Of a DNA stretch of 64,000 bases, positions 1 to 64,000 are shown in pieces. Every line of letters begins with the position of its first letter. Position 1 is the stretch's first letter. Below the pieces are notes generated by a model, which worked only from the letters and a program-made list of their open reading frames with translations, was not told the origin of the DNA and made no database searches. This stretch comes from Candidatus Dormiibacterota bacterium. Lineage in GTDB: Bacteria > Chloroflexota > Dormibacteria > Aeolococcales > Aeolococcaceae. The stretch lies in the NCBI GenBank assembly GCA_963709585.1, contig CAVPXI010000007.1, positions 416,001 to 480,000 of the forward strand, written 5' to 3'. The position numbers were made by a program, and so were the translations under genes.

Positions 1-292
1 CGAAGGTAACCTTCTGAATGGCACTCGTGTACGAGGTCCACCCAACGGGAAGGCTCGAGGTGGCGGACGGGCTCGAGGTGGCGGACGGGCTCGAGGTGGC
101 GGACGGGCTCGAGGTGGCGGACGGGCTCGAGGTGGCGGACGGGCTCGGCGTATCCGAGGGACTGAACATTGTGGCCGGCGCCTGTGACGGTACCGGCGAT
201 GCCGATGAGCCAGTGGTTCCGCACGCTGCCAAGGAGCCGATTAGAGGGATCGCAAGGCAGCCAGCAATTCGTGAAGAGACTGCGGGTGTCAA
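1..292 (-). CDS. Lipoprotein with PSATSS repeat linker, possibly PsbP-like domain (3' end outside window)
   Basis: Not in ORF track. TTG at 292 after a GGGAGG RBS. Translates MTPAVSSRIAGCLAIPLIGSLAAC (lipobox LAAC), a Ser/Pro-rich linker with PSATSS repeats, then LPVGWTSYTSAIQKVTF. Open to the window edge. Confidence 0.75.
   Translation of the reverse strand, partial: MTPAVSSRIAGCLAIPLIGSLAACGTTGSSASPVPSQAPATMFSPSDTPSPSATSSPSATSSPSATSSPSATSSPSATSSLPVGWTSYTSAIQKVTF
52..147. repeat. 18-bp perfect tandem repeat, 5 copies plus a partial copy
   Basis: GGCTCGAGGTGGCGGACG starts at 52, 70, 88, 106 and 124; encodes PSATSS on the minus strand. Confidence 0.95.
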
Positions 293-378
293 TAGCGTCC
301 CTCCCTTTTTGGGACGAGGCCACGTTAGCTCAGGGTTAACGGGTCCAGCGAATGCGGGTTACTAAACCTCCCGGCGAT

Positions 379-1425
379 CTACTTACCTCGCTTGAGCATT
401 GCCCGGATACCGGCGAGAGTTCGGCGCTTGACCACGAGCAATCTCTCCTCCAGGTTGCTCACCTCCATTCGCACCAGGCGCGATTGAGCAGCCAACGGTC
501 GCGGATGTTCACTCTGCATTCGAGTCCGCGCGATCCTCATCGACTCGAGCTGGGTTTGTCGTATCGACTCTCTACCAGAGGCGGCATCAAGCAAGCGCAG
601 GCTCACATAGAACTCAAAGTTATTGGGTTGGGTGGGCACGAACGCTGCAACCTCGTAGTCAATGAGTCCCAGCCGAGCCAGCTTCTCGACGAGGCCAAGG
701 AAGGAGTCTGGTGTGAACACATGGCAATGCACGTCGACGAATTCATCGCTGATCTGCATGTGCCGGCAAGCGTCTAAAGCCGCGACGTCCGGGTCATCAA
801 AATCCTCACGAACAGCGAGGCTGTAGTCTGCCGTACCAGCCCACACCGCGGCGGTGTCCACGGTGCCGCCGATCGCCTTTGAGTAGAAGTCATAGGCTTG
901 CCGGAAACTGGGTTGACGTAGCCCGCGCAAGTTGGCGTCGACGAGGTCGCTTACTTCAGTAAGCGATCGGTTGATGTCGAAGCAATACCGCTTGTCAGGG
1001 ATGATCAGCGATAGGATGCCGCCGGGTCGCAAGACATGGGTGAGGTCTTCCAGCCAACCGACAGGGTCGGGGATATGTTCGATGACGTGCGCAGCAATGA
1101 CATAGTCAAATGGCGCGTCGCTTGCAACAGCTTCGGCGATCGTCGTTGTCGCTCCGAGTACATAGTCAACTTCCACGATCTCGTCCAATCGATCTCGCAT
1201 CCCCTGGTTCGTCCCATACTTCTGCCGGAGTTCGGCCGCGCTGGCGTGGTCGACATACCGCACGGGACCCTCGTCCTTGCGCACTCTCGGGGAAGCGAGC
1301 GGCCCAATCTCCAGCCCGCGCATGTGGACAACGTCGACAGCAGCCAATTCAGGCCGCAGTTGGACTGGATTGCCTTGCACCTGAGTTCCGCTCATGGTCA
1401 TGGAGCGGAGCCTGGGCCGAGGCAT
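379..1425 (-). CDS. Class I SAM-dependent methyltransferase domain protein
   Basis: GLEIGP motif I, FDYVIAAHVIEHIPDP, LRPGGILSLIIPDKRYCFD. Start may be slightly downstream. Confidence 0.75.
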   Translation of the reverse strand: MPRPRLRSMTMSGTQVQGNPVQLRPELAAVDVVHMRGLEIGPLASPRVRKDEGPVRYVDHASAAELRQKYGTNQGMRDRLDEIVEVDYVLGATTTIAEAVASDAPFDYVIAAHVIEHIPDPVGWLEDLTHVLRPGGILSLIIPDKRYCFDINRSLTEVSDLVDANLRGLRQPSFRQAYDFYSKAIGGTVDTAAVWAGTADYSLAVREDFDDPDVAALDACRHMQISDEFVDVHCHVFTPDSFLGLVEKLARLGLIDYEVAAFVPTQPNNFEFYVSLRLLDAASGRESIRQTQLESMRIARTRMQSEHPRPLAAQSRLVRMEVSNLEERLLVVKRRTLAGIRAMLKRGK

Positions 1426-1596
1426 CCTGGGTATATCACCGCGACGCGGATTCTGTCACACATTCCCGACGCGTTCGTAGACCATGATGGCCGTGCCGTC
1501 CGTGAATGCTCTCGAGTCAACGAGCCTGAGACGACGGCGGGACGACCCAGAAACTCATCGGTCGCGATGCGCTGGCACTCCTTCCGGCGGTTCTGC

Positions 1597-2319
1597 TCAG
1601 GTGACGTCGGCGGCTATGCATGCGGTCGCGAAGTCGGCCATTGACGGAAAGGTCCAGTCCGGTTCCACCGCGGTGTCCGGAGGCAGCGTGGCCCCCCAAC
1701 CCGCACGTCCGCTGCGCCGGTTGATCCAGACCGTCGAAAGTCCCGCGGCCTTTGCCGGAACGTGGTCGTGGAAGATGCTCTGCGCGACGTGGAGCAGCCG
1801 TTCGCGCTCGACGCCCATGCCGCGCGCGGTGTCGAGCAGCACCGCAAAGTTGCGCGCCGCCGGCTTGTACGAGCCGACGTCCTGGGCAGTGACGACGGCG
1901 TCGAATCGGACGCCCAGGCGGGCGTTGCTCCCCGCGAACGATTTCCGATCGACATTCGAAAGGATCACGAGCTTGTACAGGGTGGACAGTGTCGCGAGCG
2001 CCTGGTGCAAGTCGGCGAACGCGGGCCATTCAGGGACGGACCACGCGAGCCGCTCGCACTGCGCAGCGTCGACAGCCACACCGGTGGCCCCGCCGAGCGA
2101 TCGCATCGTGGCGGCGAGGATCTCCGGGTACAGAGCGGTCGGCGTTCGCGCCTCCTCACGCGCTTCCGCGGTCGCGAATCGCTCGAGGAGCTGCTCCGGC
2201 GTCAGGCTGACCCCGTGCCCGGCCGCCCACGGTGTGAGCACGGCAGAGATCCCCGATTCCCAGTCGATGAGCGTGCCGTAGCAGTCGAAGCTGAGCGCGT
2301 CGAAATCGGACAGTCTCAT
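1597..2319 (-). CDS. HAD-family hydrolase (haloacid dehalogenase type II-like)
   Basis: FDCYGTLIDWE, LSNVD, SYKP, HVAQSIFHDH motifs. Confidence 0.9.
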   Translation of the reverse strand: MRLSDFDALSFDCYGTLIDWESGISAVLTPWAAGHGVSLTPEQLLERFATAEAREEARTPTALYPEILAATMRSLGGATGVAVDAAQCERLAWSVPEWPAFADLHQALATLSTLYKLVILSNVDRKSFAGSNARLGVRFDAVVTAQDVGSYKPAARNFAVLLDTARGMGVERERLLHVAQSIFHDHVPAKAAGLSTVWINRRSGRAGWGATLPPDTAVEPDWTFPSMADFATACIAADVT

Positions 2320-2708
2320 CGTCGCTGCCCTGCGCAGCTGACGCAGTACGAAATCGGCAGGCTCGAGCCTTGTCCGCGCTCACGCACATCGCCGCCGGGC
2401 GTTCCCACATACGCGAAATGCTCGAGCTCGCGGCCGCACTGGGCGCATCGGGTATGGCCTCCGATCCATTGATACACGAAAGGTTGCCCGCCAACGAAGA
2501 CGGTCAATTGGGGCCACGGTCGAAACTGGGTGGCAAGGACCAGACGGCGCTCGGCGTTGGTCGGGATCGACCCGAGTGCGAGGCTGTTGTCACGAATGTC
2601 CGCAATCTCCAGCTGGCCCGTCTCGGTATCGCCGCGCAGAGCCATGACTTCAATTGCCGAGCCCTCCACACGGCCGGCGACGGTGGATTCGAGGTCCTTC
2701 AGAGTCAT
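2316..2708 (-). CDS. Hypothetical protein with C-terminal CxxC...CxxC zinc ribbon
   Basis: CAQC and CVSC pairs; ATGA overlaps with both neighbours. Confidence 0.7.
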   Translation of the reverse strand: MTLKDLESTVAGRVEGSAIEVMALRGDTETGQLEIADIRDNSLALGSIPTNAERRLVLATQFRPWPQLTVFVGGQPFVYQWIGGHTRCAQCGRELEHFAYVGTPGGDVRERGQGSSLPISYCVSCAGQRR

Positions 2709-3205
2709 GTGGTATCGAGTTTCTCACTCGCTCGCGACCGGGTGATGTAGCGCGGTACGTCCTCGGCCTGAGCCTCGCGAGCGGCGAGGCTGGCCGCTAG
2801 CTCGTCGAGTACTGAGGTGAGCTGGTCGGCGGACGTGGAGGTCAGTCCGGCGACGGTCTGCTCGGCAACCCGCCGCCACGCCGCCTTCAGCTTCGGCAGC
2901 AATGCCCACCCCTGGTCGCTGAGTTCGACGATGGTGGCGCGCCCATCGCTGAGGGACGAGCGCCGAACCACGAGTCCGGCGGCCTCGAGTTGCCGGACGC
3001 TGAGGGTGATGGTCGGCGGCTCATAACCGCTGGCGGCGGCCAGCTGCGCCTGGGTGCGAGGCCCTGCGCTCTCGAGCTCGAGCAGCACCAGCTTGTGCCC
3101 CGGGTGAATGCCCAGCGGGGCGAGCGCAGCGATGGCCAGCGCGCGGTGGCGGATACCGATGGCTCGGATCGCCTCGTTGAGTGCGTCTGCTTGATCGAAG
3201 TTCAT
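2705..3205 (-). CDS. MarR family transcriptional regulator
   Basis: wHTH TQAQLAAASGYEPPTITLSVRQLEAAGLVVR and DGRA wing motif. Confidence 0.9.
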   Translation of the reverse strand: MNFDQADALNEAIRAIGIRHRALAIAALAPLGIHPGHKLVLLELESAGPRTQAQLAAASGYEPPTITLSVRQLEAAGLVVRRSSLSDGRATIVELSDQGWALLPKLKAAWRRVAEQTVAGLTSTSADQLTSVLDELAASLAAREAQAEDVPRYITRSRASEKLDTT

Positions 3206-3214
3206 CGGCGCCTC

Positions 3215-3256
3215 TTGACTCCTAGATGCTTAGGCGCCTAACCTTAGGCGCCTAAG
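3215..3256. promoter_or_regulatory. Promoter with two tandem palindromic operators (probable MarR sites)
   Basis: TTAGGCGCCTAA (3230-3241) and CTTAGGCGCCTAAG (3243-3256) overlap TTGACT(3215)-N18-TAACCT(3239) between divergent genes. Confidence 0.75.
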
Positions 3257-3317
3257 TAATTCTACCGCCTGGCGCATGTCGGGCCCAGCGGTAACCACCC
3301 AAGAGGAGAGCGCTGTC

Positions 3318-3749
3318 ATGGCCAGTACGACAACCATGGAATACACCACCCCACGAGCTTCGCGCCTGAGCGGGACCCGAGTCCTCGGCATCGGAGGCGC
3401 CGTGACCGCCGCGGTTGCAGTCTGGGCCGTTGCCGTGCCGGTCCTGGGCCTCCACCTAATCGTCCGATTCGGCACCGGTTTCCCTCAGAGCATCGGGCTT
3501 GACTTCGTCGTGGGTGCCAGCTTCCTGGCGTCTCTGGCGGGCTGGGGTCTCCTCGTGATGCTGGAAAGGCGCAGTCGCCACGCTCGCCTGATCTGGACTA
3601 TGGCTTCACTCGCGGTGCTGCTCGTCTCGTTGAGCCTCCCTCTCAGCGCGGGGACCACAGCGTCAACGAAAGCCGCCCTCGCCGTGATGCACGTGGCCGT
3701 CGCGGCAGTCCTGATCCCCGCCATGCGCATCCGCTCAGCAGCGCGATAA
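3318..3749 (+). CDS. Four-TM membrane protein (DUF6069-like)
   Basis: GAGGAG RBS before ATG 3318; four hydrophobic segments; C-terminal ALAVMHVAVAAVLIP. Confidence 0.7.
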   Translation: MASTTTMEYTTPRASRLSGTRVLGIGGAVTAAVAVWAVAVPVLGLHLIVRFGTGFPQSIGLDFVVGASFLASLAGWGLLVMLERRSRHARLIWTMASLAVLLVSLSLPLSAGTTASTKAALAVMHVAVAAVLIPAMRIRSAAR

Positions 3750-3851
3750 CGCCTGCAGGGCGGACCGTGGCACTCCGCGGCTGAGGTTCGCCCAGACGCG
3801 GCGGTAGCATGGCGCCACCGTGGCAGCAGTGGCGGTGGCCTGGACGCTCGC

Positions 3852-3950
3852 GAGGCCGGGAGTAACCGGCGCCATCGTCCGGGCGCGCAGTGCGGCGGCG
3901 GCCACTGCCGTGGTAACGCACGGGTCCGGGGCGCAAGCATGACCGGCTTC
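3852..3950 (+). ncRNA. Possible degenerate yybP-ykoY (Mn2+) riboswitch-like leader
   Basis: GAGGCCGG/CCGGCTTC closing stem, GGAGTA, TCGTC and CCGG in the expected order, upstream of a metal-transporter-like gene; other consensus positions imperfect. Confidence 0.3.
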
Positions 3951-4684
3951 GTACCCGTACTGATCGCCACCTTCCTGGCGTCAGCGGTCGAGGCCATCGA
4001 GATGGTCACCATCGTGGTGGGGGTCGGGGCAACCCGCGGCTGGCGCTCGACGCTGCTTGGGGCGGCGACCGGCTTCCTCGTGCTCGCGGTGCTCGTCGCC
4101 GCCTTTGGTCTGGCACTCAGCGCCATTCCGATCGCACCGCTCAGGCTGGTGATTGGAGCCCTGCTGCTGATCTTCGGGCTGCAGTGGTTGCGAAAGGGCG
4201 TGGTTCGGGTCGCGGCTCGGGGACTGGCAGGCATCCAGATGGACGCCGTGGAAGATGCCGAGGTGTGGACGGGTATCGGTGTCGACTGGACGGCGTTCGT
4301 CCTGGCCTTCAAGGGCGTGTTGCTCGAAGGGTTGGAAATCGCCTTTATCGTCGTCTCGCTCGGGGCCACCGCGGGCCAGCTGGGAGTGGCGGTAATCGGT
4401 GGCGCGGCCGCACTGGTGATCGTGGGTGCTCTGGGCATTGCCCTGATACGCGTGGTGGTGCGCATTCCGCGCAGCTTCTACAGCTCGTGGTCGGGATTCT
4501 GCTGAGCACCTTCGGGTCGTTCTGGGCACCGGAAGGCCTCGGGGTGAGCTGGCCCGGAGGCGACATGGCGATCCTCGGACTGCTGGCTGTCTATGTGCTC
4601 GCAGCGGCCACCAACATCGCGATCGAGCGCCGGGGTGCACGCCGCGGCGCAATGAACATCAGTCTGGGCGAGGTGACGAGATGA
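3939..4684 (+). CDS. COG4280-type membrane protein (ExxE motifs; putative metal transporter), 1-nt frameshift near 4475
   Basis: SAVEAIEMVTIV and LLEGLEIAFIV repeats. The C-terminus LLQLVVGILLSTFGSFW continues in another frame. Confidence 0.75.
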
Positions 4685-4920
4685 TCCGCGTCCTATCGTG
4701 GCTGCGCGGCTTCGGCCGCTTCTGGTATCGATTCATCATCGGTGACGATTGGACGGTGGCGACGGCGGTTGTCATCGGCCTGGCGGTCACCGCCGCTCTG
4801 AACGCAGCTCACATCGCCGCGTGGTGGGTCATCCCGCTGATCGTGATCGTGATGCTGCGGGTCAGTGTGCAGCGGTCCAAGCGCCCAAAGGAACAGCACA
4901 GCGTCCGGCGCACGGGATGA
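4681..4920 (+). CDS. Small two-TM hypothetical protein
   Basis: FGRFWYRFIIGDDW plus two hydrophobic helices; ATGA-coupled on both sides. Confidence 0.7.
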   Translation: MIRVLSWLRGFGRFWYRFIIGDDWTVATAVVIGLAVTAALNAAHIAAWWVIPLIVIVMLRVSVQRSKRPKEQHSVRRTG

Positions 4921-6099
4921 AAGCGGTCGTCTTCACCGACACCCGGTCGGTCAGCGTTCGCGACGTGCCCGACGCGGAAATCGAGGAGCCGACCGACGCC
5001 GTCATCCGCGTGACGTCCAGCGCGATCTGTGGCACGGACCTGCACATGTATGACGGCAGAACAGGTGCCACACCAGGCCTGATATTCGGCCATGAGCCCC
5101 TCGGGGTGATCGATCGCGTGGGGGCGGCAGTCGAGATGGTCCAGCCCGGGGATCGGGTCGTGATTCCAACTCATTTGTACTGCGGCGTCTGCGTGAATTG
5201 CGCGCGCGGCTACTCTGCCGCCTGTCTGCGGGTGCGTCCCGGCGGGTTTGGGGCCGCGTATGGCTACGCTGGGATGGGTCCGTATCGCGGCGCGCACGCG
5301 GAACTGCTGCGGGTGCCCTACGCCGATGCCAACTGCATCCCGGTACCGGGTGCACCGGGCGACGAGTGGGAAGACGATCTGGTATTGCTGGCCGATGCCT
5401 TCGTCACCGGCTGGCATGCGACTGTCCTTGCGGACGTGTACCCAGGTGCGACCGTCGCCGTCTTCGGCGCCGGCACCATCGGCCTCCTCTCCGCCTACAG
5501 CGCATTGCTCAAAGGCGCAGCGGAGGTCTACGTGGTCGACCACATTTCTGAGCGGCTGGACAAAGCCCGCGAGCTGGGCGCAGCTGCCGTCGATTTCCGG
5601 CAGGGCGACCCTGTCGAGCAGATACTCGAGCTTCGTCGGAACTCGTGGACTTCCGTTGGGCGAGGAGCCGATGAGCGGCGTGCAGATCGGCATCGACGCG
5701 GTGGGCTTCCAAGCCGTCGATCGTTCGGCGGTGCACGCGGAGAACCCAACGCAGGTCATCTTTGACCTCGGCCGGCTCATCAACCCGACCGGGCACCTGG
5801 GCATCGCCGGCGTCTACGCGGAGAAGGATCTCCATCCTGCGCCAGAGGGATCTTCCGACGGCCGGCTCACGGTGCCGTGGGCGACCTTCTTCTCGAAAGG
5901 TGTTTCGGTCAACTTTGGCCGCACCCACGACCGCCGCTACACCGTGCTCTTGCGGGACCTGGTGCTGTCAGGTCGAGCTCGGCCGGGCGTAGTCGTCACG
6001 CATCATGGTCGACTCGAAGACGCACCGGACCTGTACCGGGAGTTCGATCAGCGCGCGACCGGAATCATCAAGGCCGTGCTCCATCCGCAGCAGGGCTGA
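4917..6099 (+). CDS. Glutathione-independent formaldehyde dehydrogenase-like Zn-dependent dehydrogenase, frameshift at 5639-5644
   Basis: ICGTDLHMYDG, GHE, CGVCVNC...C, GAGTIG; second half DAVGFQA...GVYA in the next frame. Confidence 0.85.
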
Positions 6100-6176
6100 C
6101 AGCATGGTGATGAGACGTAGGCACAGCCGGCGATTGGCCTGCAAGGTGCTCGAGGAGCCATCCTGATCGGGGACGG

Positions 6177-6773
6177 TTACAGAGGCGCTACGCCGATCAG
6201 GCCGTTGCGGGTGACCAGCGACGTCAGCGCGTCAACGTCGAGATCGCCCGTTCCCGACGGTCGTCGCGGTAACACCATGTAGCGCGATTCGGCGCTCGAA
6301 TCCCACACGTTCACGTCGACATCGGTGTCAAGGTCGAACCCAAATTCCGAAAGAACGGCGCGCGGGTCGCGAACAACGCGTGAGCGGTACGCCTCGCTCT
6401 TGTACCAAGTCGGCGACGGCCCGAGCAGCGCGATCGGGTAGCAGGAACACAGGGTGCAGACGACGACATTGTGGAGGCTTTCTGTGTTGGCCACGACCTT
6501 GAGCCGTTGCTGCTGGAGGCCGCCGCCCATTGACAGCCCCAGCTCCTCGATCGCGCTGTTCGCATGTGCGAGCAGCCGCGCGCGAAACGATTCGTCAACC
6601 CACGCCTGGGCGACAACCCGCGCGCCGTTGGCCGGCGACGACCGAGCCAGAAAGGCCTCGAGCGCCACTTCCAGCTCGCGTGCATCAACGAGCTCGCGCT
6701 GCTCGAGCAGACCTTCGACGTGACGTACGCGCGCCGCCAGGGAGCCAGGCGTGTGCTCGTGATCGCCGCTCAT
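6177..6773 (-). CDS. Nitrile hydratase alpha / thiocyanate hydrolase gamma subunit, cobalt type
   Basis: VVCTLCSCYP claw motif, PTWYKSEAYRSRVVRDPR, RYMVLPRRP. Confidence 0.92.
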   Translation of the reverse strand: MSGDHEHTPGSLAARVRHVEGLLEQRELVDARELEVALEAFLARSSPANGARVVAQAWVDESFRARLLAHANSAIEELGLSMGGGLQQQRLKVVANTESLHNVVVCTLCSCYPIALLGPSPTWYKSEAYRSRVVRDPRAVLSEFGFDLDTDVDVNVWDSSAESRYMVLPRRPSGTGDLDVDALTSLVTRNGLIGVAPL

Positions 6774-7054
6774 CGCGTGTCCTTGTGGACAGCGGTCAGG
6801 TAGCTCTGCCACAACGCGATCGTGACCGTGTGATCGCCCTCCCCGAAGAGGTCGCGTGCCGCGAACTGCACGGCGTAGACCGGTTCCGGCGTACTGTCGA
6901 TTCCCCGCGCGCGATCATCCGCCCGCGGATAGACACCCTCGCACTCGATCACGACGCCGACCGCCCCGCGGGCGTAGCGCGGAAGCCTGGTGTGGTGCGG
7001 TGGATCGATGCGACTGGTCTGAACGCGAGCGCCTGATGTGAATCGTTCAGCCAT
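6770..7054 (-). CDS. NHase beta C-terminal SH3-like subunit (ScnA-like)
   Basis: HTRLPRYARGAVG, VYAVQFAARDLFG, LWQSYL; ATGA overlap with the alpha gene. Confidence 0.88.
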   Translation of the reverse strand: MAERFTSGARVQTSRIDPPHHTRLPRYARGAVGVVIECEGVYPRADDRARGIDSTPEPVYAVQFAARDLFGEGDHTVTIALWQSYLTAVHKDTR

Positions 7055-7334
7055 CGCTCATCTCAGCGGCGGCGGTGAGGACTCCTTTCTCCACCAGGAG
7101 CGTGGAGATGGCGTGGAACCACCGCTCGTAATACGAGGCTGCCAGATACTGCTGCGCGGGCATGCGCTCCACTGCGTCGCGAAACTCGTCGAGGTTGTAG
7201 ATACCACGCCCAATCAGAGCACGGTTCATCGCAAAGACGTGCGCTTCCCCGTCCGCGTGGGACGGTGGCTCATCGACCTCGTGCACGAGCGGGGGAAATC
7301 CCTCCATGCCGCCGACGTCGTTGACTCAACTCAT
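7047..7334 (-). CDS. NHase beta N-terminal subunit (ScnB-like); codon 3 reads TGA, probably a miscalled CGA
   Basis: ATG 7334 gives M-S-*-VNDVGGMEGF (matches the HDxGGM start); NLDEFRDAVERM and YLAASYYERW. Confidence 0.85.
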
Positions 7335-7338
7335 CGCG

Positions 7339-7626
7339 CTACGAGTTGGCCGCCACCCCGCGAACCTCTGCCGACTTCAGACGCACGGCATGAGGAGCGT
7401 GGTCGCTCGCGAAGAACTGCTGCGCCATCTCCGCACCGGCTTTTGCCGTTGCCTCGCTGTCGAAGAACACCACCGAGATCGCCTCCCCATCGTCGTCGGC
7501 TTCCAGCCAGTATCCGGCAACGAATCCTGGTGATTTCGCCACCAGGGGTGCAACGTTTTCCGTGAGATTCCGTCGGTCCTCTTCGTCGTCCCGTTCGATG
7601 TTAACTGTGGTTACGAGAGCGTGCAT
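7339..7626 (-). CDS. Small dimeric alpha-beta barrel (ABM-like) protein
   Basis: GGAGG RBS; VAPLVAKSPGFVAGYWL...SVVFFDSEATA pattern; ends 4 nt before the beta-N gene. Confidence 0.65.
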   Translation of the reverse strand: MHALVTTVNIERDDEEDRRNLTENVAPLVAKSPGFVAGYWLEADDDGEAISVVFFDSEATAKAGAEMAQQFFASDHAPHAVRLKSAEVRGVAANS

Positions 7627-7728
7627 CGGGTCGCCTCCTCCGGGCAGATATGGGCTTGACAGTATGCCTGAGGCTACCTGGCTCCGTATGGCCCCAGCCG
7701 AGCCCTCCGAGCACGGTCGCGACGAGGC

Positions 7729-8244
7729 TCAGCTGGGCGGCGGCATCTGGCTGATGCCCGACGCAGTGTTGACGATGCGCTCGATCTGCTTGACATGCGG
7801 CCGTTCATGGCGAGCCAGCCACTGCGCGTAGAACAGCACAGTCCGCTCTAGCGCCCTTCCCGCCCCGGTGACGGTTGCCGCACGTGACCAGCCTTCGCGC
7901 GGCAACGGTTCCAGGATCGCCAGTAGATCGGCACGCTGCGTCGCCAAGGCCCGCAACGAGGGCCGGAACTCCAGCTCGAGATAGTCCGTCTTCTTGATCC
8001 ATGTCCGGGGATTGACAGCCCGTAGCGTCGGCGCGTCCTCGTTGATCATCGCGACGATGCAGTTGCCCCAGACGTCGGCACATGCGCGGAGATGAGCGAG
8101 CACGTCGTTTGCGGACCACTCATCGTGGCTGGAGCTGGTCCGCAACTGAGCCGGTGTCAGACCGGCCGTGCGCTCAGCGATGCGCGGCGCCGTCTCTTCA
8201 AGCTGGGACAGAACCTGCTCAATCGTCAGCGATCTGCTGGGCAC
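7729..8244 (-). CDS. DinB family protein
   Basis: EWSANDVLAHL and HERPHVKQI His motifs; GTG start 8244. Confidence 0.85.
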   Translation of the reverse strand: MPSRSLTIEQVLSQLEETAPRIAERTAGLTPAQLRTSSSHDEWSANDVLAHLRACADVWGNCIVAMINEDAPTLRAVNPRTWIKKTDYLELEFRPSLRALATQRADLLAILEPLPREGWSRAATVTGAGRALERTVLFYAQWLARHERPHVKQIERIVNTASGISQMPPPS

Positions 8245-8255
8245 GTGGCGACCGC

Positions 8256-9539
8256 TCAGATGTCGTCCGCCAACGTCTCCGCCAAAGCGGGGGTCACGGC
8301 ATTGGGCAGCACTGTATTGACATAAGAAGTGACCGCCTCTTTGAGGCCGACGTCGTGCCCGGCGGCCTCGGAGAGATACCAACGGTGGTCGAGCACCTGG
8401 TGGAATACCTCGGCGGGCTCGAGCCGGCTGCGAAGCTCGGCCGGGACTGCGGCAACGGTGGGCTCGAAGACCTCGCTGAGCCAGCGGCGGGCGGCCACCC
8501 TCTCCGAGACCGGCGCTCCTGCCGAAGCCTCCAGCTCGGTTCGGTATCGGGCAAGATCGCCCAGCAGTCGCCGCGCCTGGTTCTCCTGGACCTCGAGGCC
8601 AGTCAGGGCTCGGAGGGTGCGGATGTGATGGCCGGGCTCGACGACTCGGGGCTGAAGGCGCATGCGGTACTCGCCACCCTGCGCAAGCACTTCGACCTCG
8701 TCGACGTCGAAGCCCAGAGCATTGAGCCGTTGCAGCCGCTCTTCGATCCGGTAGCGCTGGTCGGGGGCGAAGGCGACTTCCTGGGTCAGCTCCGACCAGA
8801 GACCTTCGTAGCGCCGGCGCAACTCCTCGGCGGCACCAAGTGGATCCATGCGATGAACGAGCCCCTCAGCCGTGATGTCGAGGAGCTCGCCGGCGATGTT
8901 CTCCTCGGCCACCATGACATCCTGGTTGCGCTGGCCGTCGCTCAGCTGCGGGTGGAGCTCGCCGGTTTCGGTGTCGACCACGTATGCACCCAGGGCTCCG
9001 GCATCGCGGCGGAACAGCGTGTTGGAAAGGGAGCAGTCACCCCAGAAAAAGCCGGCGACGTGGAGCCGGATCAGCAGGTTCACCAGGCTGTCGAGGAGGC
9101 GGTCGCTCAGCGCCTCATCAGCACCCGTCGCCCCCAGAACCCGGCGATAGGGCAGCGAGAAGTCGAGATGCCGGGTGATCAGGATGGCGTCGAGCCCGTC
9201 GTCCAACGACGTCCGCAGGAATGCCCCTTCGCCGCCAGTGCCGCCGCCGGCCCGGCGATCGGTGACCAGCCCGGCGACCTCGACCACCGGAATGAACAGC
9301 CGGTCGAGTTCAGCGAGCAGCCGGTACTCACGCTCGGCCAGGCGGCGGGATAGTTCCTTGAGCGCGTAGATGGCCTCGCCATAGCGGACGAATCGGACCA
9401 CGTGGCGTGAGATCCCTCGCGGGACGTCGACCAGGCGCTCATGCCGCCAGGCGGCGAGCGGAAGGTCCCAGGGCAGATCGAGGAAGTCGGGATGGCCGGT
9501 GCGCCTCCGCATCTGGAAGTCGACTGCCTGCGGTATCAC
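8256..9539 (-). CDS. DUF4032 domain kinase-like protein
   Basis: LDLPWDLPL, GISRHVVRF, FFWGDCSLSNTLFRRDAG, HRWYLSE. Start uncertain (9539 or 9512). Confidence 0.85.
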   Translation of the reverse strand: MIPQAVDFQMRRRTGHPDFLDLPWDLPLAAWRHERLVDVPRGISRHVVRFVRYGEAIYALKELSRRLAEREYRLLAELDRLFIPVVEVAGLVTDRRAGGGTGGEGAFLRTSLDDGLDAILITRHLDFSLPYRRVLGATGADEALSDRLLDSLVNLLIRLHVAGFFWGDCSLSNTLFRRDAGALGAYVVDTETGELHPQLSDGQRNQDVMVAEENIAGELLDITAEGLVHRMDPLGAAEELRRRYEGLWSELTQEVAFAPDQRYRIEERLQRLNALGFDVDEVEVLAQGGEYRMRLQPRVVEPGHHIRTLRALTGLEVQENQARRLLGDLARYRTELEASAGAPVSERVAARRWLSEVFEPTVAAVPAELRSRLEPAEVFHQVLDHRWYLSEAAGHDVGLKEAVTSYVNTVLPNAVTPALAETLADDI

Positions 9540-9605
9540 TGATGGCCTCCGAGGTCCACCGCGCCACGGCAACCCCAGGCGCGATGCGCGTCCCTGTCCG
9601 CCGGC

Positions 9606-10151
9606 TTAGGTCGTCGCCGCAGCCGGCACGTTCGCCTCGACGAGCTCGCCCTGGATGGTGATCTGAATTTCGCTGCCGACCACAAGCCTGCCATCCATGA
9701 GCATGTCGACGTTGAGACCGAAGTCCTTGCGCAGGATCTGCGTCTCCGCGCCGTAGCCGATCCGGTGGCCCATGTTGGGGTCGTTGAACTCTCCATAGTT
9801 CACGACTGCGAGGGTCACCGGTCGGGTGTTGCCCTTGATGGTCAGATCGCCAGTCATCGTGTATCGATCCGATCCAGCGCTTTCGATCTTCGTGCTCTTG
9901 AACGTGATGGTCGGAAAGTGTTCAACGTCGAGAAAGTTTGACGTGCGCAGATCGTTGTCGCGGCGTTCATTGTGGGTGCGAATACTCGCGGTCTGGATGA
10001 CCACCTCCACGGACGACGCCTCAGGATTTTCGACGTTGATGTCGCCCGACGCCTGCACGTCTGTGAAGTTGCCACGCACCGTCATCATGCCCAGATGCTT
10101 GACGGCGAACTCGACCTGCGTGTGCATCGGGTCCAATTGCCAGACGCCCAT
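9606..10151 (-). CDS. YceI family protein
   Basis: WQLDPMHTQVEFAVKHLG, RDNDLR...FLDVEHFPTITF, GDLTIKG; AGGAGG RBS. Confidence 0.92.
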   Translation of the reverse strand: MGVWQLDPMHTQVEFAVKHLGMMTVRGNFTDVQASGDINVENPEASSVEVVIQTASIRTHNERRDNDLRTSNFLDVEHFPTITFKSTKIESAGSDRYTMTGDLTIKGNTRPVTLAVVNYGEFNDPNMGHRIGYGAETQILRKDFGLNVDMLMDGRLVVGSEIQITIQGELVEANVPAAATT

Positions 10152-10469
10152 GAGCAACCTCCTGTCACGCGTCATCGTCGGCAGGGCATCGTAACGCTCG
10201 GGGCGGCACGCCGGCGTGTCTCGCCTGGACCGGTTCACCCGTGTCGTCGCCATCCAGTTCGGCTGGGTCCCGATCACATCGCCCGACGGCAATGGCTGGC
10301 CTCAGGGTGTCTGGGTCTCCTGCAGGAACTGATGGCCGCGCCGAAATCTCTCGGCAGTCGTCCCGCCACCCCGGTTTGATCGTCTGAGCCCACGCCTTCG
10401 GCTCTGATGCGGCGGTGACAATTCGCTGACCACTGGGACAGACGGCCCCGCGATGTAGAGACTGGCTCC

Positions 10470-11654
10470 ATGAGCACCACGGTCGACCCGAAGTGGTTCA
10501 CCGCGCCGCCCGGCCACTATCCGCTCGGTCCTCCGACAGCCTCGACCGATCGGTTCTTCGACATGGCGGCGGACCTCCTCTGTATCGCCGGGGTGGACGG
10601 CTACTTCAAGGTCGTGAACCAGGCCTGGAGTGAGGCACTGGGCTACCAGGATGGTGAGCTGCTCCAGAGGCCGTTCGTGGACTTCGTACATCCTGAGGAT
10701 CGGCGGGCGACGATCAACGCGTCATCCCAGGTCGCCAGCGGCTCCAAGCTCGTGCACTTCCGCAACCGCTATCGATGCAAAGACGGCACGTACAAATGGC
10801 TTGCGTGGTCGGCGTCGGCGGCGCTCAGCGACGGATCGATCTACGCGGTCGCACGCGATGTGACCGACGAGGTCGCCACTCAGGTCAACGTGCAACAGCA
10901 CCGCGATGCCCAGAGAACGCGCGTGCTGGGCGTCATGTCCGAGAACGCCATCCGGCCGGTCTTCCAGCCGATCGTCAACATCACCACGCTCGAGGTCGGC
11001 GGGTACGAGGCGCTGTCGCGGTTTGATCTCGCATCGGGAGCCGGCGGCTCGCCCGAGCAGTGGTTCGCGGCGGCTGAAGAGGCAGGACTGCGTTCCCAGC
11101 TCGAGATCCACGCGATCCGCAAAGCGGTGGCCCACGCGTACCAGCTGCCGTCCGAGGCATTTCTTTCTCTGAACGCCTCGCCTGTCACGCTGTTGCGCGA
11201 GGACTTCAGCCGCATGGTCGAAGCGCTGCACGGGGAATGCCTTGTCGTGGAAGTCACCGAGCATGCCGCAGTCGAGGACTACGAGCCGTTGCAGCGTGCG
11301 ATCGATCGTCTGCGCCACCACGGGGTGCGCCTCGCTATCGACGATGCCGGCGCCGGCTTCGCCAGCCTCAAACACATCGTGCATCTGCTTCCCGAGTTCA
11401 TCAAGCTCGACCTGTTCCTGATCCGCAACATCCATGAGGATCCCGTCAAGCGCGCGGTGGTCGCCGGCATGCTCGGCGTCGCGGCGCAGATCGGTGGCAA
11501 GGTCATCGCCGAGGGGGTCGAGACAGCCGACGAGTTGAGCGTGCTGCGCGAACTCGGGGTCGAGTGGGTTCAGGGCTACTACTTCGGGCGTCCGGGTCCG
11601 CTGCCCGCCGCCGTCACCGCCACCGGTTCGCGCTCGCCGACGCACCCTTCCTGA
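10470..11654 (+). CDS. PAS + EAL c-di-GMP phosphodiesterase
   Basis: PAS (FVHPEDR, YKWLAWS) followed by FQPIV, YEALSR, EVTE, DDAGAG, IKLD, AEGVE, QGYYFGRP. Confidence 0.92.
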   Translation: MSTTVDPKWFTAPPGHYPLGPPTASTDRFFDMAADLLCIAGVDGYFKVVNQAWSEALGYQDGELLQRPFVDFVHPEDRRATINASSQVASGSKLVHFRNRYRCKDGTYKWLAWSASAALSDGSIYAVARDVTDEVATQVNVQQHRDAQRTRVLGVMSENAIRPVFQPIVNITTLEVGGYEALSRFDLASGAGGSPEQWFAAAEEAGLRSQLEIHAIRKAVAHAYQLPSEAFLSLNASPVTLLREDFSRMVEALHGECLVVEVTEHAAVEDYEPLQRAIDRLRHHGVRLAIDDAGAGFASLKHIVHLLPEFIKLDLFLIRNIHEDPVKRAVVAGMLGVAAQIGGKVIAEGVETADELSVLRELGVEWVQGYYFGRPGPLPAAVTATGSRSPTHPS

Positions 11655-11690
11655 CCTCGGCGGCCGCGAGGGCTGTCGTAGGATGGCTCG

Positions 11691-11915
11691 GTGGAGGAGG
11701 CAACGCTCGCGGTCGCGTCTGGGGAGCTCGAGCAGCAGCTGGAGGGACAGCGGAAGGCGTTGACCGGCTACTGCTATCGCATGCTCGGCTCGCCGTTCGA
11801 GGCCGAAGACGCGGTGCAGGAGACCATGCTCCGCGCCTGGCGCGGGTTCGACCACTTCGAAGGCCGCGCCGCGCTGCGTTCCTGGCTGTTCCGGATTGCC
11901 ACCAGCGTCTGGTAG
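11691..11915 (+). pseudogene. Truncated ECF sigma factor (region 2 only)
   Basis: [28 protein letters not shown]...SWLFRIAT then stop; no region 4 before the next gene. Confidence 0.8.
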
Positions 11916-12041
11916 GACCGCTCTGCGAGCGAGAACTCATCGGAGATCGACCGATGAGTTCCTGGAGCCGGCGTCGTCAGTACAGACAGGGAACGCAATA
12001 TTGATAGCAAGCCACACGCACATCACGAAGGAGCCGACACA

Positions 12042-12599
12042 ATGCCAAGAAAAGTCGTCGCCAGCACATACATCACCCTCGACGGCTACATCGACGAGCC
12101 CGGCAAATGGTCGTTCCCGTTCTGGTCCGATGGGCTCGCGCAGTTCAAGGCACGAGAGCTGTTCGCGAGCGACGCCCAGCTGCTCGGACGTGTGACCTAC
12201 GAGGGCTTCGCCGCCGCCTGGCCCACCATGGAAGGCACCGGCGAGTTCGGCGAGAAGATGAACAGCATGCCGAAGTACGTCGCCTCGCGCACCCTGGAGA
12301 CGGCGTCGTGGAATGCGACGATCATCAAGGGCGACGTCGCCGAAAAGGTTCGCGAGCTCAAGCAGGAGGACGGTGGTGACCTGCTGATCGGCGGCAGCGG
12401 CCAGCTCATCGACTTCCTCACCGGGCACGACCTCATCGACGAATACCGATTGATGGTCTATCCGATCGTGATCGGCGACGGCACGAGGCGCCTGTTCGCT
12501 TCGATACCGCGGCGAACCTTCACGCTCGTCGAGTCGGCGAGCTTTGCGAATGGCGTGCTCGTCAACACCTACCATCCTGTAGACGCGAGCGCGGGATAG
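12042..12599 (+). CDS. Dihydrofolate reductase / RibD C-terminal family protein
   Basis: TLDGYI, LLGRVTYEGF, IGGSGQL, DLIDEYRLMVYPIVIGDG. Confidence 0.9.
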   Translation: MPRKVVASTYITLDGYIDEPGKWSFPFWSDGLAQFKARELFASDAQLLGRVTYEGFAAAWPTMEGTGEFGEKMNSMPKYVASRTLETASWNATIIKGDVAEKVRELKQEDGGDLLIGGSGQLIDFLTGHDLIDEYRLMVYPIVIGDGTRRLFASIPRRTFTLVESASFANGVLVNTYHPVDASAG

Positions 12600-12641
12600 C
12601 CGAGGCGGAGCAGCGCTGTCCAGGCGCTCGACGGCGCGCCC

Positions 12642-13619
12642 CTACGACGCCAGCAGGCGTGCCACGGTTGCGGGATCGAAGTTGCCGCCGCTGAGGACGA
12701 TCACGGTCGGATGCTCGGCGCTCCCGGGCGGCACTCTCCCGGTGCGATAGGCGGCCAGCGTCAGCGCGGCGGTCGGTTCGATGGCGAGCTTCAACCGCGT
12801 CCAGGCCACGCGCAGGGCGTCTTTGAGCTCGTCCTCGGAAACCGTCACGATGTCGCGCACCAGCGCGTCGCCGACGATCACCTCGAAATTCCGGTTTCCG
12901 ATCGACTTGGATTTCACTCCCTCGGCGAGGGTCGCCGGATCCGATGCAAGTGAATGAAGGGTTCCCGCGTGCAGGCTCTTGGCCGCGTCATTCGCGACTT
13001 CGGGCTCGACGCCGATGATCGCCGTCTCAGGCGAGAGGGCGGAGATCGCGAGTGCGATCCCGGAGATTTGACCGCCCCCACCGACCGGGACGACAACCGC
13101 GCCTGGCGCCGCAAGGTCTTCGAGAATTTCGAGACCGACGCTGCCGGCGCCATGAATCACATCCCAGTCGTCGTAGGGATGGATCAGCCGCAGCCCCTGG
13201 GACGCTGCGATCTCCTCGGCGATCTCCTCTCGGTTGTCGTAGGTGACGCCGTCAGACACGAGCGTGGCTCCGAAGGATCGGATCCCGGCGATCTTCGCCG
13301 GGGTGACCCCTTCTGGGACGACGATCGTCGCTTTCAGGCCTGCGGCCTGAGCCGCGCATGCCAGCGCCTGTCCGTGGTTTCCCGAGCTGTGCGTGACCAC
13401 GCCGGCAACATCCGGTTCGCGTTCGAGGAGGCTCAGCACCGCGTTGAAGGCACCGCGAGCTTTGAACGAGCCGGTGAGCTGCAGCAACTCCGGCTTGACC
13501 ATCAACCCCGGCGAGATGTCGGTTCGCAACAGCGGCGTCCTGCGAACGTGGCCCTCGATGCGGGCTGCTGCCCGGCGGATCTCCGCGAGGTGCTCAGCGC
13601 CAGGCGAGTGCTGTGCCAC
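12642..13619 (-). CDS. PLP-dependent threonine/serine dehydratase family protein
   Basis: TGSFKARGA, HSSGNHGQA, PVGGGG, LSGGN. Confidence 0.9.
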   Translation of the reverse strand: MAQHSPGAEHLAEIRRAAARIEGHVRRTPLLRTDISPGLMVKPELLQLTGSFKARGAFNAVLSLLEREPDVAGVVTHSSGNHGQALACAAQAAGLKATIVVPEGVTPAKIAGIRSFGATLVSDGVTYDNREEIAEEIAASQGLRLIHPYDDWDVIHGAGSVGLEILEDLAAPGAVVVPVGGGGQISGIALAISALSPETAIIGVEPEVANDAAKSLHAGTLHSLASDPATLAEGVKSKSIGNRNFEVIVGDALVRDIVTVSEDELKDALRVAWTRLKLAIEPTAALTLAAYRTGRVPPGSAEHPTVIVLSGGNFDPATVARLLAS

Positions 13620-13625
13620 TCCGGG

Positions 13626-15104
13626 TCAGGACGAGACCGCGACGGGAATCTCCAGCGCCAGCTTGTCCATCTCGAGTTGCGCCGGAACGTCGACCGGATA
13701 GGAACCCGTGAAGCACGCGAAGCAGAAGCCGTTGCCGTCGGGCTGTCCCATCGCGCGGCGCAGACCGGCGAGACTGAGATAGCGGAGCGAGTCGGCGCCG
13801 AGCATCGCGCCGATCTCGCGCTCGGTGTGACCGGCGGCGATCAGCTCACGCCGCGACGCGATGTCGATACCCATGAAGCACGGCCACGCGATCGGCGGCG
13901 ACGCGATGCGCATGTGCACCTCGCTCGCGCCGGCGCGGCGCAGCTCGTCGATGATGCGGCGCGACGTGGTCCCGCGTACGATCGAGTCGTCGACGAGCAC
14001 CACGCGCCGGCCTTCGAGCACGTGGCGCATCGGGTTGAACTTCAGACGGATCCCGGCTTCGCGCAACCGCTGGGTTGGCTGGATAAAGGTGCGCGTGATG
14101 TAGCGCGACTTGATCATGCCTTCCGCAAAGGGCAGCCCCGCCTGCTCCGCGTATCCGATAGCCGCCGGGGTGCCGCTGTCGGGCAGGGTGATCACGATGT
14201 CCCCGTCCGCGGGCGCCTCGCGCGCCAGCTCGCGGCCCATCTGGCGCCGCAACTCGTACAGCGACTTGCCCATCATCACGCTGTCGGGCCTGGCGAAATA
14301 GATGAATTCGAACGAGCACATCGCGCGGTGCGCGGCAGTCCGCTGGATCTTGGTGCTGCGCATGCCGGAGGCATCGACGGTCACGATCTCCCCGGGCTCG
14401 ATCTCGCAGAGGAACGTCGCCCCGACGACGTCGAGCGCACACGTCTCGCTCGCCATCACGTATCCGGTGCCGCCGGGCGCGTCGATGTCGCCGAAGCGGC
14501 CGAGACACAGCGGGCGGATGCCGAGCGGGTCGCGCGCGGCGACCAGCGAATCCTTGGTGAGGAACACGAGGCAGTACGCGCCCTCGACACGGGGCAGCGC
14601 TTCCGCGAGCGCCTGCTCCAGCGTGTCCGCCTTGGTCTGCGAGAGCAGTGCGCCGAGCACCTCGGTGTCGCTCGTGGTCTCGAAGCTGAAGCCCTTGGTG
14701 ATCAGCTCGTCGCGCAGCTTGGTGGCGTTGACAAGGTTACCGTTGTGCGCGATCACCACCGGACCGATCGTCGGATGCTCGACGGCTAACGGTTGGGCGT
14801 TGAGCAACCGCGCGCTGCCGGTGGTGCTGTAGCGCGTGTGCCCGATGGCGATGTTGCCCTTGAGGCCGTCGATGATCTCCTGGTCGAACACCTGCGAGAC
14901 GAGGCCCATCTCCTTGCGGATGCGAATCTCGTGACCATCGCTGACCGCGATACCGGCGGACTCCTGTCCGCGATGCTGCAACGAGTACAGGCCGAAGTAC
15001 GTCAGGTTGGCGACGTCCTCGCCCGGGTGGAACACCCCGAAGACGCCGCATTCCTCATGGAGATGATCGTCGTCGAAGGCGTCCATTCCGGCCTGATCAC
15101 TCAC
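13626..15104 (-). CDS. purF: Amidophosphoribosyltransferase
   Basis: HEECGVFG propeptide site, LQHRGQESAG, GHTRYSTTG, VDDSIVRGTT, CFACF. Confidence 0.97.
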   Translation of the reverse strand: MSDQAGMDAFDDDHLHEECGVFGVFHPGEDVANLTYFGLYSLQHRGQESAGIAVSDGHEIRIRKEMGLVSQVFDQEIIDGLKGNIAIGHTRYSTTGSARLLNAQPLAVEHPTIGPVVIAHNGNLVNATKLRDELITKGFSFETTSDTEVLGALLSQTKADTLEQALAEALPRVEGAYCLVFLTKDSLVAARDPLGIRPLCLGRFGDIDAPGGTGYVMASETCALDVVGATFLCEIEPGEIVTVDASGMRSTKIQRTAAHRAMCSFEFIYFARPDSVMMGKSLYELRRQMGRELAREAPADGDIVITLPDSGTPAAIGYAEQAGLPFAEGMIKSRYITRTFIQPTQRLREAGIRLKFNPMRHVLEGRRVVLVDDSIVRGTTSRRIIDELRRAGASEVHMRIASPPIAWPCFMGIDIASRRELIAAGHTEREIGAMLGADSLRYLSLAGLRRAMGQPDGNGFCFACFTGSYPVDVPAQLEMDKLALEIPVAVSS

Positions 15105-17317
15105 GCTCTATCAACGCTCCTTCATGCACCCTGCGCACGTCGGCGAGTGACGCGTCGATGCACCCGGTCACACCGACCCTCTCGCCTCCGACGGAGCCGA
15201 GACCACGGAAGGGGACCGAATGCCGCCCTGCCAGCTCGTGCAATCGCACAAGTGCCTCCCTGGCGAAGCTGATGACGAATCGAGATTGACTTTCACCGAA
15301 CAGTATACCGGCCGCCCCGGTATTCAACCCTGCATCCTTCCCAAGCTCCTCGATGCCCACCCAGGCGCCTATGTCGCCCAGCAGACACGACTCGGCGATC
15401 GCGATCGCGATCCCACCCTCCGCGCAGTCGTGTGCGGAGTGGAGCAGCCCGGCGGCGATGGCATCGAGGACGAAGCCGTGCACGCGTCGCTCGAGGTCGA
15501 GATCGAGATGGGGCGGGACGCCGGCGTTGACCCCATGGGCGATCCGCTGGTACTCGCTGCCATCGAGCTCGGCTTCGACAGGCCCGACCAGCGCAATGAG
15601 GTCACCATCGTCGCGAAATCCCGCGGTGCATCGCTGCGTGACGTCGTCGATGACCCCCACCATGCCAATGACAACGGTCGGATCGATCCCGGTACCACCC
15701 GTATCGTTGTACAGGCTCACGTTGCCGCTCACCACCGGGATCTCGAGCGCCCTGCAGGCGGCACCGATGCCATCAATTGCGTCGTGGAGGTCCCACCACA
15801 CGTCGGCGTGCTCGGGATTGGCGAAATTGAGACAGTTGGTGATTGCGGCCGGTTTCGCGCCCGTGGCGACGACATTGCGCGCCGCCTCGCACACGGAGAT
15901 CATCGCTCCCAGCCGCGCATCGAGCGCGGTATACCGCGAGTTGCCGTCGGTCGCCAGCGCGAGCCCGAGCGACGTGCCGTCGACGCGCACCAGTGCCGCA
16001 TCACCACCGGGAAGGATCAGCGTCGCGTCGCCGACCTGATGGTCGTACCGCCTGTAGACCGATGCGCGACTCCCGAGGTTCGGGCTGCCAAGGAGTTGGA
16101 GCAGTGCCTCGTCGTGGCTCCACGACGGCATCGGACCGGGTGCTGCGGAAGGTGCAGGGGGGTCCGGGCGCGGACCCGGGGAGCCGCGCGGCGGCGCGCC
16201 GTCGACCAGGAGGTCGAGGGGCAGGTCGCAGACACGATCGCCGCCGTCGCGGACCACGAAACGCTGCTCGGGAAGGATCACCGCGACCACGTCAGAGTGA
16301 AGGTCCCAGCGCTCGAACACCGACTGCAAGGATCGAACGTCATCCGGCCTGGCCACGATCAACATGCGCTCCTGCAACTCGCTGAGCATCACGTCGTACG
16401 GGGTCATGCCGGTCTCACGGCGCGAGGCGCGCGCGACGTCGACCTCGATACCGCACCCGCCGCGATGCGCGAGTTCCGCGGTGCTGCCGCAGAGCCCGGC
16501 CGCGCCAAGATCCTGCATCGCGATCACGCGCGGATCACCGGCGAGCTCCAGGCACGCCTCCATCAGGCACTTCTCGAGAAATGGGTTGCCGACCTGCACG
16601 GCGGGGCGGCGCGCAGCACTGTCCGCGTCGAGCACCACCGAAGCGAAGCTCGCGCCGTGGATGCCGTCGCGGCCGGTGTCGGCGCCGACGAGGAGCACGA
16701 GGTTGCCCGGGCCGCTTGCGGTTGCGCGCGTCAACCTGCCCTGCTCGACGACGCCGACGCACATCGCGTTGACGAGGCAGTTGGTCCGGTACGAACTCAT
16801 CGAAGTACAGTTCACCGCCGACCGTCGGCACGCCGATGCAGTTGCCGTACCCGCCAATTCCGGCCACGACCCCGTCGAACAGATGACGCTGGTGGGGCTC
16901 GTCGAGAGGACCGAATCGCAGGGAATCGAGCAGCGCAACCGGGCGCGCGCCCATCGTGAAGATGTCACGGAGGATGCCGCCAACACCGGTCGCAGCACCC
17001 TGGTACGGCTCGATCGCGCTGGGGTGATTGTGCGACTCGATCTTGAACACGCAGGCAAGACCGTGGCCGATGTCGACGGCGCCGGCGTTCTCGCCCGGCC
17101 CCTGGAGCACGTGCGGCCCTTGCGTGGGAAGCGTGCCGAGCAGCGGCTTGCTTGTCTTGTAGCTGCAGTGCTCGCTCCACAGCGCGCCGACGATGCCGAG
17201 CTCGAGGCGATTCGGTTCGCGCCCGAGCGATGTGACCAGGTGCACGTATTCGGCGCGGGTGAGCGCCACCTCCGCAAGGTCGGCGTCGCTCGCCACCGCG
17301 ACCTGCACGCTGGTCAC
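15097..17317 (-). CDS. purL: FGAM synthase large subunit, +1 frameshift at 16793-16798
   Basis: [42 protein letters not shown]; GTGA overlap with purQ. Confidence 0.95.
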
Positions 17318-18033
17318 GAAACGGCCGCAACCGGCATCGCACCATCGCGACTGACCATCTTCGCCACGCTGTTGAACAGCAGCATCCCGTCCGAGGATCC
17401 GAGCAGCGCTTCGCACGCCCGCTCCGGGTGCGGCATCATACCGAGCACGTTGCGACGCTCATTGACGATACCCGCAATGTCGTGCATCGACCCGTTCGGC
17501 GATGCGTTCTCCACCGCCGATCCGTCCCGCCGCACATATCGAAACGCCACCCGCTGCTCGCGTTCCAGCGCGTCGAGCGTCTCTTCGTCAGCAACGAAAC
17601 GCCCCTCCCCATGCGACACCGGAATCTGCAGAACATCCCCGCGCGCACACCCCGCGGTGAAGGCGGTATCGATAGTCTCCACGCGCAACCAGGCGGGTGC
17701 GCACCGAAACTCCAGCGAGCTGTTGCGCGTCAGTGCCCCCGGCAGCAGATGTGCCTCGCACAGGATCTGAAACCCATTACAGATCCCCCAGACGAGTCCC
17801 CCAGCACTCGTAAACTCGGCAACGGACTCCATCAACGGCGCAAAACGAGCGACGGCCCCCGCACGCAAGTAGTCGCCATACGCGAACCCACCAGGGAGAA
17901 TCACGCAATCAGCGCCGCGCAAATCCCGATCCTTGTGCCAAAGCATGACCGCTTCATGCCCCGCAAGTTCGACCGCGTGCCGGCAATCGCGATCCGACCA
18001 AGTCCCCGGAAACACCGCGATCCCAAACCGCAT
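17314..18033 (-). CDS. purQ: FGAM synthase glutaminase subunit
   Basis: [34 protein letters not shown]. Confidence 0.97.
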
Positions 18034-18348
18034 CAGCAGTGTCCCACGCACCACGTCGAGAACAGTTCCCGATCGGTGCCGGGCGCCCACGCCTCGAGCG
18101 CCCAACGTCGAAACGAGTGGACGGATTCAGCAAGGGCCGATGAGGCGATTCCCGTAAGGGAGCTGGTTAGCGGGTCCCAGGCGCCAAGGTGCCCGTTAGC
18201 CGCGAGTTCCGTCCGAACGGTGGGGAGGGTGTCGGCGGAGGCGGGCCATCTCGCAGCCGGGGCTACCCCCCCGGGCGAGAGTGAGGGGCGGAACGGCGAA
18301 GGCGTTCCGACCCCGTGCCCGCCGTAGTCCACGCCCTCCCCACCGTTC
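18034..18348 (+). other. Structured intergenic element (REP/MITE-like or ncRNA)
   Basis: Nested stems 18119-125/18208-214, 18215-232/18331-348, 18240-246/18317-323, 18249-254/18275-280, 18289-295/18303-309; CCC-GTAA-GGG hairpin at 18151. Confidence 0.65.
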
Positions 18349-18616
18349 ACGACGCCTGCTCGGTGAGAGCGCGCACGCCCGAGATGCGCGAGTCCTCGAT
18401 CACCGTATTGCGCAGCAGTTGCTCGCACATCTGCTCGACTTGATCGCGAGCCGTGGCCTCATCGCCGGCTTCGACCTCGACCTCGAGGTACTTGCCCACG
18501 CGCACCGCGCGCACCCCGGCGAACCCAAGCCGATGCAGCGAATCGCGCACCACGAGACCCTGGGGATCGTTGACCACGGGCTTCAGAGCCACGATGACCT
18601 CGACCGCAAAGGTCAT
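18347..18616 (-). CDS. purS: FGAM synthase subunit PurS
   Basis: LKPVVNDPQG, VRVGKYLE, MCEQLLRNTVIED; ATGA overlap with purC. Confidence 0.95.
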   Translation of the reverse strand: MTFAVEVIVALKPVVNDPQGLVVRDSLHRLGFAGVRAVRVGKYLEVEVEAGDEATARDQVEQMCEQLLRNTVIEDSRISGVRALTEQAS

Positions 18617-19509
18617 TCGGTGGTGATCCCTTCGATCTCGATACCGCAGATGCGCCGGGCGGCCTCGAGGTAGCGCTGGGTCGTGCCGCGCACCACGTCG
18701 TCGGGGAGCGCGGGGCCGGGATCGGTCTTGTCCCACCCCAGGGTCTCCACGTAATCGCGCACGAATTGCTTGTCGAACGAGACCGCGGGCTCGCCCTCGC
18801 GCCACTCGGCAATCTCCCAGAAGCGTGAGGAATCGGGGGTGAAGATCTCATCGATCAACGTGAGCTTCCCGTTGATGAAGCCGAACTCGAACTTGGTGTC
18901 GGCAAGGTAGATGCCCACGCTCTCGCATCGCGCTGCGGCGTAATCGTAGAGGCGCAGTGACGCCGACTCCACCTCGTCGGCGAGTGACGGACCGAGGAGG
19001 CCACGGAGCTCGAGCCGCGAGATGTTGATGTCGTGGCCGTCGTCCTTCTTGATCGCCGGCGTGAATCTCGGCGATGGCAGGCGCGACGAGTTGCGCAGCC
19101 CCTCATGGAGAAGCTCACCCGCGAGGGTTCCCTTGTCGCGGTATTCCTTCCACCCCGACCCGCTGATGAATCCGCGCACCACGCACTCGACGTCGATGCG
19201 TTGTGCGCGCGCGACGTGCATGGAGCGAGGCAGCCAGTCGCCGCGCACCGCCTCCGGGATCGCCTCCTCGAAGTCCGGGAGCAGGTGATTCGGCATGAGG
19301 CCGGCGGTCTGCGCGAACCACCACCGCGACATCTGGGTGAGCACGGCGCCCTTTCCCGGAATCCCGGTCGGCAGGACTACGTCGAAGACGCTCAGCCGGT
19401 CCGTCGCAATCATCAGCAGGGTGCCGTCGGCGAGTTGAAAGGTGTCGCGCACCTTGCCGCGCCGGAAGAGGTTCAGGTCGCCGACATCGGCGGTGCTCAT
19501 CACTTGCAT
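18613..19509 (-). CDS. purC: SAICAR synthase
   Basis: RGKVRD, TDRLSVFD, ECVVRG, ADTKFEFG, DEIFTPDSSRFW. Confidence 0.97.
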   Translation of the reverse strand: MQVMSTADVGDLNLFRRGKVRDTFQLADGTLLMIATDRLSVFDVVLPTGIPGKGAVLTQMSRWWFAQTAGLMPNHLLPDFEEAIPEAVRGDWLPRSMHVARAQRIDVECVVRGFISGSGWKEYRDKGTLAGELLHEGLRNSSRLPSPRFTPAIKKDDGHDINISRLELRGLLGPSLADEVESASLRLYDYAAARCESVGIYLADTKFEFGFINGKLTLIDEIFTPDSSRFWEIAEWREGEPAVSFDKQFVRDYVETLGWDKTDPGPALPDDVVRGTTQRYLEAARRICGIEIEGITTE

Positions 19510-20888
19510 CAGCTCATCCTCCCGCCCGCGAGGCCGGCCTTGAGCGCGAACGCGGGTGTAGACGCATCCGCTGCCGAACGTAGCGGTGTCGTCGTCGACA
19601 GACCGAGACGGCGGTACGTCTCATCGATATGGGCGAGGTACGGCTCGATCTCGAAACAGTGCGCGATCGTCGCCTCCGAAAGGGCGCCGGCAATGTCGAC
19701 GTCGACGGTCACGAGGTCACGAAACGAGCCCTCGCCATCCCGCGCCCGAGTGGCAAGCGACTGGACGACTCGATAGGCCCGCTCGCGAGGCCATTCCGCG
19801 TCGACGATGAGTGCGGTGAGCACCTGCTGCGAGAACACGATGCCACCGTGCAACTCGATGTTCGCAGCCATGTTCTCGGGCTTGACGCGAAGCCCTTCGA
19901 CAATTCGCGTGGACAGACGCACGATGTAGGCGCTCAGGGCGCACGCATCGGGAAGGATCACGCGTTCCGCCGACGAGTGTGTGATGTCGCGCTCGTGCCA
20001 GAGCGCGACATCCTCCATCGCCGTCAGCGCGTACCCGCGAAGCACGCGCGCGAGCCCGCAGATCCGCTCGCACAGCACCGGGTTCCGCTTGTGGGGCATC
20101 GCCGACGAGCCTTTCTGCCGCTGCCCGAACGGCTCCTCGACCTCGTCGACCTCGGTGACCTGAAGCAGACGTATGGTCGTCGCGAGCCGCTCCAGGACGG
20201 CGCCGAGGAGCGCGAGCGCGGTGATGAACGATGCGTGGCGGTCGCGCGCGAGCACCTGCGTCGCCACCGGAGCGGTGGCGAGCTTGAGCTCCTGACAGAC
20301 GTGCTCCTCAACCGCGGGAGGGACGCTCGCGTGGGTGCCGATCGCGCCGGTGATCTTACCGACGGCGATCTCGGCCGTTGCGGCCGACAGACGCGTCCGG
20401 GAGCGACGCACCTCGTCGACGAAATTGGCGATCTTGACGCCGAGGGTCAGCGGTTCCGCGTGGACTCCGTGGGTGCGGCCCATCATCACCGTGAGCCGGT
20501 GGCGTTCCGCCTGCTCGACCAGCGCCTCGACCAGTGATTCGAGGTCGGCGTCGATCACGCCTGCGGCATCGCGGAGCTGGGTCGCCAGGGCGGTATCGAC
20601 GACGTCCGATGACGTCAAGCCGAGGTGGAAGTAGCGTCCCGCGTCGCCGAGCGTCTCCTGCACCGCAGCCACGAACGCAGCCATGTCGTGCCCCTGTTCG
20701 GCCTCGAGCTCGGCAATGCGGTCGGCATCGATCGCCGCCCCCCGCAGCGTGGTCAGCGCTTCAACCGGGATCCGGCCGATCTCCGCCCAACCCTCACACG
20801 CGAGCAACTCGACATCCAGCCAGCGTTGCAGTCGCGATGAGTCACTGAAGATCTTTGCGATCTGCTGCGGGGCGTACCGGGGGATCAC
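19509..20888 (-). CDS. purB: Adenylosuccinate lyase
   Basis: HLGLTSSD, GRTHGVHAEP, GSSAMPHKRNP, WHERDITHSS. Confidence 0.97.
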   Translation of the reverse strand: MIPRYAPQQIAKIFSDSSRLQRWLDVELLACEGWAEIGRIPVEALTTLRGAAIDADRIAELEAEQGHDMAAFVAAVQETLGDAGRYFHLGLTSSDVVDTALATQLRDAAGVIDADLESLVEALVEQAERHRLTVMMGRTHGVHAEPLTLGVKIANFVDEVRRSRTRLSAATAEIAVGKITGAIGTHASVPPAVEEHVCQELKLATAPVATQVLARDRHASFITALALLGAVLERLATTIRLLQVTEVDEVEEPFGQRQKGSSAMPHKRNPVLCERICGLARVLRGYALTAMEDVALWHERDITHSSAERVILPDACALSAYIVRLSTRIVEGLRVKPENMAANIELHGGIVFSQQVLTALIVDAEWPRERAYRVVQSLATRARDGEGSFRDLVTVDVDIAGALSEATIAHCFEIEPYLAHIDETYRRLGLSTTTPLRSAADASTPAFALKAGLAGGRMS

Positions 20889-20907
20889 CTACGGTCATTC
20901 TATCGGG

Positions 20908-21786
20908 GTGACCGATGGCACCTCCCTCCCCCTGGTGATAGCGCACCGCGGCGCCTCGCGAGACGCGCCGGCGAATACGCCCGCCGCGTTCGAGGCGGCG
21001 ATCGCGGTGGGTGCGGACGCCGTGGAGCTCGACGTGCGCCGGACCGCCGACGGGGTGCTCGTGGTCCATCACAACGCGTCCCGCCGCGGCGTTCCCCTGA
21101 CGCTACTGACCTACTCGGCGCTGGTGCGCCTGAGCCGCCACGAGCCACCGCCACTGGACACGGTCCTTGATCTCTGCGCGGGCAGGATCGCGCTCGACAT
21201 CGAGGTCAAGGAGCCCGGCTACGAGGCCGAGGTGATCGAGGCGGCGTCGAGGCGTTTTCCTCCGGAGCGGCTGTTGTACACCTCCTTCGAGGAGTCGGTG
21301 ATCAGCACCATCCGCCGCCTGGAGCCGAACGCGCGCTGCGGCCTGCTGCTCGGGCCCGGCCGGTTGCGCAGCCGCAGCCAGCGATACGAGGGGCTGCCTT
21401 TCGATCTCGCCGAACGGTGTGGCGCGGACCTGCTCGCCGTCCATCAGTGGCTGGCGCCGCTGCGCCGCAGGAGCCGGAGGGTCCCCGGGACCGGCCTTCT
21501 GGCGGAGGCGGAGGCGCGTGGGTTCCCGATGATGGTCTGGACGGTCGACGGGCCCCAGCGCCTCCGCGCCTATCTCGCGGACGGACGCGTCGCGGGGATA
21601 ATCACTGACCTGCCCGGCCTCGCGGTCGAGACCCGCCGTGAGCTGATAGATGGGGCAAAAGGGAAGGGACGAGCACCCGCCGGGGTCCGGCGCCCGGGGA
21701 GCAGGACGATATTCATGCCAGCCCACGTAACCGGACCAACTCGGCCGGCGTTGACTGATCGAGTGCGCCCGGTGATCCCGAGATGA
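20908..21786 (+). CDS. Glycerophosphodiester phosphodiesterase family protein
   Basis: IAHRGAS...NT, VELDVRRTADG, DIEVK, WTVD, GIITD. Confidence 0.88.
   Translation: MTDGTSLPLVIAHRGASRDAPANTPAAFEAAIAVGADAVELDVRRTADGVLVVHHNASRRGVPLTLLTYSALVRLSRHEPPPLDTVLDLCAGRIALDIEVKEPGYEAEVIEAASRRFPPERLLYTSFEESVISTIRRLEPNARCGLLLGPGRLRSRSQRYEGLPFDLAERCGADLLAVHQWLAPLRRRSRRVPGTGLLAEAEARGFPMMVWTVDGPQRLRAYLADGRVAGIITDLPGLAVETRRELIDGAKGKGRAPAGVRRPGSRTIFMPAHVTGPTRPALTDRVRPVIPR
21727..21752 (+). promoter_or_regulatory. Candidate autoregulatory ECF promoter
   Basis: GTAACC-N16-CGTT, 30 nt upstream of the ECF start. Confidence 0.5.
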
Positions 21787-22346
21787 CGCTACCTCGGGCG
21801 TATGAGGACCAACTTGTCGAGCGTGCCAAACAGGACGCCGACGCCTTTGGGGAACTGTACGACCACTACTTCGGGCAGATCTACCGGTTCGTCTTCAGTC
21901 GCCTCCGAGACCAGGAGGCCGCCGAGGACGTTACATCAGAGGTCTTTTTCAAGGCACTCCGTGCAATCGGGCGATACAAACCCTCAGGCCACCCCTTCAG
22001 CGCCTGGCTCTATCAGATCAGTGTCAACGCAATCAATGATCATTACCGCAGCCGCAAACCGACCTCGAGCCTCGACAGCGCAATCGCTGTCGCCGATCCG
22101 GCGCGCCCGGTTGACGACCGCGTCGTGGACAGCGCCGAGGCCGCGCGTGTCTGGGCAGCGATCGACGATCTCCCGCCCCAGCAGAGGGCGGCCATGACCC
22201 TGAAGCTCGGCGAGGATCTCAAGCTTGCCCAGATCGGCGAGATCCTGGGAAAAAGCGAGGGAGCCGTGAAGCTGCTCATCCATCGCGGGATGATCGGCGT
22301 CCGCCTGCGCCTCGGTGTCGTCGTGGCCCTCGAGGAGCAGACCTGA
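21783..22346 (+). CDS. ECF RNA polymerase sigma factor
   Basis: AFGELYDHY, AEDVTSEVFFKA, FSAWLYQI, LPPQQR...IGEILGKSEGAVK. Confidence 0.95.
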   Translation: MTLPRAYEDQLVERAKQDADAFGELYDHYFGQIYRFVFSRLRDQEAAEDVTSEVFFKALRAIGRYKPSGHPFSAWLYQISVNAINDHYRSRKPTSSLDSAIAVADPARPVDDRVVDSAEAARVWAAIDDLPPQQRAAMTLKLGEDLKLAQIGEILGKSEGAVKLLIHRGMIGVRLRLGVVVALEEQT

Positions 22347-24638
22347 TGTCCTGGATGGGTGGTTGGTTCGATCCCGAGCTCGAGGACCTCTTCCACGACG
22401 ACCCCGAACTGCTCGAGACGGCGCGGCAGGTGCGCGCCGCGCGCCCGCGCTCCGAGCCCGATCCGCGCTTCCAGAACCGGCTTCGCGCTCAGCTCGTCGC
22501 CGAGGCTTCGCGCGGCTTCAGCGCCCGCGGCGTGCGCCGGTGGTGGCGGCTCGGACCGACGCACTTCGCGTGGGGCGGGGCGGTTGTCGGGGCGGCATTG
22601 ATCACCGCGACAGTGTTCACCTTCGTCTCGAACCACGCCCCGGATCAGACGGTCACGGCGTTCTCGCAACTCAGCGCCCAGCACTCGGTCAGCCCGAACC
22701 AGGTGATCACGGTCGCGTTCAACCAGCCGATGGATGAACATGCCGTCGAGGCGGGGGTCCAGATCCAGCCGGCGATCAAGGTGACGTACTCCTGGAAGGA
22801 CAACAACCTGGTGATCTCGCCCGCGTATCACCTCTCCGCGAATACCCCATACACGGTGACCATCGCCCAGACCGCCATCCGCGCGTCCTCGGGCGCGTTG
22901 GCGGTGGCACCGATCAACATCACCTTCGGGACTGCGCCGACGCCAACTCCCGGCCCCGTGGCCCCGCCGTCGCTCAGTCCCGCGGTGGTCGGTTCGAACG
23001 GAACCGGCGGCTCGCTGCTCTACGCGCCGGACGGCTCACTGGTCAGCACCGTCGGTCTGCTTCCAGCGTCGGCGATAACCTCCCAGAGCCCAACCGTGAC
23101 CGCTGCAGGGGCAACCCCGACGGCGAGCCCGACGCCGACACCCGAGGGCACGATCACGCAGACTCCCGAGGTACCGGGATCGCTCGTCGAATTCCCCCGC
23201 TCCGGAGCTCCAACCCAGCTCGGACCGCTTCCTCCCAGCGCGGCGGCATTCTCGCCCAACGGCGGTCGTTACCTCGCAAGCGCGGTGGATAACGGCAACG
23301 GCGGTTCGACGATCGTCGTCACCAGGAGCGACGGAACCCAGACCGAGAGGCTCGTCGAACTCGACAACGCCCGTAACCGCGTTGACGTGGGCGACGAACG
23401 ATCGAATCATCTACACCGACGGCATCACCATCTGGTCGGTTGACGTGTCCAAGGCAAAGGCGCAGTTGTACGCGCATACCGGGTCGGGCACGATCACCGC
23501 GCTCGCCCTCGGTGGTGGATACGCCTACGTCTCGCCGGCCGCCGGCACCGGCGGCGCACTGCTGAACATCAACACCGGAGCCGCCCAGGTGCTCACGGGC
23601 GCCGTGAGTGACGTCGCGTTCAGCGGTGACGGCACCATCGTGGCCTGGGTCGACGAATCGGCGCACCCGGCCCGCATCCTTACCGAGAGCATCGCTCGGG
23701 GCGCGTCGACGCAGGCGGCACCGACGGCGGTGTCAACGCCCGACACGACCGCGACTCCCAGCGATGTCGCGCTCGATCTGACGGGCGACGAGATCGCGTA
23801 TCTCAGCACGGATTCGGCGGGCGTCGCTGAACTGGTGGTTGCCCAACTGGCGAGCGGAACGCCGCTTGCGGTCGAATCACCGTCGAATGCCACCCAGATC
23901 ACGCTGTCCCCGCCCGGCGACCAGGTCGCGTTCGTCTCGAACACGGCGGGCGGCGCGTCGATCGAACAGGCCCCGGTCCCGGGCGCCACGACGAAGCCGC
24001 ACGGCCCGCAGATACCCGCCGGCGCCAACCGCACCCTGCAGCAATTCGTCCAGGCGCAGGTCGGTCAGGACGGCCAGCCCGATTTCGCCACACTCGGCGC
24101 GCTGAGCGCACCCGGAAAGGACTTCTCGTCGAGCACGCCGCAGGACCTCAGCCGGGCGTACGTGATCAGCACCTACCTCGACCAGGGTGTGGTCGGCGCG
24201 AGCATCGAGCTGATCGTCGATCCGAGTTCCGGGCATACAACCACGCGATTCGCCAGCGAGACGCTGCTCATCGCCCAGGGACCCAGCGGTGGATACGTGG
24301 TCACGTCGGCACACACCTCGCAGCTCCGTGACCAGTCGGCGGGGCCGCACGTCGTCCAGGTGAGCTCGAACACCGCGAACGGCGTCACCACACTCCAGGT
24401 GAGCTTCGACAGCGACCTCAACCCGGGCAGCGTCGCGAGCGCGATCGCGGTGCTCTCCGCGTCCGGGACGACACTGCCTTCGACGGCTGTCTACAACCCC
24501 GATACGCGAATCGCCACCGTGACCATCGACAACGCTCCGACCGGGACATTGACGCTGGACATCGCGACCACGCTCGCTGACTTCAAAGGTCAGACCCTCG
24601 TGCAGGGCTTTACGACGAACGTCGAGGCCAATTCCTAA
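22346..24638 (+). CDS. Putative anti-sigma factor: cytoplasmic domain, TM, Ig-like (Big_5-like) domains and TolB-like propeller; frameshift at 23357-23362
   Basis: TGATG coupling to the sigma gene; PDPRFQNRLRAQL; TM; ITVAFNQPMD; AFSPNG/AFSGDG repeats; LQVSFDSDLNP. Confidence 0.75.
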
Positions 24639-25396
24639 CCGCGCGCTTCCGGTCTGAAGCACCAAAGCGTCGCGCGAACCGGAATGCGCATGGTCCCGTC
24701 CGCGGCGGTGCACGCCGCCAGCGCGCGCTGACACCCGGTGCGAATTTCGCGGAGCGCCGCATCGGATTCGCGCTCCAGGTCGGCGGCGACAGGCCGGTCG
24801 CCGACCATCGCCGCCCAGTAGTGTCCGATACCGTCGAAGCGCACCACGTCGTGCAGCGTCACCGGCTCCCAGCGCGCGCTCTGCACCGGATCTGGGCCGG
24901 CGAGACAGCGCGCCAGGAACTCGGAGTGGATCCCGGCGACATCGCGCAGCGCATCGACGAGCGCGACCTCGTGCAGCGGAGGCAGCGCCGCATCCCACGC
25001 GAGGAGCACGGCACCTCCGGTGGGGCGGGTGGCGCGCTCCGCGGTATCGAGCAGCGACGCGCCTTCCCAGAAGCCGACGGTGCAGAGTGACCCCACCCGG
25101 TCGCACGACGAATCCGCAAGCGCGAACGCTCCGCCGATCGCCAATTGCGTCGAGGCTGCGCATCCGGTTTCGCACACGTTGCCGAGTGCGGTCTGGAGGA
25201 GGGCGGCGTCGGTGTCGACGAGCACGACGGCTCCCTTCCTCGCGACCGCAGTGCCCAGTGCCACGCCGAGCGTCCCGCCGTCGCACATCAGGTCGCAGAC
25301 GGTCTCTCCGGGCTGCACGCCGAGCGCGCCGACAATCTGCTCGGCAAGCGGTCGAAGCACGGCGCTCGCGTACAGCCGCCCGAATCGCGGCTCCAC
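24635..25396 (-). CDS. Methyltransferase-fold protein with degenerate motif I
   Basis: QPGETVCDLMCDGGTLG, LVDTD, LADSSCDRV, RPTGGAV; GTG 5 nt after the biotin carboxylase stop. Confidence 0.65.
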   Translation of the reverse strand: MEPRFGRLYASAVLRPLAEQIVGALGVQPGETVCDLMCDGGTLGVALGTAVARKGAVVLVDTDAALLQTALGNVCETGCAASTQLAIGGAFALADSSCDRVGSLCTVGFWEGASLLDTAERATRPTGGAVLLAWDAALPPLHEVALVDALRDVAGIHSEFLARCLAGPDPVQSARWEPVTLHDVVRFDGIGHYWAAMVGDRPVAADLERESDAALREIRTGCQRALAACTAADGTMRIPVRATLWCFRPEARG

Positions 25397-25401
25397 GCTC
25401 G

Positions 25402-26841
25402 CTAGCCGGAAACGGCGATCGCCGCGGCGATCGCCGCGACGCGTGCGGGGTCGCGCACGACCCGCCGCAACGGTTCCTGACGTTTCGCCCATTCGTCAGC
25501 CGTCGCCACCAGGTCGGGGTGTTGCTCGATGAACGCGGTGCTGTACGTACCGGCGCGAAAGTCGGGGTCGTCGATCACCGCAAGGTGGTACGCGATGTTG
25601 GTGTGGATTCCGGTGATGATGTATTCGAGGAGTGCGCGGCGCATCCGATCGAGCGCCATGACGCGAAGTCGGCGCGTAGGTGATCAACTTGGCGATCATC
25701 GGGTCGTAGTTGGGGGAGACGAGCCCCGGGCTCACCAGCGAGCTGTCGACGCGCACACCGGGGCCGGCTCGTGGTAGCCGGTGACCTGCCCCGGCGAGGG
25801 AAGGAAGCCGCGCGCGTAGTTCTCGGCATTGATCCGGCACTCGACGGCGTGGCCGCGCGGAACGACCTGCTCCTGACGCAGCGACAAGTGCTCGCCTGCG
25901 GCGATGCGCAACTGCTCGCCCACGAGGTCGATGCCGTACACAAGTTCGGTCACCGGGTGCTCGACCTGCAAACGCGTGTTCATCTCCAGGAAATAGAACT
26001 CACCGCCGCGGTAGATGAACTCCACGGTTCCAGCGTTGACGTAGCCGACCGCCTTGGCGGCGGTCACCGCCGCCTGTCCCATGCGCGCGCGAGTCTCCGC
26101 GTCGATGACCGGCGACGGCGCCTCCTCGAGGATCTTCTGGTGACGTCGCTGGATGGAGCATTCGCGCTCGCCGAGGTGGATGACGTTGCCGTGCGTGTCC
26201 GCCAGCACCTGGATCTCGATGTGGCGTGGTTCCTCGAGGTACCGCTCGAGAAAGATCGTGTCGTTGCCGAATGCGCGCTGCGCGGTGCTCTTCGCGGTGT
26301 CGAATGACGCGCGCAGTTCATCTTCGTCCCCGGCGACGCGCATCCCGATACCACCACCACCGGCGCTCGCTTTGATGAGCACGGGATACCCGATGCCGCG
26401 AGCGGCGTCGACGGTTTCGTCGATGTCACGGAGCGCACCGGTCCCCGGGACGACCGGAACGCCTGAGCCGCGCATACGCTCGCGGGCGGGCACCTTCTCG
26501 CCCATCGCGGCCATGGCGTCGGGCGGCGGGCCGACAAAGACGATGCCGCTCTCCTCACACGCGCGCGCGAGCTGCTGATTCTCACTGAGAAACCCATACC
26601 CGGGATGGATCGCCTCCGCGCCGGTCGCGCGAGCCGCGGCGATGATGCGGTCGATCACGAGGTAGGACTGCGCCGCCGGGGCGGGGCCGATCTCCACCGC
26701 TTCGTCGGCGAGCAGGACGAACGCCGCGGTGCGGTCGGCTTCGCTGTGCACCGCCACGGTTCGCACTCCGAGGTCGCGGCACCCGCGGATGATCCGCAGC
26801 GCGATCTCGCCGCGATTGGCGATGAGCACCTTGTCGAACAT
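25402..26841 (-). CDS. Biotin carboxylase (PycA/AccC type), frameshifts near 25765 and 25665
   Basis: [62 protein letters not shown]; AAIAAAIA tail as in two-subunit pyruvate carboxylase A subunits. Confidence 0.93.
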
Positions 26842-26862
26842 GGATGACTCCTCAGCCGGTGC

Positions 26863-28656
26863 TCACGCGCCGATCTGGATGAGCGGCGCACGCGGTCCTA
26901 CCACGACGCCCTCCTTCACGTACACCTCGGTGACGGTACCCGTCCGCGTCGCGGTGATGTCGTTCTGCATCTTCATCGCCTCGAGCACGCACACGACGTC
27001 CCCGAGCGCGACATGGTCGCCGACCTTGACGTTGACCTTGAGCAGCAAGCCCTGCATCGGCGACACCACCGTCCCTTCGCGGACCGCCGGCGCCGCCTTG
27101 GCGGTCGGCGCCGCGACGGACGGGGCGCCGGCATCGCCGCCACCGGTGATGCGCACTGCATAGCTCTGTCCGTCGACCTCCACAGTGAGCTCACGAACCG
27201 GAAGCGCGTTCGGGTTTTCACCCTGCGGCTCACTGGCGGGGGCGTCGGCGACCGCGAGCGGTTCGGACGGCCGTGCGGTCGGTGCGGGGTCCGGTTCGTC
27301 CCCGAGCCGTTCGGCGACGGCGTCACCGCGGACCAGGTTGAGGTAGGCATTCGGAAAGAGCGCATAGGTGACCATCGCGGGCGGATCCGGCTTCGCGTAT
27401 CCCTCGCGGATGAGCTCGCGGCGAGTTGTCTCCATCGCGGGCTCGAGGAGGTCGGCCGGGCGGCAGGTGATCGGCTCTTCCCGGCCGTTGACGAGACGCC
27501 GGACTTCGGGGTCGATCGGTTCGGGAGGCTCGCCGTAGAGGCCGAGGCAGTAGTCCTTGATCTCCTGGCTGATGGTCGCGTAGCGGTCACCCTCGACCAC
27601 GTTGTAGACGGCCTGCGTGGCCATGATCTCGGTGAGCGGCGTGATCAGCGGTGGGTATCCAAGCTCGGCGCGGACCTGGACGACGTCCGCCTCCACCTCG
27701 GCAAGGCGTCCGAGGGCGTTGCGCTCGCGAAGCTCGGCAATGGCGTGGCCCATGGCGGAGGGCGGCAGCAGTCCGCGCAGCGCCGAGGTGTCGAGACGGG
27801 CCGCGAGCGGATCGATGACGTCCGCGTACTGGACCAGCTCCTGTTCGAGCACCAACGCGGCGGCGGCGATACGCTCCAGGTCGAGACCGGGATCGACCTC
27901 GGTCCCGGCGAACCCCGCCACCAGCGCCTCGGCGCCGGGCATCGATGCACCGCCGGCGAGCGGCGAAAGCGCGCAGTCGGCGCGATACGCTCCCGCGATC
28001 GCGGCAGCGTGGCACGCCAGTGCGGCCATTCCCGTCTGCGCCGAGATCGAGACCGCCACCGGGACCCCGGCGGCCTCGCGGACCACCTTCACCGCCTTCG
28101 CGGCGGCGGCAGCACCCAGGACGCCGAGCGGATCGTGCAGGCAGATCGTCGGGTACCCGGCATCGACGAGCCTTCGAGCCACGTCCCCGAGGCCGTCGAG
28201 GCCGCGCCCGGGCACCTCGTTGTAGACGATGACGCCTTCGGCCTGCTTCCCGGCGGCCGCGATCGCCGTCGCGCAGCGTTCGAGATTGCGGACGTCGTTC
28301 AGCGGGTCGTAGCAGCGAAAGATGTCGACTCCCGCCGCAGCGGACGTCTCGATGAAGGCGTCGACCAGGTCGTCGGGGACCTGACGGTGTCCGACCAGCG
28401 ATTGCCCGGCGATCAACGCTAGAAAGGGCGTGATCGGCGCGGCGGCGCGGATTGCACGCAGCCGCTCGAAGGGATCCTCAGCGAGAAAGCGCAGCGACGC
28501 CTCAAATGTCGAGCCGCCGAAGACGTCGAGAGCGGCAAAACCGCAATGGTCGAGGGTCTCGGCGACCGGCAGAGCGTGGCGTAGGCGCAGTCTGCTGACC
28601 ATGAGCGACTGCTGCCCATGGCGGAGCGACGTCTCCACCAACTCGAGGCGGGGCAT
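26863..28656 (-). CDS. PycB/OadA-like protein with degenerate carboxyltransferase site and intact biotinyl domain
   Basis: Scaffold motifs GGSTFEASLRFLAEDPFERL, LGYPPLITP, ITCRPADLLEP and EAMKMQN biotin site; catalytic motifs altered. Confidence 0.88.
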   Translation of the reverse strand: MPRLELVETSLRHGQQSLMVSRLRLRHALPVAETLDHCGFAALDVFGGSTFEASLRFLAEDPFERLRAIRAAAPITPFLALIAGQSLVGHRQVPDDLVDAFIETSAAAGVDIFRCYDPLNDVRNLERCATAIAAAGKQAEGVIVYNEVPGRGLDGLGDVARRLVDAGYPTICLHDPLGVLGAAAAAKAVKVVREAAGVPVAVSISAQTGMAALACHAAAIAGAYRADCALSPLAGGASMPGAEALVAGFAGTEVDPGLDLERIAAAALVLEQELVQYADVIDPLAARLDTSALRGLLPPSAMGHAIAELRERNALGRLAEVEADVVQVRAELGYPPLITPLTEIMATQAVYNVVEGDRYATISQEIKDYCLGLYGEPPEPIDPEVRRLVNGREEPITCRPADLLEPAMETTRRELIREGYAKPDPPAMVTYALFPNAYLNLVRGDAVAERLGDEPDPAPTARPSEPLAVADAPASEPQGENPNALPVRELTVEVDGQSYAVRITGGGDAGAPSVAAPTAKAAPAVREGTVVSPMQGLLLKVNVKVGDHVALGDVVCVLEAMKMQNDITATRTGTVTEVYVKEGVVVGPRAPLIQIGA

Positions 28657-28726
28657 TGCCGGGCATTCTAGCCAGCGGTAAGGCTGTGGGCTGTTGACAG
28701 GACAACCGTCAGCCGCCGGCGCGCCG

Positions 28727-29224
28727 CTACGAGAGGGTGAATCCCTCCGGGAGTTGCACCTTGGAGCGCATGCGCTCCCGTTCCTCCTTGATGCGAGCGG
28801 CAACCTCTGCATCGAAGAGACCGATGATCTCGGCGGCAAGATGACCGGCGTTCCGCGCACCCATCGGCCCGACCGCGACCGTGGCGACGGGGATGCCCGG
28901 CGGCATCTGCACGATGGACAGGAGCGAGTTGAAACCGGCGAGCGGCGTTGCCGCGAGCGGCACGCCGATCACCGGCAGCGTGGTCAGCGAGGCGAGCACA
29001 CCGGGAAGATGAGCGGCGGCTCCGGCGCCCGCGATCAGCACCTGCAGCCCGCGATCGGGCGCGGCCAGCGCGTATGCGCGCACCACGTCGCCCGCCCGGT
29101 GCGCCGACATGACCCCGATCTCCCACCCGATCCCGTAGCCGTCGAGCACCTCACCGCAGGTGTTCATCACGGGCAGATCGGACTCGCTGCCCACGAGGAT
29201 GCCGACGCGCACCGCCTTGGTCAC
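28727..29224 (-). CDS. purE: N5-CAIR mutase (class I signature)
   Basis: [38 protein letters not shown]. Confidence 0.97.
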
Positions 29225-30516
29225 GAATGCACACCCGCGGTCGCCGATTGCCCGATATCGGTGCGGGCCTGCATGCCGTCGAAATGCACGCGCGCAAGAT
29301 TGCCATACGCACGTGCTCGCGCGGCCTCGACATCAGCAGCGACCGCGGTGACGCAGAGCACGCGACCTCCGGCGGTGCGCAACGAGCCGGCGCCGTCGCG
29401 CGCGGTTCCCGCGTGAAAGCAGAACACATCGTCATCGAGCGACTCGATCCCGGTGATCACGTCGCCGCGGCGAACGTCGCCGGGGTACCCGGCAGCCGCT
29501 GCGACCACGCCGATCGCGGTCCCGGACGCAGCGGCTGCGATACCGGCCGGCACTTCGCCTCGGGCGCATGCGGTGAGCACGTCGAGCAGCGGCTCGTCGA
29601 GGAGCGGGAGCACCACCTGGGTCTCGGGATCGCCGAAACGGGCGTTGAACTCGAGCACGCGCACGCCGTCGGGAGTGAGCATCAAGCCCGCATACAGACA
29701 TCCCACAAATGGAGTGCCCTGCTCGCGCAACGCGTCGATGCAGGGCTCGAGCACGGTGCGCGTCACCTCCTCGACGAACGTACTCGACGCCGCGTCGGGA
29801 GGCGGGGCGACCGCGCCCATGCCGCCGGTGTTGGCGCCACGATCGCCATCGAACATGCGCTTGTGGTCGCGTGCGGGAGCCAGGGTGCGCACGTTGCGTC
29901 CGTCACTGAGCCCGAACACGCTCACCTCGGGACCGTTGAGCAATTCCTCGATGACGACCTGCCGTCCCGCATCGCCGAAACGCAGCTCGGCGAGGCACTC
30001 GTCCAGGGCTCGCTCCGCATCCTCGACGCCGCTGCAGACGACCACGCCCTTGCCGAGCGCGAGCCCGTCGGCCTTGACCACGCAGGCTCCGCCAAGGTCG
30101 GCGACGAACGCGCTGAGGCGGGTGCGATCCGCGGCTTCGCCCGCACACCAGCGCGCCGTTGGGATACCCGCCGCGTCCATCACCTGCTTCGCGAACGTCT
30201 TGGACGACTCGATGCGCGCCGCGGCGGCCGTCGGCCCGAAGACGAGCACGCCGCGTGCGCTGCACGCGTCGGCCACGCCCGCCGCCGCCGCCGCGTCGGG
30301 TCCGATGATGACCAGATCCACAGCGCGCTCCGAGGCGACCTGGGCGACCGCAAACGCGTCGGTGACGTCAATGGGGACGTTCTCGGCGAGGTCAGCGGTG
30401 CCGGCGTTGCCGGGAGCGACGATGATCGCCACATCGGGCGAATCGCGCCGGCACGCCCAGGCCAGCGCGTGCTCGCGTCCGCCGGATCCGACGATGAGGA
30501 CTCGCCCTATTCCCAT
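29221..30516 (-). CDS. purD: Phosphoribosylamine-glycine ligase
   Basis: [40 protein letters not shown]. Confidence 0.97.
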
Positions 30517-32096
30517 TCGATCGTCGACGGCGGTTTGCTCGAGACGTCGTAGACGACGCGGTTGATGCCGGGCACCTCATTGACGATGCGCCGGCTGATC
30601 AAGCCGAGCACGTCGTACGGAACCCTCGCCCAGTCCGCGGTCATGCCGTCCTCGCTCTCGACGATGCGGACCGCGACGACGTTCCCGTAGGTCCGGTAGT
30701 CGCCCATGACCCCCACTGAGGAGATCGGGGTGAGGATCGCGAACGACTGCCAGACCTTTCGGTAGAGGCCGCTGCGCTTGATCTCGTCGATGACGACCCA
30801 ATCCGCGGCGCGCAGGGTTTCGAGGCGCTCGCGGGTCACCGCCCCGATGATCCGGATCGCCAGCCCCGGGCCGGGGAACGGCTGACGGAACACCATGTCC
30901 TCGGGAAGCCCGAGCGCAAGGCCGACGTTGCGAACCTCGTCTTTGAAGAGATATCGCAGCGGCTCCACGAGCTCGAACCGGAGGTTCTCGGGGAGCCCGC
31001 CGACGTTGTGATGGGTCTTGATCTTGGTCGCGTTGTGGGTGTCGTGCGAGGTCGATTCGATGACGTCCGGGTAGAGCGTCCCCTGGGCGAGAAAGTCGAT
31101 CTCGCCGAGATGTGTCGCCTGCTCCTCGAAGACACGGATGAACGTGGCCCCGATGCGGCGGCGCTTCTCTTCGGGGTCGACGACTCCGGCGAGCGCGTCG
31201 AGGAACTGGTCGGTGGCGTCGACGTGCACGAGGCGGATGTGTCGCTGGGTGCGCATCACGTCGACCACGCGGTCGCCCTCGCCACGGCGGAGCAGGCCGT
31301 TGTCGACGAAGACGCAGGTCAGCTGGTCACCGACCGCGCGATGCACGAGCGTGGCGGCGACCGCCGAGTCCACCCCGCCGCTGAGCGCGCAGATGACCTT
31401 GCCCTTGCCGATCTGGTCGCGCAGCGCGTTGATGGTCATATCGATGAACGACGCCGGCTGCCACGTACCCGCGCAGCCACACACGTCGATGAGGAAATTG
31501 CGCAGGATGTCGCGTCCCAGGGGCGTGTGTGCCACCTCGGGATGGAACTGGATGCCGTAGCGGCGCCCGGGGCCGACGAACGCGGCGCACGACGAGTTGA
31601 GTGAGTGCGCGATCGCCCGGAAGCCGGTCGGGAGCTCGGTGACGACATCGCCGTGTGACATCCAGACCGCGAGCTCGGAGGGAAGCTTCGCGAAGAGCCC
31701 GGCGTCGTCGTCGACGGTGACCGACGCGTGGCCGTACTCGCGACGTTCGGCGGGAGCCACGGCACCGCCGAGGTTCACCGCGAGGAGCTGCATGCCGTAG
31801 CAGATGCCGAGAATCGGAATATCGAGGTCGTAGAGCGCAGGGTCCGGGTGCGGGGCGCCCGGTTCGAACACCGACGCCGGTCCACCACTGAAGATGAGGC
31901 CGCGCGGCTCTCGCCGGCGAATCTCCTCGGCGCTGATCGTGCCCGGGACCAGCTCGCAGTACACCTTGGCCTCGCGCACGCGGCGCGCGATCAGTTGGCT
32001 GTACTGGCTGCCGAAATCGAGAACGAGGATCGTGTCCTGGGCGACCTGCACAGGCGTGCGCGCCACCGCGCCTGCGTCAGTCGCGACAGTCATCAC
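30507..32096 (-). CDS. guaA: GMP synthase
   Basis: [47 protein letters not shown]. Confidence 0.98.
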
Positions 32097-32114
32097 CGTC
32101 CTCCCACCGCTCCT

Positions 32115-33275
32115 TCAGACCCCCATGCCGACACGCTGCTCGCGCTGCTGCACCTTGCCCTCGGTCTTGATCGACGGAGCGATCACCATCTCGGTTTCCT
32201 GGAACTCGGCGATCGTCCGTGCGCCGCAGACGCCCATCGCGGTTTTCAGGGCGCCGACGAGGTTCATGCTCCCATCGTCAACGTGTGCCGGTCCGAAGAG
32301 GATCTCGCGCAGCGTTCCTTTGATACCGGTCCGGATGCGCGTGCCCCGCGGAAGGTTGGGGTCGGGCGTCGCCATGCCCCAGTGGTTGCCGTGACCCGCG
32401 GCCTCCGCTGCCGACGCGAAGATCGAGCCGATCATGACCGCGTCCGCGCCGCTGGCGAATGCCTTGGCGACGTCGCCACCAAGACGCATCCCACCGTCGG
32501 TGATGATCGCCACGCGCTCGCCGCTGCGGCGGAAGTGGTCGTCACGAGCGGCCGCGCAGTCGCTGGTGGCGGTCACCTGAGGTACCCCGACGCCGAGCAC
32601 GGCGCGGGTCGTGCATGCGGCTCCCGGGCCGACGCCGACGAGCAATCCCTTGATGCCTGTGTCCATCAGCTCGAGCGCGGTGGCGTAATCGACGCAGTTG
32701 CCGGCGACCACCGGAATATCGACCGACTGGGTCAACTCGGAGAAGGAGAGGTGCTTGTACGACTTGCTGACGTGGCGAGCCGTGAGCACGGTTCCCTGCA
32801 CGACCAGCATGTGCGCTCCGGCTTCCTGGACGATCGGGGCGCGCCGCTCCGCATGCGCCGGCACCGTCGAGACCGCGCAGGCCACGCCGGCGCGGGTGAT
32901 CTCCTCGATGCGCTGGCCGATGAGCCCATCCTGCACGGGCGCCGTGTAGATCTTCTGCAGGAGCGTGTTGATCTGGTCGACCGGCGAGTCCGCGATGGCG
33001 GCGAGGACCTCGGCCGGATCCTCATAGCGCGTCTGCACGCCGTCCAGATTCAGGACCGCGAGCCCGCCGAGATGTCCCATCTCCGCGGCGAAATGCGTGT
33101 CCACGACGCCGTCCATAGCGGCGGCGAGGAAGGGAATCTCCAGTGTGGTGCCGTTGACGGCGAACGAGACGTCGATTTCCGCCGGGTTCACAGTCACGCG
33201 ACCGGGGACCAGGGCAACCTCGTCGAACCCGTACGCACGCCGGGCCCGCTTGCCTCTGCCCAACTCGAACTCCAT
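32115..33275 (-). CDS. guaB: GuaB3-family IMP dehydrogenase
   Basis: RRAYGFDEVALVP, AAAMDGVV, GVGPGAACTTR, DGGM, HWGMAT; no CBS pair. Confidence 0.92.
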   Translation of the reverse strand: MEFELGRGKRARRAYGFDEVALVPGRVTVNPAEIDVSFAVNGTTLEIPFLAAAMDGVVDTHFAAEMGHLGGLAVLNLDGVQTRYEDPAEVLAAIADSPVDQINTLLQKIYTAPVQDGLIGQRIEEITRAGVACAVSTVPAHAERRAPIVQEAGAHMLVVQGTVLTARHVSKSYKHLSFSELTQSVDIPVVAGNCVDYATALELMDTGIKGLLVGVGPGAACTTRAVLGVGVPQVTATSDCAAARDDHFRRSGERVAIITDGGMRLGGDVAKAFASGADAVMIGSIFASAAEAAGHGNHWGMATPDPNLPRGTRIRTGIKGTLREILFGPAHVDDGSMNLVGALKTAMGVCGARTIAEFQETEMVIAPSIKTEGKVQQREQRVGMGV

Positions 33276-33317
33276 CTGGAGATTCTACAGGAGTGGCCAG
33301 GGAGTCCGGCCTTGCGA

Positions 33318-33365
33318 TCGCACCATCTTGTGGACCTGTGTGAGCGCAGCCACCACATGTGGTGG
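33318..33365. promoter_or_regulatory. Tandem NrdR-like boxes upstream of guaB3
   Basis: CCACCACATGTGGTGG (33350-33365, perfect palindrome) and TCGCACCATCTTGTGG (33318-33333), 32 bp apart. Confidence 0.6.
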
Positions 33366-33403
33366 TGGCACCTGAACCTTCCCGGCCGCCCCCGCTTCGC
33401 GAG

Positions 33404-34660
33404 CTAAGGGTAGATCCCGCGCACTCGGGTGGCTTCGGCGACCTTGGTCACCGCGATGCGGAACGCGGCGTCGCGGAGCGTGATCCCGTTCGCCAGCGCC
33501 TCACCCCTCACCTGTTGATAGCTCCGGGTCATGACCTCGCGGAGGCGGGAGTTCACCTCGCCCGAGCCCCAGAAATACGCCTGGATGTCCTGCACCCACT
33601 CGAAGTACGACACCACCACACCGCCGGCATTGGCGAGGATGTCCGGGAGGATGAGGACGCCGCGGGCATTGAGCGCCGCATCCGCATCGGTGGTCAGCGG
33701 AGCGTTCGCACCCTCCGCAATCACCTTCGCGCGGACTGAGTTGGCGTTGCGACGGCTGATCTGTGCTTCGAGTGCGGCGGGGACGAGCACATCGACATCG
33801 AGCGTCAGCACCTCGTCACCGTCGATCTGTTCCGCTCCTCCGTAGTCGGTGAAGTGCCCGCCCTCCTCCTTGAGGTGGCGGAGCGCCATCAAATCGAGTC
33901 CCTCGGCGCGGTACAGGCCGCACGTGCTGTCGGAGACAGCGACGACTGTCATCCCCTCGGCCGACAGCAGCTCGGCGCTCACACCACCGACCTTCCCGAA
34001 TCCCTGGATTGCGACGCGCGCACCGGATGGATCCAGTCCCGCGTCGCGCATGGCGAGCACAGTGACCATGGTCAGGCCGCGTCCGGGTCCGGTGAACCGT
34101 CCTTCGGAACCACCGATCGCCTGTGGTTTCCCGGTCACCGATGCCGGCACCGAGAACCCCGCGTGCATCGACAGCGTGTCCATGATCCACGCCATCACCT
34201 GCGGTCCGGTGCCGAGATCGGGCGCGGGAATGTCGCGATCCGGTCCGACGATGAGCGAGATCTCCGTGGTGAATCGTCTGGTCAGCCGCTCCAGCTCGGC
34301 GAGGGTGAGCGCGTGCGGGTCGCAGATGACGCCCCCTTTTGCGCCGCCAAAGGGGACGTCGGCAACCGCTGTCTTCCAGGTCATGTACATCGCCAGGGCT
34401 CGGGCGTCGTCCAGGGTCATCGAGGGGTGGTAGCGCAATCCCCCTTTTGCTGGTCCGCGGGCGATGTTGTGCTGTACGCGAAAGCCCGTGAAGACTTGGA
34501 AGGAGCCGTCGTCCATCTCCACCGGGAAATGCACCACCAGCTCGCGTTTGACCTCGCGCAGCACAGCCCGCAGGGAATCGTCCAACCCGATGGCGTCGGC
34601 GGTAGCGTCGAACTGCCGCTGAGCAATGCTCAGGGCGGAGCGCTCATTGGTCCCGGACAT
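33404..34660 (-). CDS. gdhA: Glu/Leu/Phe/Val dehydrogenase (glutamate dehydrogenase-like)
   Basis: RVQHNIARGPAKGGLRYHP, PFGGAKGG, DIPAPD, QGFGKVG, ANAGGVVVSYFEWVQ. Confidence 0.92.
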   Translation of the reverse strand: MSGTNERSALSIAQRQFDATADAIGLDDSLRAVLREVKRELVVHFPVEMDDGSFQVFTGFRVQHNIARGPAKGGLRYHPSMTLDDARALAMYMTWKTAVADVPFGGAKGGVICDPHALTLAELERLTRRFTTEISLIVGPDRDIPAPDLGTGPQVMAWIMDTLSMHAGFSVPASVTGKPQAIGGSEGRFTGPGRGLTMVTVLAMRDAGLDPSGARVAIQGFGKVGGVSAELLSAEGMTVVAVSDSTCGLYRAEGLDLMALRHLKEEGGHFTDYGGAEQIDGDEVLTLDVDVLVPAALEAQISRRNANSVRAKVIAEGANAPLTTDADAALNARGVLILPDILANAGGVVVSYFEWVQDIQAYFWGSGEVNSRLREVMTRSYQQVRGEALANGITLRDAAFRIAVTKVAEATRVRGIYP

Positions 34661-34776
34661 GCGCAGGCCGCACTATACGCAACAGGGGCGTGGTTTAGGT
34701 CGGTCGGGACACCCCGGATTAGCACTCCAACGCGTCGTGTAGTTGCCTGCCCTGGCAGCAACGCGATGCGCAATCA

Positions 34777-34842
34777 TTGACAATCACGATCACAACCAGC
34801 ATGCTATGCGCGAACGACAGGAGGTTTTGGACACCTCCTGTC
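34777..34842 (+). promoter_or_regulatory. Sigma70-type promoter and 5'UTR hairpin for the histone-like gene
   Basis: TTGACA(34777)-N17-CATGCT(34800); stem GACAGGAGG/CCTCCTGTC at 34816-34842. Confidence 0.5.
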
Positions 34843-34868
34843 ACAAACAACAAGGAGGCCCATAGGAT

Positions 34869-35660
34869 ATGGCCAGGACCAGACGTAGGAGAGGCGGCGT
34901 CGAGAAGGCCGTCAAACGCACCGTGAGGCGCGTAGGGACGACTGCTCGCCGTCGCGCACCCGCCGCTGGTGGCGATCTCGGTAAGGCGGTGCAGAACCTC
35001 GTGAAGGCATTGCCCGTCGGCGAGTTGGAAAAGCGACTCGCGGGCCTTGAGAAGATTGTCGCGCGGCTCGAAGTGAGCCTGCGTGGTGCAGCCAAGCGCG
35101 CGACCACCGCGGTTCGCGGGAGCAAGCGCACCACTGCCAAACGCGCAACCGCAAAACGCGGCACCGCGAAGCGGGCGACTGCGAAGCGCGCCACTGCCAA
35201 GCGGGCAACCGCCAAGCGCGCCACTGCCAAGCGGGCGACCGCGAAGCGCGCCACCGCCAAGCGCGCAACTGCCAAGCGGGCAACCGCCAAGCGCGCCACC
35301 GCCAAGCGCGCAACTGCCAAGCGGGCAACCGCCAAGCGCGCCGGCGCCAAGAAGACCACGGCACGCAAGACAACCGCGCGCAAGACCGGGGCACGCAAGA
35401 CAACCGCACGCAAGACCACGGCTCGCAAGACCACGGCGCGCAAGACCACGGCCCGCAAGCCGGCCGCGCGCAAGACCACCGCTCGTAAGACCACGGCGCG
35501 CAAGACCACGGCCCGCAAGCCGGCCGCGCGCAAGGCCACCGCTCGCAAGACCACCGCTCGTAAGACCACTGCGCGCAAGCCGGTGACCCGGCGTCGCGTG
35601 GTGCGCAAGCCCGTCGCAGCACCGCCCATGGCGGCACCGGCGACCCCGACACCGAGCTGA
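34869..35660 (+). CDS. Histone H1/Hc2-like basic repeat protein
   Basis: Basic N-terminus, coiled-coil LEKRLAGLEKIVARLE, about 30 AKRAT/ARKTT pentapeptides. Confidence 0.85.
   Translation: MARTRRRRGGVEKAVKRTVRRVGTTARRRAPAAGGDLGKAVQNLVKALPVGELEKRLAGLEKIVARLEVSLRGAAKRATTAVRGSKRTTAKRATAKRGTAKRATAKRATAKRATAKRATAKRATAKRATAKRATAKRATAKRATAKRATAKRATAKRAGAKKTTARKTTARKTGARKTTARKTTARKTTARKTTARKPAARKTTARKTTARKTTARKPAARKATARKTTARKTTARKPVTRRRVVRKPVAAPPMAAPATPTPS
35121..35582 (+). repeat. Degenerate 15-bp coding tandem repeats, two blocks
   Basis: GCCAAGCGCGCCACC-like units followed by GCGCGCAAGACCACG-like units, with synonymous variation. Confidence 0.9.
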
Positions 35661-35696
35661 GCCGACTGGCTCAGACACCAAACCTTTCGTAGTTCA

Positions 35697-35729
35697 GAAG
35701 GCCTCCGGCCGGTGCCGGGGGCCTTCTTC
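35697..35729 (+). terminator. Hairpin terminator between convergent genes
   Basis: GAAGGCCTCCGGC-cggt-GCCGGGGGCCTTC-TTC. Confidence 0.7.
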
Positions 35730-35732
35730 GCG

Positions 35733-36811
35733 TCATGTCGCAGCGACACCTCGGAGCGTCGCGAGGCGCCCCGGCTCGCTGGTCAGCACGCGACCGACCA
35801 CGCTCGCGGCGCGCTGCGCGCCGGCAGCGTCCACGTCCAGGTGGGTCACGCACCGGAGCGTATGCGGACCCATGGAGCTCACCAAGACGCCGTCCTCGCG
35901 CATCCGATCCGCGAGCTCCGCCGCGGGCGCGAGCGTGTCGAACATGACGATGTTGGTGGCCACGGCAGGCCGCCGCAGTGTCGCGCCGGCGCATCCGGCG
36001 ACGGCGTCGGCAATGACCCTCGCATTGGCGTGGTCCTCCGCCAGCCGCTCGACGTTGTGTTCGAGGGCGTACAGACCCGCAGCCGCGATGACGCCCGCCT
36101 GGCGCATGCCGCCGCCGAGCCGTTTGCGCCACCGTCGCACCGCCTCGATGGTCGGTGCATCGCCGGCGACCACCGACCCGACAGGAGCACCGAGCCCCTT
36201 GCTGACGCAGACCGTGACCGTGTCGCACTCGTCCACCAGCTCGGCGGGGGTCACGCCCAGCGCCACGGCAGCATTGAACAGCCGCGCTCCGTCGCAGTGC
36301 ACACGGAGCCCCTGGGCATGCGCGGTGCGCGCGGCACCGTGCACCCGGGCCACGTCGATGGCGCCACCACCTCTGCGGTTATGCGTGTTCTCGATACAGA
36401 GGAGGGTGGACACGGGCTGATGGATGTCCGGCGCCCGAACCGCCGCGGTGATCGAACTTCGGCATCGGGGACGCCGTCGACGCTCTCGAGGACGCGGAGC
36501 TGGATGCCTGCGACAATCGCCGTGCCACCAACCTCGTAGACCACCAGGTGCGCCTGCGCGTCTGCGATGACCTCATCGCCGGGTCGCGTCTGCGCGGCGA
36601 CGCACGCGAGGTTGCCCATGGTCCCGCTCGGCACGAACACAGCCGCCTGCTTGCCAAGGCGGCGCGCCATCTCTTCCTCGAGGCGTCTGACCGTGGGATC
36701 CTCGCCCCAGACATCGTCGCCGACTTCGGCGTGCGCCATGGCAGCCCGCATCCCCTCATCGGGAACGGTCAGCGTGTCACTCCGGAGATCGACGATGCCT
36801 GGCGCTGACAT
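35733..36811 (-). CDS. ltaE: Low-specificity L-threonine aldolase, +2 frameshift at 36454-36460
   Basis: DLRSDT, GDDVWGEDPT, PSGTMGN, IENTHN, HCDGARLFNA, SKGLGAPVGS. Confidence 0.93.
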
Positions 36812-38840
36812 TGCTCTCGCTCTGCATGACCTGCGCATCCTGAACCATCGACGGCGTCGCTCGCGCCGGCGGTGCGTCATCCGGTGCACCGGCCATGCAT
36901 GTCCGATCGCGTCCCATCCGCTTGGCCTGGTAGAGAGCGCCGTCGGCGAGGCCGAACAGCTCGGCAGCGTCGTTCGTGTCCTCGGGGTACGCGGCCACCC
37001 CGATGCTGACGGTCAGACGCAGCGCGACGCGACCGGGAAGGTCGACGTCGGTCGCCGCGACCGCGTGCCGGATCTTCTCGGCGACCATGAATGCCTCTCG
37101 AGCGGACGTGTTCGGCATCACCACCACGAACTCTTCGCCACCGTAGCGCGCGGTCATGTCCGCGCGCCGGACGTTGCCGGCGACCGTCCTGGCGAAGGTC
37201 GAGAGCGCGAGGTCACCGGCAGGGTGACCGTGCGAGTCGTTCAGTGCCTTGAAGTGGTCGATATCGAGCATGAGGATCGCCAGCGGCGCTCCCAACCGCT
37301 CGGCGAGCGCCACCTGTTGTCCGAGTGAGTCGACCAGGAAACGATGGTTGTAGAGGCCGGTGAGGTCGTCGACGGTGGCCTGGCGCTGCACCACCGCGAG
37401 GAAGCGGTAGCGCTCGAGCGCAAGTGAGATCTGCTCCGCGGTCGACGCGACCAGGTCGGAGTCGCCGGCGGTGAATACGCTGTCCTGACCGGCGACCGCG
37501 AGGACGCCGTGCACGTGCTTGCCGAGCCGGAGCGGAGCCACGCAGAACTCGCGAACATCGAGTTCGGCCTCGGGCGCGATCGCGGTTGCGCCGAGGATGA
37601 TCGCGCCGAGCCCCTCGTACCGATATCCTTCGCCGAGCGGTCCGCGTCCTTCGAGAAAGCCGTCGAAGCTGATGCGACGCCCGCCGTCGGCGACCGCGAA
37701 TGGATCGCTCATCTCCGAAGCGTTCACGACGATCATCGCCAGGTCCACGTTCATCGATCGACGCAACTCGGCGCAGACATTGGCGAGCGCTGCCTCCAGG
37801 GGCTGGGCGAGGCTGAGCTCCATCGCGATCGTGGCTCGGCTCGCGGTGACGCGCATCGTCGAACGGACCTGAACGCGCATCGCCTCGAAGCTCGCGCCCA
37901 GCCTGCCGACCTCATCCACGGACCCCGCGAGCACGGGTCGATCGAAGTCGCCGCTCCCCAGTGCCGCGACCGCGCCGTCGAGACGCTGCAGCGGCCGGCG
38001 CAGATCGATCTGCACGACGATCACGATGAAGAGCATCGCGACCAGGATCACCGCGAACAGCAGCAGTGCCGACTGCCAACCAATAGGCGGACCGGAGAAC
38101 GGCGTCAGCACCACCAGGGTGAGCCCGTCGCCGATCGATGTGGACGCGACGGCGAACTGATGGGAGTCGAGGGAGACCACCGTCGGAGTCGACGCCGAGA
38201 TCGCGGCGGTGAGCGCCGGGGTCAGCGCGTCGACGCCGCCCGCCACCGCGAGCGCGCGGTCGCGGCGGACCAGGAGCAGCCCGACCCGATCGGCTGCGGT
38301 TGCGACGTTGCGATCGATGGCATCGATCAATGCCGCGGTCAGCGGCCGAGCGACGAACGCGATCGCCGATGTCCCCGGAACGTGTGACGCGGCGACGAGC
38401 CACGCCGCGGCACCGGACGTTGCGGTCGTGTTCGCGCCGGTCGCCGCGCTGACGATGCTTCGCGTTGAGGCGTCCGAGAGAACCGTTGATCGCTGCACCG
38501 CGACAACACCGCCGTCGACCTGCTCGACCCCGAGGATGTCGTCGGTGCCGATCACCGACGCGTCCTCGACGAGCGTTGCCTGCACCGCCGCCGGCGCGGT
38601 GACGTGGCCGGCGGCGAGCTGGCGGCCAACGCCGGCGATGAAGGTCGCAAGCGACGCGCGCTGGCCGTCGATGAGATTGGAGGCGATCGAGACCCTCTCC
38701 GCCGCGCTGTTCTCAGCCTGGCTTCGCGTGCTGGCGGCGGCGAGCATCAGCGGCACAACCGCGATGGTCAGGCCCGCGACGAGAATCACCGCCGCGAATT
38801 TAGAGAGAACGATGCACCCCGCCAGATGCCGCTCAACCAC
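36777..38840 (-). CDS. Membrane diguanylate cyclase (sensor-HAMP-GAF-GGDEF)
   Basis: Two TMs, HAMP DEVGRLGASFEAM, DDLTGLYNHR, DIDHFK, RRAD I-site, RYGGEEF. Confidence 0.9.
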   Translation of the reverse strand: MVERHLAGCIVLSKFAAVILVAGLTIAVVPLMLAAASTRSQAENSAAERVSIASNLIDGQRASLATFIAGVGRQLAAGHVTAPAAVQATLVEDASVIGTDDILGVEQVDGGVVAVQRSTVLSDASTRSIVSAATGANTTATSGAAAWLVAASHVPGTSAIAFVARPLTAALIDAIDRNVATAADRVGLLLVRRDRALAVAGGVDALTPALTAAISASTPTVVSLDSHQFAVASTSIGDGLTLVVLTPFSGPPIGWQSALLLFAVILVAMLFIVIVVQIDLRRPLQRLDGAVAALGSGDFDRPVLAGSVDEVGRLGASFEAMRVQVRSTMRVTASRATIAMELSLAQPLEAALANVCAELRRSMNVDLAMIVVNASEMSDPFAVADGGRRISFDGFLEGRGPLGEGYRYEGLGAIILGATAIAPEAELDVREFCVAPLRLGKHVHGVLAVAGQDSVFTAGDSDLVASTAEQISLALERYRFLAVVQRQATVDDLTGLYNHRFLVDSLGQQVALAERLGAPLAILMLDIDHFKALNDSHGHPAGDLALSTFARTVAGNVRRADMTARYGGEEFVVVMPNTSAREAFMVAEKIRHAVAATDVDLPGRVALRLTVSIGVAAYPEDTNDAAELFGLADGALYQAKRMGRDRTCMAGAPDDAPPARATPSMVQDAQVMQSESNVSARHRRSPE

Positions 38841-38864
38841 CGGACCCCTCGCATCGACTTCCGC

Positions 38865-39444
38865 TCAGCCCGATCGTCGAACCAGGACGAGGGACAGAAC
38901 CGCGATCGTCGCGGCCACCAGGATCGTTGAGAGGGCGATGACGTATCCCGCCCCCGGACCGCCGGCGGTCGCGATCACAGGGCGGACCGCGGGAATGGTC
39001 AGAGACGGGGGTGCAAGCACCGGTGGCCGCGGGCCAGGCAGGGGACTCCGGGCGCTTGGGCGGCGCTGCCGCGAAGGATGGCGTCCGTGGTGACGAGGCG
39101 TTGCCCCGCCGAGCGGTGATCGCAGCGTGCGCAGGCGCGGATCGTGGCGCCGGCGTTGATACGGGTTCCGGGAGTGCGGTCGGCACTATGGGTGGCGACG
39201 TGCCGGCCTTCGGCGTTGGAGCCCGCGATCGATCGCGGTCATGCTCATCGTCACAGGCGTCACGCGACCGCCCGTGGTGGCACCGATGATCGCGGTCACG
39301 CTGCTCGTCCCCGCGCGCGGGTGGCCCTGCCGCCGCGCGATGCGCCGGCGTGTCCAGCGCGGCGGCCAAGACGTCCGCCGACCCGAACAAGATCGAGAAC
39401 GTCGACGCGCCGACGAGCACGATCAGGAGCGCGCGGCCGATCAT
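38865..39444 (-). CDS. Exported Pro-rich protein with C-terminal TM anchor (one frameshift needed)
   Basis: Signal-like MIGRALLIVLVGASTFSILFG; C-terminus GYVIALSTILVAATIAVLSLVLVRRSG* lies in another frame. Confidence 0.5.
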
Positions 39445-39513
39445 CAAGTCACTCCGCGTCGATCCTACGGCCGCCTTCGGTGGGACTTGTGACCGAAATG
39501 TGACACTTTTCAG

Positions 39514-40053
39514 GTGCCCGTCGTCGTCATCAATTTCACCGACGGTGAGGTCGTTCTTGCCGACGCGCCGGAGATCACCTTTGATCTCGCGATCCTCGAC
39601 GCGGAGATTCGTTCGATCAACCCGAACAGCGAGCGCGCACTCTTTCCGGTGAGCGCGATTCGCCAGATCCTCGTCGGCGATCCGGAACCGGCGCCGCCGG
39701 AAGCCGAGGTGGCCACCTGGGACCGGGCGGCCTTCCACTTCATCGATGGTCCCGTGCTGCGCGCGTCGATTCGCTCCGACGCTCATCTCGGTCGATATGG
39801 GGGGGTGTGGCGGATCGTCGAGCCCGATTCGGCCGAGCTCCGCACCATCGCCGTTCCCTACGCGGCCCTGAAAGGCGTGTATCAGATCCGTCAGTGGGAC
39901 AGCCGTCCGGCCGGAGAACGTGACGAGCACGCAGAGCTCGATCAGCTGGCGCGGGTGCTCGCCGAGCGCGAGCGGACCATTGCGGGAGGCGGCGCCGTGC
40001 CGACCCGGCGACCGCTGCTGTCGCGGATGCGACGCCCCCCGGATTCGGCCTGA
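39514..40053 (+). CDS. Hypothetical protein with two similar beta-rich halves (DUF6982-like)
   Basis: VVINFTDGEVV / AFHFIDGPVL and FPVSAIRQI / VPYAALKGVY internal duplication. Confidence 0.65.
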   Translation: MPVVVINFTDGEVVLADAPEITFDLAILDAEIRSINPNSERALFPVSAIRQILVGDPEPAPPEAEVATWDRAAFHFIDGPVLRASIRSDAHLGRYGGVWRIVEPDSAELRTIAVPYAALKGVYQIRQWDSRPAGERDEHAELDQLARVLAERERTIAGGGAVPTRRPLLSRMRRPPDSA

Positions 40054-40120
40054 TGTCGGTCCTGTCGCGCGTCTGTCGACGGCGCAGAACCGCCTCGGAC
40101 CTCATGCTACCGTCCCGGCT

Positions 40121-41161
40121 GTGACCACCACGCTGGTGCGTGGCGAGCCCGACGTCAACGGCGCACCCCCCTCGCTGACGAGCCGCCTCCTCACCCTCAA
40201 AACCATCGCGTCCCTCGGCATCGCCGTCGTCATCGTCGGCGTCGCGCTGTGGCGCGCCCAGATCGATTGGGGCGCGGCCTGGGACAACATCCGCCACGCC
40301 AATCCGTTCCTCTACCTCGGAGCCCTCGCGGTCTACTACGCATCGTTCGTGGTGCGATCGATCCGCTGGCACGTGCTCCTCAAGAACGCCGGCGAGGACC
40401 GCCCGGCCAGATCGCTGATCGGCATCGTGATCACGTCGTTCTTCGTCAACTGCGTGGTGCCCGCGAAGATGGGCGACATCTACCGCGGGTATCTCGCCAA
40501 GCAGAAGCTGGAGGTCCCGGTCAGCAAGGCGCTCGGCACGATCATCGCCGAGCGGCTCATCGACCTCATCGTGCTCATGGCGCTGCTGCTCGCGGCGGGC
40601 GCGGTCGTGTTCCGCACCAGGGCGCCGGGGTTTCTCATCCCATACGTGGTGATCGGCGTGCTCGTCTGCCTCGCCGGTGTCGCCGTGATCCTCGTGATGC
40701 GCGCGGGCCGCGGTCAGCGGATCCTCCGCCTGCTCCCGGAAGCCGTGTTCCACCGCTACGAGAGCCTGCGTCTCGGCACCGTCGACTCGTTTGCGCGGCT
40801 GCCCACCCTCCTCGGCCTCACCGTGCTGGTCTGGGCGGCCGAAGGCGCACGGCTCGGCCTGGTGGTGTTCTCGTTGCACCTGGTCGGTGTCCATCTGGGC
40901 CCATCGCAGTTCCTGCTCATCGCGCTGGTGGCGGCGTTGCTCACCACCGTCCCGTTCCTCCCCGGGGGCCTCGGACTCGTGGAGGCGGGGATGATCGGCG
41001 TGCTCATCACCGTCGGCGGCGTGACCAACTCGGCCGCGGTGTCGATCACCCTGCTCGACCGGAGCATCAGCTACGGCAGCCTGGTCGTCATCGGGTTCGT
41101 GATCTTCATCGTCACCCACGTGCACGTTCCCCGAGTGCACCGGGTCGCACCCCAGGGGTGA
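40121..41161 (+). CDS. Lysylphosphatidylglycerol-synthase TM / UPF0104 flippase-like protein
   Basis: RSIRW, FVNCVVPAKMGDIYR, ERLID, PGGLGLVEAG, DRSISY. Confidence 0.88.
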   Translation: MTTTLVRGEPDVNGAPPSLTSRLLTLKTIASLGIAVVIVGVALWRAQIDWGAAWDNIRHANPFLYLGALAVYYASFVVRSIRWHVLLKNAGEDRPARSLIGIVITSFFVNCVVPAKMGDIYRGYLAKQKLEVPVSKALGTIIAERLIDLIVLMALLLAAGAVVFRTRAPGFLIPYVVIGVLVCLAGVAVILVMRAGRGQRILRLLPEAVFHRYESLRLGTVDSFARLPTLLGLTVLVWAAEGARLGLVVFSLHLVGVHLGPSQFLLIALVAALLTTVPFLPGGLGLVEAGMIGVLITVGGVTNSAAVSITLLDRSISYGSLVVIGFVIFIVTHVHVPRVHRVAPQG

Positions 41162-42075
41162 GAGCGCTCGTCACCGGCGGCGCCGGCTTCATCGGCTCCC
41201 ACATCAGCGACGCGCTCGTCGACGCCGGCCACGCCGTGACCGTGATCGACGACCTGTCCCGGGGCAGGCGCGAGCAGGTCAATGCGGGTGCGACCTTCGT
41301 CGAGCTCGACATCACGACGCCGGAGCTTGCAGCCGCGTTCGCCGAGGCACGTCCCGACGTGGTCTTTCACGCAGCCGCGCAGATCGATGTCCGCGAATCG
41401 GTGCGCAACCCGCTGCACGATGCCGAGGTCAATGTCGTCGGCACCGTCAACGTCCTGCGAGCGGCGATCGACGCCGGGGCGCGCCGGGTCGTGTTCGCGT
41501 CGAGTGGAGGGGCGATCTACGGCGACACCGAGGTGATCCCGACACCCGAGGATCACCCACGCCGTCCCGAGTCACCGTACGGCACTGCGAAGCTGTGCGC
41601 CGAGGAATACGGCGGCACCTTCAGCCGTCAGGCAGGCCTCGAGTTCGTGGCGCTCCGCTATGCCAACGTCTATGGACCGCGCCAGGATCCCCACGGTGAG
41701 GCGGGCGTGGTCGCCATCTTCGCGACCCGGCTCGTGCACGGAGAACCGGTGGTCATCAACGGCGATGGAACGCAGACGCGCGACTATGTCCACGTCCATG
41801 ACGTGGTGCGCGCCAATATCGCGGCCGTCGATGGGCCGACCGGCGTCTACAACATCGGCACCGGCGTCGAGACCGACGTGAACACGCTGTACCGGATGCT
41901 CGCGGCTGCGTCGGGAGTCAGCGCGAGTGCCGAACACGGCCCCGCCAAACCGGGTGAGCAGCGCCGTTCGTGCCTCGACACCAAGAGCACGCGCGAGCGC
42001 CTCGCCTGGAGCGCGGTGATCGGTTTCGACGAAGGCGTGAGGTCGACTCTCGAGTACTTCAGGAGCGCGGGCTAG
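41158..42075 (+). CDS. NAD-dependent epimerase/dehydratase (GalE-like)
   Basis: VTGGAGFIGSH, SPYGTAK, RYANVYGPRQ, GDGTQTRDYVHV; GTGA overlap. Confidence 0.93.
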   Translation: MRALVTGGAGFIGSHISDALVDAGHAVTVIDDLSRGRREQVNAGATFVELDITTPELAAAFAEARPDVVFHAAAQIDVRESVRNPLHDAEVNVVGTVNVLRAAIDAGARRVVFASSGGAIYGDTEVIPTPEDHPRRPESPYGTAKLCAEEYGGTFSRQAGLEFVALRYANVYGPRQDPHGEAGVVAIFATRLVHGEPVVINGDGTQTRDYVHVHDVVRANIAAVDGPTGVYNIGTGVETDVNTLYRMLAAASGVSASAEHGPAKPGEQRRSCLDTKSTRERLAWSAVIGFDEGVRSTLEYFRSAG

Positions 42076-42512
42076 TCGTCCAGCTGCGAGCGGGCGCGCT
42101 CCAGGTTCGCTGAGCCGCGACTGCGCAGCGTCGTTCCGGCGTCACGCAGTGCATCGTCAGCGGCGTACCCGGGCGCTTCCGCCAGCCGCGCCGACCAGCC
42201 CAGCTCGTCGACAGCAAGCCCGAGCGCGGTCCGTGCCTCGTCGAGCGTAGGGTCGACGGGCACCGCGGCGATCCTCTCGAGCGCCTGCGCACACCCGTCC
42301 AGCATGCGTCGGATCGCGTGCGGCGCACTCGTCTCGTCACCGGATCCCGGCCCTCCGTCGAGCGCCTGCGCGGCCTCGGTCGCGGTGCCGAGCACCGCCA
42401 CCAGGACGGCACGCGGGTTCACCTCGGCGGTGGCGCCCGCTCCCATCATTCGATAGGCGCCGAGCAGGAACAGCACCACCGCCAGCGCGGCGATGACGTA
42501 GATCGCCGTCAC
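42072..42512 (-). CDS. Hypothetical protein with N-terminal TM
   Basis: Hydrophobic N-terminus, helical remainder; follows infA on the same strand. Confidence 0.65.
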   Translation of the reverse strand: MTAIYVIAALAVVLFLLGAYRMMGAGATAEVNPRAVLVAVLGTATEAAQALDGGPGSGDETSAPHAIRRMLDGCAQALERIAAVPVDPTLDEARTALGLAVDELGWSARLAEAPGYAADDALRDAGTTLRSRGSANLERARSQLDD

Positions 42513-42528
42513 AGCCGGTCTCCGCCGG

Positions 42529-42834
42529 TTACTTGTAGCGGAAGGTGATGCGCCCGCGCGAGAGGTCGTATGGGCTCAGCTCGACGCGCACCCGGTCCCC
42601 GATGAGAATGCGGATGTAGAACTTGCGCATCTTTCCCGATGTGTAGGCGAGCACATCCTGGCCCGTCTGCAAGCGCACCTTGAACATCGCGTTGGGCAGC
42701 GGCTCGACGACCGTCGCGTCCATCTCGATGGTCTCTTCCTTGACGTCGACCTGGGCGGTGCCGTCGGTGACGTCCCGTCTGCGGACGGGGCCGCGCCGGC
42801 GGGTACCACCGGGACGGGGCGGGCGTCGTGCCAA
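42529..42834 (-). CDS. infA: Translation initiation factor IF-1 with Arg-rich N-terminal extension
   Basis: [24 protein letters not shown]...[36 protein letters not shown]; GAGGAG 7 nt before TTG 42834. Confidence 0.93.
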
Positions 42835-42907
42835 ACAGGGTCTCCTCGAAGCTGATCGGGCGGTTGGCGAGCGTATCACGGAGCCGTTCCCTGGTAACGT
42901 CATCTCG

Positions 42908-45900
42908 ATGGCGGCCCGAGATCGATCCCCGTTCCTCGATGCGCTGCGTGAGCGCGTGCTCGTCTTCGACGGCGCTATGGGGACCAGCCTTCAGTCGGAG
43001 AACCCCGGAGTCGACGCTTTCGGCGGTGCCAGGCTGGAAGGATGGATGGACGGTCTTGCCATCCATGCGCCGCAGGTCGTCGAGCGCGTGCACCGGAGCT
43101 TCCTCGACGCCGGCTGCGACGTCATCGAGACCTGCACGTTCCAGGCAACCCGTCCGCGGCTCGAGGAGTGGGGGCAGGGCGAGGTCACCGTTGACCTCAA
43201 TGTGTCCGCCGCCCGCCTCGCCCGAAGGATCGCGGACGAGTACGCCGCCGACGGCCGCCCGCGCTTCGTCGCGGGCAGCATGGGCCCCACCGGATTCCTG
43301 CCCGCGTCGAGCGATCCGGCGATGAGCCGGCTCGGGTTCGGCGACCTGGTGCCGGTGTATCGCGAGCAGGCCGCATCGCTCATCGAGGGCGGCGTCGACG
43401 TGCTGATCATCGAGACGCAGCAGGACATCCTCGAGACCAAAGCGGCAGTCTTCGGCGCGCGCGCCGCGGCCGCCGCGGCGGATCGCCCGGTCGCGATCAT
43501 GACCACGGTGTCGCTCGACGTCACGGGGCGGATGCTGCTCGGAACCGACGCCGCCGCGGTGCTCGCAGTCCTCGAGTCCCTGCACGTCGACGTCATCGGA
43601 TTCAACTGCTCGACCGGTCCGGAGCACATGCGTGAACCGATCCGATACATCACGTCGCACACCGCGCTGCCGGTCGCGTGCATCCCCAACGCGGGGCTGC
43701 CGATCAACGTCGAGGGCCGCGCGCACTACCCGCTCGAACCGAAACCGATGGCGACCGAGCTGTCGAGCTTCGTCAGCGAGTACGGTGTCAGCATCGTCGG
43801 CGGGTGCTGCGGCTCCACTCCCGAGCACATCCGCGAGTTGGTGGCGCGCGTCGGCGCGGCGTCGCGCGCGCACCCGACGCCTGACGTTGAACCGCGCCTG
43901 GCGAGCAGCATGCACGCCATCGATCTGCGCCAGCAGCCCGCTCCACTGCTCATCGGCGAACGCGTCAACGCCCAGGGGTCCCGCGCGATCAAGCGTCTTC
44001 TCCTCGCCGACGACTACGACGGCATCCTCGGCATCGCCAGAACGCAGGTGGAAGGCGGCGCCCACGCCCTCGACCTGTGCGTCGCGGTCACCGAGCGCAG
44101 CGACGAGGCGGAGCAGATGCGGACCGTCGTGAAGACCCTGCAGATGAGCATCGACGCCCCGCTGGTCATCGACAGCACCGATGCCGATGTCATCAAGGCG
44201 GCGCTCGAGGTGTACCCGGGCCGGGGCATCGTGAACAGCGTCAACCTCGAGAACGGACGCGTCCGCTGCGACGCGGTGCTGCCGTCGGTGCGTGACCACG
44301 GCGCGTGCGTGATCGCGCTGACCATCGACGAGCAGGGAATGGCGCGCACCGCGGAACGCAAGGTCGAGATCGCGCGCCGCATCCATGATCTCGCCCGCGA
44401 CGACTTCGACCTGACGCCCGACCAGCTGATCTTCGATGCGCTCACCTTCACGCTCGCCACCGGCGAGGCCGAGTGGATCGACTCGGCGCACGAGACCATC
44501 GAGGGCATCCGCGCCATCAAACGCGAGCTGCCCGGTGTGCTCACCGTGCTCGGCGTGTCCAACGTCTCGTTCGGCCTCGCGCCGCACACGCGCCCGGTGC
44601 TCAACAGCGTCTTCCTGCACCACTGCGTCGAAGCAGGGCTCGACGCCGCGATCATCAATCCGACCCACGTCGTCCCGTACGGTGAGATCGAGCCAGACGC
44701 TCGCCGTCTCGCCGAGGAGCTGGTGTTCAACAGCGCACCCGACGCGCTCACCCGGTTCATCGCGCATTTCGACGACGGTGCCTCGGCGGGCGGCGCCGGT
44801 CTTCCCGAAACCGCCGATCCGTACGAGGGGATGTCGACCGTGGAGCGCATCCACGCGCAGATCCTCCACCGGCGCAAGGACGGCATCGAGGATCAGATCG
44901 ACCTTGCGTTGCTGGAGCTGGACGCCGTGACCGTCCTGAACACGGTGCTCCTGCCCGCGATGAAGGATGTCGGCGACCGGTTCGGCTCCGGCGAGCTCAT
45001 CCTGCCCTTTGTGCTGCAGAGCGCGGAGGTGATGAAGCGTGCGGTCGCGCATCTCGAGCAGTATCTGGAAAAACGCGAGGGCTACACCAAGGGCAAGGTG
45101 GTGCTCGCGACCGTCTATGGCGACGTGCACGACATCGGCAAGAACCTGGTCAACACCATCCTCAGCAACAACGGCTATACGGTGTTCGACCTCGGCAAGC
45201 AGGTGCCGCTCAACACGATCATCGACAAGGCGCTCGAGGTCGACGCCGACGCGATCGGGCTCTCGGCGCTGCTGGTGAGCACGAGCAAGCAGATGCCGGC
45301 GTGCGTGAAGGAGCTCGACGAGCGCGGCCTGAGCTACCCGCTGATCATCGGTGGTGCAGCGATCAATCGCGGATTCGGCAGACGCATCCTGTACCTCGAC
45401 CAGGAGCGCGCCTACGAACCTGGCGTCTTCTACTGCAAGGACGCGTTCGAAGGGCTGGAAACCGTTGATCAGCTCCTCGATCCGGATCGGCACGACGCGC
45501 TGCTGTCGCGCGTTCTCGAGGAGGCACGCACACATCGGGTGCGCGAGCAGGAGAAGCTCGAGCGCCGCAACGCTGCCGCGGCCGGTGCCGCGGTCATGCC
45601 GGCGCGAAGCACGGTCCGGCGCAACGCCCCGATACCGACGGTGCCGTTCTGGGGCGCGCGCGTGCTCCGCGACATTCCCATCTGGGACGTCTATCCGTTC
45701 ATCGATCGCAACTCGCTCTACAAGATGAGCTGGCAGTTCCGGGGCGTTCGCGACTCCGCCAAATGGGACGAGCTGCTCCGCAGCGAGCTCGAGCCCCGTC
45801 TGCAACGCTCGATGGAGGAAGCGGTGCGCGACGGCTGGCTCAAGCTCGAGGCGGTCTACGGATACTGGCCGGCGCTCGCCGACGGCAACACGGTGGTCGT

Positions 45901-46462
45901 GTACGACCCGGGCGACATCGACGCCGAGCTGGGCCGCTTCACGTTCCCGCGTCAGTCCGAGCAGCACCGTCTCTGCCTCGCGGATTACATCCGCCCCGCC
46001 GAGGATGCAGCCGACGGTGAGCGCGACGTCATCGCGCTCCAGGTGGTGACCACCGGGCCCGGCGCCTCCGAGCTGTCCAATCGCCTGCAGGTCGACGGCT
46101 CCTACGACGACATGCTCCGGATCCACGGCTTCGCCACTCAGATGGCCGAGGCCGCGGCGGAGTATGTCCATCACCGCATCCGCCGTGAGCTGCGCCTCGG
46201 CGAGGACCAGGGGCGCCGCTACTCGTGGGGGTACCCGTCGTGCCCAGACCTCGAGGACCACGAGATCCTGATGCGGATCGTCCCCGCGGCGGAGATCGGG
46301 GTGATGCTCACCGAGGGGTATCAGTTCGTGCCGGAGCAGTCGACGGGCGCCATCGTGATGCACCACCCGGAAGCTCGCTACTTCGCGGTCTACGGCGGCG
46401 CGGCGATCGAGGACGATGCCCCCGGGGCGCCGGAGCCGCTGCTCACCACAGTGGGCGCATAA
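42908..46462 (+). CDS. metH: Cobalamin-dependent methionine synthase
   Basis: [48 protein letters not shown]. Confidence 0.97.
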
Positions 46463-46526
46463 CCAAGACCGTCACGACCGTGTGACCGCACCGCGGGGGA
46501 CCGAGGGCAGAATCGGTCAGGAGCTC

Positions 46527-47822
46527 ATGTCTGACGCTGATCTGTCCGGTCCGATGCCAGCCCCGCGCCGGATTGGCTCGCGAGGCACGCTGCTGTCGGG
46601 CAGGGCGACCTTGATTGCCGCGGTGTGCACGGTGCTGGTCGCTGTCGCGCTCGCAAATTGGATCGTGCAGATTCCAGGAAACGCCGCGCACACGGATTTC
46701 GCCGCGTCGTACGCGAGCGCAGCGCTGTTTCGCGAGGGTCACGCCGCGATCATGTTCGACCCCGTCGCGCAGTCAGATGTGCTCCATGCCGCCGGCGGTG
46801 GCGCCTCGTCAACCACCTCGCCCGCGGCCCTGACGCCCGCGGCGATTCTCGTGCTGGTGCCGTTCACCGCGCTCCCGCTCTGGCTCGCCTCCCTGCTGTG
46901 GTCGTTGCTGCAGGTGGTGCTCCTCGGTCTCGCGGCGCTGGTTGCGACGCGGGCCGCCCCCTGGCCGGCGCAGACCTTCAGGAGTACCCGCGCGATCGTC
47001 GCCGTCGCGGCGATGTGCGGGGGCGGTACGTTGATGCTGCTCCCGCTGAACCAGTGGGATGGCATCGCGGCGGCTGCTTTGGCACTGACCTATGCCGACC
47101 TGCGTCGGGGTCACGATCACCGAGCCATGCTGTGGCTCACCGTCGGTCTGCTTGTTGGCAAGCCGCACCTGGGGATCGGCCTTGCGCTCTTCCTGGTGGC
47201 TCGGCGCCCTCTGTCGATCGTCTCGGGTGCGATCGCCGCGGCGGTCGTCGGCGGGATGACGATCCTGTTGGTACCGCTTGCGGCAATTGGTCAGTGGGTC
47301 GGCACCATCGTGCATGTCTCCGGCCTGTATCCCGCCTCATCGACAATCGGGATGAGCGGCCTCGTGGGCTCGTTCCTGGAAGCCGGCGCAACGTCCAGCG
47401 CGCTCGGATACGCGCTCGCCGCTACCGCTTCGCTCGGCTGCGTCGTCCTGGGGCGACAGGCCCGGAACCGGTTGCGAGGACACGCGACTGGGATGGATCC
47501 CCTCTTTCTTGGGGTGACGCTGCTCAGTCTGTTGATCGCACCGCACGTGTTCCCCTACGACCTGGTCCTGCTGATCCCGGGATTCATCGGATGCGTCGCC
47601 TGGGCGACGGCCAACGACGCGGGCGCATCGTGGCCCGGCACGCGTGCCCTGTTAGCGCTCGGCGCATGGGCCACGGTCGCGCTCATCTGTTTTGCGATGA
47701 TCTCGCCGCCGGGAAGCTACCGACCGATCGTCTTGCTCCCCATGTTCCTGTTGGGCTGCGCGCTCGCCTGCATTGCCGCGGCGCGGCAGCACCGGGTTCG
47801 GTTTCGAGTGGGTGACAGCTAA
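46527..47822 (+). CDS. GT-C glycosyltransferase, family 87-like
   Basis: TDFAASYASA, LVPFTALP, NQWD, KPHLG, PHVFPYDLVLL; multi-TM. Confidence 0.8.
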   Translation: MSDADLSGPMPAPRRIGSRGTLLSGRATLIAAVCTVLVAVALANWIVQIPGNAAHTDFAASYASAALFREGHAAIMFDPVAQSDVLHAAGGGASSTTSPAALTPAAILVLVPFTALPLWLASLLWSLLQVVLLGLAALVATRAAPWPAQTFRSTRAIVAVAAMCGGGTLMLLPLNQWDGIAAAALALTYADLRRGHDHRAMLWLTVGLLVGKPHLGIGLALFLVARRPLSIVSGAIAAAVVGGMTILLVPLAAIGQWVGTIVHVSGLYPASSTIGMSGLVGSFLEAGATSSALGYALAATASLGCVVLGRQARNRLRGHATGMDPLFLGVTLLSLLIAPHVFPYDLVLLIPGFIGCVAWATANDAGASWPGTRALLALGAWATVALICFAMISPPGSYRPIVLLPMFLLGCALACIAAARQHRVRFRVGDS

Positions 47823-47856
47823 GGAGAGGCACGCGCGGCCGGCGTACAACCACTCC

Positions 47857-49236
47857 ATGCCAGCGTCACGCTCCGTGATCCGGCGCCTGTTGATGCCCCC
47901 GGCCGATGCCACGGGGAGGCGCATCGCGATCGCCGGTGTCGCCGGGATCCTGCTCACTGCACCGCTGTCGCTTCAGCAATCCGTCGCGCCGCATCCGCTG
48001 GTGAGCTGGCTGCTCACATGCTGTGGCGCTGTCCTGGCGGTCATCTGTCTTCGGCCCTCATGGACCCCTCGGGTGATCGTCGCGCGCAGTGCAATCGTCG
48101 TCTGCATCGTGTTCTGCGCCGTGTCGGGCATTCTCGGAATCTCGCAGACGGTGGGCGCACTGCAGCGATCGGACCAGCAGCTGCTGTGCAGTGACGACGT
48201 CGCCCCGGACACCGTCGTCGGCGCTCAGGAAGTGATCCACGGCGTCGACCCCTACACCGCGTTCAACGTCCTCGAGGCGGAAAGAAAACTCGGATGTCCG
48301 GCCTACTCGGTGACTCCGCTGCGTTCTGGCATCTTCGCCTCCCTCGTGGCTCCGCCGACGGCGGCGCAGATCGAGCCGGCGGCAGCGGCGGCGGCGTTGG
48401 GGCACCCGATCGGTGGGTTGCTCGTCGGCTTCAATTACCCCGCCGGAACGGCGCTGCTCGGTGTGCTCGGCGGTCACGGGCTGGTGCTCGTTTCCCCGCT
48501 CGCGCTCCTCCTCGCCGGGCTGGTCATCGCTCGACGAGCTGAGCCGTCGGCGCGTCGTGTGACGATCCTGGCACTCGGTGCGCAAGCAGGGCTGCTCGCC
48601 GTGGTCGGTAACGCACGCGTCGATCTCCTGGTAGCCGCACTGCTCATGGTCGCGGTGAGCAGGAGGCGCGGGCTGGCGATGGGAATCGCCCTGGGTGTGG
48701 CCTGCGCTATCAAGCAGACCGCGTGGTTCATCGCGCCGGCGCTGCTGGTGTTGGCGCTGCGTGAGGGAAGGGTTCGGGACCCTCGGTATCAGCTCGGCGC
48801 GTTGCTCGCGTTCGCGGCTATCAATCTCCCCTTCATCATCGCGGGCCCTTCGGCGTGGATCGTCGGGGTCATCGCTCCACAGATCCAACCCGAGTTCCCG
48901 CTCGGGTTCGGCCCGGGAGCCGCCGGACAGGCCGGGAGTGGTGTTGTGACGGCGTTCGCGATCCTGATGATCGTCGTCGTCGGCGCGGGAATAGTGGTCT
49001 GCGCGGTCGCACCACGTCGATGGGCGCCGGCGGGTGTCATCGTCTCCAGCCTGGGGCTCTGGGTTGGGCCGCGAAGCCTCGGCTACTACGTCGCGCTGCT
49101 GGGAGTCATCGCCGTTTCCACCGTCATCGGCTCGAATCTCAGGTGTGGCGAGCCTGATCGGGTGGCGGCGCGGGGGGCTGCGCCATCGGAGCCCCTGGCG
49201 ACCAGGATGCGTCGCACCCCAATCAAGACGACATAG
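47857..49236 (+). CDS. GT-C fold multi-TM protein
   Basis: SDD acidic loop, GVDPY, FNYPAG, ACAIKQTAW, INLPF. Confidence 0.7.
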   Translation: MPASRSVIRRLLMPPADATGRRIAIAGVAGILLTAPLSLQQSVAPHPLVSWLLTCCGAVLAVICLRPSWTPRVIVARSAIVVCIVFCAVSGILGISQTVGALQRSDQQLLCSDDVAPDTVVGAQEVIHGVDPYTAFNVLEAERKLGCPAYSVTPLRSGIFASLVAPPTAAQIEPAAAAAALGHPIGGLLVGFNYPAGTALLGVLGGHGLVLVSPLALLLAGLVIARRAEPSARRVTILALGAQAGLLAVVGNARVDLLVAALLMVAVSRRRGLAMGIALGVACAIKQTAWFIAPALLVLALREGRVRDPRYQLGALLAFAAINLPFIIAGPSAWIVGVIAPQIQPEFPLGFGPGAAGQAGSGVVTAFAILMIVVVGAGIVVCAVAPRRWAPAGVIVSSLGLWVGPRSLGYYVALLGVIAVSTVIGSNLRCGEPDRVAARGAAPSEPLATRMRRTPIKTT

Positions 49237-49305
49237 TCAGGTCGACCAGGGCGGAGACGGCGAGGGGCCCCGCGCCGACAGGACCCGATCAGTCCCGTCC
49301 CGCTC

Positions 49306-49599
49306 CTACTCCACGTAGCGCCGGATGCGGTCGTCCTCGTCACCGTGCTCGCTCTGGTAGAGCACGCACGACTCCGGTTCGGACACGCACGGCGGCACGG
49401 GATGGCGTCCGGTGAACTTGTGGGTCCGCCGGTCGACGTGGCAGTCAGCCTTGTAGCGGGTTAGCAGACCGAACGGACCGGCGCTCTCCTTGATGATCTG
49501 CTCGAGGTACGGGCAGCGGCGGCCACGCGGTCGCGCGGGCGCCGACTGGCGCTGCGGCTCTGGCCGGCCGCGGGGCGGCGGCGGTGGTTCTGCTCGCAT
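49306..49599 (-). CDS. Small hypothetical protein with four Cys
   Basis: GAGGGG RBS; RCPYL...C...C-x6-CVLY. Confidence 0.6.
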   Translation of the reverse strand: MRAEPPPPPRGRPEPQRQSAPARPRGRRCPYLEQIIKESAGPFGLLTRYKADCHVDRRTHKFTGRHPVPPCVSEPESCVLYQSEHGDEDDRIRRYVE

Positions 49600-49622
49600 C
49601 GTCCCCTCGAGTGTAGAACTCC

Positions 49623-50012
49623 TTACGGGGCGAGCATCGACTGGATCCGCGACGCGAGTTCCTTGATCTTGAAGGGCTTGGCCAGCGTCTGAACGTTGCC
49701 GTATGCCTCGAGCTGCGGGGCCGTAGAGGAATTCACCAGCGCGCTGACCACCAGCACCTTTGGATCACTGCCGTGATCGGAGCGGATCCGTTCGAGCACC
49801 TCCCTGCCCGAGAGGTCACCCGGCAGCATGAGGTCGAGCAGGACGAGGTCCGGCTGAAACTCCACAAACGCCGCTAGGCCCTCGTCGCCGCTCTTCGCCA
49901 CCTTCACCTCATAGCCCTCCATCGTGCAGAGCAGAGATTCGATGTCGGCGAGCGCGTAGTAGTCCTCGATGATCAGGACTTTCTTCATGGCGGTACTCGT
50001 CGCTGGGCTCAT
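49623..50012 (-). CDS. Single-domain response regulator
   Basis: KVLIIED, DLVLLDLMLP, VSA, KPF. Start 50012 or 49988. Confidence 0.9.
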   Translation of the reverse strand: MSPATSTAMKKVLIIEDYYALADIESLLCTMEGYEVKVAKSGDEGLAAFVEFQPDLVLLDLMLPGDLSGREVLERIRSDHGSDPKVLVVSALVNSSTAPQLEAYGNVQTLAKPFKIKELASRIQSMLAP

Positions 50013-50127
50013 TTTGGGGATGCGGCCGAATATAGCACGGGCATTTCGGCCACCCTTGGGGGGTGTGACCAAGCCGTCACCGCGCGACGCATCCTCGGCA
50101 CAAACGACGCCGTCGCCACACCCACGA

Positions 50128-51294
50128 TCAGATCGATCGGTCGATCAGCGTCCCGGTTCCGAGCCCACCACCGCAGCACATCGTCTGCAGGCCGTAGCGC
50201 CCGTCGCGCCGCTCCAGCTCGTGGAGCAGCGTGGTCATGAGCCGCGCCCCGCTGGCGCCGAGCGGGTGGCCGAGCGCGATCGCTCCGCCGTTGACGTTCA
50301 CGCGATCCATGTCGGGATGGTGCTCCCGCTCCCACGCCAGCACCACCGGGGCGAAGGCCTCGTTGACCTCGAACAGATCGATGTCGTCGATCTTCAAGCC
50401 GGATCGTTCCAGGAGCCTGGTCGTGGCCGGGATCGGTCCGGTCAGCATGGTCACCGGGTCGACTCCGACGACCGTCTGCCCGGCGATTCGAGCCCGTGGG
50501 GTGATCCCGAGCGCAGTCGCCCGTTCCAGCGACATCAGGAGCACAGCCGCGGCGCCGTCGGTGATCTGCGAGCTGTTGCCCGCATGCAGAATCCCGTCGG
50601 GTTTGAATGCGGGCTGGAGCGAGGCGAGCGATTCCGCGCTGGTGTCCGGACGGATGCCCTGGTCCTGGCTGATCACCCGGCCGTCGCCGTTGGCTCCGAC
50701 CACGACCGGTGCGATCTCGCGGTCGAACCGGCCATTCGCCTGAGCCTCACCGGCGCGGCGCTGCGAACGCGCTGCGAACACATCCGCCTGCTCGCGAGTG
50801 ATGTGCCACATCTCGGCGATCATCTCGGCCGAGAGGCCCTGGGGGACCAGGTTGTAGACCTCGAGCAGCTCCGGCGGGAAGGGCGTCCCCGGACCCTGGA
50901 ACACGGTCGCGCCCATCGGCACCCGGCTCATGCTCTCGACGCCGGCGGCGATGGTGATGTCGCACACGCCCGACTGGATCAGGTTCGCGGCAAAGTGGAT
51001 CGCCTGCTGCGACGAGCCGCACTGGCGGTCGACGGTGGTCGCGGGCACCTCGACGGGAAATCCCGCGGCGAGCACCGCCTGGCGCGCGATGTTCACCGCC
51101 TGCTCGCCCGTCTGCATCACACACCCGAAGATGACGTCGCCGACCATCGCGGGATCGATCGCTGCCCTGCCCGTCACCTCGCGCAACACGTGCGCAGCGA
51201 GGATGACGGGATGCACGTCGCGAAGATCACCGTTGCGCTGGGTGCCGCGGCCCATCGGGGTTCGCACCGCTTCGACGATCACGACGTCAGTCAT
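50128..51294 (-). CDS. Acetyl-CoA acyltransferase (thiolase)
   Basis: DRQCGSSQ, NEAFA, GGAIALGHPLGASG, MCCGGG. Confidence 0.95.
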   Translation of the reverse strand: MTDVVIVEAVRTPMGRGTQRNGDLRDVHPVILAAHVLREVTGRAAIDPAMVGDVIFGCVMQTGEQAVNIARQAVLAAGFPVEVPATTVDRQCGSSQQAIHFAANLIQSGVCDITIAAGVESMSRVPMGATVFQGPGTPFPPELLEVYNLVPQGLSAEMIAEMWHITREQADVFAARSQRRAGEAQANGRFDREIAPVVVGANGDGRVISQDQGIRPDTSAESLASLQPAFKPDGILHAGNSSQITDGAAAVLLMSLERATALGITPRARIAGQTVVGVDPVTMLTGPIPATTRLLERSGLKIDDIDLFEVNEAFAPVVLAWEREHHPDMDRVNVNGGAIALGHPLGASGARLMTTLLHELERRDGRYGLQTMCCGGGLGTGTLIDRSI

Positions 51295-51304
51295 GTTCCA
51301 CCTG

Positions 51305-52063
51305 TTATCTGGTCGGACCGCCAACGTTAGCAGCGGGAGCGACGCCGGCAGCCGCAGCGACGAAGCCGGCGAAGAGCCGGCGCGCCCAGTCGCGCTCGAG
51401 ATAGAGCTCCTCCGGGTGGCACTGCAGTGCGACCACAAATCGCCGCCGCGGGTGCTCGACCGCCTCGACGAGACCGTCGTGCGCACGAGCGGTCACCACG
51501 AGGTCGCGACCGAGATTGCGCAGCGCCTGGTGATGCATGCTGTTGACATCGACGATCTGCGCGCCGGCGATCGCGCGCAACCGGGTGTCGGGAGCCACGT
51601 CGATGTTGTGCGTGAGCTCCTGACGAGAGCCGTCCTGGGAATGGTTGTGCTCGGTCGCGCCCTGCGTGCCGACGTCCTGCCACAGCGTTCCCCCAAGGGC
51701 GACATTGAGCACCTGCGCGCCCCGGCAGATGGCGAGGACCGGCTTGTCGGCGTCGAGCGCCCACCGTGCGAGCAGCATCTCCGCACGGTCGAGCTCCTCG
51801 TCCACCTCAACCGCGCAGTCCGCGCGCGTCTCCTCTCCGTAGAGCGCCGGGTCGACGTCGGGACCACCCGGGAGGCACAGGCCGTCGCAGAGATCGAAGA
51901 GCTCGCGCAGTCGCGACTCGGACAGCGATGCGCTGATCCCGAGCGGAGTGCCGCCCGCGCCTTCCAGTGCGTCGAAGTACGCACGGTTGCGCGCGAGGTC
52001 TGCTGAGAGACCCTTTTCGTGGAGCACGCGCAGGGTGATGCCGATCACCGGGGATCGTGTCAT
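51305..52063 (-). CDS. Gamma-glutamyl-GABA hydrolase family (peptidase C26)
   Basis: PGGPDVDP, AICRGAQ, VNSMHHQ, QCHPE. Confidence 0.92.
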   Translation of the reverse strand: MTRSPVIGITLRVLHEKGLSADLARNRAYFDALEGAGGTPLGISASLSESRLRELFDLCDGLCLPGGPDVDPALYGEETRADCAVEVDEELDRAEMLLARWALDADKPVLAICRGAQVLNVALGGTLWQDVGTQGATEHNHSQDGSRQELTHNIDVAPDTRLRAIAGAQIVDVNSMHHQALRNLGRDLVVTARAHDGLVEAVEHPRRRFVVALQCHPEELYLERDWARRLFAGFVAAAAGVAPAANVGGPTR

Positions 52064-52077
52064 GTCAGTCCTTGTAA

Positions 52078-52115
52078 GACGTGAAGCTCAGACGTGAAGC
52101 TTAGGACGTGAAGCT
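52078..52115. repeat. Triple direct repeat of GACGTGAAGCT
   Basis: Copies at 52078, 52091 and 52105; the last lies within the final codons of the tldE-like gene. Confidence 0.85.
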
Positions 52116-53427
52116 GAATCGTCCGATGTGCAGCCAGGGTGACAGCACGCCGGACTCGCCCTCGCCGAGTTCGAGCCGCCGCTCTCGGCTGACGTTCACG
52201 ACGTTGGCGAGGGCTTCGACGATGCTCTGCGTGAAGCGCAGATCCTTCACCGGGCGCGTGATGCGGCCGTTCTCGATAAGAAACGTCCCCTCGCGAGTCA
52301 TCCCGGTGATCACGGTTCGCAGCGGGTGCACGTCACGCACGTACCAGAACCTCGTGACGTACAGGCCGCGCGATACCGATTCCACCATCTCGTGCCACGG
52401 GGTCTCGCCGGCATCCATCCCGACGTGACGGGGGAGTGGCCCCCACGTGTTCGGCTGGGGGAGCGAATGACCCGTCGAAGCGACGCCGTCCTGCAGCGCG
52501 GTGGGGGTGTCGTAGACGACCGCCGCGCAGACGCCGCGATCGACCAGCGTCACCGGTTGTGTCGAGACGCCCTCGTCGTCGAACGGGAACGGGAAGATGT
52601 CGGGCGTGCGTGCGTCGTCGCGAATCGTGATCCGGTCGCTCATGAGCTGCTCGCCGATGCGCATGAAACTTCTGTGCTCCTGCACCGCGAGCGCGCTGAA
52701 CCCGACCCAGGAGAGGTGTTCGAGCAGGTCGGTCACCGCGTATGGCGAGAGAATGACCTCGTAGTCGCCGGGGGCGATCGCCGTCGCCATCTGGTTGCGC
52801 TCGCAGGTGTCGACCACCTCGACCGCGAGGCCGCTGACATCGAGCTCGTCGATATCGGCGGAATGTCGTGACGCGTATCCACCGCCGTCGTCGCCACGGG
52901 CGACGGACACGAGGTTCGCCCGAGTTCGTGGTCGCGGACCGGCGCAGCCCGGCGCTCGTGACGATCGCCGTGGTGGTTGTCGTCGTGCTCAGCGCCCCGT
53001 ACGCGTTGAGGCCGTGAGCGCCTGCCGCGTCGGTGATGACCGAGACCAGCTCGGCGCGTTGCTGCGGGGTCGCCGCGGCGGTCGCATCCGCGAACGCGAC
53101 AGCATCGACGCCACTTGCCGGCGTCGGTCGCGGCAGAGGCGACACACCGGACGCGGTGGTGACACGCCGGCTCTCCTCGGCCGCGGCGAAAGCCAGCGCG
53201 ATGGCCCCCTCGCCATGACCGCGCACCTCGCCGACGCCGATGCGCCCTCCATCGATCAACCGAACCCTGATGTGGCGGAATTGCTCGCCGACGCTCTGAT
53301 GGATCTCGTTGCCGGCGAAACGGGTCAGTTCGCTACGCGAGTTGGCGATCACCACCTCCGCCTCCCCGCGCGCGAGGGAGGCCAGTGCCCCGTCCCCCAT
53401 GGCGAGCAACTCGTAACCGGCGCTCAT
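52101..53427 (-). CDS. TldE/PmbA family protein, frameshift at 52922-52927
   Basis: TRFAGNEIHQ, PGDYEVILSP, FDDEG, TGMTREGTFLIENG. Confidence 0.88.
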
Positions 53428-54867
53428 CGCGCCGGCTCGACCCGAACATTCCGGAAGCGACACGGGGCTGCGCCATGCCCGACATGCATCAGCTGCGAAG
53501 GCTGGCCCTTGCCGCAGTTCACCACGCCGAACATCTGCCATTCCGATGGCCCGGCGACCGCGTCGCACGACCCCCAGAACTCGGGCGTCTGACCACTGTA
53601 GATCGGGTTGCGCACCAACCGGGTCCGCACCCCATCGACGATCTCCCAGCCGTTCTGGGTGCCGAACTGGAAGTTGAGGCGGCGGTCGTCGATGCTCCAG
53701 GACCGGTTGGTCTCCAGGTACACGCCGTGCTCGGTGGTGGCGATCATCTCCTCGAGGCTGGAGGTTCCCGGCTCGAGGTTGATATTGGTCATGCGGATGA
53801 TCGGCAGCCGCGACCAGCCGTCGGCGCGCATCGCACCGTTGCTCACCTGGCCGATCGCCGCAGCGGTCTCGCGCGACGAGAGGTACCCCGTGAAGATGCC
53901 CTGGTCGACCAGCACCGAGCGTTGCGCGGCGACGCCCTCGTCATCCCAGCCAAAGGTGCCGAGCCCCGGCGCCCGCGTGGAGTTGGCGGTCATGGTCACC
54001 TGCTCGCTCCCATAGCGAAAGGTCCCGAGCAGGTCGGGGGTCAGAAAGGACATGCCTGCATATGCAGCCTCGTGTCCGAGCACGCGGTCGAGCTCGGTCG
54101 GATGGCCGCACGAACTCATGGACCTGAAGCGCCGCCTGGGTCGCGTCGAGGATGACGGTCATCCGCCCCTCGGGACACGGCGGCGCCGTCAAGAGTGCGA
54201 CCGCTTCCTCAGCGATCCGCTCAGCGCTCCCGGGGAGGTCGAACGCCTCGACGGCCTCCCAGCCGGCACAGATCCGATGGCGTCCGAAGCTGTTCGGAAA
54301 GCTCCGCGTCTGCACCTCGTCGTCGCTGGTGGCGGTCGCATCGAGGCCACCACCGGATTCGATGATCGTCTGGTCGAGCACCGCCCCTTCGCTGCTCGCG
54401 AAGTGCCGCACCTCACGAACGAATTCGAGCGAGCATTCCCGGACCCGGATCTGGGGAAGGTGCGACATGGCCAGGTCGGTGCGCATCAGCAGGCCCACCT
54501 TGTCGTCCAGGGACACCGCGAAGGGGTCGCGAACCACCGGCGTCCGGTACTCGCCGACGAGCGCCGGGGCGGAAGCCAGGCGCACCGGCGTGCGATTGAC
54601 GCGGGCCGAGGCTTTCGCGATGCTGACCGCGTGGCGGGCGGTCTCCTCCACGCTCGCCGCGCCGAGATCGTCGACTCCGGCGAACCCCCAGGCCCCACCC
54701 GCGATCACGCGGATGCCGATGCCCTCATCCTCGAAGAGCTCCACCGAGGCGACCGCGCCGTTCTTGACGGTGATCCGCTGCACCGTGCGATTGATGACCC
54801 TGCAGTCGGCATACGAAGCGCCGGCAGCCGACGCTGCATCGAGCGCTCGTTCGCTGAGATGACGCAC
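53424..54867 (-). CDS. tldD: TldD family metalloprotease, frameshift at 54112-54117
   Basis: Removing one base restores HESCGHPTELDR; WDDEG, RMTN, CGKGQP. Confidence 0.9.
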
Positions 54868-54910
54868 GAGGGCGGAGTATAGGGGCCGTCAGGCCGCCGG
54901 ACGCGGCGGC

Positions 54911-56854
54911 CTACCCGGCACAGTTTGCCGCGGTGCAGTACCAGGCGGCGGTGTCGAAGTCAGGGATGAAATCGTTTTGCACGACGCCGTGCAGGCTTGA
55001 CGAGTAGGTGTTGACGACAACTTGCTGGAACAGCGGGATCGCGGGCAGCAGGGTGGCCAGGCGCTGATCGGCGAGCGCGTACTCGTGCACGCGCGCAGTG
55101 AGATCGGCGCTGGTGCGAGCCTGATCGAGGTCGCTGTCGAGCTGGGCGTCGTTGAGCCCGCTGAAGTTCATGCCAACCCCGAGATTCGCGCTCGAAGGAA
55201 TCGAGTCCGCATACGGACAGCCGCCCCCGCAGTCACCGTGCCAGGTCGACGAGTAGGTATCGGGCTCACCGGGAAGCCCGAGGCCCACGGTGTAGAGCGC
55301 CATGTCGAACGCATGGGTCGCGAGCGCGCCGCCATCGGCAAAGGCGGCGAAGAATTTCGCCGCGACGAGGTTCGGCTCGAAGGCAGACGGCACGTTGATG
55401 CCGATCTTGGCCAGATCAGCGCTGATCATCGACTCGACGGTCAGGCGCACCGGATCGTCGCTGGTGGTTCCGACGTTGACCACGATGCACGTACCGTCCT
55501 TGGCGGCGCGAAAATCCTGGCCGTCCGGGGCGGTGCCGCACTTGGTCGCCCGCGTGTCGCCGGCGGCGTCGAGCATCGAGTTCGCCGTCGCCGGGTCGAA
55601 GCCGGTGGTGGGGACGCCGGCGCCGCTGAGGTAAGTCGCTCCGAGGCTCATCCAGGAGTTGGGTGGCACGGTCGTGATTCCGGGCGCGACCGCTTTCACG
55701 ATCGCCTGTCTGTCGATGCCGAGGAGGATCGCCTTGCGGATTGTCGGGTCCGACGTGTCCTCGTTCTCATCGGCTGCAGGGTTGTCGCACTGGCCTCCGT
55801 CCGCTGCGCAGAGATTGAACATCAGGACCTCGGCTCCGGAGCCCGCCACCGGGTCGACGGTCAGCGGAACCGTGTGCGCACGCACCGCCGCCTCGAGAGA
55901 CGGCAGCGCCGCCAGTCCGAGATTCAACCCGACCTGGACGGCGCCGGAGCGCACGTCCTTCTCCTCGGTCGCGAGGTCGGGCTCGATCCTGAAGACGATC
56001 TTGTCGAGATGCGCCAGGGCCGTCTGGTTCCAGTAGTCGGGATTGCGCACGAGCACGACCTGGGACCCGGGGCGGTCGCTCGACATCACGAAGGGTCCGG
56101 TGCCGTCGAGCGCGGTGCTGAGCGTCGCGGTGCCCTTGAAGGCGGCCGCGTTGCCCGTGCCTTTGGTCAGGTCGAGGCTGGTCGGGCTCGACTCGAGGTT
56201 GCCACCTGAGGCAAGGAGCGGGTCGAGCACCGCGGCCGGGAGGATGCCCTCGACACCGCTGCCAAGCGCGAGATACGGACCGTACTGCGACTTGAAGTCG
56301 ACGACCGCCGTCGAGCTGTCCATCTCGGTGCACTTGATCACTTGATTCCAGCCCGCGGTGGAGGCCAGCGGCGTGGGGCTCGGTTTGCCGAGCGCGCCGT
56401 AGGCGAGCCAGTGGAACTCAAACGTATCGCACACGTCGTGCGACGTCAGGGAGCTGCCGTCATCCCAGCGCACACCCTGCCTGAGGTGCCAGGTGACACA
56501 CATCGCCGCCTTGGCATCGGCGCAGCCGCTGGTCAGGACACCACCATCGGCAACGGTCGGGACCGCGGTCGCCAGGTCAGGAGTCCAGTAGTCGGCCTCA
56601 GATGTCGAGGTCGATGTAGCCGCCGATGATCGATACCAGAGCAGCCCCTCCTCGACGGGCGCCGCGATGACGTCCGCAAAGGGGAGATTCCCGGTGATCC
56701 CGTCGTCGAGCAGGGTCGTCGGCGCCTGCCAGACCCCGACCGTGAGGACCCCTCCCTGGGCGGCGGTGCCGCCGGGGAGGCTGGTCGGCGATTTGGTCGG
56801 GGATGACGGTGTGCAGCCGGCGAGCACGACGGCCAGGACCGCGACCGGCGGCAT
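54911..56854 (-). CDS. Family 5 (peptide/nickel) ABC substrate-binding lipoprotein
   Basis: Lipobox LAGC, LRQGVRWDDG, GTGPF, RNPDYW, IRKAILLGIDR, IPLFQ. Start may lie about 50 nt upstream. Confidence 0.88.
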   Translation of the reverse strand: MPPVAVLAVVLAGCTPSSPTKSPTSLPGGTAAQGGVLTVGVWQAPTTLLDDGITGNLPFADVIAAPVEEGLLWYRSSAATSTSTSEADYWTPDLATAVPTVADGGVLTSGCADAKAAMCVTWHLRQGVRWDDGSSLTSHDVCDTFEFHWLAYGALGKPSPTPLASTAGWNQVIKCTEMDSSTAVVDFKSQYGPYLALGSGVEGILPAAVLDPLLASGGNLESSPTSLDLTKGTGNAAAFKGTATLSTALDGTGPFVMSSDRPGSQVVLVRNPDYWNQTALAHLDKIVFRIEPDLATEEKDVRSGAVQVGLNLGLAALPSLEAAVRAHTVPLTVDPVAGSGAEVLMFNLCAADGGQCDNPAADENEDTSDPTIRKAILLGIDRQAIVKAVAPGITTVPPNSWMSLGATYLSGAGVPTTGFDPATANSMLDAAGDTRATKCGTAPDGQDFRAAKDGTCIVVNVGTTSDDPVRLTVESMISADLAKIGINVPSAFEPNLVAAKFFAAFADGGALATHAFDMALYTVGLGLPGEPDTYSSTWHGDCGGGCPYADSIPSSANLGVGMNFSGLNDAQLDSDLDQARTSADLTARVHEYALADQRLATLLPAIPLFQQVVVNTYSSSLHGVVQNDFIPDFDTAAWYCTAANCAG

Positions 56855-57005
56855 CGCACGACGCCATCGCTTGCGGGTCGAGGGCTCAGGGAGGAAGCGC
56901 GCTACACACACGAGCGTGCATTGTGCCCCGCCCGTATAGTGGAACCGGAGTGGTCGATGGGCTAATGGGGACATTCGCGGCTCGGGCGGGATCTGGAGAC
57001 ACGCC

Positions 57006-58942
57006 ATGAGAATCGGCCCCGGGAGACTTCCGCGCAGGCGCGACCCGAGACGGCGATTTCGCAATCGCCTGCTCGTCGGGATGGTGGGGGTCGCGTTGCT
57101 GCCGCTGGTCGCCTTCGCGGTGCTCGCGGTGTTCGAGCTCGACACCGTGGCCAAAAGCACCGCTAATGCAACCGAGACGGCAATCCTGCAGCATCAGCAA
57201 ACGCTCGCTGATTCGGCGCTCGACGCTCGCGCCTCCTACCTCGACGCGCGCATGACCGACATCGACAATGCCGTTCAGGAAGTGAGTGGCGCGCTCGCGA
57301 AGGCCATGACCGCCAACCCCACAACCGCGACGCTGCCGGCCATCAAGAAGCTCACGCCGCTCGGCACCTCCTTCGGCTACGTCTCCGGCGGCGGGAGCAC
57401 GTTGATTCTGCCCGTCGGCACATCCTCCGACGCACGCTTTGTCAGAGCCAGCGAAACTCCGGCTGTCGAGTTGCAGGTGGCGGCGATCCTCAAGAACCCG
57501 GTCATCAACGCGGTGTGGTTCCAGGACGCCAAGACCGGAGCGCTGCGTGCCTACCCGGTGTTCACCCCGACGAGTGGGTCCGAGAACCAGGGGTACGACC
57601 CGGTGTCCCGCTCCCTCGTTCTCAGCAACTCCGAGGGCGGCATCGCGGCCGCCAGCGCACCGAACGACTGGATCCAACAGGGCGCTCCGGGCCGAAGCAC
57701 GGACGGACCATTCTGGACCGACCCCTATTCGCTGCTCGAGGACGGCACAACCGGTGTGAGCGCGTGGTATCAGAACCCGTCGTCCATCCAGGTCGGGGTC
57801 GACGTGTCCGTGCAAAAGCTGATCGCAGCCTCCCCCTCGTCGCCGCCGTGCCGGCGAGCTTCGCCCCGCTCGTCATCAGCGCGACGGGCCGGGTCCTCTA
57901 CAGCTCGCCTCAAGCCATGGTGGATTTTCCCGGCGCCGCGTTGAACTCCGTCTTCACGGTTCCACAGACCCCGCTCCTGAGCTCGCTCCGCCACATCGAG
58001 TCCACGGGCGCGACACCGGACTCACCGCTGATAGGGAGATTCGACAAGGCGAGCACTGACCTGTTCACGGCTCCCGTCTACAGCGCCCACTGGATCGTCA
58101 TCAACCCGATCCCGGTGAGCGCCCTCGAGCCAAACCTCAGCGCGCTCACCCTCGGGGTCAACGACAGCGTCCACCGTCTGTTCCCGGTCACGGTGCTGCC
58201 GGTGCTCATCCTCCTGGTCGGCCTGGCGTTCATCGCGACCACGCTGCTGTCGCGCCGCATGTATTTGCCGGTGCAGGCCCTCACCGACCATGCGGTGCTC
58301 GAGGAGCGCACCCGGCTCGCACGGGAGATTCACGACACGCTCGCCCAGCAGTTGACCGGCATCGTGCTCGAGCTCGAGGCTGCCGACACGCTCCTGAATC
58401 GCGGGTCGGAGGGGCGTGCCAAGTCGTCGGTTGAGAAGGCCCGCGAGCTCGCCCGAGGCGCGCTCCAGGAGGCGCGGCGGTCGGTCTGGAACCTTCGGCC
58501 GGCGCCCCTGTCGGCCAGCGGCCTCGTCGCTGCGATCGGCCACGAGGTCGAAGCATGGGAGGAGCGCACCGGAATCCCCGCACGGTTCAAGGCGCGCGCG
58601 GTGCCGGCGCACCCGGCGCTGTCGCCGACCGCCGAGGTCGCGCTCCTCCGCATCGGCCAGGAGGCACTCTCCAACGCGGCACGGCACGGCAAGCCCGAAC
58701 ACGTCGACGTCGAGTTGCGTGCCCACGCGCAGGAGCTGGTGCTCTCGATCCGCGACGACGGTGTCGGATTCGATCCCGCGGCCAGCGCGCCGCGCGAGGA
58801 CTGTTTCGGCCTCGACGGGATGGCCGAGCGCGCGCGCAACGCGGGCGGGACGCTGACAGTGGTGAGCGCACCCGGGCACGGGACCACGGTGACCACCAGG
58901 CTCCCATTCACCGAGGCCGTGGCTGAGGCGGTGAGCGCGTGA
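57006..58942 (+). CDS. Sensor histidine kinase (Cache-like sensor, HisKA_3), frameshift near 57825
   Basis: Two TMs, PFWTDPY...VGVDV Cache pattern, ERTRLAREIHDTLAQ, QEALSNAARH, DDGVGF, GLDGMAER. Confidence 0.9.
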
Positions 58943-59541
58943 TCAGCGTGCTCGTGGCCGACGATCATCCCGTGGTTCGGGACGGTCTCTGCACGATGCT
59001 CGAGCTCGAGCCGGACATCAAGGTGGTCGGGCGGGCATCGGACGGTGTCGAGGCCGTCGAGCAGGCGCGTCGGACCCACCCCGACGTGATCCTCCTCGAC
59101 GTCCAGATGCCGGTGATGGACGGCATCGAAGCGCTCCGCAAGATCCGCGCTCGCGACCCCGAGGCTCGCGTGATCGTGCTCACCACCTATCGCAACGAGG
59201 ACTACATCTTTCCTTCGCTCAAGGCAGGCGCGCTCGGCTACCTGCTCAAGGACGCGACCCGCGAGGAGCTTGCCGGCGCCATCCGCGCGGTCGCCGCTGG
59301 GGAATCGCTCCTCGATCCACAGCTGGTCAGCGCCGCCGCCGAGCACATGCCCTCGATCACCCGACGCGAGCGTGACGTGTTGCGGCTGATGGCCGACGGC
59401 AAGAACAACGCCGAGATCGCGGTGCTGCTCTTCCTCAGCGAGAACACGGTGAAGACGCACGTCAGCAACATCCTCGAGAAGCTCGGCTGCAAGGATCGCG
59501 CCGCCGCGGTGCTCCTGGCCTGGAGACGCCACATCATCTGA
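58939..59541 (+). CDS. NarL/LuxR response regulator
   Basis: ADDHPVVRDG, LLDVQMP, RERDVL...NAEIA...TVKTHVSNI. Confidence 0.95.
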   Translation: MISVLVADDHPVVRDGLCTMLELEPDIKVVGRASDGVEAVEQARRTHPDVILLDVQMPVMDGIEALRKIRARDPEARVIVLTTYRNEDYIFPSLKAGALGYLLKDATREELAGAIRAVAAGESLLDPQLVSAAAEHMPSITRRERDVLRLMADGKNNAEIAVLLFLSENTVKTHVSNILEKLGCKDRAAAVLLAWRRHII

Positions 59542-59563
59542 GCCCCAATAGACTGTCCCGGCA

Positions 59564-60835
59564 ATGGAATCTGTGGGCATCGGGTTGCTCGGGCTCGGCA
59601 CGGTGGGAAGCGAGGTCGCCAGGCGCCTCATCGAGGAGTGGGAGTTGCTCGGCGAGCGCGCCGGCGCGACCCCGGTGCTGCGCAGTGTTGCGGTGCGGGA
59701 CGTCGCCCGAACCCGGGGCGTGCACCTGAAGAACGTCCGGCTCGTCGCCGACCCCGAGGCCGTGGTTGCCGATCCCGCAGTCGCGATCGTCGTCGAGGTG
59801 ATCGGCGGCACCGATCCGGCAACCGCCCTGATCGAGTCGGCGCTGCGAGCCGGCAAGACGGTGGTGACGGCCAACAAGGCCGTGATCGCCGCGTCCGGGC
59901 CGCGCCTGAGCGCGCTCGCGGCCGAGAACGGCGCCCACCTGTATTTCGAAGCGAGCGTGGGCGCCGGACTGCCGATCGTCGCGCTCCTGCGCGGAAGCCT
60001 GCTCGGTGATCGCATCTCGGCGCTCGACTGCGTGATCAACGGCACAACCAACGTCATCCTCACCCAGATGCGGACGGCGGGCATGAGCTTCGAGAGCGCG
60101 CTCGCCGATGCCCGGCGACGCGGCTTTGCCGAAGCGGACCCATCGCTCGACGTCGATGGCTGGGACGCCGCCCACAAGCTCGTGATCCTCGCCTGGCTGG
60201 CGCTCGGCGCATACGTCGCACCCGAAGCCGTCGACCGCGTGGGGATCGGTGACGTGGCCGGGGACGACGTCGCCGCCCTCGCCCAGCTCGGGTACCGGGT
60301 CCGCCTGCTCGCCCACGCCGAGCGGGGGGCAGGCGGTGCCGTCCATCTCAGCGTGCGGCCGACCGCCGTGGGCAGCGGCCAGCTGCTCCACGATGTCGAT
60401 GATGCTGACAATGCTGTCATCATCTCGAGCGACCTCGCGGCGACCGTCATGCTCCGGGGGCTGGGTGCGGGCGGCGCCTCGACCGCGAGCGCGGTGGTGA
60501 GCGACGTGGTCACAGCCGTGCGTGAGCGCGGCGCGTCGCGCGCGCGCGTCGCGGCTGCGCGCCACGACGTGACCCTGCTTGGCGACGAGGACGTGGAGGT
60601 CGCCGGGTACGTTCGTGTCCGGCTCTCCGATGAAGCGGACGCTCGCGCGCTGGTGCTCCAGGCACTCGAGGACCGCGGTCTCGCGGTCGACGCCGCCGTC
60701 GACGTCGCCGGCTCGGAGCTGATCGTGCTCACCGGCGTGGCGCCACGTGCCGTCCACGACCGCGCGCTCGAAACGCTCGACACGCTCACGTCGGTCGATC
60801 AGATTCTCGGCGCCGTCGACCGGGTCGAGGCGTAG
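59564..60835 (+). CDS. hom: Homoserine dehydrogenase
   Basis: GLGTVG, VTANK, FEASVGAGLP, NGTTN, AEADP, GAG. Confidence 0.95.
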   Translation: MESVGIGLLGLGTVGSEVARRLIEEWELLGERAGATPVLRSVAVRDVARTRGVHLKNVRLVADPEAVVADPAVAIVVEVIGGTDPATALIESALRAGKTVVTANKAVIAASGPRLSALAAENGAHLYFEASVGAGLPIVALLRGSLLGDRISALDCVINGTTNVILTQMRTAGMSFESALADARRRGFAEADPSLDVDGWDAAHKLVILAWLALGAYVAPEAVDRVGIGDVAGDDVAALAQLGYRVRLLAHAERGAGGAVHLSVRPTAVGSGQLLHDVDDADNAVIISSDLAATVMLRGLGAGGASTASAVVSDVVTAVRERGASRARVAAARHDVTLLGDEDVEVAGYVRVRLSDEADARALVLQALEDRGLAVDAAVDVAGSELIVLTGVAPRAVHDRALETLDTLTSVDQILGAVDRVEA

Positions 60836-60845
60836 GCGGCGCGGC

Positions 60846-61904
60846 GTGACCAGCCGCGCTCAGGGCGTCATCGCCCGCTGGGGCGACCGTCTCGCGCTCG
60901 ATCCCGGCGCGCCGCGCATCAGCCTCGGCGAAGGGGCCACGCCGTGCGTGGAGTCGCTGACCATCGGCCCGTCCCTGGGCCTGGCCTCGCTGCACTTCAA
61001 GCTCGAGGGCCTGAATCCGACCGGTTCCTTCAAAGATCGGGGCATGGTGGTCGCGGTGGCGGCGGCGCTCCAGGCGGGCAGCCGGGCGATCATCTGCGCG
61101 TCGACGGGGAACACCAGCGCGTCGGCGGCGGCGTACGGCGGGCGCTTCGGGCTGCGCACCGTCGTGGTCGTGCCCCAGGGACACATCGCCTCGGGCAAGC
61201 TGGTCCAGGCACGGGTCCACGGCGCCACCGTCGTGAGCATCACCGGCGGCTTCGACGTCGCCCTCCGCATCGTGCGCGAGCTCTGCGAACGCCACCCGGT
61301 CACGCTGGTCAACAGCCTGAACCCGAATCGCATCGAGGGCCAGAAGACGGCGGCGTTCGAGATCGTCGAGGAGCTCGGCGATGCCCCCGACGTGCTCGCG
61401 CTTCCCGTCGGCAATGCGGGCAACATCACCGCCTACTGGCGCGGATTTCGCGAGGATCACCGCGACGGGCGCGCCAGCCGGCTGCCCCGGATGTTCGGTG
61501 GCCAGGCGTCGGGGGCGGCGCCACTCGTCCTGGGACGGCCGGTCGACGATCCGCAGACGGTCGCGACCGCGATCCGGATCGGCAATCCGGCCTCGTGGCA
61601 GGGCGCGATCGAGGCTCGCGACCAGTCGGAGGGGATGATCGCCGCGGTCGGAGACGACGCCATCCTCGACGCCCAGCGGCGCCTGGCACGGCTCGAGGGG
61701 ATCTTCTGCGAGCCGGCGTCGGCCGCGTCGCTCGCCGTCCTAGAGCGCGCGATCGCGGAGGGGGCGGTGGCCACGGGGACCCACGCCGTCTGCGTGCTCA
61801 CCGGCAACGGGTTGAAGGATCCGAGCGCGGTCGAGGCCACACTCACGCCGATCCTCGAGATTCCGGCCGACGCGAGCGCTCTGGCAAGCGCGGTCGAGCT
61901 CTGA
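60846..61904 (+). CDS. thrC: Threonine synthase
   Basis: NPTGSFKDRGM, CASTGNTSAS, PVGNAGNI, LTGNGLKD. Confidence 0.96.
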   Translation: MTSRAQGVIARWGDRLALDPGAPRISLGEGATPCVESLTIGPSLGLASLHFKLEGLNPTGSFKDRGMVVAVAAALQAGSRAIICASTGNTSASAAAYGGRFGLRTVVVVPQGHIASGKLVQARVHGATVVSITGGFDVALRIVRELCERHPVTLVNSLNPNRIEGQKTAAFEIVEELGDAPDVLALPVGNAGNITAYWRGFREDHRDGRASRLPRMFGGQASGAAPLVLGRPVDDPQTVATAIRIGNPASWQGAIEARDQSEGMIAAVGDDAILDAQRRLARLEGIFCEPASAASLAVLERAIAEGAVATGTHAVCVLTGNGLKDPSAVEATLTPILEIPADASALASAVEL

Positions 61905-61914
61905 GCAGCTCGCC

Positions 61915-62811
61915 ATGCGTGTTCGTGTCGCCGTCCCCGCAAGCGTTGCCAACCTCGGACCGGGCTTCGACATCCTCGCGATGGCGCTCCAGCTTCAGAA
62001 CGAGGTCCGTGCCGAGCAGCGACCGGGTGCGCTATCCATCGATGCCGGTCCCGATGCCCCTCTGGAGCTCAACGATCCCGAGCGCAACCTGGTCACCACC
62101 GCCTACTCGCAGTCGTGCGCGGCCCTCGGCGTCCCCGCCGCCGGTGTGCACTTCACATGCGTGAACCGGATTCCGATCGGGAGGGGGATGGGGTCGAGCG
62201 CGGCCGCGGCGCTCGCGGGCGTCCTCGTGGCCACCGCCCTGCACCAGGCGCCGTGGGACGAGGACGACGTGCTCGAGCGCGTCGCGGCGCTCGAGGGCCA
62301 TCGCGACAACGCCGCGGCGGCGCTGCTCGGGGGTCTCGCGATCTGTGCCCCGGATGCCCCGGCGGTCCAGATGGCGGTATCCGACGACCTGCGCGCCGTG
62401 CTCTTCATCCCCGACCTGCCGTTCACGACGACGGAGGCGCGCCAGGTGGTCCCCGCCTCGTTCAGCAGGGCCGATGCGATCTTCAACGCGGGGCGCTGCG
62501 CGCTGCTGGTCCGGGCGCTCGCGCTGGGCGATCACGCCGCGCTCCGCGTGGCCATGCAGGATCGCTGGCATCAGGACGCTCGCTTCGCGCTCATGAAAGG
62601 ACCGCGCGAGATCATCGCCGCGGCAGAAGGTGCCGGGGCGTCCGGCGCGGCGCTCGCTGGTGCGGGGCCGTCGGTGATCGCGCTGACGCCGCTTGACCCG
62701 GCGCCGATCGTCGCCGCGATGGCCGCTGCGGCGGCGAGCATGGGCGTGAGCGGAGGGACCATGGTGCTGCGACCGCGCAACTACGGCACCCGGGTGGACG
62801 TGTCGCCGTGA
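61915..62811 (+). CDS. thrB: Homoserine kinase
   Basis: PASVANLGPGFD, PIGRGMGSSAA, EGHRDN, GAGPS. Confidence 0.96.
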   Translation: MRVRVAVPASVANLGPGFDILAMALQLQNEVRAEQRPGALSIDAGPDAPLELNDPERNLVTTAYSQSCAALGVPAAGVHFTCVNRIPIGRGMGSSAAAALAGVLVATALHQAPWDEDDVLERVAALEGHRDNAAAALLGGLAICAPDAPAVQMAVSDDLRAVLFIPDLPFTTTEARQVVPASFSRADAIFNAGRCALLVRALALGDHAALRVAMQDRWHQDARFALMKGPREIIAAAEGAGASGAALAGAGPSVIALTPLDPAPIVAAMAAAAASMGVSGGTMVLRPRNYGTRVDVSP

Positions 62812-64000
62812 CCCGGGTCGTCCAGAAGTACGGAGGCTCGAGCGTCGCGACGCCGATGAAGCTGCGCCGGGTCGCGCGCCGGATTCGCGAGTCGCTGGAA
62901 GCGGGAACCGAGGTCGTTGTGGTGGTGAGCGCCATGGGTGACACCACCGATGAGCTGATCGCGCTCGCTCATCGGGTCACCGCCGATCCGCCGTCGCGTG
63001 AGATGGACATGCTGCTGAGCAGTGGTGAGACGATCACCGCGCCACTGCTCGCCATGGCGCTGCACGCCGGAGGCACGCCCGCGATCTCGCTGACCGGCGC
63101 GCAGGCGGGCATCCGCACCAGTGGCGCGCACCGCACCGCGCGCATCGTCGACATCGTCCCGCAGCGCGTGCTCGACGAGCTCGAACGCGGCAATGTCGTG
63201 GTGGTCGCCGGGTTCCAGGGGGCGACCGAGGACATGGACGTCACGACGCTCGGCCGGGGCGGGTCCGATACCACTGCGGTCGCGCTCGCGGTGGCGATCC
63301 GCGCCGACCACTGCGAGATCTTCACCGACGTGCCCGGCGTGCACACCGCCGATCCCCGGATCGTTGCGAACGCGCAGGTGATCGCCTCGATCGACTACGA
63401 CGAGATGCTCGAGCTCGCCTCGGCCGGAGCGCGGGTGATGCATCCACGCGCCGTCGAGATCGGCGAGGCGTACTCGATGGAGATTCGCGTCCGATCCACG
63501 TTCGACAAGGAACCGGGGACAATCATCGCGAAGCAGAACGCCATGGAAATACGCCAGAAGGTGCGCGCCATCGCGCACGAGACCGACGTCGCAAAGGTGA
63601 CGATCCTGCGCGTCCCCGACAAGCCGGGTGTTGCCGCGTCGATCTTCGGCCCCTTCGGCGATGCCGGGATCGACATCGACATCGTGCTCCAGAACGTCGG
63701 TCACGACGGCACCACCGATGTGAGCTTCACCATCGCCGAGTCGCACCTGGCGAAGGCGCGCCGGATGCTGCCGTCGGTGGCAAAGAGCGTGGAGGCGCAC
63801 GGATACACGGCCATGGCGGGAATCGCCAAGGTCACCGTCATCGGCAGCGGGCTCAAGGGAACTCCAGGGCTCTACGCGAAGATCTTCCGAGCGCTCGCCG
63901 ACTCGGGCATCAACATCCAGATGATCGCCACCAGCGAGATCCACGTGACCTGCATCATCGATCGTCCGCGCGTCCGCGATGCCGTCCGCGCACTGCACAC
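62808..64000 (+). CDS. lysC: Aspartate kinase (runs off the window)
   Basis: Not in ORF track. GTG 62808 gives VQKYGGSSV, VVSAMGDTTD, VAGFQG, TLGRGGSDTTAV and ACT domains. Confidence 0.95.
   Translation, partial: MTRVVQKYGGSSVATPMKLRRVARRIRESLEAGTEVVVVVSAMGDTTDELIALAHRVTADPPSREMDMLLSSGETITAPLLAMALHAGGTPAISLTGAQAGIRTSGAHRTARIVDIVPQRVLDELERGNVVVVAGFQGATEDMDVTTLGRGGSDTTAVALAVAIRADHCEIFTDVPGVHTADPRIVANAQVIASIDYDEMLELASAGARVMHPRAVEIGEAYSMEIRVRSTFDKEPGTIIAKQNAMEIRQKVRAIAHETDVAKVTILRVPDKPGVAASIFGPFGDAGIDIDIVLQNVGHDGTTDVSFTIAESHLAKARRMLPSVAKSVEAHGYTAMAGIAKVTVIGSGLKGTPGLYAKIFRALADSGINIQMIATSEIHVTCIIDRPRVRDAVRALH

Follow-up and report, generated by a model that had tools for sequence, protein, structure and literature searches.

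Directly downstream of purE in the 64,000-nucleotide stretch of DNA analysed here (the window), a PycB-like protein is encoded together with a partner biotin carboxylase. We tentatively consider this pair a Dormibacteria-specific offshoot of PycA/PycB, which would load biotin with CO2 and serve an acceptor other than pyruvate, without carboxylation of pyruvate itself. The acceptor is probably a non-pyruvate one because the residues needed for pyruvate are lost, yet the pair is well conserved. The conserved adjacency of the PycB-like gene to purE is a new observation of this work.

Coordinates of the pair and of the neighbouring features are collected in Table 1. The 665-aa open reading frame covering the PycB-like gene (26863..28860) is too long for this protein, orthologs being of ~597 aa, with the start at the Met at 28656. 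A DRE-TIM barrel and PYC_OADA fold was identified with Pfam and in the AlphaFold2 model (pLDDT 89.5), which in Foldseek superposed on V. cholerae OadA (2nx9_A) with TM 0.95 and rmsd of 1.6 Å. The Biotin_lipoyl match was found at E 4e-17, and the predicted C-terminal BCCP carries EAMKM, conforming to the (A/V)MKM biotinylation motif, invariantly in 15/15 family sequences.

Table 1. Features of the purE-linked gene pair, putatively for biotin carboxylation, and its surroundings (positions in the window; aa, residues of the PycB-like protein)
Feature	Position	Strand	Remarks
purE, class I type (N5-CAIR mutase)	28727..29224	-	165 aa; Pfam AIRC, E 6e-54
Spacer between purE and PycB-like gene	28657..28726	-	70 nt; no Shine-Dalgarno-like purine run
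TAGAAT box	28670..28665	-	8 nt ahead of the PycB-like ATG
PycB-like protein (P0001)	26863..28656	-	597 aa; Pfam HMGL-like, PYC_OADA, Biotin_lipoyl
P0001, core	aa 1-300		TIM barrel, carboxyltransferase-like
P0001, PYC_OADA region	aa 300-460		
P0001, linker	between the PYC_OADA region and the BCCP domain		low confidence
P0001, BCCP domain	aa 526-597		
Codon of biotinyl-Lys562 in the PycB-like gene	26973..26971	-	
Biotin carboxylase, PycA type	25496..26841	-	three pieces here; Pfam and NCBIfam matches on separate ORFs
Class I SAM-methyltransferase-fold protein	24635..25396	-	family length 253 aa; first ATG of the ORF at 25492

Active-site positions were assessed by HMMER alignment of the PycB-like protein to the beta subunit of M. 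flagellatus pyruvate carboxylase (5ks8_C, E 1e-106) and to 2nx9_A. In the PycB-like protein, RDGHQ is replaced by RHGQQ, LLRGQ by LIAGQ, IKDMA by LHDPL, HxH by SxS, PGGM by PPSA and TPTSQ by TPLTE, with EAMKM retained. All four metal-ligand positions, which we take to be Asp549, carbamylated Lys718, His747 and His749 in the R. etli pyruvate carboxylase, are occupied by other residues (His13, His174, Ser203 and Ser205). The equivalent of the pyruvate-binding Arg621 in the LLRGQN motif is Ala83, and is Ala or Gly across the family. Equivalents of the biotin-side residues Arg548, Gln552 and Thr882 are present as Arg12, Gln16 and Thr339. The motif replacements listed in the preliminary description are hence real, as judged by the alignment to solved structures, with both the metal ligands and the pyruvate Arg replaced; the retention of the scaffold, of the TP threonine and of EAMKM, which it had also claimed, was borne out by the presence of the fold, of Thr339 and of the biotin site. 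Furthermore, every catalytic position is invariant in 22/22 canonical sequences, and their replacement in the PycB-like protein supports the earlier statement that it is probably not a pyruvate carboxylase.

The old site has been lost in various ways. Among nine representatives of degenerate lineages, the position of the metal-binding Asp is taken by His, Ala, Gln, Trp or Ile, that of Lys by His, Tyr, Phe, Leu or Trp, that of the first His by Ser, Ala, His or Arg, and that of the pyruvate Arg by Ala, Gly, Thr or Arg. The equivalent of Arg548 is retained in eight of the nine, that of Gln552 in seven, and the equivalent of Thr882 is Thr or Ser in all of them. Even within the PycB-like family itself the old metal and pyruvate positions vary (His/Ala, Ala/Gly and Ser/Ala/Val). 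Residues were also gained: Gln15, Glu52, Pro176 and His304 are found in 8-9 of the nine degenerate lineages, and His90 and Glu343 in seven, with His174 being a feature of the window's own family.

The best 120 homologues listed for the PycB-like protein show 61-98% identity and comprise, apart from a few fragments, mostly proteins of ~597 aa; more than 100 full-length Dormibacteria orthologs are among them. In an alignment of 15 family sequences the mean column identity was 77%, and the motifs HDPL, LLPPxAMGH and EAMKM were invariant. Mean column conservation of the BCCP domain was 0.73 in degenerate lineages vs 0.55 in canonical ones. The dN/dS ratio of the PycB-like gene, calculated against the L001 ortholog (84% identical), was 0.10 overall, 0.057 in the barrel core and 0.084 in the BCCP domain, to be compared with 0.079 for purE, 0.17 for purD and 0.47 for the methyltransferase-like gene. 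Simple decay, considered in the preliminary description as an alternative that constraint among orthologs would decide, is contradicted by these values of 0.06-0.10, and decay of the PycB-like gene was rejected because its orthologs are full length and its dN/dS is low.

The partner biotin carboxylase was earlier described as having full catalytic motifs. This statement stands as far as residues are concerned, since 12/12 catalytic residues are identical to those of E. coli AccC both in the first piece of the window copy and at the loci L001, L003, L008 and L022; the positions compared, which we take to be the catalytic ones, were Y82, K116, K159, E201, H209, K238, E276, E288, N290, R292, E296 and R338. 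What had been overlooked is that the gene is split by two frame changes. Three-frame translation placed one of them near 25766-25760 and the other near 25668-25663. An in-frame TGA is present at 25734-25732, and the window copy has no single uninterrupted frame. The frame changes are most likely assembly errors, because this 64-kb stretch also contains frame-broken copies of purL, tldD and a threonine-aldolase-type beta-eliminating lyase, and because 13/13 related loci (L001, L003, L015 and 10 more) have an intact carboxylase with a full Biotin_carb_C domain.

The third gene of the row encodes a methyltransferase-like protein, whose length is 253 aa according to its family, rather than 285. 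It has 210 homologues at E<=1e-5, those listed being ~253 aa long. Pfam matches of the window copy are weak and below cutoff, the L003 copy matches Methyltransf_25 above cutoff, and the look-alikes in the Atlas are generic class I methyltransferases. At related loci the gene was present in L001 and L003 only. Translational coupling with the biotin carboxylase, suggested by the long frame overlapping the carboxylase stop, was rejected because the family length puts the actual start ~100 nt downstream.

The PurE encoded in the window scored 167.6 bits against NCBIfam TIGR01162 (cutoff 149.6) and is 43-45% identical to E. coli PurE. It has conserved SAHR and AAHLPG loops, which we take as assigning it to class I; across 13 aligned PurE sequences SAHR is invariant, and the His of AAHLPG is changed to Ala in L008. 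The gene row in the window reads purD-purE-[PycB-like, biotin carboxylase, methyltransferase-like]-(four opposite-strand genes)-purB-purC-purS-purQ-purL-purF. In B. subtilis the order is purE-K-B-C-S-Q-L-F, and purK is usually located beside purE. As for transcription signals, the own -10 box claimed earlier for the PycB-like gene corresponds to a TAGAAT sequence ahead of the ATG, but the consensus promoter scan returned 0 sites. A single terminator-like site was placed by the consensus scan within the biotin carboxylase gene, no more than would be expected by chance, and the Rfam scan of the whole window produced 0 matches, hence no riboswitch was found.

Related loci of the clade were recovered by a pattern scan of genome contigs for EAMKMQN and ATQAVYNV, which yielded at least ~15 of them. 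The conservation of purE linkage across relatives, proposed as a test in the preliminary description, was confirmed: among 14 related places, 10 have purE as the immediate upstream neighbour of the PycB-like gene, vs 0 of 20 places outside the clade, and 12 of the 14 have it within 5 kb. The distance from the purE stop to the PycB-like start does not exceed ~125 nt in 10/14 places, and is below 45 nt in 8 of those 10. The surrounding row is conserved as well, comprising guaB3, guaA and purD on the upstream side and, on the downstream side, a gene for an Ig-like protein, which is joined by a sigma factor gene in some loci. The purE-linked clade is composed of one canonical PycB (L008), members with an intact metal site and several differently degenerate lineages. 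Since the linkage is common to the canonical L008 and the metal-intact relatives, it is older than the remodelling of the active site, and it may represent inherited synteny.

The absence of purK from the window, as stated earlier, was consistently supported by the NCBIfam scan of its 76 ORFs and by tblastn with E. coli PurK (best E 0.9); weak below-cutoff hits to TIGR01161 (PurK) were ATP-grasp cross-hits from the biotin carboxylase and PurD. The E. coli PurK search of 80 loci gave no match either. Among the same 76 ORFs there was likewise no NCBIfam match to purM, purN or purH, in agreement with the preliminary description, nor to a carboxyltransferase, accA/accD or accB, nor any match to a membrane pump subunit or a 12S partner. 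In the literature we found nothing on the purK status of Dormibacteria, the supplements of PMC9561532 giving community totals only and PMC10608941 having no such tables, and no paper linking biotin-dependent carboxylation to AIR.

If the pair is an offshoot with a new acceptor, the biotin of the PycB-like protein would be carboxylated by the biotin carboxylase at the expense of ATP, with bicarbonate as the source of CO2. Carboxybiotin would then swing to the remodelled barrel pocket, with Arg12, Gln16 and Thr339 on the biotin side, where CO2 could be passed to a nucleophile able to react without a metal-stabilised enolate. The first candidate step for such a transfer would be AIR carboxylation, because the pair is located in an operon-like row right after purE, in the usual slot of purK. 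Several points count against the proposal of a conserved module with a new acceptor: the old site positions differ among sublineages, which would not be expected of a single conserved site for a new substrate; no motif for binding an acceptor was recognised; and the linkage to purE in canonical and metal-intact relatives, within a conserved surrounding row, may be a matter of inherited synteny.

More specifically, the system might substitute for PurK by biotin-dependent carboxylation of AIR, either in the metal-free remodelled pocket, giving N5-CAIR, or directly at PurE, which would then itself serve as the carboxyltransferase; we hold this doubtful, and regard with the same doubt its extension to Dormibacteria and related Chloroflexota-type lineages, in which class I PurE would be supplied without PurK. 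The short gaps between purE and the PycB-like gene, the pair filling the purK slot of the B. subtilis order, PurK not being found in the window and the 80 loci, and the class I motifs in PurE all argue for it, and a metal-bound enolate is unnecessary for N-carboxylation. Moreover, passages of PMC10880623 state that PurE by itself depends on high CO2, and that a CO2-using enzyme is helped in a similar way by a 2-oxoglutarate carboxylase of PycAB type. Against it stand the same purE linkage in canonical and metal-intact relatives, the non-uniform pocket residues across degenerate lineages and the unparsimonious replacement of a 380-aa enzyme by a ~1050-aa system. Fusions with PurE, PurK or other transferases were absent from 30 matches among longer proteins, which contained one fusion of a PycB-like protein with biotin carboxylase (P0392, 54% identity), the rest being ordinary single-chain pyruvate carboxylases of <=36% identity. 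P0103, with its AIRC domain, was dismissed as a PurE fusion, being a frame-shifted read-through from purE into the PycB-like frame. Complex prediction for the PycB-like protein and PurE returned a score of 0.00 ("no answer"), which speaks neither for nor against binding.

It is quite unlikely that the pair loads and carries CO2 for a carboxyltransferase whose gene lies elsewhere, e.g. one of acyl-CoA type, with the barrel as a non-catalytic assembly core and the chemistry done by the biotin carboxylase and BCCP. Conservation across the clade is indeed most uniform in these two, and sister clades lose different halves of the old site, Thr882 in the metal-intact clades and the metal site in the window's family, which suggests that these proteins can do without coupled transfer in the old site. 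However, constraint within the PycB-like protein is strongest in the barrel core, every lineage retains full length, no carboxyltransferase, accA/accD or accB was matched in the window, and such a role requires genomes without ordinary accB/accC. That the gene pair of this genome is dying and the frame changes are genuine is very improbable: the two frame changes and the in-frame stop in the carboxylase point that way, but three more genes, purL included, are broken in the same 64 kb, the PycB-like ORF is intact and has relatives up to 98% identical, orthologous loci have an intact carboxylase, and dN/dS is low. There is scarcely any probability that the protein continues to act as a pyruvate carboxylase or oxaloacetate decarboxylase by way of an unconventional active site, as the public annotation name of the whole family, "pyruvate carboxylase subunit B", would imply. 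The Arg, Gln and Thr beside the biotin site are retained, and the domain-level model NF006761 is passed (492 vs cutoff 402), being the only one of the NCBIfam models tested that is; the equivalogs all fail, far under their cutoffs (TIGR01108 oadA, 447 vs 756; PRK14041 for PycB, 355 vs 734; PRK14042, 320 vs 1182), and the Asp, the carbamylated Lys, both His and the pyruvate Arg, all invariant in the canonical set, are replaced.

Among known systems, PycA/PycB of Methylobacillus flagellatus (5ks8) is the best match to the PycB-like protein in both sequence and fold (Foldseek E 5e-55), with the same domain order (CT barrel - PYC_OADA - BCCP) and a separate adjoining biotin carboxylase gene; the window pair differs from it in lacking the metal ligands and pyruvate Arg and in its gene order, PycB-like then biotin carboxylase, straight after purE. 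The carboxyltransferase fold also superposes on OadA and on transcarboxylase 5S (1rqb, TM 0.89-0.90), with rmsd of 1.6-2.0 Å over the two, but both of these retain the full metal and oxo-acid site, which the PycB-like protein does not. Biotin carboxylase and PurK are both ATP-grasp enzymes that activate bicarbonate. The pair is not matched by E. coli PurK in sequence and involves a biotin carrier together with a barrel of 450 aa, and the likeness is one of position beside purE and ATP-grasp chemistry only. The 2-oxoglutarate carboxylase of Aquificota acts on an oxo-acid and is expected to retain the metal site, whereas this site is gone from the PycB-like family. According to passages of PMC10880623, PurK uses bicarbonate, and the PycAB-like Aquificota enzyme is likewise a relative of pyruvate carboxylase re-aimed at another acceptor, which is said to relieve a CO2-using enzyme when CO2 is low.

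If no other pyruvate carboxylase is present, metabolic reconstructions would credit the widespread soil Dormibacteria with an anaplerotic reaction that is probably beyond them. For enzymology, the family would be a natural biotin-dependent carboxylase whose transferase site is metal-free yet strongly selected, and loss of the metal under selection would imply either a new acceptor or a new use of carboxybiotin. Should AIR prove to be the acceptor, this would add a new reaction to the small set of biotin-dependent carboxylations and represent the non-orthologous replacement of a step in a core pathway.

The PycB-like protein of the window (P0001, 597 aa) was aligned with HMMER to the beta subunit of two-subunit PC from M. 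flagellatus (5ks8_C, E 1e-106) and V. cholerae OadA (2nx9_A, E 3e-84). Both alignments bore out every substitution listed in the preliminary description, namely RDGHQ to RHGQQ, LLRGQ to LIAGQ, IKDMA to LHDPL, HxH to SxS, PGGM to PPSA and TPTSQ to TPLTE, with the EAMKM biotin site still present. In the R. etli numbering, which agrees with the offset of the match to 2qf7_A, the equivalents of Asp549, Arg621, Lys718, His747 and His749 are gone and those of Arg548, Gln552 and Thr882 are retained. The AlphaFold2 model (46-sequence alignment; mean pLDDT 89.5) superimposed on OadA with TM 0.95 and rmsd 1.6 Å, and the fold as predicted is unaffected by the active-site substitutions.

Gene row around the PycB-like gene and its partner biotin carboxylase
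Feature	Coordinates	Strand	Place
GDH, guaB3, guaA		minus	start of row, ahead of purD
purD	30516..29221	minus	
purE	29224..28727	minus	
PycB-like gene	28656..26863	minus	
biotin carboxylase	26841..25496	minus	
methyltransferase-fold gene	about 25396..24635	minus	
phosphodiesterase-like gene, ECF sigma factor, two Ig-like proteins		opposite to row	after methyltransferase-fold gene
purB, purC, purS, purQ, purL, purF		minus	beyond the four opposite-strand genes

G+C content of the window was 62-72%, and the nearest relatives of its proteins are labelled Candidatus Dormibacteraeota, Dormiibacterota or Dormibacteria: among the matches listed, nine have an NCBI organism name, eight with such a label and one labelled Dehalococcoidia. 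It should be added that nitrile hydratase beta (6773-7325, minus strand) is spread over two adjacent ORFs, one with its N-terminal half and the other with its C-terminal half, which overlap by 8 nt; this could reflect another break in frame or a subunit that is split by nature.

A word-index search with the PycB-like protein scored 8000 candidates and returned 1439 matches, the best 120 of which were 61-98% identical and mostly about 597 aa long, a few being fragments. Mean column identity in a 15-sequence alignment (61-91% identity) was 77%, with HDPL, LLPPxAMGH, GHR and EAMKM invariant. Against locus L001, where the PycB-like ortholog is 84% identical and dS is near 1, so that values are approximate, dN/dS was 0.10 for the whole gene, 0.057 for its barrel core and 0.084 for the biotin-carrying domain (BCCP), as compared with 0.08 for the biotin carboxylase, 0.079 for purE and 0.17 for purD. 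Simple decay of the PycB-like gene is therefore refuted. In a single ENA protein (P0392, 1063 aa, 54% identity to the query) the PycB-like and biotin carboxylase portions form one polypeptide, which may be a genuine fusion or a read-through.

The partner biotin carboxylase had been credited with full catalytic motifs, and all 12 positions examined against E. coli AccC are indeed kept; the window copy, however, is not a single open frame. Its first frame is lost near 25766-25760, right after GYHEPA, and is ended by TGA at 25734-25732; the conserved stretch GPGVRVDS...YDPMIAKLI is in a different frame, and the original frame resumes near 25668-25663. We read these breaks as probable indel errors in assembly, because the orthologous gene is unbroken in 13 of 13 related loci and because purL (15100-17458), tldD (53427-54888) and a beta-eliminating lyase of threonine aldolase type (35736-37012) within the same 64 kb are also divided between two reading frames, successive parts of one Pfam profile falling on different ORFs. 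The two frame changes and the TGA might instead be genuine and mark a copy recently inactivated, and truly dying, in this genome alone, which we consider very unlikely.

Origin of the family was traced with a quick IQ-TREE of 53 PycB-type sequences, with SH-aLRT as the only support measure. It gathered 30 rows into one superclade (support 99) with four groups: the fully canonical Dormibacteria PycB of L008; L009, L010 and L012 (Limnocylindria-type records) with Lys718 replaced by Glu; L004, L007, L014 and L022 with an intact metal site and Thr882 replaced by Ala; and a monophyletic degenerate clade including the window's family (support 100, stem length 0.45). P0128 was placed with the metal-intact group, yet is independently degenerate. 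All catalytic positions are invariant in canonical PycB sequences (22/22). Nine representatives of the degenerate clade have H, H, A, Q, Q, H, W, H, I at the Asp position, A, G, G, T, R, R, G, A, A at Arg621, H, H, H, H, Y, F, Y, L, W at the Lys position and S, S, S, A, H, H, A, S, R at the first His. On the biotin side, Arg548 is kept in 8/9, Gln552 in 7/9 and Thr882 as Thr or Ser in 9/9; new clade-wide residues of the pocket motifs are Gln15, Glu52, Pro176 and His304 (at least 8/9 lineages) and His90 and Glu343 (7/9). Judged from this residue spread, the pyruvate/metal half of the site was dismantled once and drifted afterwards with the biotin side retained. The sister clades lost the opposite half (Thr882). 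The two losses together say that selection in the superclade has ceased to maintain coupled transfer to pyruvate.

Several details of these relatives were recorded as well. In L004, L007, L014, L016 and L022 the Asp, Lys, both His and both Arg are kept, with the catalytic Thr882 to Ala and Ser885 to Arg (APIRQ vs TPTSQ); the gene lies at about 10001-11830 in most of them, packed tightly behind purE, and in L004 and L014 the biotin carboxylase has a NUDIX gene behind it. The Limnocylindria-type genes (10001-11791 in L009, L010 and L012), directly behind purE, have Glu for the carbamylated Lys (IEDVAG) and Ala for Thr882. Very different residues (Trp/Tyr, Leu, Val, Trp) occupy the old metal site in L006 (10001-11803), P0125, P0128 and P0133; L006 derives from a Dormibacteria record of 51% G+C, with purE not nearby.

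Linkage to purE was assessed by tblastn with E. coli PurE and exact stop-to-start distances in 14 superclade places, i.e. the window and 13 loci (contigs of L002, L019 and L021 were too short). The purE gene is immediately upstream in ten (window, L001, L004, L007, L009, L010, L012, L014, L016, L022), with a gap of at most about 125 nt, below 45 nt in eight of them and 70 nt in the window; it lies within 5 kb in L003 and L008, and was absent by this search from the loci L006 and L015. Outside the superclade it was found in 0 of 20 full-length PycB loci, three of them with less than 400 nt of upstream flank. The linkage noticed in the window extends to relatives (directly adjacent in 10/14 vs 0/20), these counts being non-independent since the organisms are related and the whole neighbourhood is syntenic. 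The biotin carboxylase follows in 14/14 places, after one intervening gene in L007 and L014. Since canonical L008 and the metal-intact clades already have it, the purE linkage predates remodelling of the PycB-like site. PurE of L008 (5865-6311) has Ala for the His of AAHLPG (AGMAAALPG).

As the preliminary description had stated for the window, no PurK was found there or in the 80 fetched loci (tblastn with E. coli PurK, best E 0.9). The order purE-[pair]-...-purB-C-S-Q-L-F resembles the B. subtilis order, purEKBCSQLF, with the pair in the slot of purK. Window PurE has the motifs of class I. A review (PMC10880623) indicates that class I-type PurE depends on N5-CAIR from PurK unless CO2 is high. 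Community-wide KO counts of cold-desert soil metagenomes, which have no taxon resolution, were 688 for purE (K01588) and 246 for purK (K01589), so that, as far as that supplement goes, many scaffolds have purE without annotated purK (PMC9561532, supplement file 7). Our literature search returned no paper tying purK or purE to biotin carboxylases in such a way.

Among the fetched loci, only members of the window's own family (window, L001, L003) have the methyltransferase-fold gene behind the pair. It encodes a family of 253 aa whose organism-named members, among the matches listed, are Dormibacter* except one Saccharimonadales; 12 'longest contig' lengths common to its listed matches and those of the PycB-like protein fit a conserved linkage of the two genes. 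This gene is fast-evolving (dN/dS 0.47 vs L001), the glycine-rich SAM loop of the window's subgroup reads CDGG, not GxGxG, and its look-alikes in the Atlas are class I methyltransferases of a generic kind.

What stands behind purE, in an operon-like place, is a conserved, selected PycB derivative with an intact BCCP but no metal or pyruvate site, next to a competent-looking biotin carboxylase. We tentatively favour, at somewhat below an even chance, a reaction in which the carboxylase would charge biotin with CO2 from bicarbonate at the cost of ATP, and carboxybiotin would swing back to the remodelled pocket and discharge to a nucleophile needing no metal-stabilised enolate. AIR carboxylation, by which the pair would replace PurK in whose slot it sits, is the leading specific candidate for the acceptor step, though an unlikely one. 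Somewhat less probable still, the pair might act as loader and carrier for a transferase whose gene lies elsewhere, a role for which the BCCP and carboxylase would suffice. An unconventional pyruvate or oxaloacetate enzyme, which would have to work with the metal site gone, is the most improbable of all. The remaining probability falls to some explanation outside those named.

In public records the family carries the annotation of an ordinary pyruvate carboxylase subunit. A better description is a PycB lineage that lacks the metal site and has a conserved linkage to purE; only proof of the AIR link would make it categorically new.
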